Origin: Moniliella sp. 'wahieum'
Taxonomy: Eukaryota
Assembly: GCA_003971905.1 (NCBI GenBank)
Contig: RSEE01000035.1
Location: 310,001 to 374,000, forward strand
Length of the DNA stretch: 64,000 nucleotides
Direction: 5' to 3'
Positions 1-64,000 of this stretch are shown piece by piece. The position numbers and the translations under genes are program-made. The first letter of the stretch is position 1. Every line of letters begins with the position of its first letter. Under the pieces are notes generated by a model. It saw only the letters and a program-made list of their open reading frames with translations. It searched no databases and was not told where the DNA came from.

Positions 1-1757
1 TAGTGCCAGGCGCAAGAGGGCCTTCTTTGTCTCCCTCGCGAGAGGCAGCCAGAACCGGCCCAGTGGCAACGTGAGACGAAGCCGATTCGGACGGAGGCGT
101 GGTTCCCAGGGGTCTGCTCCCACTGGTCTCTCCCCATCCTGGGCGGACAAAATCGTCAGTTGACGGTCTCGCGATAGGTTGCGAGGCCGACCCAATTTCC
201 TCTTGCCTCGCACAGGCAAAGAGGAGGTCGAAAGGGTAGAATGTGTCTGCTTCCTTTCACCACGACGAGCTCGCTTGGCCGTTCGCCCAGTGCGAGGATG
301 TACACCCTTGTCTTCCGGACCAGAATCTGACGTCCCCGAGGGACCCGAGGTGGAAGTGGCTATGGCGGTCAGGCTGGGCCGAACCGGATCAGATGTACCC
401 CCTGCAGTCGACGCGCCAGCATTGTCAGATAGGCCCACAGCTGAGGGCGAAGGTCCCCTCCAGGATCCCGACTGATCACTGGGTAAGGAGAGTGGCTGCC
501 GGAAAGAAGGGGCTGAGGGCGGATATCCATAACGATTGAGACTTAGGCGCTGTAGGCCCAGTAATGGCTCTTCGTTGAGGGGAAGGCCATTCGCCACTGG
601 GGAGGGATGGCTCGACGGGGAGCCGGTATGTCGGGGAGAGAGGGAGAGGCGACCATGCTCGGTAGGGAAACAGACTGCTGAGATGGGAATGTAGGCATGG
701 TGCGACCCCGAGGAGCAACATCTTCTAGGGGGGGCAAACGCCGTCTTCGCTGGTCTTCCTCCATCGTTGGGTCGGGCAAAATATGAGCTAGTAGAGCGAG
801 ATTGTTGTCCCCCCAGCCCTTGCACAGGCCAACGCAGGGGGCGGCTCGGGTGGGATGTGGACTGGGTCCGACCAGTTAGAGAGTACTGTATCGGGTTGGA
901 GAGCCTTGGCCTGGCAGGCGGAGGGTAAACAGGCTGCGACAGCCTTCCTTCCGAGGAAAGGAGCTCCTGGCTGCTCGAAGGCCCTGAAATGAAACCAAGA
1001 TGGCGAGGCCCTCCTGAGATAAAGGGAGGAGGGGCGCTGTTGCTCTGTTCCCTGCGAGGAGGGTGCGCTGTGAAGGTGAATCTCCTGCTGGGCATTGGGA
1101 GGGGAGGGAAGGTGGTAGAAAAGGAGCTTGATGTGGGAAGGGCTGAAGTAGCTCCCCTACCAGAAGTGGAAGATGCGGGTCTGGGTGCATCCGGTACCGG
1201 CGATCGCGAGAACGATCGATGTGGGGATACATCTGGTGCATTGCGCGGCAGGGGGTCTGGCGTGGCGCGTCCAGCTGGGACAGGCGGAACCAGATGGGTG
1301 CGAGATGCCGGGCGCAGGAGCAAGTCAGACGAAGTACTGGGCAAGCTGTGGGCCGAAGCGTTTGAGCTCGAGAAACGGGCTGAACCGAGTTTGGGGCGCA
1401 CAGGAAGAGAGGAGGAGGAGGAGGAGCCACTGAGACGGGAGGGGCAAGAGTTCAGGGAGCTCAACGAGGTGAAGGAGGTGCGCTCGGAGCTTTGCGTGGA
1501 GCGAGTGCTGAGCGAAGCAACGGTCGGGTGAGGGCTTGGGGAGGTGTGTTGGGCGGGCGGAAAGGGGGCGGGGGAGGCGGAGGGACAAGAGGCGGGAGAG
1601 GAAGCGAGGAGAGCCTTGGGCTGGTGGCGCCCGGACTGGGGTTGGCACTGGGGCCGGCACTGGGGCCGGCATGGGGGCCGGGGCTGGGGCTGGAAAGGGG
1701 GCTGGGGATGGGGCTGGGGATGGGGCTGGGGATGGGGCTGGGGCTGGCGGGATCCAT
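1..1757 (-). CDS. Hypothetical Ser/Pro-rich low-complexity protein (5' part; runs off window start)
   Basis: ATG at about 1757 (MDPASPSPIPSPIPSP...). Coding-like Ser/Pro-rich frames continue towards position 1 with frameshifts. No recognisable domain. Confidence 0.45.
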
Positions 1758-3184
1758 GGCGCCACGCCGGCCGAGTTGCGAGGCCGAGGGAGGAGGCGAC
1801 GCGCAGGAGCCAGGAGCAGAAGGGGGCTGCCAGATGCCCGATGCGAGGCCACACGTCCCGGGGGCGGGCAGAAGCGCGAGAGCCAGGCGCGGACCAGCAA
1901 GCACTCAACTCTGCGCGCAGCGCCAGAGGTGGTGGCAGAACAGCAACGGCAGCGGTGGGTTTTGTTCCAGCATCGGAACCGGGCAGCGGCCCCGGGGGCG
2001 GTCAGCGCTGAGCCTCACCGATGAGGTCATCGGCCATTATGCATTGTTTGCCTGGATTTGGCTGATTCCATATTCCGACGCAACAGCAGCGCTGCTCGCT
2101 TCCGGCGGCTGCCCCAGCCTGCCCAGCACACACCAAAGCAGCCGGCGGGGCCGCGATGCAAGCCGGCTCTTCCCAGACCCTGCGGCGTCTGCTTCCCTGT
2201 GTGGGACCCAATTTCCAACCGCACCACACTGCCCCGCAGCCACGGACGTCATTAATCCCCGGACCGCTTACGTACGCATCTCCCCGACCCTTTTCGTGTG
2301 CTAGCACCGCACCGACCGCTGACCGCCCCCATCCCACGCCCAGCTCCCATCTCTCGGTGCTGGGACCCACATGCATGCGTTCGAAACCAGCATCGGCTAC
2401 AAGCAGCAGCAGGCAGCCGACATGTCGATGATGAACAGGAAGAGGGCATCACCATCACATCGGCACATGCCACATTTCACATGTCACCCCGTCACCGTGA
2501 CTTGTCACGCAACGCCCGCGTGCGGTTGTGCAACAGAGGCGGTTCGTTTAGAAGTTGCTGTAATCGTCAGGGTAATCTTCATGTTGATGCGATGTGGCTG
2601 GTGTGTGTGTTGCGCCAAAACACCAATAGCTACGGATGCAGGATGGCAAACACGCAGGGCCCGCATGCCCACTGCATTTTGGACTCGATCACTAATCATG
2701 CTCATATGGCGCTCGGCTTGGAATAATACTACTACCTTCTCCTGCATTCCTTTCGTCACTAGTCACTCGCTACGCCAAGAAAACCGGGGTGACATCATCA
2801 GTGTGGACAGTGAGATCATCGATCAAGAGGGTATATACTAGTGAAAACGATGAGGAAAAATCGACCGTGATGCATGATGCATCCTCTGGTATCGACGGAG
2901 TATAGTTCGGAGTAATAGAGTAGCCACTGCCGCATTGTGGCGCAAAAGCATTTTGGCTTTCTCCATCTTCAGAACACTCTCCCTATATGACACCTGGAAG
3001 GGTGGTGGATGTGTATCGAGATCTCGGTGTTGATCGTGGTTGAGTTTGGGTCTGTCCCGGGACCTCGGTCCCGTACGCTTATTATGGTTTAGGCCAGGGC
3101 CCTTCCTATCACTCTGTGGATCCCACCGGCCACCCTGCTTTATAATTGTGGTCACCACACCGAGAGCTTGATGAGAGTGCACAT

Positions 3185-5480
3185 ATCTCTATTCTGCATC
3201 CATACCATTGACAGAGCTTAAGGCTGGGACACAGGGGAGACGCTACGTCTAATCCGAACCGTTCATCTTGCGGGGGTTACTAGTGGAAGCGCCACCAAGG
3301 CTAAGGAACCAGGGGGATCGCCAGGATATCAGGACCCTCTGATTCTCGTCATCCGACCCCGTACCCTAGGTAGCGCGTGTGGACACGGATGAACGTAGTT
3401 GACATCCGAGCGAGGAACCATTTCCATTGAGACTCAGTAGCCAAATCCTCTTCCAATGCGCAAACATCTTGCCCGCTGTCTTATTGGTGCCGTAGTATCC
3501 TCGCGTCGTCAAAACCAGAGGGGAAAACGGCTCTTCATTGCGTCCCTGGTAGTACTTGGCGTTCTTGTCGCATTCTGCTTGTTCAAGCAGACGAAGCAGC
3601 TCCTTCTCCCGGCGTTCCAAGGGCGTCGCGGTGCTCTCGTACACCACTCTCCGGTACGCGTTGTGCGCCTCCTGCGTTCCCGTGTCGCGCAGCGTGTGGT
3701 CCACCTCCATTCCGGATCCTCTGATTGCTCCGGGCCCCATCACGCGGTAGTCGGTGCGCTGTGTCCTCTGTCTCCTCCCATCCTCTTCCTCCACCATAGG
3801 TTCGTTGCGGACGTGGGTGTCGGGGATGGAGCGTATGAGCTGGAGAATGGGCTCCCGCACTACCTCATACAACGCATTAAACTTGGCCTGGGAGCGGGCG
3901 CACACCATGTTGTGCTCCAGCGAGGACATGACGCCGCACTTGCATATGCTGCGCGTGGAGCGGCACAGCGTGCGGAGCTGTAGACCAACCTGAACCTGCT
4001 GGTCAGAGAGATTGAGGCACGGGACGAATGGAATGGCACAGAGGCAATTCTGGCTCAGCGGGTTGCTGTTCTCAACCCCATGGCGACCATCGGTAGGATC
4101 CAGCTGCTGGTGCAGCTCCTGTCGACTCCGCTCCCACATCGCCCGGCAGCGCTGGCATTGCTTCGTTAATGCGTTGGCCATATCCGTTTGTGGTCCCGAA
4201 CGGTCTGGTAATAAGAAAGCGGTTGACCTCGTTGGCCGCGGCACACAGGCATGGGGCGTAATATACGAGTAAAGCGGGCTGCGCCGCATCCTTTCATCCG
4301 GAGAGGCAGGCTCATGAGCATGTCGAAGTGGTCGTCCTTGGCACCTTGGGAGATCTCGTCGCCCCGGCATCCGTCTGAATTCCACATACAGATGAAGGCG
4401 TCGATCTCGGCCAGCATGTCGTCCAGCTCAACCCCATCTGCATAGTATGGAGAAGATGACGCAGCATGATCTGAGTACTGTACCGCCATAGTAAGAGGCG
4501 TCCCTGGGGGGTGATGCCCTCAAACTCGGGCATGTTCTCTCTCAGGACGGTTGGTCCCGGAGCCACGATCGACGACAGTCTAGCCCTCCCACACAAGTGC
4601 CCAGGGCGTGCAGCCCATCCTCCCAAATTTGGTCCCGGTCCCTTGCGCAGGTTGAGGGTGAGGCCTGACGCGTCGTCTTCCAAAATATCCGCGGCTAGGC
4701 CGGTAATACCTGGCTCTGGCCCGAAGAGAGGAATGTCTACCAGGAACGCAGCCATCACCAGGTGCACCAGCGGCAGATCCTTGTGCAACTTCTCCAGCGC
4801 GGGCCTCACTGCGATGGAGAAGAAAAGGGGGCGAGGGGGTCGCCCTGACAAACACCTTCTGCCGACAGAACCCGTGAATCATGTCCGCCCGAAGCAACCC
4901 AAAGATGGGTGGAGGAACCATAGATCCATCGAGCCAACGAGAGGGATGGCGGGCGAATACCATCGCCTGCTTCCGCGACCCGACGGTTGCGATAGCCGAA
5001 TGAATGGCGGGGATGGCGAAGTGGATGGCGGAGATGATCTGAGGGTGCGTGGGAGGGAGGAGCGCGGCGTTGGGGCGGGTGGGGAGGTAGGTGGGCGTGA
5101 GAAAGCCGCCCGGGATGCGGGGGTAGTGGGTGGACAGACACAGAAGCTGGACGGACGGCAGAGAGAGAGAGGGTCAGTGGAGGGCCGGGGGGTGGCAGAC
5201 GAGGCGCGGGAAGGCACAGGGGTAAGGGAGGCTGAGAATAGGGGGAAACGAGGCAACGGACCTTGGGGGCCGGGTAATGTCAGGCAGGTGGGAATGATCG
5301 TGGTAAGAAACCATAATGGGGGGGGGTTAGCGCGTTCCTGTGGCCAGGGGGTGTGAAAAGTCCTGCTGTTGCACAGACTGAGGTTGGGGGTAGAGGGTGT
5401 GTGGAAGGCTACGGCCCGGTGGTGGTCCTCCTTGTAAACGTGTGCCATCAATTGGTAATCTCTCCTCATCGACCTCATCC
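3185..5480 (-). mobile_element. Degenerate non-LTR retrotransposon, CRE/Cnl1-like (RT + restriction-like endonuclease)
   Basis: RT fragments WIYGSSTHL...EGVCQGDPLAP/FFSIAVRP...AAFLVDI (decayed YLDD-type motif) at about 4730-4930. C-terminal CKCG..H...C zinc knuckle followed by EP...RTD...KNAKY...FSPLVLTTRG (RLE-type) in ORF 3366-4385. The 3' UTR is shared with the copy at 54.0-55.1 kb. The 5' boundary is uncertain and may extend to about 6250. Confidence 0.8.
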
Positions 5481-6619
5481 TGTTTCCGCTAATGCATATG
5501 TTGTGGCTTGAGGTAGGGCTTCCTGTCCAACATTGCTTGACCCGGGTGGGGCTCCGAAAAAAGCGGGATGGAGGTGGTCGGTGGGGGGAAGGAGGAGCAT
5601 GAAGGGGTCAAAACGGGACCCTATATTTACTTGCTGAACGGCAGGATCTAGTCAGCCGTTAGTAGGGAGTCTTATGCCACCGTGCACCACCGTGCACCAC
5701 CCTGCACCACCGAGCGCAGGGTCCTCATTGAGCCCTATATAACCGATGCCCTAGCACCAAAAGCCCAATTTTGGATTAGTTTTTGCTCCCCCTTTTCCGT
5801 GTAGGGGCCGAAGCCAGGGCCGCTGAGGAATCCCTCCGTCTCCCACGTTCGAGGCCCATGGGGGACATCTTCCAACATTGGCGTACGGGTTGGGAGGGCC
5901 AGGCCTCAGTTGGAACGAATGTTGCACTAGGCGGCCAATAAAGTTGGGAAGGGGGTGGCTGGTGGTAGTAGCAGTATATAGTGGCTTCCACCTGCAGTTC
6001 AAAAACAAAAGGGCCCTGCGACTTGCGACTATTAGCCGAGGCGCGCGACACAGTACAGACGGGGTACGGGCGGGTGTGGCTCTTCGGTGTTGAGCATTCT
6101 GGGATGCGCATGTGTGCGGCGCACGACTCGCGGAAGCATATTAATTTGCAAACAGGGGCGAAAGGTCGACTGCTGAGTCTCAGCCTGGGCGTAGGTGTGA
6201 GGAGGGTGAGCGTGTGGATGGGTGCAAGCTTTGGTGCGTGCTGGGCAAGTTGGTAGCGCACAGCGGCGATCGAGAGAGGGCAGGCAGGTAGTCAGCCCAT
6301 CAATTGAAAAAGCTTGTCTCTCTTGGATCTTCTCTCGAAGTAACTCAAGTTCTGGGAGTCTCCCACTACCAATGTTGTGTTTTCAACGCCCCGTTTTGGA
6401 GCTTTTCTGACAGTGCTGACCACGCTCAGCGCCCCATGGCGGTGCCAGCAGTAACAGACGGTGCTGCTAGACCGTGGGAGGGACCCCCTAAGCATGCTAG
6501 GTGCCGACGAGCCATGTACAGGCAATTTCAACCTGTCGGAATGCGGTGGCAAAGCCCCGAAGCACGCGGACGGCTGGTCGCCCGGTCACAGATGCCGGAG
6601 GGTAGTGCTAGGGTCCCCG

Positions 6620-6892
6620 TAGTGCTAGGGTGTCCCTACACGGCCCTCAAGTTGTTCCGTGATGCTCACCTCGCCGGGCGGAAAAGTTCCGCTCGCACGC
6701 CGCCCACCCCTCCCTGCTCGTTCCATCTGCATCTCCCTCTACTCTATCTCCTGTCTCCTGTCTCCTTCCCTTGGGACGTTGCTGGAAGACTTGTGCCTCA
6801 CCACTTTGCCTTCACGCCGTTTATCCGAAGGCTGCTTTGCAGCTGGTCGGTCGATGGGATCGTCGAGTTCTCCCGAGTCGCACTCCAGCAAA
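6620..6892 (+). repeat. Orphan copy of the 5' terminal region of the Crypton-like element at 36.9 kb
   Basis: Collinear similarity with 36946-37192: gtgctaggg..cggccctcaa..gacgttgc(t/tg)gaagacttgtg(c/g)ctcaccactttgccttcacgcc..gaaggctgctttgcagctg..ctcccgagtcgcactc. Confidence 0.85.
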
Positions 6893-6917
6893 TGCGCTAG
6901 ACATGCGACGCAACAAT

Positions 6918-8050
6918 GAGCTTCAGGCTTCAGGCTTCGCCGGCCTCATCGGCTCACCGGTCAGCAGTCAGCGCTCAGCGGTCCCAGCACCGGTCACCGG
7001 TCACCAGGGCCGCAGTTACATTACATTACAGTGGATAGATATGTGTTCTGAATGGACGGAGCAGTTGCTGCGGTGGGCTGCGGGCCGCGGGCCGCAACAG
7101 TAGCCCGCAGCCGCAGCAGTATCTATGTAGAACCTGCTTCTTCGGCGAGCGGCGAGCTGGGCTCTCGAGCGCGCGCCCTGGAAGGGGTCCAGTCTGTGTC
7201 CCCGGCCAGATACCTGAATCCGGAATCGATGATCTTCGCCAGACCCACCCTCCCTTGTGTGTAGAAAGGGTGTGCCAGTGGCCATTCCAAAGCTAAAACG
7301 CAGTCCCTAGTTAGTAATGCGATGTTAATCATTGGCCAACGCCTTACATTTAGGACGTTTAGGCGTGCAGGACGTTCAGATCGGTCAATTGAACGTCCAC
7401 ACTTACGCCTCAGGTACTCAATAGCAGCCCGCAGCAACACACTCTGTGAGCATCTGAATCAGGTACTCCGTGTACTCACTGTCAATGCCATGCACCATGC
7501 ACGTGCACATGCATATCACACGTCGCTTTAAGCTTTTAGGCTCACACTCAGTCTCTGAGCGCTCAATTGAAGCTTGAAGCTAGCTTGAAGCTTGACCGGT
7601 GACCGGTGACCGGTCTGAAGGCTTGAGGCCTTTTCCTGTGGGTTACTCGGTAGACGACCAGAGAACTCAGGCAGCCGATGGCGTATATTCCACTGCACAT
7701 ATGAGCTACAGAGGCTAGAGAATATTCCTGCCCTCCAGGATAAACTATTGGAAGGAATGCACCGGAAGGATCCGGGCTTGGGCTACTAGCACTTCTATAC
7801 TAGTGTGGCGCCTGTAAACCCAACTCGGTGAGAGTAGCAGTGTGAATATTCAACACTCGACAGTGCACTCTCAGTACATTCAGCAGCACTCAATATGTTG
7901 ACCAAAAGGGTCTGAGGTCTGAGGCCTGAGGGCCAGCAGCAGACCAGCCACCTCCGAGATCACTCTGATATTCAAGCTTCAAGCTGCACAGTATATACTC
8001 TTCTTCAGTAACTCAGTACTCATTCAGTCCTCAGTCTGAGTACTCAGTAA
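6918..8050. repeat. Non-coding tract dense in (TNA-NNNN)n 7-bp-period arrays
   Basis: 6954 TCA-CCGG-TCA-GCAG-TCA-GCGC-TCA-GCGG; 7586 TGA-AGCT-TGA-CCGG-TGA-CCGG-TGA-CCGG; 7913 TGA-GGTC-TGA-GGCC-TGA; about 8013 TCA-GTAC-TCA. Confidence 0.8.
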
Positions 8051-9144
8051 CGGAGTTGGCAGTACTATAGGCAGTACTCGGTATCCTAGTGACTAGTAAC
8101 TGGTGTTAGCTAAGCGACTGATGTTCGCTTCATAAGCTTCATAGCATGGCAACGCTTTTAAGACAGAGGGACAAAGAAACGCTGCGCCTATTGCTCTACC
8201 GTCATGTCATCGCGGTTAAACAGAGGCTCTCGCACAAGTACATAAGTGTGCTCTCGTTGAACATTATAAAAACGTAGACATTTGCATTGATCGATGCAGA
8301 TCGTGCTCATTTCGATCATCGGAGTGGGCACTTTCTGGCATGCGGGGACAGTGATCGTAGTGGGCGTTGGGCGCTGGGCGGTGTGTCTAAGTACGAAGCA
8401 TGCAACGGCTGAAAACGGCTGCGGGGTGCTGCGTAATGCTGTTGTTCATACGTTGTCAGGTGAATAGTGTGAATCATCAAGCATTGTGCTGCATGTGCTG
8501 CCTGTGCCAGCCACGTGCAGGGACATTGCCCCATCGTATGTTGCCTACCATTGCCCCCACCTCCTAGTCCCTTGTTATACACACGTTCCCACACCGGCGT
8601 TCTTCTCCGTCTTGTCATTGACTGTCCAGCTAAAGTGGGGTAGTGCGTAGGTCGTAGCAGCGGCGTGGGATACAGAAGGGCTGCGCACTAATAGTAGGCT
8701 TCCCTGGCCCTGCCAAGTAAGAGGGACGACCATCTCACGCAGCACTGGGCGTCGGTGCCCCGCTGTCTCACCCCGTGAATTGCTGCGCACCTCCCCCGCC
8801 GTCGCCCCGACGCGCCTAATGATCCTGGTTTCCAGCAAACGTCCTAAGTGCAGTTATACAATGGCAGAGAGAAGACAGGAGCTGGGTGAACCCAGACTGA
8901 GGATCAGAAGAAAAGAAGGAAGGAGAAGAAAGGAGGGCGGCGGCACTAGGCCAGGGGATAGGGAACTGGTGTGGTGCCCGGATGAAAGAAGGTCAGGAGT
9001 GCCGCGGAGGTGGCTGGCCCATAGGACCCTGGTCAACACCGCGTGTCAAGGAGCACTCACCACTCAGGCCGCATTCTTAAACGCCCCTCTTCTCGCCACC
9101 ACCTCCCCCCAACCCAACACCCCCCCCCCCGCCCTCCAGGACAC

Positions 9145-11569
9145 ATGCACAGCCTTTCCACCCTGGTCCGCCTGGCCTTTGTTGCTGCCGCCGGGGCCCC
9201 CTCGCTCGGCCCTCGCCCACCCGCCTACCGATCCTGGCCGGGCCTTTCATCCCCGCTTCACCTTCGCCGTGGCTCGCAAACGACGCAGCCGTGCCCCTCA
9301 TGCCCGCGCCAGCACGGTGGCGTGAGTACAACTTCGAGATCACACAGAGTGGCTCGCCCCCGACGGTTTCTGGCGCCAGACGTTGCCATCAACGGCCAAA
9401 CCCCCGGCCCAACCATTGAGGCCACCGAGGGAGACACTGTGCGCATCAATGTCGTCAACAATGTCAACACCCAGAGTAGTGTCCATTTCCACGGAATTGT
9501 TCAAGTTGATCCCCAACAAGACGGCGTGCCCGGGATCACTCAGTGGCCCATCTTCCTTACGGGAACTACACGTATGAGTGGAAAGCGGTCCAGTCAGGGG
9601 CTTACTTTTACCACTCGCACAGCCGCGGCACGTACGTTTCCCCCCTTGTCCCTCCACCCAGCTGTATGATTACTCACCTTTTTCCCTTCTTCGCGCCATC
9701 TCAGGTACGTCGACGGCTTGCGTGGACCAATCGTCATCCACCCGCTTCTACCGCTGGAAGGCCTGGAACTCGATAGACAAGTCAGCGTAAACAGCATCGA
9801 GCAAGCCTTCAAGCAAGCCGTGCCTCTTTTGCTCCACGATTGGCGGCACGAGACGTTTGACAATGCCCTGATCCGTTACCGCGGAACCGGACAGGACCCG
9901 TACTGCTCCGACTCGATGCTCATCAACTCACAAGGACGTGTAGTTTGCCTGCCATCGGAGCAGCTCCAAGAGTACTCTGGCGTTCCGGCAGCATTTGGTA
10001 TCGTGGATTATGTCGACCCAACTGGGTGTGTCCCACCGGTGCTGAGCTTTGAAAACCGTTTGGAGAACATTAATGCACGCACCTGCCAACACAACCAGTG
10101 CCTTTGGCGTCTACCCCACATCCTCCTTTGGCAGTAACGATGGCGACTGGGCCGCCTTCCACCTGGTCAATGCCGGTGCCGAGTGGCAGTCGTGTTTCTC
10201 CATTGACGGTCATGATATGTGGGTCGTGGCGCGCGACGGTACCTTTGTTGAGCCGCAAAAAGTGCAAGTGGTGCAGCTGACGCTTGGTTCACGCTACACT
10301 GTCGTTGTGCCCACGTCCAATTCTACTGGCCAGTACCGCATGCGTCTTGCTGCCTGCGGCAACCTACCTCAAATCTCGTCCGGATATGCTGTGCTTGATG
10401 TGGACAAGGCTGGCTCAGGTGCTGGTTCATCTTCTTCGGTGGTGAGCTCGAGCAAGGCCTCTTCTGTTGGTTCTTCCAAATCACGCTCCGTCGCCTCGTC
10501 CTCCGTTCCGACTGCAAGCAAGGCAAGCAAGCGGCAAGAGGCTACACCGGAGCCGGCCGACATTTCGACCGTTACCCAGTATTCTTCCTCCTTTGCCAGC
10601 GAATATACTCTTCCCGCTGAGATTATTGGTTTCCCCGTTCCGTCCGTGCAGCCGTACATCCCCACTCCGTCGCAACAGGCCGACCTTCCACTGCAGAAGG
10701 CCAAATGGAGCAACGGCTTCCCCCAGCCCGACACGCCTGCTGGCAAGGCCCTGGGATGGAACGTGACCAACGACTTGCCTTCCACTGGTACCACCTGGCT
10801 CAACTACAACGGAACGCTACTCAATGGTGCTTTGATTCAGAACGAATCCGCACTGGCCCCGTTCACTGCGGAAGCTCCCCCCAGGGCAGGCCGACTACAC
10901 GTTCCATTTGCAGTTGAACATGACGAATGGGGTCACATGGTCTTTGGTTGGAACCAACAAGACGTTCAGCTCGCTCAACTTTCAAGGTTACCCATTTTGT
11001 TTGATAAAGCGTCGGATCGGGGCCAGGGTATGCCTACTGACACCATCTTCAACATGAAGAACAACTCGGTGGTTGACTTTATCTTCCAGGACGCGACTAC
11101 GCGCCTGGGTCCCAACCCTCCCCACCCACTTCACAAGCATAACGATCCCGTGTGGTACTTGGGCTCGGGTGCTGGCACATTGAATTACACCTCTGTCGAA
11201 GACATTCTTTCCACAACAGCTCTCTGCTCAACATGCAAAACCCAGAATTACTCGATTCATGGAGCGTGCCTTCCCTTGGATGGGCTATTGTTCGCCACCA
11301 TGTTCGTCGCCCTACCGTTTCTTTGCTCCACTGCCACATTGCCCAGCATCTCAGTGTCCCCGTGTCTCCCATGCCGTGAAACCTGCTCGTACCTCTGGAC
11401 CGCTACTAACCACATCCGTATTTGCACTAGGCGCTGCTATGGCTATTGTCCTGGTTGAAGCTCCGGAGCTATGAACCTGTCCGACATCTCCTCGACCAAC
11501 CTTAATGCTCCTCACATCACTCCGCCCTACGTTGCGGCCAATGGCCTGGTGGGGTTGAGTGAGCTGTGA
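9145..11569 (+). CDS. Secreted multicopper oxidase (laccase-like)
   Basis: Signal-like N-terminus (MHSLSTLVRLAFVAAAG). All four Cu-binding motifs are present: SVHFHG..DGVPGITQWPI, GAYFYHSH, HPLHKH and HCHIAQHL..AAM. GT-AG introns at about 9632-9704 and 11354-11430. Several frameshifts. Confidence 0.92.
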
Positions 11570-12337
11570 TATTGCCTATATATATATGGTGCGGCATCCG
11601 TCGAAAATTCTTGCCTTTTGGGGGGTTGCATGCTCTTTACCCCCCTACCTTCTTCTCTCTGCTCCGTTATTGTTATGCGACAATACAGCCAGAAGACGTT
11701 TCCCAGCTATGGTCTCGCTTTCTCTACTGTTCTCTCGATTTTCCCAGTACAATATGCCTACTGTCTCTGGCCTTTTGTCGTCCCCCCCTTTTTGCGCATA
11801 TATGCTTCATGCACCCCTACACAGTCTTGTTGCCAGGCACAAGGATGATGATCATCCCTGAGCCGACTTTTTCTCTTACTCTCACAATCTCTTTTTGAGT
11901 TGAGTCTACATATGCACAAAACACACCAGGCTCTTCACATTCTTTGCGGAGTTACCTTCTCGTGCAGGCATGAGAAGGGTGGGCTGCGGCCATCCGAACT
12001 GCCCATATATACTGGCTGTAACCACCACATCCTTGGTAGGTCACTGCAATGCAATGGGCGTTCTGGGGACACCTTCTTGCGGCATATAGACGCTGTGGCT
12101 TCAATTTGCTCCCACATGTATATCGTGTTTGCCCCTATGTATATCTCGGCGTAGGCTTCTGGTGCGTGCGGAGTCCTCGAGCGGAATGCGTCGTTCCGCC
12201 TGGGCAGGCGATTGAATATTGAGCGCTTGAGCGGTCACGCGGATCACGCGGATCACACCTGGGCGCGGGGCGGGCGGCAAGGGCCGGCTCCGCTTGGGTC
12301 CCCAGCGCTGCCAGCGCCACCATCTATCTCTCTCATC

Positions 12338-13140
12338 ATGGGCCAACTCGGATCCAAGGGGCCCAAGATTACACCCCAAGACCGCGCCATCCTCGAACTG
12401 AAGCTGCAGCGGGATCGGATCCAGCAATACCAGCGCAAGGTGTGTCCGCGCCTCCCTTGTGCCGTGTCTTCCCCGCCACTCAATACTCACATCCAATGGC
12501 CGTGGCCAGCTTGCCGTGATCTCGGCGCGGGAACAAGATCTCGCCAAGATCGCTCTGGGTCGCGGCGAACGGGAAAAGGCTCGGACAGCGCTGCGCAGGA
12601 GGAAGTACCATGATTCGCTCCTGGCCAAGACAGATGGCCAACTCGAGACATTGGAACAACTGGTGTGTACTGTTTTTTCTGTGTCTTTTCCCTGCCCCCT
12701 GCTTGTTCTGACGCCCCCCCCCCCCCCCCCCCCCACAGGTGTCCACCATTGAATTTGCCCAAATCCAAAGCGGTAGCCTACGGCCTGAACAGGGAAATGA
12801 CGTGCTCAAGGAGATCCATCGGGTGATGAATGTGGAGAGCGTGGAGAAGCTGATGGAGGACACGGCGGAAGCGCAAGCGGCCCCGGAAATCGACGAACTG
12901 CTCTCATCCCACATGACGGCAGAGGAGAGGATGCGGTTCTACATGAACTCGAGGAGATTGAACGAGAGCAACAAGAGTTTGTGATGGAGAACCCAGGCGA
13001 AGAAGATGCGGTGCCCATCACCATGCTACCTGCCCCGCCAACAACCGAGCCCGGCGTCCGATGCCGTTCGGGAATCCGCCCAGTCCCAGGCAGAGCCAGA
13101 ACCGGCACCTGCCCCGCTCCGTCAAGCTTTGCCCGCATAG
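12338..13140 (+). CDS. VPS20: ESCRT-III subunit Vps20/CHMP6 (Snf7 family)
   Basis: MGQLGSK myristoylation-type start; ITPQDRAILELKLQRDRIQQYQRK; LLAKTDGQLETLEQL|VSTIEFAQIQ; GNDVLKEIH..VESVEKLMEDTAEA. Two introns at about 12440-12508 and 12663-12738. Confidence 0.92.
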
Positions 13141-13759
13141 GCACCATCAGGACACGTGATTTCCATATGCTTTCTGAGTGTCGGTTGCCCCCTTCATCGA
13201 TCGTCCTTGTCCTGGCCACTTCATCGTACCTCTGTGCATACACTGAACTGATTATGGGATCAACATGGTATACTGGTGATACTTGCTTGCGCTCTAGGCT
13301 CAACTGGTCCGGTCGCGACAGGAACAGTTGGAAGAAGGCAGGTTGAATTGACATTCGCCCGCTCGTGACAGTGAATGTCGTGGCCAGCATCTCCTTCCTT
13401 TCTCGGGACTTTAGAGGGTTTCTTACTGACTGTTAGCCATTGGCAATCTATCTCACTATTACGGCCCGGAAAGACGCCTCCTGAGCGTTTCGCTAACTTG
13501 AGGCTTGCCTCTTTGTCTTTTGGGGGGGACACGACCAAAATTCAACTAATATGTACAAACCACTCAAGAGAAAAAACGCACACGGCAGTGTCAACTGTAC
13601 AAACGAAGGAAGGACAGAGGCGAGTGGGTTACAGCTGCATTATGCCAGCATGGTAATACTTTGGACATCACTGAAGCAATAACGAATGAGTCGGTAGGGT
13701 ATTGGAGTAGTAACTACTAACTAGTAAAGGTTGCACAATAAGAAAAAGGAAATGCGCAC

Positions 13760-16700
13760 AGGACAGGGGCGGATACGCTGGGCTGGTGGACTGGAGGAAT
13801 GTTTCAACAAGGGAGGGGTGAGCCCAGCTCAGGTTGAGCACATCATCGTGTGCCATCATCGTCGTGCAGAGGAACCGATGGCGGGTTGTTGGTGCTCTGC
13901 TTTAGCACATACGTGGGGCGAGCAGGATGGTGAGGATCCAGTCGCGCTGTACAGTCGGATCGTCCGTTGAAAAGTAGACGACTGCCATGCGGCCATCAGC
14001 TGGGTGAAATCGGGCTTGACGACGGACCGCAAAGTTAAATGACTGGGGGTACTTGACCACGTCCGGGCTCAAGTCATGACAGAGTTCAATATCCCACTCG
14101 TCCAATCCACCAATGAGTTCGTCTTTGCCCGACATGTTCTTGGAGTGCATGAGGGTGTTGTTGGCAAGCTCCAGCCAACGCTTGCTCCACTTGCCCCTCC
14201 TGTCCCGAATACACCAGGCCGGCCAGAGAAGGCGCCACCATCGGGACTGAAGGAGGGAGAGACTCGACGAAATCTCAGTACGTCGTAAGTAAAGGTAATC
14301 AGCTGCAGGATTATAGCGAGTGCGAAGCACTTCGCCCAACTCCTCGCTCTCGCGGAGCGGCCGTTCTGGTCATAGAGGCATTAGTAATTGGAGAAAGTGA
14401 ACGAGAGAAAAAAACGTACCTAGACCCAAGTCTGCACTCACGTCAAACAGACACCAGCCCCCTGGAGTATGGTCGTCCAACTCGGGATGCACCTTGGCTT
14501 TGGCCTCACATCAAGTACGAAGTCACGGGCAGTGAATTCGTCGGGGTTGATGTCCAGGATGAGGGGGCGTGACTTCGTTGCAATAAAGACCTTGACCGAG
14601 ACAACGCTCTGGGTGGTGCGTTGAGCACCTGTCGAGGGCGCATTGGAGAGCTCGTCGAACTACGTCCCATTGGCACAAGGCGAGCCGGCTTGGCCGACGC
14701 AGCCATGCGCGCAGCAGAGTGTCGAAGTGCCAGGCGGCATTTGGGGCCACATACCCATCCGTCCGCGACTTGGCCGGGCTCGCAAGTTGGACAATGGCAC
14801 GTTGTTCCGGAAGAATGACTGGCTTTCGCTCAAGCTCGTCCCGTCGCATAGCCTGCTTAGACAGGGACTTGCCTTGAGCCTGCGCATGCAGACAGGTTCC
14901 AGACGGCCAATCAAATCACTGGGTCAAACCCTTGGCCCAGCCTTGCTTGCCCCCCAACCACAGCCATGGGCCATGCCCCATCCGCTGCTGCGCGAAGTTG
15001 GGGAGCAGCCTCCTCCGTTGTCGGATGAATTCGAGGCTGGCGCGGCATGGAGCGTCGAAGTCGAGAGGAGATCCATGTGCAAACGGGCTTGCTGAGTCCG
15101 TGGGACTTGAATATAGTCCGGAATGACGATGGGAGGAGCACCCGCCCGACGGGCTTGGAGGAACTTGTGAAGCATGAGACGTAGAGGGAGACAGACCACG
15201 TGTGGAGGATAACACGGTCCGAGGGGGGCGTTTCGGTCAGGAGGGCTTGGAGGTCCATGCCGAGAAGCTGTCGAGAGAGTGGAAGGAGACTTGGATCGAC
15301 GAGCCGCATTCGTAGTGTCAGTCCCGCTGTGTTATCCCACGACGACTTGCAGAGGAGTCGGTTCCTTTGTCTCCCCTGCCATCTTCAAGCCGGCAACAGT
15401 TGCTGCTCCCTGTAAGTGCCCCAGGACCCATTGATGGCTTGGCAGGAGAGCGGGAATACATATCTTCTGCGGCGCGCGAGTCTGCCACGAAAAGATTGTG
15501 CTCGTCACCTCTCCCCTCATCATCCGACCTCGCTGGATGAGTTACCCTCCCGCATGGGCGCCACGGAGGGCGATACATCCGTCGGATCGGAGGAGGAACC
15601 GTACCTCTGCGGTGGGCAATTGAACTGCTACCAGTCGAAGCTCCTGCATCAGGATACCTGCGGTAGCGGCCGTGCTCTCCTCGGATGAGTCATCTTCCTC
15701 AGACTCTTCCGATTCAGAGTCGTATCCGAATCGTATCAGACTGAGACTCGGAATCGAGGACCGAGCCGTTCTCACTGCTTCTCTTGGATGAACCCATCTT
15801 CTCAGATGTTTCCTCCTCGCGGTCATCGTTCAAAAAGTTGGACGTGGGGTGAGCCATGTGACTTTGGGCGAGATCGGCAGCCACGAGTGGCTCTTCGGGA
15901 TCCGAATCCAAAAGGACGTCGTCCATGGGTTCTGCCGTACCAGGGGTGGTTGCAGCAGAGAATGCATCGGCAATGAGTTACCAGACGGAATGCCAAGATT
16001 GGAAGACAATGCCAATGGGGCGGGGAATGGTGTTGTCAGGGGCCTCCGAGTCCAATGTTCTTCATCCCGTTTGCGAGCCGCCGCCAGAGACTCCGTCACT
16101 GAAAGTCCACTGGGAGTGGCGCCGATGCGAGGAGTCAGTTCATCCGAACCTTTGGGTGTTTTGTGGGGCGACTCAATGTGCAACTGGACTGCACGAGTCT
16201 TCATTGTCAACGGCTCTTGGAGGGGAACAGGTTTGGGCATAACTTGCATTTCGGGCTCGCGAACCTGGGCTTGATCATTATCAGGTTTCACCCGATCGTG
16301 TAGTATTTGAGAATCATGACCCACGATTCCGAAAGAGGCCGGGACAGGTACCGACGCCGAGACGCCTTGTCCATTGTCCGACTCAGCCTCGTGCGTCTCG
16401 CCGGCATCGGAGTTCTGGTCATCAGAGCTTCCCTCCTCAGAGCTCTCTCCTTGGGAAGCCGCATCCTCCTCCTCTTCCTCAGAACTCTCGTCCTCGGAGC
16501 TCTCTTCCGACTCCGAGTCATATTCGGAATCGTATCGGAATCATCTTCAGACTCCGCGTCTTCCGACTCCGTTTCTGTTGAAGCAGCCTCTGCGTTGGCC
16601 ACATTCGCACCAAGAGGTGCGGTAGAATAGGCAGGTGTCTGCTCCCCCCAGACGAAAAGGGTAATACCTCTTGTCCTACTGGTTCGGCCGAACGTGCGGG

Positions 16701-19700
16701 AAATGTTTCCGTCCGAGAAAACGTATCTCCCTGCCCACCAGAAACGGCCTTTCCCTTAGCCAATAGCACGGGTTGCTGGATTTGGTCGGGCTCACGCGCC
16801 CGCTCAAACGATTCGCGGTGAATGTGATGGCCACGATCAGGAGTGTGCTGTCCGAGGACTACATTCTCCGTGGATTCGTCCTCGTCCTTGTCGGTCTCCG
16901 ACTGTTCCTCGCTCCCCTCTTCGTCTGAACTCTGCTCAGGTCCTTCATGAAGGCTTGGATCATCCTCTTCCCTGGAGAGTCGCTCGGACTTGGTCAGAGC
17001 TGTCCACATCCTCGGGAATGAGGCCCGCATGATTCGCGTTCGATGCCCCGATTTGTGCGTGAGGATCAGCTTCGTTCGCGTGCTGCACCACTTGGGCCTT
17101 TGCAACAGGCACAAGTGAGGCAAATGGATCCTCCCCTGGGGTTACTGTTGACATGGGGGACAAGTGAGTCGAAATTGGAAGGGAAGGCAGGATTTCGCGC
17201 GTTTTTCCATCAACAGAGGCAGGACGGCCGCCCCGGGTTTCCACTTCAGGTGAGACTTTGGTGCCGATGGAGGTTTGCTCAACCCCAGAGCGCAGAGGAG
17301 ACCCACCCGATCGTTTCTCTGTCTCTGATTCACTGTTCTTGCACCTCCTCCTCGTCGGTATCGTTACCTTCTCCATCAGCCTCCTCCTCTTCACTCTCGT
17401 CCTCTAGCTTGGGGTTGGATGCGGATGACGCATCGGACATCGTCTCCCTCGCAGCATAGCGCGCTTGAGGTACAGACGCTAGTTCCACAGCAGAGGCACC
17501 ACCCCTTCTAACAGTGGAGGAATGCGACACCGTCTGAGGCGTGGGGCCCACGGCGAGGAACCCTCGATTGGCCGAATTTTGAAGCGGGTGGGAACAGTCA
17601 ATTTGCCTGGATTGGAATCGGACTGTGACCCCGACGACGATTCTGATTCCGACTCCGACTCCGACTCCGATTCGGACTCCGATTCATCTGTTGAACCCTC
17701 GGGCGAAGCAAGATTGAGGAAAGGAGAGCGGCCGGTGTCGCTTGAGGACATTGGCCTGCGTACATTAGTCGTGATCGAAGGCGACGGCTGCTGCACACTC
17801 GTCGCCAACACACGGGATTCGATGGTCCCTTGCTGCCTCGACTCATCTGGAAAATGTTCATCCATGAGACGGCTCTCCGGTGCAGCCGTGGGTAGAGACC
17901 TGCCATCAGAGTCGGGGCGAATTTCGAACCGTCACCAGATACAATAGAAGAATGAGCGGGCAATCTTAAGACGGAAGAAGACGCGCTGTTTTTTCCCATT
18001 AGGTCCAAAGGCGTAGACTCTTGATTCAAGCACGGGTTCTGGTTTGGCCCCAAACCGCCTTGTACCATAGACACCTCAGAGGTATTGGATGACCCACTTG
18101 TTGATTCTGCAACGGCTGTGGTAACAATGTCAGAAAAGCAACAGTGGAAAAGGATAGACGTACTTTGCATCAACTCGGTCTCCGGCGCATCGTCCATCAT
18201 TTCTCCCATATACACTTGCCCGTGTTCAGGGCCCATCTTGCGCATCAAATCCCTAGTAGATTGCATGGCTTGAAGTGCTGCCGCCGCCTCATCCGCGGAC
18301 AAGCCCGGGGGAAGGAACAGCGCCAAGTCCATGTCGGAGTCGTCATCATCCATATTGGGCTCTAGGTCTTGGCCAAAGTTCACGGGGGGGTCCGAATTGA
18401 GATCAGAGCCATCCTCGCTGGCCGAAGCGGCATCATCCAATGGGACGTTACCGGGGGCGGGGATAGACACCAATGATCGGGTCGGGATATCCGCAGGAGC
18501 AAGGCCAGGCATCTCCCACTTTTCGTGTCCGTCATCGGTCAGTTCCTCCTCCTGCTCCTGAGTAGAGACGGCATCATGAATGTTCTCGCCCCGTTTGGCA
18601 GAGTCAGCTGACTCCGAGACGGCTTGGGATTCGGGGGGGCTAGCCCATCCCTCTGAAGTGGTAGATGAATGGGTACCAACACTCGCCCCGCCTTAGAACC
18701 ATCAGCTGGGACCGGTTGTGGAGGGATTACAAAGGTGCTGCTCCAGCGTGGGTGCAGAGGGTGTAGTGCTGCCTCTTCCACCACCTCAGAGGAATGATGT
18801 TCTTCACGTGCTGGTGCGGGACGTCGTGCATCTAACGACCGGGGTGCAGTGTGGGGATCCGGCCCGGGAGAGTGGTTGCGCGATGCAGCCTGCTCAGGCA
18901 CAAGCGGGTGAGGGGGAGAAGAAACGGTCGCAACAGCCCTGGGGGTTGCAGTGTGAGGGGAAAGAGACCCCCTGGAATCGTCGTGAGGTGGAATGCGTAG
19001 CGGAGGGGTAGCAAGATGGCGGGAAGAACGTTTTCATTCTCAGATTCATCCTCAGATTCATCCTCAGATTCATCTTCCGATTCATCTTCCGATTCATCCT
19101 CCGATTCACCCTCGGATTCATCCTCAGATGATGTGGACTCCGCGCTCTCGCTTACACTTACCTCACTTTCCTCCTCGCTGCCCTCCTCCGACTCTGATTC
19201 GGTCTCGGTCTCTGTGCTGGCCTCCGACTCGGATTCGGGGAAAAATGTAGTAGCTGTTGGAGTCTTGACCTCTGCCCTCGCGGCCTCGGCTCCTGCAGCC
19301 TCGGTTCCGGTGACTTCTGCTCTTGCGGCCTCGGCTGCAGTGGCCCCTTCTTCGGCGGCACTGGCTTCAGTGACCTCTTCTCCGGCGGCCTCGGCTGCAG
19401 TGACATCTGCTCTTCCGTCCTCTGGCCTCGGCATGTGGAGCCAAGCTTCAGCAGCGGCAACGCCAGCTAGACGAGGGGACCAAACACTGTCCATGTTCGG
19501 CAGGGAGGAGAGTGTACTCGTGGGGTGCTCGTGTCATCCGGTGCAACCGTATCCCGGTTTTCGTTTGGGTCAACAACGGAGCCCGAGTCTCCGCCCAAGA
19601 GAGGGGTGGCCCAACCTTCTGTGCCTCCATCGCTGCTCCACTCTGATGCTGGAGCAGAGGGAGGCGCAAGAAACTCCTTTTCTGTTCGAACCGAGCGGTG

Positions 19701-21876
19701 GCTGTAAGTATGAGATGGTTCAGGTGACGGTTCTGGTTCTAATGCTGCCACCTCAACGGTTGGTGGTGCATAGGCCGTACCCCTCCGCCCCAAAGTAGTG
19801 GGGAGGCCACCTGGAATGAAGCGCGACTCGAGCGTTGCGTCCGAGTGGGCAACAGAGGCTGTGTCGACCACGTCGATCTTAGCCGCTTGGGGGAGGAAAG
19901 CTCGGGCAAAAGAACCTGGGAACGGATTTGCAATGGTAGACGAGTCACTTTCATTTCCTTCATCGTCTTGAACCGAAAAGACGTGGGTAGGTGGGAGCAT
20001 GTCGTCCTCATCCTGAGTTAAAAATACGTGGGTGGGGGGGAGCATGTCATCCAGGGCAGCCGAAATGGGTGCAGATGGCAGATGGCTTGGCTGCTGAATG
20101 GGTGCGGTCCGGTGAGCAGGAATTTCTCGGTCCATTGAGTGAGGCGTTGCATTCGCTTCAGAGGGAATGGAAGGCATGTGCGTCGTCGAACCGTTTGATG
20201 AAGCGGAGCCTCTGGGCTGGGCGGAGGGGACTGAGGCAACATCTGGTGAGTCTGACTCCTCAGGAGACGAAGGTGGGGACATTAACGCAGAGAGAGAGAT
20301 TGGCTCCTTCGGTGATAAGTTGTGAGGAAAGCGGATGGTAGGGGAGGGAGGAAGCGGCACACCATGTTTGGGAGTTCGCGCCTCGCGATCCGAGGATGGC
20401 TCGGGAGAAGCCAGCTCTTCCTTCTCCTCGTATTCAGGGGGCGAACTGCGCTTACCCCTCCATGCAGAATCACCACCTGTTTGCTCCTTGCCCTTCTCGA
20501 TCTGGCGTCCTCGGTTCCGACCACGGCCCCTGGTGAGCTTGCGGACATCGCTAGGTAATTCATCATCCCAAACATTATCGGATGAGATGAAGGTGTGCGA
20601 GGGGCGATGAGACTGCAGCGGCCGGTTGGCGTTGGAAGTGGCCCACTCACTGGAGCGTTCTTCTTCTTTTTCCGCAGGTGGGTAACGTGGGACTTCGCCA
20701 GAACGGCGGGGCGGACGAGAAAGGTCTCCCGAGGATCGGTGACGCAAACGCGCCCCCAGGTCGGTTGATGTACGCAAGGACTGTGGTCGCAAGTCCATTG
20801 AAGGACGAACAGCGCGCAAGCCCAGGTCGGAAGAAAGGCGGGGTAGGCGCGCCTTGGGGTCGGCCAAGGGTTGGGCCGAGCGCATTGGCCACGAGCCGTA
20901 GTCAGCAGAAGGACGGACTGTTCGGCTTCCCAGATCGGTCGAGGGTCGAACAGACCGAGTGCCCAGATCAGCCGAGGGACGAACTGTGCGCCGACCTACA
21001 TCCGAGGAGAGACGCGGTGGACGCAAGTACGGACCAGGCGAGTCGCGGGGAGCGGTGGCCCATATCGGCCGAAGGCCGCACAGATCGATACCCCAAATCA
21101 GCGGAGGGCCGAACTGAACGGGGACCCATATCAGCGGATGGGCGAACAGAGCGGGAGCCCATATCAGCCGAAGGCCGTACTGACCGGCGCCCCAAATCGG
21201 CAGATGGGCGAACAGAGCGGGAGCCCATATCAGCCGAAGGCCGTACTGACCGGCGACCCAAGTCAGCGGAAGGCCGAACTGAGCGGATGCCCCGGTCAGT
21301 GGGGTGGGCACTCCAATCTGGTATCGTGATCAAGTCAGCGATGGCCCTGTATACACCCTTGAAAAGGAAACATCGTACCTAATTCGTGTGCTAGCCCTGG
21401 TGAGCGGGGAACTTCGACCGACTTGCGTGGAGCAGGGAAACGCGAGGTCGGAGCGGAAGGGTGGGGGGCGGGGCCGGGAGAGCGCGGATGAGCGGCATAA
21501 TCCAGGGTGAGGCGGGCTGACGCGGGCTCGGTGGAGGGTGCGGGTGCGGGTGCAACTGAGGAAGGGGAGGGATCTCTGGGCTGGTAGTAGGACGGAGGCG
21601 GCGGGAAAGACGGTTGAGCAAGCCGGAGCGGGGCGACGTGGTGGGCAGGGGCGGTGGCGGCGAGAGGTGTGGTGCGGTTTGGGACGCGGGCGGCGTGAGG
21701 GGGGGCAGGGCGCGCGGGGGCGAGGATGGATGGATGCGGCTGGGGCCAGGTGGCTCGTAGGCGGGGTGGGCGGGCGCATAGGAGCTGTCGAGGATGGCCC
21801 GGCGAGACGGCCTCGGCGGCTGCGGTTGCGCGGCGGGCGGCGGCTGCGCGGACGGGTGGAAGGGCGGGAAGAGCAT
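13760..21876 (-). CDS. Very large disordered protein with C-terminal Ras-association-like + PH domain tandem
   Basis: About 8 kb of continuous Ser/Pro/acidic coding frames on the minus strand. RA-like VSVKVFI...GWCLFDV...ERPLRESE.VGEVL...YLYLRR at about 14250-14620. PH-like RRGKWSKRWLEL..NTLMHSK...FNFAVRR...VYFSTDDP..QRDWILTILLA at about 13900-14220. Ends are approximate, and the region could be more than one gene. Confidence 0.65.
19038..19130 (-). repeat. 12-bp coding tandem repeat encoding (EDES)n
   Basis: tcagattcatcc/ccgattcatctt units on the + strand give SEDESEDESEDE on the minus strand. Confidence 0.85.
20740..21295 (-). repeat. 33-bp (11-aa) coding tandem repeat RSVRPSAD[L/M]Gx
   Basis: Seven near-perfect units at about 21060-21290 (RSVRPSADLGR/RSVRPSADMGS...), plus several degenerate units further along the gene (RTVRPSADLGT, RAVRPSMDL, SLRTSTDLG). 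Confidence 0.9.
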
Positions 21877-24215
21877 CGTCCTAGACGGGGTGGCGGTGGT
21901 GGGGCCGGTGGGGGCCAGTGGGAGCCAGTGGGGGCCGTCGGGGCAGCGGGGCAGCGGGGCGGGTGGGGCGGGGCGGGCGGGGCAGGCGGCGGAAAAGCGA
22001 GGCGCAAAAGTTCAAGTTGAGCAGGCGCCGTCACGTGCGCGGCGCGCCCCGGCGCATCGATCGACCATTCCGCCTGGATGCGGGGCAGCGCGCAGGAAAA
22101 GGCGGGGCAGCAGCCGTGCTGGCCAGCAGCCGCGCCTCCCGCACGGCGCCAGCCTTGCGCCGTCCATCCCCGCTCTGTGCTTCCTGCGGCAGCCCTAGCA
22201 GGCCGCAGGCTGAGGGTTACACGTTACGCCTTACGCGTTACGGCTGCCCGCCGTCTAACCATGACGCTGACGTCTGACGCCCTGGAAGAAGCCCTTGTCA
22301 ATCTGGCCGTGTGGCCAGACAATCAGACGTGTTTGTTTAGCTGCTATATAAAAAGCTGTCCGTGGATTGAGCAACCGGGCGGTCCGCGGGGTGTCAGAGT
22401 CGGGAGATCGTCCCGTGGTGGACGCGGACTGCGTGAGACTGGCACTCAGTATTCAGTTGCTCACCTGCTGTGAAGACGAGGTGTATACAACAGGGTGTAT
22501 AACATGTGTACAAACCCAAGTTTTTCTCGTTTCTCGCGGCTTCGCTCGGCTGTGCATCTCCTGCCTTTGCGGCATGGCTGCAGCCGTGATGAACGCTCCT
22601 GGTGTCACGTTTTGTCACGGCTGGGACGTAAGAGAGATCTGGTATCATACGATGGGCGCAATGTGCGGACGACCATCAACGTCTCAAATGTCGAGGCGCT
22701 GAGGCGCTCACAAGCGCGCAGCGCTCACAGGATACTCAGTACTCAGGAGACGAGGCCTCTCTTTCTCTTCAAGTGGCAGTAGTGACTAGTGACTAGAATG
22801 ACTACTGACTTCTCCGTAATGTGATTGTCAGGCATTTTCTCCTTTATATCCATGCCCCTCTCCACCCCGAACGTCCAACATCAACACGATCATCTCGTAT
22901 TTTGACTGCCACAGCACCCCGCCGCGTTTCCTGTCAGCTGTATCAGCAATAGTCACCGACGTCGTGCGATATTGTCAAGAAAAATGTCTGGCAAACACAC
23001 TGCTAAGCCACGCCTCTCGATCTCATGCCTAACATACGCCCACAATCATCAATTGCTCGGGGACTGCTGTCTGCTGCTGTCCGCACATCTCTGTTATGTT
23101 GGTCTTTGTTTTTTACTCTGTTACAACCTCAGGTTGTGCGTGTTACATGTTACAGCTTTCGAGATGCACTAAACACAACCGTCGACGGCTATATATTTTG
23201 TGCTATTTGTGCTATATGTGAAGTGCATGTGAAGTCTGAAGCTTCCAGCTTGGAGTGTTATATCTTTTGAGACGCGTGCTGGCCTAGGGATAGCAAGCCG
23301 TTGGAGTGTCTCCGTTCAACGTTCACGCGTCACGACATGACCGCGATGACCCTCGTAAAGCGTCCGTGTTATGCAGTGCTCTACCCTGCTTTGCCCCCCA
23401 CACTGCGTTGCCAGGCCTTAGTGAATGTGTGTGGATCTCTGCTCAAATTCCTAATTAGTAGAGCACAGCCTCTGTATATATGAGTGCCAGCTGGATGAGC
23501 CTCGTAGGACTTGGGTCATTGGCTCGTATATGCCCGGCCAGCGCATATGAAAGGGGCAAGAGGAGCGGGGCCGCGCAATCGCCAATTTCCACGAGCGGTT
23601 TGGAGGGAAAGACAAGGTAGGGTCAGGTAGGGCGCATTCTGGTGCGAATTGCAACAGGGTCTGTGGTGGGTATGTTGTCGCCGTGACAGAGGGGAAGCTG
23701 TTGCAAATACACCGTGCAACTTGCGCGCGCACACCGGCCCCCTGCCCGCCGTCCCAAATTGATGGGCGGGGACAAAGCGAGACGGATTGCAAATTCACCC
23801 AAGCACTGGCCGAGGCCTCTGGCTACACTTCCCCGCCACCCTGCCCCCGACGCTCGGCAGCGGCCGGCACGTACCACCGCCAATCCAGGCCCAGGCCAGG
23901 CCGCACCCTCGCCCCCGCCAGCGCCACCGCCTGACCCCATCGACTCATCGCTCGTCCCGTGTCTATTTTCCATCACGGCTCCGCGTCGTGTCATGCGAGA
24001 CTCACAGGCCCACAATAAAGATATCCAGACCGGCCCGGTCAGCGGCAGGCTACAGCAGGTACTAACACAGACACAGACACCCGAGCCGCTGGATTGGGCA
24101 GTGCGCAGCCTCCTTTTCATACAGTCGACGCCCATTTAAGCCTTCGCCACACACGCACAACCTCCCCTCGTGCACTCCCTCCCCCCCTCCCCCCTTCTTC
24201 GCGTCCACACCCTAC

Positions 24216-25840
24216 ATGGCGATGCATCCCCACATTTATGCCTCGGGACCCTACCCGCCTCTACCAGCAGCGGACAAGTACGCCCCGTCACCCACCTCGG
24301 ACCCGACCCATTCTCCCTCAGCCGATGGCCTTCTTCTGCGCCCGGGGTTGAGCCGCCTTCTGCGCACCATCCCGCGATGGAACGGCCAGCAAACTGGTGG
24401 GAGACCCCAATAACCCTTCTTTCCCCCATCCCGGAGGTCGAGCGGGACGAGCGCCAAATGAGTATGGTGCGGTTTATGGTGACGATCCCCTCTCTCAGCA
24501 ACAACAGCAACGCTTCCACCCGTACAGGCGCAGCCATGAAAGTCGTCTCGCTGGCCCACGCCCCGCACCTCCAACCCATCGAATTAGTGAAGGTGCACAG
24601 AGCGAGCGCAGCAAGGCGGATGCATTCCAGTCTGAGAATGGTTCCTTCTCTCTGCCTCCACTGGAGAGACCTAGACGCTCAACCCTGTCTTCGGTCGTTC
24701 CAAGAATCTCGTCCGATTGGCCAGCCAACCATGTTCCCCGCAACGATTCTTCTCCTACCGTCCCCCTTGGCCTGCCCATTCCGTTGGATCGACTGGTCCA
24801 TCTCCCCCGCCTAATATGGTTTCGGTTCCTGCCGAGTCAGCACCGCCTCGACCTGAGGAACAGAGTCCCACGACGTTTATCCGGGTTCTTCAAACTTGGA
24901 TCCAAGTGGCTCTGCCGTCTTTGACGAATTCCCGGGCCCGGGCCAGACCCGTATTCGCCCTCCCGAGGGAGCATCATTCTCTCGCGACAAGCTTCTGCCA
25001 GTCAAGGCATGGTTACCTTTGCGCTGGAGTATACCGAGCGGCCTCGCCTCCCCCTTGCTCAGCTTCAGCTGGACTTGCCCCGGTCCAAGCCGATGGACCA
25101 TCACACGGTGAGCTTGCCCATCGTTCACGCTTTGCTCTCCCCGACATTCTTTTCTTGCAGAGGGGGACAAAACGGTGGCAGTGCTGCATCAGCGCAGCAC
25201 GCTCGGTACTTCGTGGTCCCAGGAAAAGGCCCCGGTCAGACCGTGGCATGCATCAAGTATCAGGTCGCATTTGGATTACGGGCTGGCACTTGTGCGCCAT
25301 TGTCCGGGTGCGGATGGAATGCTTTGGACGCCGAATTAACATGAACAAGTTCCTCGAGGAATTTATTCGGACTTGGTACGTATAATACCCCCTTTAACTC
25401 TCCTGCGCAATAGGCATCTCGTGCGCACTGTGTCGAACACGCGAGCTAACCTTCTCTTTCTCCCTCGTGTGCAGCGCGCACTACGGTCAAACGGTGGGTC
25501 GGGCGAAGCGCCACGCAGCCCTTTTCTCAGTGTCCTTTCAGCCTACAGTGCGGTCAACACGCGAAAGCAGAGGGTGTACAATTGGTCGCATGTCAACCAC
25601 GACCGCCTGTTTGTCGCTCAACTTGATCGGGAAATGGACCGGGAAATGAGGGGTGTCGGACCGTATCCGTCGCGTCGCCGAGCCGGCCCTCAGCTTTCCT
25701 CCGCGCAAGCCGACCGACCGTTCGTTGTTGGAGCAAGTTGGACTGGTACCCACCCCACTCGGACCTGTCTCTCTTCCCCTCGACCTCACCCAGAAGCAAC
25801 TGGAGGCTCTAGTCCTCTGCGTCAGCCCGGCACGATGTAA
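24216..25840 (+). CDS. Divergent STE-domain (Ste12-like) transcription factor
   Basis: The spliced translation gives RYFVVPG..TVACIKY..WITGWHLCAIVRVRMECFGRRI.NMNKFLEE.YSDL|RALRSN..EAPRSPFLSVL..VNTRKQRVYNWSHVNHDRLFVAQLDREMDRE..VAEPALSF..SLLEQV. This matches the STE consensus as recalled (FGR..N.KKFEEG.FSDLRNLK..EPKSPFL..KKQKVFYW..VPHDRLF..LERD..EPALSF). GT-AG introns at 25108-25160 and 25376-25474. The 3' end is uncertain (25840-26087). Confidence 0.8.
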
Positions 25841-27879
25841 TGACCTTGGGGTTGCTTCTCTCTCCTTTTTGTCCCAGTCCCTCGACTCGTGTATGCACCG
25901 CTGTCGATACCAAGCTGCCGTCCACGCACTTTGCTCGTGTGATTATCCATTGTCCCTCTCCGTATATATTCATCAATCATCATCTCAGTTGTTGCCTTCT
26001 TACATCTCTCGTAAAAACTCATGCACCCTGTCATCTTTTCCCATCTCTTCTGCCTGTCTGGCTCCGTTGCTTGGTCCCCACAAGTAGCGACGCCATGATT
26101 TGAGACGCGTATATGCGAGTTTATGCTTTTTACCGTTAATATAGGGGTCGCGTTTCTTTGGCTCAGTGTAGTTTTGTAAATGAGATGTGAATGCAATGAA
26201 ACAGTATACGATAGGCAATAAGCTCCAGGAGTGTCTTTTTACTACTAGAATTGGTACGACGATCTGTGGTGCATCATCAGCACATCATGCACGTCATGAT
26301 GATCTATAAAGGACTGCTACATGTTACAGACCTGCATTGCTAGGGGCACAAGCTCGACAATGACCATCTGCCGTTCGTCTCGTGGCTCGAACGTGATGGC
26401 CGTGCCGTAAAAAGCATCGCCACACCTATCAGTTTTGCCGGTATTGCATATCCTACAGCAGGTCCTACAGAGCCCACAACACCCTGGCTCAATATATGCT
26501 CAAAACGCCACAACAGCCGGCGGGGATACCGAGGGTCGATCGCAGCAAAAGACGTAATCAAATCGAGATAATAATAGAAGGGATCAGAGCGGTGCCAGTA
26601 CTCGTTACAGGTTTCCGATCGTTTTACCACCATGTGCGTGCATATACCTGTGCTTGCGGGCCCTCACTCGATAGTACCCTGACGGTTTGACGCCGCCCGT
26701 CCCTTGTGACTGGGTAACAAAACATAATATATGCTTCTGTTCGTGTAACATGCGTGCGCGTTACTAGTTACTCTGCTACAGGTGGTGGCGCGCGTGATGC
26801 ATTACGCATGCGTGACTCGCACGGGGCCTCTATTGTAGCCGCAAGCATTGTGCGTTGCGAGAATCGATGATCAATATTCAATCTCAGCTTCCCCACCCCA
26901 CCCACCAGCTCAACAGGCACAACAAGAGCTCTGGGGAGCTGTGCATGATGGCGATACAGAGGAGACCGGTGAGCGGTGAGCGCTGAGCTTAGGATGGAGG
27001 GGACGTGGTGTCGCATGTCGACCGTCGCAAGGCGACAGGAGAGAGACACGAACACGCGACACAAAAGCGCAGGCGTGATGACGATGACATGTGACGTGAG
27101 TGTGACATCAAGCACCACAAAAGACAGTGGCTGTTACGCGTTGCGGCGCGTTTCGCTTAGTACATCCTTAACTCCGGACTTACAGAGCCCCGCATTTCGT
27201 ACACTTCTCAGACCTCAGAATCTTAGATCTTATCGATCTCATCATCGACATCATCGACATGCATCTCTCATTGAAAACGTGCCACCGTCCCGTCAGCACC
27301 ACGCCAAGACGTCCCGCGGCAACACACCCGCAAAAGCACGATGAAGGTCCACAGGGGCTCAACGAGACAAAGGGATTATTAGTCATTGTCCCTATAGGGA
27401 AACCAGCATCTACTAGACTCCTGGGCCTGGCATGCCGACGGTTCACCTGAATTCTTCTATCTGAGCGGGGCTGCGTCCCAACCGTTCCAACTGCCAACAT
27501 AGCGGTGGTGGTCCTGGGAATACACCAGGGCCCCTTCTCGTCCATCCGCACCGTGCTTGTTTTCTTTTTTTTTCTCTTTTTTTTCTTCCCGCCTGGCACT
27601 TCACATTGAACAGCGCAAATCGATCGCTCCGCACCCACACAGTGCCAGACCAAGGGGCAAAACGCCCGCCAGGACCAGCAGGTCCTGCCATGCACGATGA
27701 CGCCGCGTGCGCGATTGAAGTTGGCGCTCTTTGCGAGCGAGGAGGATGGCGGTATCGTCGTCGACTCCATGCAAGCCTGGTTGGCCATGCGGGGCAAGCG
27801 GGTAAAACGCACGCACGGCTCTCGTTTCTGACCCCAGCTCCGACGGCCCACCTGCCTCGTCTCGCACAGGCAACTGGAC

Positions 27880-30206
27880 CGTAGTCAACGTATCCCCCAC
27901 CGGATGGTGGGGGGCAGGGATCAAGTCGATCTCCCTTCCGTTCTGAGCGGACGGGAGGCGGATGGTGCACGGCTCGTGGAGGCGGGGGCGGTAGGCGCGT
28001 CAGCGAGTTCCACGAGTGAAGACCGGCATTTGTGCCTGCTTGTCGGGGGACTGCCTGGGCGTTGGAGGGCAACGCAGCCAGGGCAAAAATTCGCCTGGGC
28101 TTGCGCACCAAAACATCGTCACCCATACCATCGATGGTAGCACAAATCCTGCTCCGGCTCCCAACAAGCCCACCCACTGTGCCGATGCAATAAACCGATC
28201 GCCTTCCGATCCCCATTGAGCCCACGTCGCAGCACAGGCGACGATAAGCCACAGCACCAAACCGCCCCACGCGTTGCGCAGTCGTCTTGCTCATTTTCGA
28301 GCCTCGCCACGCAGAAGGGCGCGCACTTCGGCGTAGTGACCGTCTTGACGTTCTTCGTGACACGCCCGCCGAGGAGGGCTCGCCTTCGGGATCGGTATCG
28401 GGAAGCTGGATTGGCACTTTGGACCAGGGCGGACGTTTGAATGGGTGCAGTCCCACCGATGCAGCACGCGGCTCCAGCTTGATCTTGCTGCAAGCAGGTT
28501 GAGCACACAATGGGAGGCCAGGAGAAAGACCATACTGACCCGAAGCAAGGTAAACTTATCCTCGTCCAGCGGGAAAGCGGCCAGTAGATTGGCCGGAGGG
28601 CGCGGATGAGATTCGTGTGCCTTTTCACCTATTTTCGCAGCGGCGGGAGGCGAAGGGAGCCTAACGCCAATGGGAAGCGCGACAACAGCACAAATGATTA
28701 GGACGCAGAACACCTGTCCCGCTTGGGCCGCCATGAACTGGGGCGTGTTGCTCGTCTGGCCCTGACCTGGACGAAGAGAGCGGGCGTGCTGCACCATTTG
28801 GGTCGGTGACCACTGAGCGTAAGCACAGGCACAGCGACCAGGCCCCCCTACCGACGGTGGCTGCCACGGGTCCCATCCTGGCCCGGGCCCGGTCCAACGA
28901 AAGTCCCAAGGCGGATGTTGATTGGGATTGCGGACGTGGCCATCCGACTTGCCGATGAGGAGGAGTCGGAATCGGCAGTGGCCGAAAGCAGAATGAGCAG
29001 GAGAGGATAGACCAACACGGCAAGCCAGGCATTGAGCTTGATGATGTTTCCTTGGCCAGAGGCAAGGCAAGGAGGGCAAATGTGGGCAGAGCAGAAATTC
29101 CAAAGGTGGCCGTCGCCCGAGATGTTAATATGAGAGCAAGCCATTTGGCTGCGCTGGAAGCGGGGTCAATTGACTGCGCCCACGTGAGTAAGAGCTGGTG
29201 GCTCGTCTCGGCCAAGCCAAAGTAGGCGAGGGCAGCAGAGCCTGTAGTGTAGAGAGCGAGCCAGATGCCAGCTAGGACACGGGCTGTGGCGCTACACCAA
29301 CCGCGACTGTGAGAACCAATGAGGCCGTCAGGTCGAGGGGCGGGGGCGAAGCCCTCGGCGACGATGGCCTCAATGTTCTTGGCCTGCACGTACCGCCCGA
29401 GCACAACCCACAGCCCGCCTCCCACCCCGCCCAAGAGAGCAACCGACACCAAGCCAGGCATTGAAGCAGGGCCTGCGGCCCATGCATAGGTCGGAGCGGC
29501 AAGGAGCACGGCTGGATGAAGAGCATTGGAAAAGAGGTTCAGCCCGACTGATAAGGGTGACAAGCCTGAGAAGACAGCGGGTGTACGGCGCTTGCGGCCG
29601 TGCACAAGAGCGTTCCAGAGGCGACTGCGCACTTGCATGTGGAAGAGGCCACGGAGAGCACCAACGCTGGAGTAGTCGGTCGGCGCCGGTGTACTGGGGC
29701 TGGCAGAGCGGAGCAAAGGGGCTGTCTCCCCATCAGCGATGTCACTGTCGTTATCATCAGCAACCCGGTCATGATCTGGGTCGGCGCCAACCAGGAGGGT
29801 GCGGGTGTGGCTGAGGTCCTCATGGGACGAGAAAGATGCGGCGTCGTCCTCATCGTCATCGTCTGACACATCCCACGCGTGGCGGGTATCGTCGTCCAAC
29901 GCGGCGTGGGTGTCAGGGACAGCAGGGAGACGCGCATCCGAGGGGGGGGCGGAGGCGAGGGGTGGTCGCCCGGATGGGCTGGGCCGTGATGGAGGCTGCC
30001 GCTGGGCGAAGGAGGCGCAGGGGGCGGGCTGGAGACGGCGGGGGGGTGGGCGAGGGTGAGGACAGTGGTGTCGAGGTGGCAGGCTGGCGGGGGGGCTGGG
30101 CGAGGCGGAGCGGGTGGGGGGTGGGGCGGAGGCGGGGGTGCATGCTGTAGGTGGAGGCAGGCGAGCTGAGGCCGGCGCGTGTGGTGTGGGGGGCGCCGCT
30201 GCCCAT
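27880..30206 (-). CDS. Multi-pass membrane protein, probable AVT-like amino acid transporter (Aa_trans family)
   Basis: Long disordered/acidic N-terminus with an ETAPLL dileucine-like motif, followed by many hydrophobic segments (LFSNALHPAVLLAAPTYA, GGLWVVLGRYV, WLALYTTGSAALAYF, VFCVLIICAVVALP). Frameshifted. Confidence 0.6.
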
Positions 30207-30952
30207 GGCGGCGAGGCAGGCGAGGCCGGGGGGATGGGAGCGCGAGGGAGGCCGACGGGCGGCGCAGTGGCGGAGCGGCTGCTGGGGCGGGGAGCGGCGG
30301 GCGGGCGTGCGATGGGGCGATGGGCGGTTCGATTAGGCCGCCCAGGTCACGTGCCTGGGGCGCACACTGCGATGCGCGCTAAACATTTCATTTGCGCTAT
30401 GAATGAGCACCCCGTCTGAGTTATAACCCACTCCTCTGTGCCTGGTTGTTCCTGACGGTCTGCCCCGTCGTATCCAGGCGGCACAGGTCTGCCTCCGGCT
30501 TCTTCCTCCCCGTATGGATCTGACTAAACCGGATCTTCTGGTACAGACCCACATGCCGCATCCTCCACCGCCACCACATCATCAAGACAAAACAGGTGAA
30601 TGCAATGCCAACAGAACTCAGGGGTGCCAAGGTGCAGAGGGAGAGAAAGAGGGAGCAGAGGCAGGAAGAGCGCGCTAGGGTGGTGGACGATTAGGGATGC
30701 GGCAAGTCGAGTGCGGAGGTGAAAAAAAGCACAGCCAAAGAGTTCATTCGGGTTGGGCAGCAGGCTGCGTCGACTGCGGATCGTGTCCCACCCTCCTGTC
30801 CAGGTGGGCATCGGCCTCTGGGCACGGAAGGATAGCTGCGCTGCCTGAGGACGGGGCACGCCCTGATGGAGCAAGCCAAAGCCGCTGGCGGCCGGCAGGA
30901 ACGAGGGAGGTTGATCGATGCTTTGCATTGTATAGATTAGGGGGCAACAATG

Positions 30953-33900
30953 TTACCCATGGTGGTGATGGTGATGGTTATGGTGATGGTGCTGGTGGTG
31001 ACGTTGATGATCATGATGATGATAATGACGATGATGATGATGATAGCGATGGCGATGGCGATGACGATGACGATGACGGCGATACCTGATGGGATCACTG
31101 GTCCTGTGTACCGTCCACTGCTCCTGCTCGCACACTTGCTCCAACAACCCCGGCAGGGCCGAGGCGGGCGCGGCGCTGCCGCCGCCCACACCGCTTGTTG
31201 CAGCTGGCTGCGCGTATCGGGCGGCGTTGTCGGAGGCGGCACCAGCAGCCCCGCCGAATGCACGACGAGTACTACGTTCTTCATCGTCTCTGCGACCGCT
31301 TCTTCTCCTACTCCTGCCCCCCACGCGTCCGTCGTGCCACGACCAGCATCCGACGGAATAAGTCCAGCGTCGGCTCCCACACTGACACCAGCCCCGCGCC
31401 GTCGTCGGCTGCTAGCGTCGGCAGGTACGCCAGCAGTGCTTTGCCCAGCATGGCCGCCAGCCGCTCCCGCGTCCCCCAGCCCACCAGCCGCGTCCACCTG
31501 GTCTGCACTCGGGCTCAGCACCATGTCGAGGGCGGGAAAGACGGTGGCATGGAGCAAGCTCGCTACCGCCGCGCCCCTCTTTGCATTGTCCGGCAGCGAG
31601 TCCAGCAGCTCTGGTGCCAGCAATACCTTTTGTAGCAGTCCCACTGCTTCGTGCCGCGCAGCGCGGAAGCCATTCAGCACCTGCTGAGCCAGCGCGTCCA
31701 GCATAGCCATCCACAGCCGGCTCCACACTTTGCTCCGCTCTTCTGCCGGCTCGGCCGTGGCCGCTGCTGAGCTGGGATCCGTTGCTTCCCTCGCTCCTCC
31801 CACCGTCATCGTCGCGAGCGGCGGTAATTGTGCCAGCAATCGTGGCACCTCATGTCTCAATTCGCCCAGGACCGCCAACGCACCGAGTCCTCGCTGTTGA
31901 GCCGCTGCATCGTACTCCGCTTGTTCCTTCTTTTCGGTCAAAGTGCGCCGGGTGGCTGTCTTGTTCGCGTGTGCTTGTGCTCGCGCCACCGCCACCACAT
32001 CCGAGGTCCGGGCAAACTCTCGTAGCAGACCCACTACGCCGCCATAGTTGGCCAGCGACAGCAACGAAGGCCGCGACTCGGTTCCAAGGGCCAGATCACG
32101 GAGCACCACCAAAGCCTCCGTTGCGGCCTCCGCGTTGCGTGCAAAGGCACATTGCCCTATCAGCGTCAAAACTACGTTCCACTCGGTGGGGTGGACCAAG
32201 AGCGCAGCGCCCCGCGTGGCAAGCAGTGCGCCGAGTCCGAGGATCAGCTGTTCTGCCATGGCTGGCACCAGGTCGGGCGGGATGGCACGGAGCGCATCAA
32301 GTGCCACCAGCGCCTCATCCCGTACCGCCCTCGGTGCAGGCACGATCACCATCGGTTCTGCTGGAGTGGCCGACAACGGAGCCGGTTCAGCTTCTTCCTC
32401 TGTTGGGATTGGTGAACGGCCAACAAACGAAGCACGCTCACCACCGCTCGCTCAACCAGCAAGGGATGGAAGCGCGTCGCGTCAGAGAGCACTGCAACAA
32501 AGTGCCCCATAGCCAGACGCCAGGCTGGCTCCGAAGGCGCACGAGCCGAGACGACGAGCTGTGTCAGACGCTCTTGTAGGAACATGGCCGCTGGCTCGTA
32601 CGGTAGCTGCCCACGGACCAGTTGGACCCTGGACGCGAGGTAGACCGAGGCGTGGGGCTGACCCACCTGTCGCCACATCCCCTGACCGACGTGGGTTGAG
32701 CTGCCTGACTCGGGCCCCAATGCCAGTTTGGCCGCGCCCGCAAGGCGGTCGAGGGTGTGCAATCGGTCAACCACGAGCCGAGGCGACCGCTTGAACCAAC
32801 CTTTCGCCGTCTAGGTCGCCATCTGGGCAAGATATCTCAATCCGGCATGAGGCAAGGCAGTCGAGCGTGCAGAGTGTCGCCTCGACATCCTCCGCTGTCA
32901 CATCAGGCGGAGGAGGGTAGGCAGTTCTGTAGATTCCAATGAACCCGCTCCGCCCGGGCCCGCCTGCCAACAGATACGACGACAGCGTGGAGAAGAGACC
33001 GCCTTGTCCGCGCGAATCGGGGGGAGGGGCATGGGCCAATCGTTTAGGCCGAAGTGGGATGTCCTCGGCCGGCTTGCCGAACAAAAACATACTGCCCAGC
33101 TCGGCAGGCACGAGGGAATGAGCAAATAGGTTCTTGGCAATCCGCAAGATTGCCGGCCACGACGTTTGGATCGAATGACCGTTCCCATTGGCAATGTTAA
33201 ACAGTACCACGGCAGCCATCTGCCCTTTAAAGTTGAGCCCAAACCCAACACTCAACGGACCGACGACCAACACGTCGGGCTCTGCGCCTCGGCGAACGAG
33301 ACTGCAGCGTCGGTTTCGATCGTTCTCCTTCCTTGATGAGTGAAGGAGCTGTTGTCGCTCCACATGGGCATTGTTGACCCCTACACTCAGAGAATCGTCC
33401 AGCAGCCCTGTCGCGTCTGCCAACGTCTGGGCCATAAAGTCAAACAGTTCAACCATACCAAACTGCGAGGCAAAGCGCGGCACATTGGCGGAACCAGCAA
33501 TCGCACGTTCCAAGAGTGCTCGTCACGGAACGTAGAGAAACCCTGCGCCAGGGCAGCAACAAGCGGACGCCAAGAACGTTCGAACAGTGTCCGGTCAAAC
33601 GCGTTAGTCGAGCACGGCACCAAGTGGGGCACGTCGGACGCGCGCGTGCGCCCCAACAACTCTCTCCAAGCAAAGTCGAACCCAGCGCCAGCATGCTCCT
33701 CGGGCATGATGATCTCCCTGTTTGATCGACTCGTACAGCTCAGCGAGGAGGTCTTGGTCAAAGTCCTTGCCGTCGTTGACTCCGCGTAGGTTCTTCCGGT
33801 AATCATCCAGCTTCATCCGGCGCTTAGCTGCTTGCGGGTTATGTTGGTCGGTGTTGAGCATAATCACTGAAAATGCCAACACATACACCCCGTCCGAAGA

Positions 33901-36638
33901 AGCAATGCCGGGCGGACCAAAGCTAAAGTAATGCGACGCAAACGTCTCGGTGATGCGCGATATTTGCTGTGCCTCGCCGGGTAAGCGGAACGATTCCAGG
34001 AGCGTGCGCAGGCCGTCGGCGACATTGCAACCGCTAAAGTCAAACAAGCCTACAAACTTCTCGAGAATGCCCGTGTTCGCGGGCGCGGCGAGATATTCAC
34101 CTAACCCCTTCTTGTCCAGGCGCGGACAGGAACGTAGGAAGCGGGCAATGGCCAAATCATCCGCGGATTTGGCAGCTTCGTCGGCCGAGTCAACTGGTGG
34201 TGCGGAGGGTAGCATCCCATGGTCCCGGAAGAAGGCGATCCCGTTCTTGGGCTTGCGGTTGAACTCCTCAGCACCGGCGAGGAGGGTAGCTTTGCGCTCC
34301 TTTTTCTCGGCCAACTGGGCAGGCGGTAGGAGGGCAGTGGGCCAAAGCTCTGTCTGAGGAAAGTCGGGGTTTTGTTGGCGAGAATAGAGGGCCTGGACGA
34401 GGCCAATAATTGCATCCAGCGCGACCATTTGCAGCCCATCTTGGCCTTGGCTTGAATTGGCCTGGCCCTGGGTTGAAGCTGGCTGCTGGGCAAAAACAGC
34501 ACGAGACCAAAAGCGCACCAGCTGTTCGACCAAGTTCTCAGCGTCCACTTCCACATCATAGTTGGCCCATAGCGTCACATAGGCATCACCGCCCACACGA
34601 GAGAGACTGCTAAGAAGGCTGCACAGTGCCTCGACATACAGCTCTCTCAGTTCGCCCGCCAGCGGCGCCTTGCCACTTGATTTTGGTTGCGGTGGAGGCG
34701 GTGGAGGCGGGGGCGGGGGCGGCATGGTGCCAAGAGTCGGGGTAGCAGGGGAGGAGCGAGGCAAAGACAAAATGGGGTCGGTGCTTCCGTGTTCCTTCCA
34801 AGGCTCCAGGGGAAGTGGGAAGGTGGGCGCCAATTTGACAAAGATCTCTTTCAGGAAGAACTCGAGCTGGAACTTGAGCCAGTAGCCAGCCGAGTCAAAC
34901 AGCGTCTGGATGATGCGAAGGGAATAGTGACAATGTTGGGATTGTCACATTGCGCCAACTGGAAGAGGAACTTGCACGCCGTGTCTTGCATCTGGGTTCG
35001 GAGCGTGTCGGACCGAGCAAAAAGAGAGGTGCCATGAGCCTCGACGAGGGCCATCATCACGTTCATTCCAAGGAACCGCATTGCATCTGTCGTCTCCCCG
35101 CACGGGGGTCCAGAAGAGCGATAATGACCTGCAGAATGTTCGAGAGGGCTGTCACGTCGTAGCTTGGGGCCGAATCTGGCACAATCACGGGTACAGGGGC
35201 GGGCGCTGGGGCAGATGCGTCAACCTCCGGCGTCATATCAGCCTCGATTGCGCGTTGGTCCTCCACCTCAACTTTTTGTTCGGCAGACGATACCGAGCCT
35301 CCATTAGTCTCTGTCATCGCAGGAGCCAACCCGGCACTCGGGATTTCGTGACTCTTGGGGTCAGGCAGGGTCATGCGACGCATTCTCTGAAGGTCACCCT
35401 CGGAAAGGTCCAATTGCTCGCTCGAATACGACGCCTGGGCAGAAGAATCCGACAACTCAATTGCTGAGAAGGTAAGTCATCAAGCTTGTTAAAGAGAGTC
35501 CGGACAATTTGGCACAGTGTCTGATTGGCCGAGCGGCGGAGCACATCTGAAGGAAAATTGCGCGTCAGTAGTCGGAGTGAATGGCAGGCAATGAAAATGA
35601 CACACCACTTAAACGGGTTGACAAGCCATGCTAAGCGCTGTCTCCACAATCTCGCACACTGCCTCATTCGGAAACACCAAGGCAGGAGAGGCGTCGGGGT
35701 GAGAGGGACAAACAAGCTGGCGCATGAGAGACAGGATGCGGAACAACACCAGCTCGTCAGCCACTGGGTCACTGGCCTCAAAACGGCAGTGGTAACGGCA
35801 TGTGCCACATCCACAACCGCAGCTTGGTGTGAAGCATCGCCGGTTGCCGGGATGAGGCCATGCAGCAGCATGCGGTCCAGGGCTTGGAGTGCTGCCGACG
35901 TCACTGCTCCGCTCGTGCGAGGACAAAGAACGGTCTTGACAAAGGGGGATACGAGCAAGGGAGAGGCAAAGACTGTACCTCGCCCACCTCGCGCAGCTGC
36001 GCTTTGAGTATTACAAAGGAGGCCAACAGACCTGTCTCCGAATTGTCCTGAGCAATCGCCTCCAAACCGCCGCTGGGCACAGGCGTGGGGTGGGCGTGGA
36101 CATGGGCTGGGGCGAAGGCATCGGCGGAGCGAAGTCTTGGGCGGCGGAAGACGCGGTGCTGATCCCCAATCCGGAAACCGGAGTGGAGGCGGGGATTCCA
36201 GTGGCTAGGTAGGAGAGACGGCGGTCGTGGTTGTGGGCTAGAGGTGGGGCCGGCACGTCATCGGGCCCCGCATCTGATGAGAACGGCGTGGTTCCCGCTG
36301 CCCCAGGGGAGGGGAAGGGCATAGGCAAGGGCGCGTTGGGCAGCTTCAGTGGCGAAGGCAGTCAGGGCGAGGGCCGAGGTATCGGTATGGACGAGGAGAG
36401 CCGCATAAGACGTGGCTGGGGCAGCGGCGGCGGCGGAAAAGTAGCCACGCTCGCGCGCTCGCGCGGCCCGGCGCAGGGCCGAACTGACAGTGGTGACTTC
36501 TGCCTCGACGAGGTGCTCGGCATGCGCCGCGAGCATGAAGGGCGATGCAATGGCGATGCTGGCGGCGATGTCGGCGGCGATGCTCGGCTCGATGCTCGCT
36601 GCTGTTTGTGGCAGCCACGTGGAGCCAACCGACACCAT
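30953..36638 (-). CDS. GEA2: Large Sec7-domain Arf-GEF, GBF1/Gea1-Gea2 type
   Basis: Sec7 domain at about 33720-34270 (FNRKPKNGI..LDKKGLGEYL..FRLPGEAQQISRI..VYVLAFSVIMLNTDQHNPQ..KNLRGVNDGKDF). N-terminal DCB features (PF..SGAVTSAAL, CRFEASD..DELVL), HUS-like LWANYD motif and HDS GLNFKGQMAAVVLFNIAN. Multiple frameshifts. Confidence 0.92.
30958..31080. repeat. Imperfect (GAT/GGT/GAC)n trinucleotide tract
   Basis: Runs such as ggtgatggtgatgg..gatgatgatgat..gatggcgatgacgatgac. Confidence 0.85.
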
Positions 36639-36945
36639 TGTGCCTTAACCCTAGTGCTTTTCTTTTTTGCTTTTCGACGCGAAGTGACTTCAAAAAAGGC
36701 ACTGCACCCTTCGTGTTATTTACACTCTTCCTTCTTTACGCACTACTTTTGACAGGAAATGCAGAGCCATGCTACGCCACACCCATTCGCATTCTCCCTT
36801 CGTCTTTGACAACTGACCTGGCAATACCCCTTTTTCTGCAAGTCTACTCATTCATGCTCAATCCTTCTCAATAATCAGCATCAACAGGCAATAGAATTAC
36901 GTTTGCGCTCACACAGAGAGGTCGATGAGGTATTTGTGTTAGAGG

Positions 36946-39900
36946 TGTGCTAGGGTTCCCTTGTACGGCCCTCAATGGATCGGTGACGCTCGCCTAGCCG
37001 AGCGAAGCGTTCCGCCGCAGACCCCGCACGCCCTGCTCGCTCCATCTCCCTTCTCTCTCTCCTTTCCCCTTCCCTTCAGACGTTGCTTGAAGACTTGTGG
37101 CTCACCACTTTGCCTTCACGCCTTGTCTGAAGGCTGCTTTGCAGCTGATCCATAGGATTGCGAGTGCTCCCGAGTCGCACTCTAGCAATTTGTACCAGGC
37201 GTTGCTTTCCCCTAGCCTGAGACACCGAAGGGGGTACACTGCCCCCATGCCAAAGCGCCCAGCATCCGCTTTCCCGCCCACGCTGACCTAAGCGGGTGGG
37301 CGCTCGCCTTGCAACGTTTCAACAAGCGTGGAAATTGGCCCCGCCGTAACGCGTAACACGGTTCCTCCGCGCCTCGGCCAAGTCCACTCCTCCTGCTCGC
37401 CCAAGCAAGGCCCAACGACGAAAACAACCAACAGCCACCATCCCACCATGGTCCCTCCCCCTTCCCCGCGCCCACGCCCATCCGCCCGCAGGCGCTCCCA
37501 TCGCCCCACTCCCCTGCGCAATGATGGCCGCGCCGCTGCCAACCGCGCGCCCCGTCGCGGGCGCCGTACTCCGGCCTTGCGCCGCACCCCCGCTGCTGTT
37601 GCCGCTCGCGCCGCGAGGCTAGTAGCGGCACCCCTCTTGTTGGGATAGAGAGGGCCGTGGATGCAGACGGCGCTGACATTGTCGTCCCCGAAGAAGACGA
37701 CGAAGACGACTATGGCTTCTCCGATGATGACGATGATGACATGACTCTCGGCCGCGACGCAGGGCTGGAGAACCTGGACGATCCGGTCCAACTGCAAGAG
37801 GAACTGTGTGAGACTCTCAAAATTTACGGCGTCGAGTTATCGATTTCCAACTCGGATTTCCAAGCGCTTAAAGACAGCGTGGGCAAAGAGGACTTAACTG
37901 ATGCTGACGCTGTCATTTATATGCCTGGACCCGAAGGATCAGACAGACAAAGTACCGGTGCTGTCCACGCTTGGGGCCCCCGAACCGGCTGGTGAAGTGG
38001 AGGACTATGAACCAGGCGTAGATTTTCAAGGGTTCCTCTTGGAACATGCCCGCAATGGAGGCGACCTGGGAACCACATTACGTGGAGTAACATCCAAAAA
38101 ACCCATCGCGCCGTCGACCTTGCGCAAATATCAGTCTGCGATACGACGGTTTGTCCATTTTCTCGCCCTCCCATGCATGCGAACTTTTCGCGACTGCCTC
38201 GAGAAGAAAACCAACCGCACGGCGTTTGCAGTCAATCTTTGGTTTTTCAAAACGTTAATGTTCGAGCGTGTCAAATTTGACACGCTGTCTGGGCGGCACG
38301 CCGCCTTGCTGTGGTGGTTCGACATGACCTATCCCGACTGTAGCTCCCCCCACTTCTTTGACTGGAAAACTTTCGTGGGCAATCCAGTGCGCAACAACGA
38401 GCTGGTCGCAATGATGCGCACAGCTCACAACCGCCATCGACGTGATCCACGTGTGTCGCATTCTTCCAACGCGATCCGGTATTGGGACTTGGTAGAAATC
38501 ATTGATGTCCTGGAGGATCAGTTGAAGCGGGCAATGCCTGACCCTTCCTTCATCGCCAGGGCCGGAGGGGCTCCAGTATTTAACCCGTCCGAAACCAAGC
38601 CCCTTATGCTGCTGACGGCGTGCATCCTCGCGTACCGTATGTGGCTTCGCTCACGTGAGGTATTGGACCTGAAGTGGAGAGACATTAAAAATCATCACGA
38701 GGCGGTCGCAGGAGACGCGCTTTCGGTTACGTGAGTGGACCTTCTTCGTTACTGTTCCCACTCTGACATGTCTTTTCTTTCGAAGGGTCACGTTTCACAG
38801 GACCAATCAGCACAACCCAGAAAACAGACAGAGATATCTTCTCTTCGATCTGGTTGGGCGACCGAGGGCCAGTGCTGTGCAGATCATGAGGCGCTGGAGG
38901 GAGCACTGCCAGCTGTTTGGGTACCAGTTGGAGGATGACGAGTATGTGTTTCCTCAGCTTGCGAGAAATGCGTCCTTCCCTAGGCATCGCCGCACGGACG
39001 ATGCGCCCTTTCCTCGAGCGACGGCGGCTTTCACCTACAAGACGTTCAGTGGATGGCTCAAGCAAACCATGCGTTGCAATCCCCACTTCAGAAACATTAC
39101 TGGTCATTATACTATTCATGGGTTTCGGCGTGGTGGTGCGCAAGATGCTTTTAACTTTGCCGAGGAATATGGCGAGCGGCCTAAGACCCTCCAACAGGTT
39201 CGCTGGTGGGGTGGGTGGTCACGGCTCAACAATTTGCCCTGGTTCGTTATGTTTTGGACCAAAGGGGGGCTATCGAGCACAGGTGCGATCACATGGAAGT
39301 TGAAGTTTCTGTGGGTCGGCATGCCATCTCAGAGACTGGCCTTCCCCTCAGCGATGTCGAACGCATTGTGCTTAACGTCGAAGAGCGCATGGGACGGCGG
39401 CTGGATGCGATTCCGGAGAGGACTGCAACACTTGTGAACCCGGAGCTCAAATTATTAACGGAAAGGATAGCGGGCCTCGAGCAAAGGCTCCAGGAAGCGA
39501 TGGAATGGACTGGGCATCAGACGGCGAGCATCTTCCAGGCGATAGTGGGCCTCGAGCAAAGGATTGGGCATCAGATGCTGCAGAACCCTTCGATGGGTAT
39601 TCGGCATCTGGTCGAAAATCCCAATCCTGGCGCGCCTGGAGGCCTGCGCCAAACGCCTGGCCCTTGGCCGTCAACAATACGCCTCCACCCCTGTATACTC
39701 TGCAGGCGCCTCGCCCTCCATCCATGCATGAGGTCTCTGCATTCCCGACGGCTCTTGATCATGCTAGGGTTCCACCCATTGCATTTCCCACTAATGGTGC
39801 TCCATCGCCTGCACCTGCTCCTGCTCCTGCACCTGCTCCTGCACCTGCTCCTGCACCTGCACCTGCTCCTGCTCCTGCTCCTGCTCTTACTCCATCGCCT

Positions 39901-40900
39901 GCTCCTGCTCCTGCTCCTGCTCTTGCTCCATCGCCTGCTCCTGGTCGTTCACACCCCCTGCTCCTACTGTCCCGCCCTTGGAACCTACTGCTCCACCGCC
40001 TGTTCCTGCAGGTCCTGCCACGACTGATTTTCTTGCACCTCCGACCGAACCACCACCAGTTGCTGCTGCCCCTGCCACGACTGCCGCGACTGATTTCCTT
40101 GCTCCTCCCACTAGACCTCCACCTGCTCCTGTTCCTCCTGCCTATGCCGCTCCTCCTTACGCCATCCCTTCCCGGTCTGTTCGCACCAGGGTTGGCCCCA
40201 CCCGTCCCACCCGTCCCACATCCCTCATTCAGGCCCCCCCTATTCCGCGGGGGTCAGCCTTGATGATCCCTCCACATTTGTTGATAAGCCTTTTGAGCTC
40301 AACCGGAGGTTGTTGTTGAGCAAGAAGACGGTTAGGAAGTCAAAGGACGGCAAGGAAAAGGCTCGGGAGAATGTCGTCGAGAAGACTTCCCCTTTCCCAG
40401 CGGACTACGTTCACCCCCTCGAGATGAGCATGGTGGTCAAAGACCCCTATCGTTGGATGTGGTGGAGCCTTACAGCTGAGGACAATCTCTACGATTTGCT
40501 CAAGATACCAAAGAGAATGTTCCTGGTTTACTGGAGGGAATGTGGGAGTGATCTTGCCAGGTTCCAAGAAAAATACGGATCGGAGTATCTGTATGGCGGA
40601 GGGGAAAAAGCAATGGAAGGAGATTTCGGTCAACTTTTTGGACGCAGAAGTGCGCAGGCAAGAAAACCTAAAGAAGCAGCAGGAGCCTTTCACCAAGAGC
40701 GACAAGATTCGTTATGGTGTCCCAAGCCAAACGGGAGAGAGCCCTGATTGATTGATGCTCTCAGATCTGCATCTCGCCGCTCGCAGCCGACGGGAACGCT
40801 TGGCGCTGATGTTTCGCCTGTAAATGGTATCCAGTGACGTCTTCTTGAAGCCATTCGATAGTTGGTCTCTGAAATGCAATCGCGGCCACCACTGTATACC
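36946..40900 (+). mobile_element. Crypton-type tyrosine recombinase transposon
   Basis: Encodes a YR recombinase and no RT. Its 5' terminal ~250 bp is repeated at 6620-6892. It lies between two housekeeping genes. The 3' boundary is not defined. Confidence 0.75.
37247..40837 (+). CDS. Crypton tyrosine recombinase with Pro/Ala linker and probable C-terminal DNA-binding (GCR1_C-like) region
   Basis: STLRKYQSAIRRF core-binding helix; catalytic R in MWLRSREVLDLKWRDI (about 38648); YVFPQLA; HGFRRGGAQ (about 39117); VRWWGGWS; nucleophile Y in LVRYVLD (about 39248). Intron at about 38731-38786. (PA)n tract at 39808-39945. The C-terminal domain call is tentative. Confidence 0.82.
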
Positions 40901-41621
40901 CGCTGATCGAGGATCTCCTCCCTTTCATTTAATCCGATTTTTGGTACTGCGTGATTATTGGGCAGCTAACTGTGGGAATGGAGGTGGTGAGTCGTAACAT
41001 TCACTGCATTGCTCCCCCAAGCGATGCTTCCTATTCGCAGGAAGGGCGGAGCAGAAGAAATGTAAGAGCACTACTGATGCCCTGCTGCCACTGGTCGCAT
41101 GTCACATGTCACATGTCACATGTCACATGTCACCGGTCACCAGTGTCGCAACAGAGCGTACGTTTCAGAATTGAATAGGAGCACACCCCGTCTATCAGTA
41201 CTCAGTGCTTTGCGCACCAGAAGGTGCACTAGGCTCAGGTGCTGCCTGCTACCCAGCCAGCCCAGCCCCAGCTCAGCCCCAAACCCCAGCCTCAGCCCCC
41301 CAGAGGAGGCTACCCCGAAGCCACTTTAGAAACAGGCTGCGGGCTGCTGCTACCTGCTGCCGTACTGCCCCCGTGCCAGCCACAGCTTGTCATCATATCA
41401 TTCAACGTACATTCAACCTTGGGCCACGCGCCTTCAAGCTTCAAGCTTAGAGCGCTTTGCGCTTAATCCGCTGAACGTTGAACTTTGCCCCCCCAGCGCG
41501 CGCTTCGAAATGTAAGTGGGCGTGTGCCCCCCTGTATTGGCTCCCTCGGCCCACACACCATCCCTTTCCGTCCTCCACGCCGCCGTCCACCCTCACCTCA
41601 CCTTCTCATATCTTGCCTTCC

Positions 41622-43272
41622 ATGTACCGACCCGTCTCCCCGCGGAGCTCCATCTGCCCCTTAGATCACGTATGTTCCTGCTGTTCCCTCTTGACTTGGT
41701 CAGGCATCTCCGCCTGTGTTGGCTCTGCAGTGCACACTGTTGCCATGGTTGATACAGGGGGTGCTGTACTTGTGACAGTCGCCTGCATTTCATTTGTGGT
41801 ACTAACCCTGTGTCGCTCTGGCCTAGGTCACCTTCAGCACGAGCAACGAGAATAACAAGATGCCCGAGGCGCGCCAGGCTCAGCTGGACCAGCTGTTGGC
41901 CAAGTACACCGACCTTTTCACTGTTTCCCCCGCCCAGCTGCAGGACATTACCCACAACTTTGTTGAGGTGCTGCAGAACGGCTTGGACAAGCACGGGCAG
42001 ACGGTCCGGATGTTTGCCACCTACGTCTTTGGGTTTCCCACTGGCAAAGAAGAGGGCAAGTATCTGGCCCTCGATCTAGGCGGAACCAATTTGCGGGTTT
42101 GTCTCGTAGAGCTCCACGGCGATCGCACGTTCCATGTGACCCAGTCCAAGTTTAAGCTCACCGAGGAACAGAAGCATTGCGAAGGGTCGGAGCTGTTTGA
42201 CTTCTGTGCCCAATGCCTCGGCACGTTTGTCGATGAGACGATTCCTCACAAGGCCGATGGCTCCCTGGACATCGAACATCGTATTCCTCTCGGGTTTACC
42301 TTTTCCTACCCTATGGAGCAGGAACGCATTGACCATGGCGAACTGGTCCGCTGGACCAAAGGTTTTGGTAATCCCAACACTGAAAACCGGGATGTGGCTA
42401 CTATGTTCCGTTCCTCACTCACCAAGTACAACATCCCCATCCGTCTTACCTCTCTAATTAATGATACAACCGGTACCCTAATTGCATCCCACTATACCGA
42501 CCCGGACGTGAAGATTGCCTGCATTTTTGGCACGGGGTGCAACGCCGCCTACATGGAACACGTGCGGGACATTCCCAAATTTACCAAGGACCACCCTGAA
42601 GTCAGCCTAGATGACGATATGGCAATCAACTGTGAATATGGTGCGTTTGATTCATACCATCCCAAGTTCCTGCCTCGAACCAAGTACGACGAAACGATCG
42701 ACATGACATCCAACAAGCCAACACACAAGTGTATGAAAAGATGATTGCCGGTCTCTATCTTGGTGAAATTTTCCGCCTCTGCATGACAGAGATGGTAGAC
42801 GAGGGGTCCCTCTTTGTCGGCCAAAACACTACAAGATCGAGTCGCCGTTTGTATTTGACACTGCGTTCCTCTCTCATGGAGGCCGACCCGACGCCCGAGT
42901 TGCTTACTATTACCGGACTCTTTGTTCACTTCTTTGGCTTGGAGACCACCCTGGCCGAGCGCCAGTTTTTCCGCAGCCTGGCTCAACTCATGATTGGGAC
43001 CCCTCTGCACGCTTGTCAGCGTGCGGGATTGCCGCTCTGGTCACCAAGATGGGATATATCGAGGACGGATGTGGCGTGGGGGCGGATGGAAGCCTGTTCA
43101 GCAAGTACCCAGGTTTCCCTGAGCGCATTTCGCAAGGTCTCGTTGATATTTTTGGTGAGGCAGGCGTAAGATCAAGCTTCACCAAGCTGAAGATGGCTCT
43201 GGTGTGGGCTCTGCCATCATTGCGGCCATGACCAAGAGCCGTAAGGACCAGGGCATCTATGAGCAACTGTAA
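41622..43272 (+). CDS. HXK1: Hexokinase
   Basis: Motifs LALDLGGTNLRV, LGFTFSYP, WTKGF, INDTTGTL, IFGTGCNAAY, INCEYGAFD, YEKMIAGLYLGE, ADGSL. Probable short first exon from 41622 and intron at about 41670-41826; alternative start at 41860. Confidence 0.95.
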
Positions 43273-44350
43273 GACGACATTGATCCTTGTCATTGCTTTG
43301 CGTTGCGTTCGTCCTCTCCTTCTCTTCCCCACACGTATGCCACTGCCATTTACGACCCCCCTTTTTGGCACTCCATTCCATTTCCCTCGGCCGTATTGGG
43401 GCCTTTAAGGCGCAGCATTGGAATTGGCCTTTGGTGGGACTGCCCGTATGGACAATATCTTCTCTGTGCTCCTTGTGAGGATGGCGGTTTGTTTTGTTGT
43501 AGGGCCTTGATTTCCGAATCCAAGGAGGGGAGGATGGGGTGCTCTCTCATGTTATCCATCCCACTCTTTGCTTTGGTTTGCTCGACCGTATGGCCTGTTT
43601 TCCGTTTCCCTATTTCATGGCAATTGCACTAGAACCATCATGAACATTTGGCGATTCAACATGGGCCCCGGAGGTGCTTTTAGCGGGAAGGCCACGGGGG
43701 CGTTGGTTGAATAGCACCCTTCGGGGCCGGCCGCAGCGCTGGAAAGAAAGGAAGCCCACCAGGTGCGGCTCAGCCTGAACCTGGATTAACCTTTGCCTCT
43801 TCGGTTCCCAAGCCGAACCGGTTACCGATTTAACCTTTAACGTTTAACGTTTAACCCAAAGTGATCTTTCAAACGATCATTTACGTAGGGTTACGCCTTG
43901 CGACAAACAGGGGCACCCTATCCAAGTGGAGGCTCACACACTGCCCTTCCGCCAAACTCGCCACACTGCCCCCACGGCCGGGATCAAAATTTGCCATCGT
44001 TCGCGGTGGCCTATAAAGAAGGTCGCGGGCGCCCTCTCCAAGCTTCTTTCCCTTACCCTTATGCGGCACTTGATGCCGCGCCGGTGCGCCTCCTTCCCCG
44101 TCCGGCTCGCCTCTTTCGTGGCGGAGACCGCCCTTGGCCCCGGCAGAAGAAAGCCCAGGGGGCTGCTAAAACCATCGTCCGGAGGTTCGCTTTTGCTGAG
44201 CCCATGAGTGTCGATGACCTATTGTCCCTACACCTTCCTCATCTTTAAAATGGACATGTCTTTCCTTCTTCTCGTCCCTAACTGGCCTACTTCATAGCTC
44301 AGATGTTGTCTCGATATTTGTTTAGAACATTGGCGGCTCATCGAGCACAT

Positions 44351-46192
44351 TTAGCTGGCGGCTGCTGGCTCGGGCACCCAGTACGCGCTAGCTGGCAGGA
44401 CAGAAGCCTTGGGGTCGCGCACGGCCAATCGCTGGCTTGATGCGCTTGGACCTGTCGATGGGGGGAAGGGTGCTGGAACGGCCGACGTCTCGCTACCCCG
44501 GCAAGGGCACCGGTCCAGATCGAGCAGGACATGCGGCCCTAAGGGGAAGGAGAGGCAGTACATGTCCTTGTTCGGCGAGACGGTGCGAACATAGGTCAAG
44601 GTCGCCTTGGCCGGCCGGGGTTGAGCGGGTCCCGTTGTTCGCGTCAGCCGAAGTAGGGACCTGGGAGACTGGCTGAGACTCAGCACGGCCTTTCTTGAGG
44701 TCCTTGTTGGGCCGGTCAAATTCGTCTGCACCTGGAGCGCATGCTCTGAATCCAGCGCGATTCCCATCGCTTCGTTCGCCCGTTGAATCAAGTCCTCGGC
44801 AGGGTGTTCCATGTCTTTCGTGAAGCAATAGACATGTACCAAGGGCCAGGGCAGGCCGTGAGCCAACGGGTCTTGAGCTCGAGCCACGATCTCAGCATCC
44901 AGTTCGGCCCTGCGTGATGGGGTGGAAGCCAAGGAGCGGTAGGCGCCCCGGAAGGCGCCCAGAAAGTGGAGGGCCGTGGAGGGAAGGTTCATGACAAAGT
45001 GCTCCGGCAGCTTACGGGGGCGACCATGGGGAAGAAAAGCAATGGGGTTGGACGCCTCCTCCTCTGGGGTGGCATAGGCGCATTGGACAGACCCTGGGCC
45101 AATGCTTTCTCCCTTCGCTCTTGCCCAACTTGCTTCAACTCAGTTTGAGCCTTGCGCATCTCCTGTGCAGAGGCGATGATAACGCCCGAGGGTGGCTCGT
45201 TCCAAACTTGTTCCACCGCGCGTGGGATGTAAGTGTAGGCATCTTCGCACGAGGAATGTACCCGGTCGGACACATGATTTCCCCGCGCATTAGCAACCAG
45301 TGCGTCATACGATGCGGGGTTCAAGTCGTTCGCCCACACCTCGCACTTGTTGACTCGGGCAGCTGGGACAGCAAACGGTCCCACCCCAGCCATCGCGTCC
45401 ACCACCACGGCCCAGGGCCAAAGAGATGAACCAAACGGGCATGCTCCGATTCAAGACGCGAATTCCAGTAAACATGGCGGAAATCAAAGGTGAAGTTGCA
45501 TCCATGCTCAGTGAGGGTAACCTCGTAGTCCGGCTCGCCGGCCAGAAGCTCCATGGCAAAGGTGCGGAAACGGGTGTCGATAGCGTCCAGCTTGTTGACG
45601 ACAGTGCGGATCCCCTTGTTCTTATCCAACACCACTTGGCCAAAACATACTTGTAGGGCACCCATACTTCGCGCAGGTTCATGTGCGCAATATGGCCGGT
45701 AGAGGCAAACGCTGGGTGTACCACCCGCGCCAATCGAGGGTGGGAAGATGGCTGACATGACTTCGTCGGCGGTAAAAAGTCGTACCCAATCTCGCGCGAT
45801 GCCATGGTCAACTCAAGGTTCCAGAGGCAACAAAAGTCCTTCACATCCGTGGCACTCTGCAATTGACTCGTACTTCAGCGCAACCACCCTGCCCTTGGGG
45901 TCTTGCGGGTCGATCCAGACAGCGGGCAAACGAGGAGGAAAGTACACGTGCTGGGTCAACTCCTTGGCACGCAGGACCGACTCAACCCGCCGGGCTGGTA
46001 CGCGAACAGTTGCCCGATTCAAGACAACTGAAAACTGCGATGTATCAATCTTGAGGGAGCGAGCAAAGGTTTCGAGTTGCTCAGCTTGGGCAGGGGTTAA
46101 GGGGATGGGCAGACCCTCGTGGTACACCCGCGTAATCTGCGCGGGCGGGGTGGGGAGGCGCTGGATAGTCGCGGGGGGAGGGGGATGGACAT
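44351..46192 (-). CDS. TRM5: tRNA (guanine37-N1)-methyltransferase Trm5
   Basis: GHIAHMNLRE; GQVVLDKNKGIRTVVNK; FDFRHVYWNSRLESEH; VVDAMAGVGPFAVPAA..WANDLNP; MNLPSTALHFL; VHVYCF; VRTVSPNKDMYCLSF. Confidence 0.93.
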
Positions 46193-46437
46193 GGTGCGGG
46201 GAAGGGTGGTAATGCTGTGGGCAAAGACACTTCGGCGCGTGCTCAACGGCAACGGAACCCTCCGCCGTAAGGACCAACCAACGAAGGCGTGGAAATGGTG
46301 GTGTTGCATGTTGGGTGCCAGGCGGGGGCAGTAAGCAGAAAAAAGCATCTTCAGGACAGGAACTGCTTCGGTGCAATATGGCATACTCTGACATACCAGG
46401 CATGACAAGGTACTTTCTCTCTTGCCTTCGGCATACA

Positions 46438-46525
46438 GCTCTGATCTTCCAGTGGTTAGGAAGTAGGATTTTGAGACTACAACACAAACTTTCCTGAAAC
46501 CTGGGTTCGAATCCCAGTCGGAGCT
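46438..46525 (+). tRNA. tRNA-Gln(TTG) with 16-nt canonical-position intron
   Basis: Acceptor stem GCTCTGA/TCGGAGC; D-arm TTCC-AGTGGTTA-GGAA; anticodon stem TAGGA/TCCTG with TTG at 46471-46473; intron at about 46475-46490; T-arm CTGGG-TTCGAAT-CCCAG; followed directly by an oligo-T Pol III terminator. Confidence 0.93.
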
Positions 46526-46991
46526 TTTTTTTGTGGCGTACCGAGGAGTCGAGCGGCAGACGCGGATTGTCCTGTGGTCCCCAACTCGGGTGACATGTGA
46601 TCGCTCACAGTCGCTCTTGGGCGAGGGAAAGAGAACATGGTGCTCCCAGTGCTATTGGGACAGTGCATCAGCTTGATATTTCACAGCTGGTGGCTGCGTC
46701 AACGGGGAGGAGCGAGGAGCGTCAGCGCTCAGCGCGGGCTAAATTAAAAGCAGCAAGCTCACGCGTGAGCGCTGGTTATAGCACCGGCCAGGGCGGGGCT
46801 TAGGTAAGGGGACGCCGCCCCCGCTTCAGCCCAGTGTCGGCCGTTATCTGCGGAGGGGGACGGGGCCTGTGCGTATCGGGCGGTGGCTTGCAGGCTGCCT
46901 GGCCAGTCCTGCCCCTCTCTCCACCCCTCCCCCTCCCTTCCCCCATCGTCTGCCCCACCTCCTCCGCTGCCCCCCAATACGACGCTTTACC

Positions 46992-49352
46992 ATGTTTTCC
47001 TCCTCTCCCGCACGCGCCGGGCGGGTCGTCTTCTCCCCGCCTTCTCAGTCGGCTGCGTCCGACGACCTGGCCGAGCTGAGCGATGTGTCAAGCCTCGGCA
47101 CATCGGAGCTTGACGAGTACGACTTCCTGCACGATGTCCTCCCGTCTGACCAAGGCTCGGGCTCAGATGCCCTCCCCTCGGCCCTGCCGTCTGCCCCTCC
47201 CAATCTCTCTTCGCCGCCCGGGCCGATGTGATCGATAGCCCGTCTGTACACCCAATTGACTATTCCTCCACTCTCAACCAGTCGCACGCCACACTGTCAA
47301 CAGTGTCGGCCTCTGTTGACGTGTTATCTCTTCCCAACCACCATGCGGGACTCTTTACTTCGACCTCGCCTCCTCTCGAGGAGAGTTGGTGTACCCCCAG
47401 CTACTCAGGCTTTACTGAATGCGTTCCCGTTACGGGCCAGCCGTCAGCGTCCCTCGACCACCCCTGGAACTTGCGTCGCAGTGTTCTGTGTGAGCCTGCA
47501 TGCTCCGACATTTCGCTCGAGGCTGCATCGGATTGGTTGATACCGAGGTAAATGAGACTCAGGTGAAGGTACACATCCTATCCTCTTCCCCATCTTCTCG
47601 GGCCGTCTGTGCCCCGCTTTGAAGGAAATCCAAGCGTCACTCTCTACCGCTTTTCCCAAATGTCAGGTAAGGCCCATCCATCCCAGTCTTCCGTAAGGGT
47701 GGCTTGTGTTTGACTGTATTTACACGCATTCCTCTCTTTTCTTTTCCTCAGGCATTGCCGGATATTACCACGGGCTTGTTTCCTCCAACGGAAAGCGCAA
47801 GCTTCTTCCTCATTGTGCCATCGAACATGGGACATCCCACCGTGGCCATTCCAGCGCACGAGTCACTCCCCTCGGGGGCAGTCGTCCTTCCTCTCGTCTT
47901 ACCTGACTTGGAAAGCAACCAAAGCATGCCATCTGTCAAGCGGGAAGGAGAAGTTTACTCCGATCAGCACTTCCAAGTTGATTATCCAGGTGCCGCATTC
48001 GTGTTGCCCCCTGTTCCTCTGGTAAACTTTGACACCGAAATTCGCCGCATTCACCAGAATCGTCAGGACTGGGTTGGCGACTATGTCTCTCTTAATGCTG
48101 CCGGGCAAGTTGAATCCAAGCAGCCAATCAGGCCAACCTCTTCGACGGAGAAGGGGGTGGCTCACGCGCCCCCTCACCTGCCCCCACAGAACCCGCAAGT
48201 CAAGGCCGAAAAAGACTACATCAACGGTCCGCCAAAGACTTTGTCAACCAGCTGGTGGAATCTCAAGCTGTTCAGTTGTGTGGCCCTGGTTCTTTCGCTG
48301 TTAGGTCTTATGATTCAGCTGGGCCCCAGTGCTCAGGCGATGGTATCGTATTTGACTACCGTACCTAGCAGGCTCTCAGACCGGGCGGAGGTGGGTTTGT
48401 CCCTACCTTCTTGGGGTCCAAGCGACTTGATCCTTACTTCTGCTCAGACTATTTCCGAAGGATGGACTCCCGTTGATCAGACACCTGCAAAGCCGGGGTT
48501 TCTGACGCGATCGCCCCGCCCATCTACCCGTCTCTGTCTCACTCTGAGTCTGCCACTGATTCTATCCCACCTGCCCCAACTCCTACAGAGTTGGAGAAAG
48601 AAACCAGTCCCGAATCTAACGCGAACGGTGGGATTGGTAGCTTTGCTACTGCGTGCGCCGAAAGTGTGCTGGTCAAAGCGGACCCAAACTACCTTGTCCC
48701 TTGTAAGTTTGCCTCTCGTTGGATGAATGAGCCGCTAACGTTGAATTCAGGGATGGAGAATAATCTTGTGGAGATCTGGAATGAGCTCTTACAGTGGTGG
48801 CGGGAGCTTAACCAGCTCCTAGCAGAACTGCAAGAGGAAGGTGTCTTGATACGCGACATCATCGCCAAATGGTTGCCCTTGCCTGGACGGGTTCCTGGCG
48901 TGCTTACTATGGCGGGAGGGTCCGTGCATGACGTTCTCTCATTGACGGCGGATCAAGTTCGGACTGTATCGACACTTGTCCAACTCGGTCCATCAAGTGA
49001 CCAAACAATCGGCCAAGGGCGCTCATCTGACCCGAACCAAAGGGGAGAAAGAAGCACGGATCATACTCGGCAAATCCAGCAGACCCTCCATGCTAGTCTG
49101 TTTGCCATGCGCCGCACTACGCACTACGCACAGGGCCAAGCACACGAGGTTGACCAACAAGTCCAGCTTGCAAGTCGCCATGTGGCACAGCACGTGCACA
49201 GGTCTTTGAATCGACTTGGGTCCTTCACCCGGCATCGTACCTCCAACGCTCAGCTGGCCGCACGTAATCTCGCGTCCCAACTGCGGTGGCCATTGACGAA
49301 CCGCAAACCTAAGAGAAGTACGTGTGTTGCCGGTATGCCCGACATCAGCTAA
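46992..49352 (+). CDS. Hypothetical protein with one probable transmembrane segment
   Basis: Consecutive overlapping long ORFs (MFSSSPARAG..., 47704-48726, 48591-49352) with a hydrophobic stretch LFSCVALVLSLLGLMIQLG. No recognised domain. Confidence 0.5.
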
Positions 49353-49625
49353 CGTCTTGTTCCGCTGTTCCAGCCCGCACCTGACGGCCATCAATCCCTT
49401 GACGTCTCGCATCCATTTACGAGCTGCGATCTGATACGGAATCCTGGATCCGGGAATTCCGGTTCCCGCACCGTTTTGGATCGCCTGCACTACTCTCTAC
49501 TACGTTTCTAGCTCGGAAACCATAACCCCATCCAGAAAATCCCAGAGGTGTGCGACAAGCAAGATAGAATGACACAGGGGGGGGGGGCATGCATATACGG
49601 GAGCCTGGGCCGGGGATGAGCTATG

Positions 49626-52371
49626 CTAAGAAGATTGTTTTGGCTTGGCTGGCCGAGGCTGGGGGCGATCAGAGTGCCCGTTGGAGAGACGCGCAAGGGG
49701 CCGCACCTGCAAAGAAGCCGTCTGGATCATGGAAAGAGAGGGAAGACGTCCAGTAGGGGGCACGCGACTCCACAGACCGGCCTTGGGCTTCGAATCGGAC
49801 CCGATCATGCCGTCATCGTCAGGAAGCGGGTTGTCCTTGTGAGCTGGGCCAGAGCGCATGTGTGCTTCATACAACGGTCGCAGCAATCCAATTTGCTCTT
49901 CCGCACCATCTCGTCCGAGCGGGACATAAGGAGGAGGCGGAGCAAAGCCCGCCTGATCGTCTAAGCGGCGCATCCTCCTCCTCCCCCACAGGCGCAGAGA
50001 CGCCTTGCCTCCGAACTCCCTGCAGCAAGTGCATTGGAACCGAGAGGGAGCCGACGTCGATCCCCAACTCGCGGAAACCGAAAAAGTCAATCCCTGTTTG
50101 GTCGGCAAAGCCACCGGCAGTCAGCGCCGACGAGCCTGGGTCGGCGTAAAGCCGTTCGTGGGCATCGGCTAATCGGGAGTGGGAAACATTGACTTGTCCC
50201 TCCCATGCATGGGTGAGACGACGAAGGATGTCGTTATACCGTACCCTTTGGCGCTCCACGCTCTTGACGTACGTTTCCAACGATGTGGGTGTCTGCCCGC
50301 TCACCTCCTGCAGGGCATGACTCACCATATCGTCGGCGGTCATCAGGTGTGCGGGACGCACCGATTGTGCCACTCCGCCAGAAGCGTCGTTGGGATGGGC
50401 AAGGGTAATTCCTTGCCTTGCGACAAGGACGAAGCGCATGTGTCCATCTCTGCGCTCGGATTCGCTTGGCGGTCGGCATACGCACGTAAAGTTCGGCCTA
50501 CAGCAGTGATCATGTGAGCTCCCAAATCGGCAAGCACGCTAAGGGGAGCACGATGTGCAGCGTTCACCCCATGCACACTAGCCAACTGAGCAGCCACATG
50601 AGCCATCGCTTGCGTAGCTCCCGCAGGCGTGATGCGAGACAAGGGCGCCATTGGCACTTCGTCTGATAGCCCAGACTTGGGGGGATCCGGAAATGGCGAG
50701 ATCATACCGAAGGCCGAGGCAAACTTCCGCTCGGGGTCCAAAGGGGGGGAGCTCGGCCTGTGCCGGATAGCACCGCCTTCCCCATCCTCCTCTTCCTCTG
50801 CCTCTTCGTCCTCCTCACCTTCATCCTCGGCATCCAATGCCCAGGTGGGGATTGGCTCGTTGGTTCCATTGGCGTGCACCAATGCGCCAACCTTGGCGTT
50901 CACCGAGCGGACTTTGGCCAAGATAGCGATTGACTGAGGGATTCGGTTGCGATATCGCTTAGGTGGGGGCGGATGGGCCCAGCCTCCTGCGAAGATCCGG
51001 CGCCATCTTCCAGTGGTGCATCGACACGTTTTCGCTTTGCACGCTGCAAACGGTGAGCCAAATGAGTTTGGTAGGCGGCAGCCTCCGCGGCTGTTAGAGG
51101 CCGACTTGATGGTGGCGCAGATGGAATCCCGTTTCCGGCCAACGAGGTGGACGGCATCGCGTCCCACCAAGAACCGAGAGAGGAAGGATAGTGGGTCATC
51201 GCTTCTGCTGCAGTAGACGCGCCTGACTGTTCGGATGACGAGGAAGGTAGACTTGGATCGTCCAGTGGATCCAAAGGGCGAGCAGACGATGATTCCATCC
51301 CCGGTTTCGGAGGCAATGCTGTCAGGGATGAATGGAGGGGACCAGCCACACGGATGTCGCGAATAGCTGCATCAAACGCGTCGTGATCCAAATGAGCAGA
51401 AGATGGGGGCCGGTCTCCGGGGGGGACGAAATGTGGCCAGAAGAGAGTGGGGCATCTGGTGGAGGTGTTTTGGATTGAGAGAAATGGGAGGGGAAAGGAT
51501 AATATGGCGGTGGTGAAGGCTGGGGTGAGAAAGGACGGGATGATTGTTGCAGGGAGGACAAGGACTGTGTCCAGTAGAGAGAAAGTGTTCATTCCATGAG
51601 ATGAACGGGAAAGAGCGGGGCGATCACCGAAGGGGATGGATATCGCAGGAACGGGAGCGCGTAGTGGCGTGCCCGCGGTGTCAGAAGAATCACCCGCCGC
51701 TGTAGAATCACCTGCCCGGCCCGTATCCACACCAGGCGAGGGACGAGTACCGTCGACGGCGGCCGCGGGAGAGAGCGCGGGTGGGGTTTGGTCTTGCCAG
51801 GTAGACGCAATGGACTCGAACTGGCGCAGGGCATCTTGCGGCTCGGACTTGTCGTGGACAAAACTCAGAAGATGGGCGGCCTTCTTGCGCATAAAGTACA
51901 CATTGCGTCGGAGCGGGTGAGCCGGGTCGGTGTTATAGATGAGGCAGTTGTTCCAGATGAGGTCGAGGTCGTGGGCAAACTGCTTCTTGTTCTTGTACTG
52001 ACCCTGGCGCACCTTCTTCTGCATGGATCCAATGTCCATGGGGTGCTTGATCACGTCGTAGTAGTCGGGGCGTCGCGCTTACTGACACGGTTGAGGAACG
52101 CGGCCGAGTGCTCCGAGTAGGCGCGCAACTCAGCAAGGACGCGTTCGATGGACTCGAGAAACTCTTCACGCTGGTCACGGGCCTTGTGCGTGTCGGAGAT
52201 CAGCGTCCACAGCTCGCGGTCGGCGACGGGGACCTCGGCGCGGTGGGCCTGAATCGCCTGGAGGAGGTACTTCATGGCGATCACGGCAAGGCGGTGGAGT
52301 GGAGCAGCCAATCAAGCCTCTTGAGATATTCAACTCACCAACCAGCCGAATACCGCAAGGTAGGTGGTGCA
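49626..52371 (-). CDS. SPT7: SAGA complex subunit Spt7 (bromodomain + histone fold)
   Basis: Bromodomain AFLNRVSKRDAP.YYDVIKHPMDIGSMQKKV..YKNKKQFAHDLDLIWNNCLIYN; histone-fold LSVLADLGAHMITAVGRTLRAYAD; C-terminal GGFADQTGIDFFGFRELGID motif. Confidence 0.9.
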
Positions 52372-53269
52372 TTCCATTCCGCTGGCGGAAAAGGGAGTCT
52401 GGAGATCGGTACAAAGGCTGGCATGCCACATGTCATGCATGTCACCTGTGACCCCATGTCCCACACGTCGTCACGAGTGACGTCACTCGTCACACAGGTC
52501 TTGGCACATGTCACGTGTCACATGTCACTAGTCACTAGTCACTGCTGCCCCCCGCATGTCCCCGCCGTGCCCCGTCCACCCGGCCTTTCAATGGTCACTT
52601 GATGCGCCTAGCTCCCCTTTTACACCACAACCGCGTCCACTGCCAACCCCACGCGGCAGCAGCATTATTGGCGGGAAAAAGTAGGGAAGTGGAAACAACA
52701 AAAGGGAGCACGTAAATACGGGACCGGCGCAGGGTATGCCGAAGGCGTGTCGCGCACTTTATAGTGGTCTTGGCCGGCGGCCTCAAGGAGGCTACAAGTG
52801 ACGCGTCTGTGTGGACGACGGAAGACAAAAGTTTACCGCCCGCCTTCACGCACTACACGGTAGCGCCTACATCCAAGGTGAAGCTGCGAGCCAGTGAGGA
52901 TAGTTGTATTCTACAGGCATGGGAAAAGCGGCTCAGTGATCGGGAGAATGAATCATGCGGCACATGAACGACAGTATGCGCAAAAGGTTAAAGCTGCCCC
53001 CCCCACAAGGACAAGCGGGGGGCTCCATCGGCAAAACGGCTTTGGGTCTGCTAACAATAACTCTCGTTTGACCATTTAACCAGAACTCATAAATCGGGTC
53101 GATTCGCTAGTGGAGAGCCATACTGTAGTCTTGTGTCAGTGACAGGCGAGCGAGGCAGGGGAAGCGGTAGTGAGGATGCAATCAGGGGGACGGCAGCCCG
53201 GAGGCGCCACAGGAAGGGGCGGAACAGAGGCGGAACGGGACCGCCTTGCACAAGTCTATCCTCCGTGCA

Positions 53270-53501
53270 CCCACTTTGGTCGAACAGAAGGGTAGCTGCA
53301 GGGCCTCACTAGTCATTGACCTCCCTTGCCGTCTCCTGGTACGTTCTGGACTATACATCAGGACAGGCAATGCCACACAGACGCCCCGCCGCCTCGAGTG
53401 CAGGTCGATGCAAGAGACAAACAGCCATGTTTCCGCCTGTGCACAGGTGAAGCGAGGCAGGGCGCCTGTCCCTTTGCATACGGGTCTCACGAGAAAGGCA
53501 T
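53270..53501 (+). repeat. ~230-bp dispersed direct repeat, copy 1
   Basis: cccactttggtcgaacagaaggg..ctgcagggcctcactagtcattgac..ccttgccgtctcctggtacgttctggacta..agaaaggcat is repeated at 55395-55625. Confidence 0.9.
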
Positions 53502-53769
53502 GGCTCACAATTGTATCCCCTTCACGATGAGGCTACCGGGCCTACGGCCCGGTCAGCCGAAGCCCCAGCTTTTGGTGCTGCGACGCCACCGTAGCCATTG
53601 TTCCATGCTGGAACCCTTCCATGCTGGAGAGGTGAAATCATATCACCAAACGTGCGGGTGGCTTATGCGGCGGTGGCATACGTGAAAGCCACATAACAGT
53701 TGTGTCACCCAGTTGTGGCCACTGCTGCTTTTCCCATTTTTATAGGAAGGTGTTGGTACATGAAAGCAC

Positions 53770-55110
53770 ACTGAGGGCACCGCAACGCCTTTGAAACACC
53801 GGGAGAAGGCTGCTTCGGTTGCTGGAACAAGCAGAATGCGACAAGAACGCCAAGTACCAGGGACGCACCCAAGAGCCGTTTTCCCCCTTGGTGTTGACGA
53901 CGTGAGGATACTATATGCCACCAGAAGACAGCGGGCAAGATATACTTGTTGCGCACTGGGAGGATTGACTACTGGCTCTCAATAATGGAATGGTTTTCCT
54001 CGCTCAGATGTCTACCACGTTCATCCGTGTCCACACGTGGAACCTCGGATACGGGAACGGGTGGCGGGCACCAGAGGGTCCTGATATCCTGGCGATCCCC
54101 CTGTTGCATGTGGTTCCCTCACAGGGGTGGCGCTACCGAGCAACACACGCAAGATGAACGGGTCTGTTATGGGCTGGGGCGGACCCAAGATGGTCTGACC
54201 CAAGCTAACGCCTGCCTGCACCGCACATGCCCAGTAGAGCGTGCTCCGCAGGCCAACCAAGTGTGATAATGGTTGTCTAAGTTAGGTACCGTGGCCCGAA
54301 GGGCCATGCATCCGCGCGACAATCGTCGCCCCCCGTCCAAGTTTCGAGACAGCTGACCTAAATAATATGGCCACACCGAGCTTACAGGTCGTTGCGACGA
54401 CTGTCGCTCTGTCCTTTTCCTTTTCTTTCTCGGTCGCGCCTGTGACGGCCAACCCCGCTTTTGACGTGTCTTCCTTTCTACACCCCCTCTTTTGTATCCG
54501 TTTCCCTTTTGATCTTGCCTGTACCCCTGTGGTTGATAGGGATCCTTTCCCCTCTCTTCCCTTCTCTTCGTCCACCCTCTATTCTCGTCCTTTCCCGCCT
54601 ATCCTGTCCGACTCCTGCCCGTTTTTCAGCCAATTGATCCAGTACAAGCAGCCTCCGCTTGTTAGCGTCCGGCTTCTCCGCCGACCTCGTCCTCCAGCAA
54701 TCCGTCATTCCAGTCGCGCGAGCCCTCCTTTAGCCTCGTCGATTTCCAGTATCTATCCAGTCTCAGTCGAGGCAGTGTTTGTCCCCCTCTGCCTCCTCCC
54801 GTCCCTAAGTCCCGGAAGCTTCAGACACGTTACTACGGCCCAAGCCGGTGCAGACACAGCCTTGCCACACTGCAGCCGTCCCCACCAAAGGCCTCGCCTC
54901 GTCCCTAGCTCCGTTCAGATTCACCAACTGGCCCAAGCCCGAAAGTACCGTGAGTCGTCCTTCCGTCTCGTAAGGGATTGTACCCCCAAACCCCGGGCGA
55001 GCCCCCTGGCGGGGCCTGCCCCGTGACAGGGTCGGTTTAGGCGTAGCGTTTCCCTGTCCCAGCCTTAAGTTCTGTCAATGATATGGATGCAATATTGAGA
55101 TGCAGTATAG
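53770..55110 (+). mobile_element. 3' fragment of the CRE-like non-LTR element (RLE end + 3' UTR), interrupted by a solo LTR
   Basis: 53770-54164 and 55029-55110 match the reverse complement of about 3630-3185 (e.g. cgttcatccgtgtccacacg, cagagggtcctgatatcctggcgatccccctg, cgcaagatgaacgg, gtcccagccttaag). Confidence 0.88.
54165..55028. mobile_element. Solo LTR (864 bp) of an LTR retrotransposon
   Basis: Starts TGTTATGGG and ends CCCGTGACA (imperfect terminal inverted repeat, TG..CA). Flanked by identical 5-bp GGGTC at 54160-54164 and 55029-55033. Removing it restores collinearity with the copy at 3.2 kb. Confidence 0.9.
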
Positions 55111-55394
55111 AGACTTCTAGAATCCTTACCCCCGTCGATTGCCTATGCCCACACATAATCGACCTAATTGGCCATACATTTTATACGCGTTTTGCTGCCC
55201 TATAGTACGCTTTATACTATGTTGCGGTCCCTTTATATTATAGGCCCAACAGTAGGTATGACAACACCGCTTCGACAGGTTCAACAAAGTGACACTACTG
55301 ACATCTCACCTTAATCGATCACATGGGAGTGTAAGCGTGACCGGTATAAAAGCAGTTCCCGATGTGTGTCCCAGCAACAAAAGTAGGGCGAAGA

Positions 55395-55625
55395 CCCACT
55401 TTGGTCGAACAGAAGGGTGTCTGCAGGGCCTCACTAGTCATTGACGTACCTTGCCGTCTCCTGGTACGTTCTGGACTACACAGCAGGACAGGCGATGCCA
55501 CACAGACGCTCCGCCGCTCGAGTGCAGGCGGGCGCAAGAGACAAACAGCCATGTTTCCGCCTGTGCACACTGAAGTGAGGCAGGGCGCCTGTTCCTTTGC
55601 ATAGGGGTCGCACAAGAAAGGCATA
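55395..55625 (+). repeat. ~230-bp dispersed direct repeat, copy 2
   Basis: Diverged direct copy of 53270-53501. Confidence 0.9.
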
Positions 55626-56425
55626 ATGTCTTAGGATGGAATGGCTCTCCTCCGCGCCCAATGCATCTGATGCCCCATGCACACAGAGGATCTCTGTATC
55701 CACATCGCTAATAAGGAGCCGCTGTCCTTGTCTTCACATTATACTATACACACACACGCCACTTTTCTCGGCGCTTAAGGTTTAGGATGCTTGGCCACCA
55801 TCTGCGTTGGCGTCATCCTGCTTTGTTCTGAAGAACAACTGGTTCCACGAAACGCTGTTGGCCCGGGCGGACGAGCTGTGGTAAGCCCTCCCCCGTATCT
55901 CCCCTAGAGAACCCTTCTCAAAAAAGTATAGGTGTACAAGTGACTGCTTTTAAATGGGCCACTACTCTCTTCCTCTTTAACAGCTCAGGATCGTACCAAC
56001 GTATGAAAGCCCTACCAGTCTTCTTCTTCCGACCGGACGCCTCCACTGGCTCATGCATGACCCCACGGCCGGATCGGGTGTGCTCTTAACTTTAGATGGG
56101 GGCTTCTGCAAACAAGACTCGGTGAGGGTGAGGGATGCGGGCACGCTTCCGACCCGGAGCGAGTAGCGAAGCTGGCGAGGTGAGCATGCTGCTACCGAGC
56201 TAGTAGGTGATGCCGTGGAGTTGTCCTGAATATACTCCTTCAAGGTACCTCTAAAAACAACTTGACGAGATCAATCTTCTAGCGAAGGGCTAAGGATATT
56301 TCTCATGATCTGCATACTCAGCCAAGTGCAAGTTGGGGTCCGCAGATGGGAACATTGGATTTGATGCGAACAAAGGCGGCGGTGACCAACCCACTCGCAT
56401 TGGAACAAGGTTGGGTGTGGTGCGC

Positions 56426-56930
56426 TTAGCGGCTCCTGGAAAGATGGCATAATGGTCAGCGTCAATCCGGGTGAGGTGAGAGAAGAAAGCCAAACATACT
56501 TGAAGTACTCCGTGAGGACGTTCAGGCCCTCCGACGGCTCGCCGAAGTCACGCACGACAACGCACGAGCAGCCGACAACCTTGCGGGGGTTACCCTCACG
56601 GTCGATCTTGGCCAGACCAGCCCAGGTGCCCAAGGTCTTGGCGTCCGAGACCTTCAAGAGGTCAATCTTGTGGTCGTTGCACAGAGCCTCAATGAGCTTG
56701 ATGTACTCGCCCTCAGTGTTGGTCTCAACAAGCACACACAGCTGGGCGTTGCCACGGTCGAGCGCGTGAGCGCACTCGCGCAGGCCACGGGCCAGGCTGT
56801 CGTGGATGAGGGCCTTCTTGAGCACCTCCTGGAGAGCCTCTTCAATGGTCAGGCCCGTCTTGACGGGCGCAGTCTCCTCGACGGCAACCTCCTCGACAAC
56901 GTCGATCTGCTGTTCCTCAATGTCGGACAT
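56426..56930 (-). CDS. RPS12: 40S ribosomal protein eS12
   Basis: [48 protein letters not shown]. Intron 56436-56499 (GTATGT..CAG) gives the C-terminus FKSR*. Confidence 0.97.
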
Positions 56931-57345
56931 TTTTGAGTGGATAAAAGTAAGCTGCGTCGTCCAAGGGAGATGGGTCCTTGTCAGTCAGCGACGAATGGTG
57001 GGGGGAACTCAAAAGCTGCTCGGTCACCTCGCCGTCTTCGCGCCCAACTGCCGACCACCCCGGCCGCAAGCCCAGCAGGTCGCCACCGCCATTATCAAGC
57101 AGAGCGCCAGTGTCTACGCTTCGCGTTTCCAACCCTAATGTCACTGGCGCAATTAAATCGATCGGTATTGGCACAAAACAGCCGCAGTGCCATGAGTATC
57201 TGTGCCCCGCATCGGGGCAGTGTTGCGTAATTACTGGTCGCGCGGACTCACTGTCCCGTCTGCGGCTCACGCCCGGGGCCCGCTGGCGGCCGCGCTTGCG
57301 TCTCGGGCTAAGCTCACCACCTGTTTTCTCTGTACCGACTCCAAG

Positions 57346-57832
57346 ATGTCCAACGTTGAGCTTGGTGTGCAGCACGAGCGCGCCTTCCAGAAGCAGCTCT
57401 CTTCCAGAACGCCAAGGTGGCCGCTGGCAAGAAGGTCAACAACAAGACCAAGCGCTGGCACAAGGACATTGGCCTTGGCTTCAAGACCCCGGCTGCTGCC
57501 ATTGGCGGTACCTACATTGACAAGAAGTGCCCCTGGACTGGTCTTGTGTCGATCCGTGGCCGTATCCTCACTGGCCGTGTCGTCTCGACCAAGATGACCC
57601 GCACCATCATCATTCGCCGGGAGTACCTGCACTTTGTGCCCAAGTACAACCGTTACGAGAAGCGCCACAAGAACCTTGCCGCCACTGCTCGCCCGCCTTC
57701 CGTGTCGATGTCGGTGACGAAGTTACCGTTGGCCAGTGCCGCCCTCTGTCCAAGACGGTGCGCTTCAACGTTCTCAAGGTGACCAAGAACAAGGCTCTCG
57801 AGAAGGCTGCCAAGCAATTCGGTCGCTTCTGA
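57346..57832 (+). CDS. RPS11: 40S ribosomal protein uS17
   Basis: [76 protein letters not shown]. Two frameshifts. Confidence 0.96.
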
Positions 57833-58760
57833 GCGCCTTTGCGCCTTTAGCTTCTCGGGACCATCGATCTGCCAGGTCTGTACACCTGATGTCCGCGTTT
57901 GGACGTGGGTCTCATGGCTGTGCTTTTTCCATGTCCTTGCTCTCTTCGTTGAGAAACTCATCCAAAAATTGCGGACCGGTCGTGCCGTTCCATGCCTATG
58001 CACATCCCTCGTTTTTACAGCTTGATGAGATTTGAGAGGGTTCGTTGAGTCTGGATGCGCCAATGTTCAGTGGATGCGCACAATAGTTGAAGCAACCGCG
58101 TTCGGATGAGACAGTGACGGCAAAAGAAACTGATTCAGGTTTCCTTCTACCTCGTTATTCGTTGCCAAACCTAATGTAGAGTGAATATGGATGAGCCTGG
58201 TGGACATGTGAGCGAAATCCGTTTCCACAACTGAGAGCAAGCTCCTGGTAGTGCCCAAACACCTTTTTAGAAGGCGGTGTAGTACGCGGTGCTGCCAGGT
58301 TAAGTGAAGTCGTTGCCTACGACAATCTGCCTGCTCGACCTTCTCTTAGCGTCCTCTCTCACGTGTTCTGATGTTTCGGCTTCAATATGCCCTTTTGATT
58401 GATGCCATCAGACGACTGCAGATAAGCGAAGGACGCTCGATGAGGTACATCATCGCGTTTCTTTGGGGAGTAGGCGTAATAAGGCAGCCTCGAGCCAACA
58501 GCTGGCCTATTCTCGAGAACAGTGTTGGCCAACGAGACGTCAACCAGAGCTACCTACTAGAATTCGTATGGCAGGAACGTCGAAGGCAAGTACGACGAAA
58601 AAAGTGTGCAATGTTCAAGTTGGGCTCGGTGCAAACGATTTCAATTATCGCAGACGTTGGCCGAGCGAAAAAAACGGTGTCCCTGTTAAACGTTAACGCT
58701 GGTCCTTCACCCGCTTGCCCGGCGCTGCTGTCCTTCTTCGCAACCACCACATCCGCTGTT

Positions 58761-61229
58761 ATGAACCGTTCCATCACCGCTGCCTGGGCTTCCCAGTCGC
58801 GGGGAAAGAACAAGATCAGCCTCAACACGCCGCTTCCCCCCGAACTTGCAGCTATTCCACCAAAAGGGTCGGCCGCGGCAGCGGCCGCCGGGCAAGACAG
58901 TGCCGAAGCCACAACGCCAGCGCCTGTGCCGGGTTCGCCTGGGCCCAAGCGCAAATCTCGCTCATCCCGGGGCGACGATGGATCTTCTCGCCGTAAGCGC
59001 CGCGCGAAGGATGAAGACGGTTCTTCTAAGCGGAGCATTGCCAACGAACATACGCCTCCCGAGGTGCGCTTCAAGGACTTGGGTGGTATGGGAGATGCGA
59101 TCGCCAAGTGCCTCGAACTTGTTGTCTTCCCTTGATCCAGGCGGACCTGTACTCCTACCTAGGGATTAAATCACCCCGTGGTGTACTTCTTCATGGCCAC
59201 CTGGCTGTGGTAAGACACGTTTGGCTCAAGCCATTGCAGGAGAAGTCAACGTCCCCTTCCTCATGGTCGCCGCACCTGCATGGTGAGCGGGACGTCGGGT
59301 GAGTCGGAAAAGGCGTTGCGTGATCTCTTTGCTGAAGCTATTCGTGTCCGACCATCCATTATCTTTCTTGACGAGATTGACGCCATCACGCCGAAGCGGG
59401 AAACGGCTCAGCGTGAGATGGAACGGCGGATTGTGGCGCAGCTGTTGACATGCATGGACGGTATGTGTTTTGACAATTCAATTAGAGAGTGGATACTGAC
59501 TTGCATGGCAGAGCTCGAGGGTCAACAAGTCATGGTGATTGGTGCCACTAACCGACCTGACTCGCTCGATCCAGCCCTTCGTCGCGGTGGCGGTGTTGAC
59601 CGCGAAATTGCCCTTGGTGTCCCTGATGAAGAAGGGAGGGAAGCCATCCTGCGTGTTCTCTCTACTCAGCTCAAGCTCGATGGCGATGTGGATTTCCGCA
59701 AGCTGGCCAAAGCTACGCCGGGTACGTGGGCGCCGACCTAACGGCACTCACCTCTGCCGCGGGCATCAACGCAATCAAGAGGATCTTTAGCACTCTTGCC
59801 ACGTCCGACCCAGCCTCCAGCCAAGGTCCTTGGCATTCCCCCTCCACCACAGGGTATACCCCCAGTCACGCAGGACAAGCCATCTTTCCCGGACGATGTC
59901 GAAATGATGGACCCTGTTCAGACGGAGTTGCTTCTGGTCCATCCGCACTGCCGGACGCCGCCAGGGAAGGTTCTAGCCTCTCCATCCCTGCCGAAGGCCA
60001 AACGGGGCTTGATCCTGCTGCTGAAGAGGTGCCTGCTATGGAAGAGGTACCACCAGTGGAGCCAGCCGTTGAGGAAGATGAAGATGTGGAGACCAGGACC
60101 AAGAGTCTGTTGGCGGACTTGCCGCCCGAACTAGAACAATCCCCGATTGCTGCATTTTGCGCCGCTGCCGGGTCCATGCCGAGTCCCAATTGGCTAAGCG
60201 TCCATTGTGGGGCTGACTTTATCTCTGCGCTGAAGGAGGTTCAGCCCTCTTCCACGCGTGAAGGGTTTGCCACCGTCCCTGGTGTGACGTGGACGATGTG
60301 GGCGCACTCAAGGAAACGCGCGAGGAATTGGATATGGCGATTGTCAAGCCATCCGGCACCGGGAGCTTTTTACCAAGGTGTTGGGCGACACTTATCTGGT
60401 GTGTTGCTATGGGGTCCACCTGGGTGCGGTAAGACGCTTTTGGCCAAAGCCGTTGCTTCGGCCTCGCGCGCCAACTTCATCTCGGTCAAAGGGCCTGAAC
60501 TTCTCAACAAGTACGTGGGCGAGTCCGAGCGTGCGTGCGGCAGGTATTTGCTCGCGCACGTGCCAGTGCGCCCTGTGTCATCTTCTTTGATGAGTTGGAC
60601 GCGCTCGTACCTCGCCGGGACGATGCGCTGAGCGAATCGAGTGCCCGGGTGGTCAACACGCTTCTTACTGAACTGGATGGTTTGGAGAGCCGCGGACAGA
60701 CCTACGTGGTCGCTGCCACCAACCGCCCCCGACATTGTGGACCCAGCCATGTGCCGCCCTGGTCGCCTGGATCGGCTGCTCTACATTGATCTTCCCTCGG
60801 CCGCGGACAGGGAGGACATTTTGCGTGCTCTCACGCGGCAACGTCCCTTGGGCCCTGATGTGAACCTCCACTTGGTCGCACAGGACCCGCGCGCGAATGG
60901 TCTCAGTGGCGCCGACTGTGCCGCGCTTGTACGGCAGGCTGCGGTGATGGCTGCAGGACGCGCTGGCCTGGGCGACGACCACAACCCGCCTCCTGCAGGA
61001 ACCACGGAGGTGATGGAAATGTGCTGGACGATGGAGCGCCCCATCCGGTTCCGGTCTCCCAAGAGCCAGACGTGTTCATTACTCAGATTCACTTTGAGGC
61101 TGCGTTGGACAAGATCCAGCCCTCGTCACACCGCAGCAGCGCAAGCGCTATGAAGCCCTGCGTGCCCGCCTGGCAGGGGGGACGCTCAAGGAGCCCAAGA
61201 CGACGAACACGGGCGTGGCGGAGGCGTGA
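58761..61229 (+). CDS. RIX7: Ribosome biogenesis AAA+ ATPase Rix7/NVL
   Basis: Two AAA modules. D1: [50 protein letters not shown]2: [65 protein letters not shown]. Intron at about 59461-59510. Confidence 0.93.
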
Positions 61230-61598
61230 GGATCGGCATCTGTCTGCTTCGTCCTGCGGGAGGGCTCCGACAGGCAAAGTATGGCGCACCCCAGTCACAC
61301 CACCCTTGTGTGCGCGAATAGTTAGTTGCTGGAAGCAGTTGTGGTGTAAATTTAGGATTGTAGCCTCTGTAACAGATCACGTGTTTGCCCTGGCGGCCAG
61401 CCCAGCCCACATGCAACCCCAGCCGCAAGGATGGTCGATGGCCTGTGCACATGGTCTAACGGCAGGCACTGCAGCGCAGTGCCGCTACTGGATGGCTGAG
61501 CTCAGCGAGCGCTCTGCGCCGCAACAGCGCCCGTGCTGGAACGATGACGTCAGGGGCGCACTCGCAAGCCATGGCCTTGGCACCCGAGGCCAGGTGAC

Positions 61599-62006
61599 AT
61601 GTGGCACTGCTCTTGGACTTTCGAGTGCACTGCTCTCCCACCACCACCACCCATCTTTCCATCTTTGCAGCAAGCTCCGCTGCAACTGTGTCTCTCCACG
61701 ACGCGCACCTTCCTCCGCCTCCCCACCGCGGCGCTCGTTGCCGTTATCTTCCTGGCTCTCGCCTCCCCCGTGCACAGCATGTCGGCCCCTGACTCCCAAG
61801 CGCCGCAGAAGCGAGCTGATGTGGACCGCATCCGCCATGAGATTGCGCATCTCAAGGGCAAGTACCACCAGAACGCAGAGAACTACAAACGCAACACGGG
61901 CCATGAACTGGGCCATCCTGCGCCCTCCGATGACAAGGAGCAGAAGATCGATTTTGGCAAGCCCGCGGCCGCTGACAAGCCGACGGACAAGGACAAGGAC
62001 GCTTGA
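61599..62006 (+). CDS. Small putative secreted protein
   Basis: Signal-like RTFLRLPTAALVAVIFLALASPVHS, a KR dibasic site and a charged tail. The true start is uncertain (ATG at 61599, or near 61700 where the codon reads ACG). Confidence 0.55.
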   Translation: MWHCSWTFECTALPPPPPIFPSLQQAPLQLCLSTTRTFLRLPTAALVAVIFLALASPVHSMSAPDSQAPQKRADVDRIRHEIAHLKGKYHQNAENYKRNTGHELGHPAPSDDKEQKIDFGKPAAADKPTDKDKDA

Positions 62007-62488
62007 AAGCCAATGTGCCCCACACGTTCCTCCGCTGCATCATTTTTCTCCCTGTCGCTACATTCTTGCCTCGCTTAGGAACTGTTGAACGTTGAACACG
62101 GGTTAGTGTTTTGAAACGGACTTCCAGCTGTTCCTTCTTTCCTACAATCAATACTACAGACTTTCCCTCGGTCACGTCACGAGATTGGGCAAACAACATC
62201 ATCGGAAGATCGAGCCAAGTAGACAACAGCCACAGGGTGATGGCGTACACAGCTCGTACACAGGACTGCAGGGCAAAAGCGTGCTGAGCGCTGAAGGGAG
62301 ACAGAGAGACCGGCCCACCGCTGTAGCGGACGCACACGAGAAAGAGAAAGCGAAACGAAACGAAACTTAGTAGAGACAGGAAGGACAAGAAAATGAGCTA
62401 ACGTCAAGAGAGAAGAGGCGGGGCAGAAACAGAAAACGGAGGGCCGATCGGACACCACCCGCGGACGATAGACACTGCTGGCAGCACG

Positions 62489-63975
62489 TTACTGAGCCGA
62501 GACGAGAGGCTTAGTATCAACCATCGGCACTGCCTTTTTCTTCTTGGACTTGAGCGGAGAGAGGGTGTGTGAGCAGCCTTGCTCTCAGGCTCTTCCGCCT
62601 TTATGTCAAAAGAGATGCCGGGGGGCAAGCCTCTCGCTTGCAGCTGCTGAATCGTCGGATTGGTCGCTGCCATCTGGGCTGCAACGGACAGGCCAGCCTC
62701 GTAGGCTTTGGTCGCAGCGGCGGCCGGGTTTAGGCCTTGGGACATGGCTTCATCATAGGTCTTGCGAGCCTCGTCATACCGCGCCTTGTCCTGCTCGGCC
62801 TTCATAATGAAGGGCTTCTTTTCCTCCTCGGGAAGTTCGCGCCATTTGAGCGCGGCAAGAACACTCTGCTTGGTCATTTCTTCAGCTTCACCAAAGACTG
62901 ACTTCTTCATCTCAGGAGATGCGCGGATGGCACGCAAAACAAAAAGTATGCGGACATAGGCTTCTTGGGAGCGTGGGGGTCCTTGAGATTCGACTTGCGA
63001 CTCTTGCCTGCCTTCCGTTGCTGCGTACGGTACGCGTTCTCCAGCTTAATGTCTTCCGGTGAAAGAGACTCCTTCCAACTGATCATGTCCTTCTCCCATT
63101 GGGCCTTGAGACGCAAGCTCTCCTGTTGATACTTGGCCTTTTTCGAAGCAGGCAACGCATTGTACTTTTCCCCAGCGGCCTTGGAGGCGTGCGCCACATT
63201 CATTCGCTCTCCAGGGTTGGCTTGACGAAGTGTGGCTAGCTCTTCGTTGAAGAAAAGCTGCCACGCCGAGGGGGCCTGTTTCGGCTGCTTAAGACGTGCA
63301 CGGAGAATCTTCTTGGGGGCCTCGGCAATCTTCTGTGAGGAGAAAAATAAAGGTTAGAATTTTCGACGTGGACCAAAGCGAATGGGACAGAGAAAACGAA
63401 AACGAAAACGAAGGGGTGCGCACCTCGGCTTTGGGTTTGGCCGCCTTGTTCACGGCGTGGGAAGCAGCGGAGACCATGTCGGTATAGGCGGCAGGGTTGT
63501 TCTGGGCACCCTGCGCGTTGTTGGCGAAGTAATGGGACTGGTAGGGCATGTAGTGCTGCATATTATTGGCCGCAGCGGCAGCCTGAGCGGCCCCAGCTGT
63601 GTTCTCGCCTTGAGCCGAATGGGCTTCGCCTCCCATGATTGCCGGGTTGACCATTGAGGTCTGGAAACCGCCGTAGACATTGGGGTTGTACCCGTAGCCA
63701 TATCCCTGCGGCAGGTTGTAGCCATAGACAGGGTGGTGATCTGTGTGAGAGGGAAGAGGAGAAAAGTGAGGTCAGGGAAGAGTGGAGGCGAGAGGGTTGG
63801 CCTTGACCAGCGCCTCCCCTACGCGTAACGCCAGGGCGGGGGGCGCTGAGTCAAACAGGACGTACTGGCGGAGGCGTACGCGTGCTCGCCACCCTGAGGC
63901 ATCTGGTGGGCCTGGGGGTGGGTGCCAAACTGGCTGGTGCATGTACGCGGCGTGTGCACTGGCCTGGCCTTCCAT
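62489..63975 (-). CDS. Two-HMG-box chromatin protein (Ixr1/Abf2-like architecture)
   Basis: Box 1 KQAPSAWQLFFNEE..AAGEKYNALPASKKAKY; box 2 KDPHAPKKPMSAYFLF..AALKWRELPEEEKKPFIMKAEQDKARY; Q/N/A-rich N-terminus. Introns at about 63337-63422 and 63745-63880. Confidence 0.88.
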
Positions 63976-64000
63976 CGCGTCGGCACAGATGGTGGAGAGA

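Follow-up and report, generated by a model that had tools for sequence, protein, structure and literature searches.

Flank-templated palindromic heptamers around T-N-A in the intergenic DNA of a smut-related fungus: candidate scars of break and repair

What kind of process would write the same trinucleotide every seven base pairs while letting the four nucleotides in between change from one palindrome to another? The question is raised by positions 6918..8050 of the 64-kb window (the whole stretch of 64,000 nucleotides analysed here), where a reading made from the sequence alone had picked out three chains of this kind, at 6954, 7586 and 7913, all of which are present as quoted. The first, TCA-CCGG-TCA-GCAG-TCA-GCGC-TCA-GCGG (6954..6981), has adjacent spacers that lie one to two substitutions apart; the second starts in a TGA-AGCT array (7567..7595) to which TGACCGG x3.1 (7593..7614) is joined via a common TGA; and the third is part of GGTC-TGA-GGTC-TGA-GGCC-TGA-GGGCC (7909..7935). 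The same stretch also holds GCTTCAG x2.7 (6920..6938), a 7-bp duplication centred on TCA in which the spacer, GGCT, misses being a palindrome by one pair, two complete units in T-TCA-AGCT-TCA-AGCT (7971..7985), and a degenerate array of TCA-GTAC units that includes indels and a single TGA unit (8005..8049).

The window is eukaryotic, with a GC content of 56-64%, and its ORFs, which are interrupted by short gaps, encode a hexokinase, a Sec7/GBF1-type exchange factor, a multicopper oxidase, a bromodomain protein and an AAA ATPase. The named proteins nearest to the hexokinase ORF come from Ceraceosorus, Tilletiaria and Tilletia (~60-63% identity), and two further assemblies reach 80-82%. On the strength of this similarity we place the source among the basidiomycetes of the Ustilaginomycotina (smut-related); no named close relative turned up in that search. 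The chains described above lie in a tract (6898-8650) that is the longest ORF-free stretch of the window and is located upstream of the multicopper oxidase gene (Cu-oxidase_3 in ORF 9025-9669).

To put numbers on the pattern we defined a motif, T-N-A followed by a palindromic tetramer and an identical T-N-A, and counted it over the 64-kb window, with coding and ORF-free DNA considered separately, against dinucleotide-preserving shuffles. The motif is found at 50 positions, compared with 2.1 (sd 1.5) in the shuffles; for the remaining trinucleotides, pooled and counted in the same frame, the corresponding figures are 80 and 61. When the spacer is allowed to be any tetramer, TNA-N4-TNA occurs 100 times where 36 are expected, and the palindromic cases among them account for 50 where 1.9 are expected. 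Palindromic spacers of other lengths remain at background (2 nt: 10 versus 8.7; 6 nt: 2 versus 0.5; 8 nt: 1 versus 0.2). Enrichment, in other words, is limited to a spacer length of 4 and to T-N-A triplets. If N is left free to differ between the two triplets, 61 cases of T.A-palindrome-T.A are obtained, in 50 of which N is the same and in 7 of which it is complementary (C/G). Identity of N in 50 of the 61 is what direct duplication, rather than a longer palindrome, would leave, and the earlier suggestion that the triplet resembles a target duplication is borne out in this respect. Usage of the four triplets tracks the availability of sites, with 26 events at 933 sites for TCA, 15 at 914 for TGA, 6 at 324 for TTA and 3 at 311 for TAA (TCA and TGA combined: 41 events at 1847 sites; TTA and TAA combined: 9 at 635).

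The same unit emerges when repeats are considered irrespective of motif. There are 31 exact tandem duplications with a period of 7 and a length of at least 14 bp, compared with 3.9 (sd 1.9) in 30 dinucleotide-preserving shuffles; those with a period of 8 number 7 (1.1 in shuffles), and Tandem Repeats Finder returns 119 rows in the window, with period 7 unusually frequent. Could these be ordinary micro- or minisatellites, generated as hairpin-prone palindromic heptamers slip during replication? Some of their properties are as one would expect under this scenario: arrays reach up to five exact copies, most runs measure an integral multiple of 7 (plus 0-1), and variant units differ by point changes. 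However, 17 of the 31 period-7 units are odd palindromes of the form X1X2X3-N-X3'X2'X1' (the probability that a random heptamer can be rotated into this form is 0.11; p = 3e-9), and the centre is T-N-A in 16 of these 17 units and G-N-C in the remaining one, despite a genome with 57% GC. Slippage can produce neither this T-N-A rule nor the partial 5+2+5 units that, as we show below, are the commonest form. In addition, the switches from AGCT to CCGG and from CATG to CTAG preserve palindromy, and the other fungi sampled show no such signal. In agreement with the sequence-only reading, we consider it very improbable that slippage wrote the units, which are too precise and too TNA-specific for it, although slippage may have contributed to the enlargement of arrays.

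The other fungi in question are represented by a control set of 71 fungal metagenome contigs with a hexokinase, of which the 69 that measure at least 1500 bp (~476 kb) were used. These contigs are not close relatives: hexokinase identity is mostly <=66%, with a maximum of 79% that belongs to one short partial match. Across the 69 contigs the motif occurs 37 times, compared with 32.9 expected, which is background. Since the control contigs behave in this manner, the statistic by itself does not generate the signal, which is real and, among the genomes sampled, specific to this one.

How are the units distributed along the window? The 50 positions correspond to 39 loci, which are spread over its length. 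ORF-free DNA (15.4 kb) contains 34 motifs where 0.73 are expected, and DNA under ORFs of at least 150 aa contains 16 where 1.6 are expected. About two loci are expected by chance, and the motif at 43172 is a chance match within the hexokinase reading frame. The units, which are referred to as scars below in anticipation of the reading that we propose, are found about twice in every kb of ORF-free DNA and occupy ~590 bp of the window in all. The tract that first drew attention had been regarded as a hotspot of 1.1 kb. With 10 motifs in 1753 bp (6898-8650), it is not denser than other intergenic segments, such as 40745-41595 (8 in 851 bp) or 22471-23625 (5 in 1155 bp), and is no special hotspot; the motif is a window-wide feature.

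An intergenic location, together with the position of the tract upstream of the multicopper oxidase gene, is also what one would look for if the units were selected cis-regulatory sites, with tandem half-sites bound by a dimeric factor in promoters. Yet a factor that tolerates any N would not demand the same N twice, there are 13 different cores, and the spacer is set by neighbouring bases rather than by a consensus. The chance that regulatory selection explains the pattern strikes us as very slim indeed.

The dependence of the spacer on its neighbours is best appreciated against the origin that had first been proposed for it. According to that proposal, PIF/Harbinger-like elements duplicate a 3-bp TNA target and, on excision, leave behind two bases from each end of their terminal inverted repeats (TIRs), so that a chain would be an ordered log of the element families that had visited. 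This is the logic of Tc1-type footprints, which consist of the duplication, terminal TIR bases and the duplication again, as in the TA-CWG-TA of Sleeping Beauty. Consistent with the proposal, TNA is directly duplicated with exactly 4 nt between the copies, and TNA-targeting NuwaII elements are described from basidiomycetes (PMC4482050).

However, the spacers do not behave like element termini. As many as 13 of the 16 possible palindromic tetramers serve as spacers, which is far too many for element termini in a genome where 64 kb contain no visible DNA transposon. At 25 of 33 single-hit loci, moreover, one half of the spacer is identical to the dinucleotide next to the triplet, where ~4 such loci are expected (p = 6e-17). 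Put differently, the period-7 match extends beyond the triplets by at least 2 nt on one side at 20 of these 33 loci, on both sides at 5 and on neither at 8. The resulting 12-mers, TNAxy-y'x'-TNAxy and its mirror form, together occur 51 times, compared with 0.34 expected. Considered among all 5+2+5 repeats, the former is found 29 times (0.25 expected) and the mirror, xyTNA-y'x'-xyTNA, 23 times (0.12 expected), whereas the same 5+2+5 construction is found 0 and 0 times when its palindromic bases are drawn from the TNA side. In keeping with this geometry, arrays stop at TNA plus xy, with unrelated sequence beyond (for example at 41130, 43837, 52525 and 6994). One such end, TCA-CCGG-TCA-CC-AG, closes the array CA-CCGG-TCA-CCGG-TCA-CC (6988..7005), beyond which the sequence is unrelated, and is seen again at 41130 (family D20). 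The spacer is thus templated from the flank, one half being the original flank and the other half its reverse complement. As the spacer tracks the flank, chains hold no record of element families.

Two other accounts of the 12-mers and their palindromes were considered and rejected. The first, that the 12-mers are decayed versions of full 14-mers, is contradicted by the unmatched side, which looks random (8 single and 6 double mismatches, counted by hand). Likewise, a long palindrome that had lost its centre would predict spacers of 6-10 nt, and these are not enriched.

NuwaII itself, a member of the PIF/Harbinger-ISL2EU-Spy superfamily, shares with our motif a T-N-A core that is duplicated with N free. 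Its target is described as C|TNA|G and its TIRs as starting with GG (PMC4482050), so that GGCC is the predicted spacer, but GGCC is found at only 2 of the 39 loci, and the C...G context is absent here: at 30 oriented sites, the base before the triplet is G in 14, T in 7, C in 5 and A in 4, and the base after it is C in 10, G in 9, A in 9 and T in 2. In the window there is no TNA-flanked TIR pair, and a Pfam scan of 39 window ORFs returns neither DDE transposase nor Myb-like genes. Bases from TIR ends are, we conclude, an improbable source for the bulk of the spacers. They may nonetheless account for a minority of footprints among the loci where the flank is not matched. These are 8 of the 33 single-hit loci, or 7 when only independent loci are considered, and CATG is the spacer in 3 of the 7, as elements with CA..TG termini would predict. 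Overall, what survives of the original interpretation is that the units are duplication-type scars, stacked by repeated events; its account of where the spacer comes from, and with it the log of visiting families, does not survive, and nor does the hotspot.

If the flank supplies the spacer, how might it do so? A perfect inverted copy of two flank bases, with a loop of zero, argues for a covalent hairpin with its tip just past those bases, and a half-flank joined to its reverse complement is what P nucleotides at an opened hairpin look like. From the position of the tip it follows that the flank would have ended in ...TNAxy and that the duplicated stretch would reach 2 nt past the triplet. We suggest that a lineage-specific process of break and repair, centred on TNA, has left the units as neutral scars and that, most likely, they are the excision footprints of a cut-and-paste DNA transposon with a 7-bp nnTnAnn target-site duplication, a reading that we favour tentatively and would place somewhat short of probable. 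Observation supplies the motif and its precision, the direct copying of N, the templating by the flank, the non-coding location and the lack of the motif in the other fungi sampled; the hairpin, the 7-bp stagger and the element itself are inferred.

The steps might be as follows. Insertion of the element would duplicate l2l1-TNA-r1r2. Excision would then leave a hairpin on each flank, with its tip exactly at the border of the element and hence even-centred. A host nuclease would nick each hairpin 2 nt off the tip and the outer 2 bp would unzip, giving two self-complementary 4-nt 3' overhangs, r1r2r2'r1' and l1'l2'l2l1, on duplexes that end at TNA. Retention of one overhang and trimming of the other would yield TNA-xyy'x'-TNA-xy, a net gain of 7 bp. 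Where the target is already palindromic, as it is inside an array, the two overhangs would be identical and could anneal, so that exactly one unit would be gained. Hairpins with an even centre have a precedent in RAG and Transib, which form them on the flank, unlike Ac and Hermes, where the hairpin is offset by 1 nt.

Two properties of arrays would be accommodated by this scheme. First, each scar recreates TNA targets, so arrays would be expected to grow, and they would grow by exact units because identical overhangs anneal in palindromic targets. Arrays of this kind are found well away from the initial tract, for example TGA-TGCA-TGA-TGCA-T (2868..2882), TTA-ACCT-TTA-ACGT-TTA-ACGT-TTA-AC (43829..43856) and a TGA-CTAG array with one 2-nt indel (22780..22810). 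Second, a TNA with unlike left and right flanks could seed two palindromes side by side, for instance AGCT next to CCGG: TGA-AGCT-TGA-CCGG-TGA would have arisen because a single TGA had CT as its left and CC as its right flank. Changes of spacer along an array are also seen in TTA-CACG-TTA-CGCC-TTA-CGCG-TTA-CG (22216..22242), in TCA-CGTG-TCA-CATG-TCA-CTAG-TCA-CTAG-TCA-CT (52505..52543) and in the longest array, CATG-TCA x5 followed by TCA-CCGG-TCA-CC (41098..41140), in which the palindrome changes at the end. Arrays are, as had been supposed at the outset, best read as stacked repeated events.

Given that 5+2+5 is the commonest form, one may ask whether the stagger is 5 bp rather than 7. On this alternative, a Transib- or hAT5-like element would duplicate TNAxy and two P nucleotides would be added on one flank only; the even-centred hairpins of Transib and RAG would suit such an element well. 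A symmetric transposase, however, would not impose the bias that we observe, with P bases from the TNA side 0 and 0 times against 29 and 23. A target that carries TNA at one edge is asymmetric, which this alternative leaves unexplained, and both flanks are duplicated at 7+2+7 loci. We therefore regard a 5-bp duplication as rather improbable.

The 7+2+7 loci also bear on the stagger. A 2-nt spacer of P type is present in 3 of 4 TNA-centred 7+2+7 repeats, compared with 7 of 69 repeats with other centres (Fisher p = 0.007, keeping in mind that these are three loci only). The loci are CCTCATC-GA-CCTCATC (5464..5479), CTTCATA-AG-CTTCATA (8128..8143), which is TCA-centred and has a 2-nt gap that is the reverse complement of the first 2 nt of the repeat, and CATCATC-GA-CATCATC-GA-CATG (27240..27265), where the arrangement is iterated. 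Furthermore, the palindromic bases are found on either side equally often and never on the TNA side, and the identity of N gives no prediction of the side. On the basis of the three 7+2+7 loci, the symmetry of sides and the failure of N to predict the side, a stagger of 7 bp, symmetric about the triplet (nnTnAnn), seems to us more likely than one of 5 bp.

Repair might also be expected to leave minor products. TNA-palindrome plus 2 nt-TNA forms a minor class, with 10 cases in ORF-free DNA where 1.2 are expected; the extra 2 nt equal the outer flank in only 6 of 20 cases of this class (counted by hand), which speaks against the model. A joint of two palindromes is seen once, at 7571, where an AGCT-AGCT junction with period 11 places two palindromes between two TGA triplets. 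TNATNA, the form expected when both overhangs are lost, shows a weak excess only (53 versus 37 in the window; 17 versus 11.7 in ORF-free DNA). Also against the model, exact heptamer duplications that are TNA-centred but not palindromic show no excess, with 3 of 14 compared with ~3.8 on a rough estimate that takes the random T.A rotation probability to be ~0.27. Two further candidates were rejected: a 3-bp duplication whose hairpin forms at the border, for which one would expect an excess of TNA-TN'A hexamers (31 versus 35.6), and odd palindromes of the hAT type, which predict 3-nt spacers (12 versus 9.6). Note that ordinary tandem repeats confound generic scans that relate repeat length to how many P nucleotides are present.

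Is there an element in the window to which the scars might be attributed? A scan for TIRs (10-nt seeds, spans of 40-6000 bp) recovers chance-level pairs only, none of them TNA-flanked, and no transposase is found with Pfam among the 39 window ORFs scanned. Three dispersed repeat pairs reveal neither a TNA-type 7-bp indel nor a TNA duplication at their borders. One copy of a dispersed repeat carries an 867-bp insertion, which is flanked by GACCC.

These results invite an explanation that dispenses with a mobile element altogether, in which staggered breaks with hairpin caps are introduced into open intergenic chromatin by a TNA-directed nuclease, either a host enzyme or a domesticated one, and the 7-bp unit is written as end joining repairs them. 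The lack of an element in 64 kb, a very uniform spectrum of outcomes and a motif that is lineage-specific all sit comfortably with such a nuclease. Against this, no candidate gene is identified, direct duplication is the expected product of strand transfer by an element, and the tests run fit a rare or extinct element equally well. We judge a nuclease acting without an element to be unlikely.

Returning to the excision of a transposon with a 7-bp duplication, how does the putative footprint compare with those already described? Excision footprints with palindromic nucleotides are textbook knowledge. In particular, transposases of the hAT, Transib and MULE types leave hairpins on the flanks, the repair of which yields palindromic insertions (PMC5499845, PMC5873905). 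With the footprints of these elements and with V(D)J coding joints the scars share a retained target duplication, palindromic P nucleotides that derive from the flank, and end joining (PMC5873905, PMC5499845); they differ in their even-centred palindrome, in having exactly 2 templated nt, in the 7-bp stagger that we infer around TNA, and in forming arrays. Footprints of Ac/Ds in Candida are heterogeneous, with 28 types in 128 excisions (PMC5873905), whereas one product is dominant here. Canonical hAT elements are a poor match in further respects: the centre of a hAT palindrome is the complement of the base that adjoins the element (PMC5873905), whereas here the palindrome is even, the period is 7 rather than that of an 8-bp duplication, N is copied and not complemented, and 3-nt spacers are not in evident excess. 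Footprints of Tc1/mariner elements have in common with the scars a filler of fixed length between duplicated targets, but the filler is set by the element there and depends on the flank here.

DNA transposons with 7-bp duplications are described from the Basidiomycota, namely hAT7, which occurs in Pucciniales, and Kyakuja, which occurs in Agaricomycotina (PMC12730594). Both share with the proposed element a 7-bp stagger and the phylum, although they are described from Pucciniomycotina and Agaricomycotina (PMC12730594). For hAT7, in addition, hAT chemistry is at odds with the even palindrome seen here. In the full-text literature that we searched, which leaves most subscription journals outside, we found neither a genome-wide 7-bp scar of a single type that stacks into heptamer arrays nor a 7-bp target centred on TNA.

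What would it mean if this interpretation were correct? A single enzymatic process would have written a recognisable signature across ORF-free DNA, and past visits of a transposon could be counted from sequence only, with stagger, target and hairpin chemistry open to inference in the absence of a surviving copy. The number of units in an array would tell how often a site had been visited, but not by which family. Heptamer minisatellites would acquire a concrete origin, in which the target is regenerated by each scar, and the scars would point to a type of DNA transposon not yet described in Ustilaginomycotina. Since scars sit in promoters, as they do here upstream of the multicopper oxidase gene, they may steadily supply regulatory variation. 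Taken to its full extent, which we consider possible but doubtful, the argument leads to an undescribed and very active cut-and-paste system, be it a transposon or a domesticated nuclease, that operates in this Ustilaginomycotina lineage now or did so recently, cutting 7 bp apart around T-N-A with even-centred hairpins like those of RAG and Transib; its 7-bp scars, which propagate themselves, would be where most tandem repeats in intergenic DNA come from, and would also make up a major class of indels.

Relative age can be assigned to one scar (the heptamer motif, a T-N-A triplet and its exact repeat flanking a 4-nt palindrome) by virtue of its position inside a direct repeat of ~235 bp (53269-53501 and 55394-55624; 91% identity, 2125 bp apart). 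The borders of this repeat are sharp and show neither terminal inverted repeats (TIRs) nor a duplication. Both copies hold TCA-CTAG-TCA, so that the scar is older than the copying. Two arrays, at 6988-7014 and 41124-41150, share end and flank (85% identity), which together read TCA-CCGG-TCA-CC-AG-(G/T)G-(C/T)CGCA; either the segment was duplicated or the same target context has recurred.

Other repeats are dispersed across the window. One of ~270 bp (6622-6891 and 36947-37188; 79% identity), whose 6622-6891 copy adjoins the array-bearing tract on its upstream side, may be SINE-like, a UTR or a promoter module; its copy A has TCTCCTG x2.9 and a 15-bp insertion that is absent from copy B. Another, of ~450 bp (3185-3638 and, on the reverse strand, 53773-55101; 82-85% identity), is present in opposite orientations 50 kb apart, the second copy being split by a ~867-bp insertion (about 54165-55031) that is bordered by GACCC on both sides, has no TIRs and contains a 246-aa ORF without a Pfam match. 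The longer, in-frame tandem repeats inside large ORFs (33/66-bp units x7 at 21050-21286, CCTGCT x22 at 39808-39943, a 12-bp unit x8 at 19033-19129) are unrelated to the heptamer motif. Rfam places an 88-nt tRNA, probably intron-containing, at 46438-46525 (50.6 bits); ARAGORN in bacterial mode found no tRNA there.

Finally, the 5+2+5 construction, in which a 2-nt spacer is templated from the flank, also occurs with triplets other than T-N-A (7075-7095, 7488-7502, 8361-8380, 12261, 22198 and 22713), for example as GCGGG-CC-GCGGG, CCATG-CA-CCATG and TGGGC-GC-TGGGC. Counts of 12 and 8 compare with expectations of 3.9 and 3.5, rotated TNA arrays accounting for part of them. T-N-A may be strongly preferred as a target without being strictly required.
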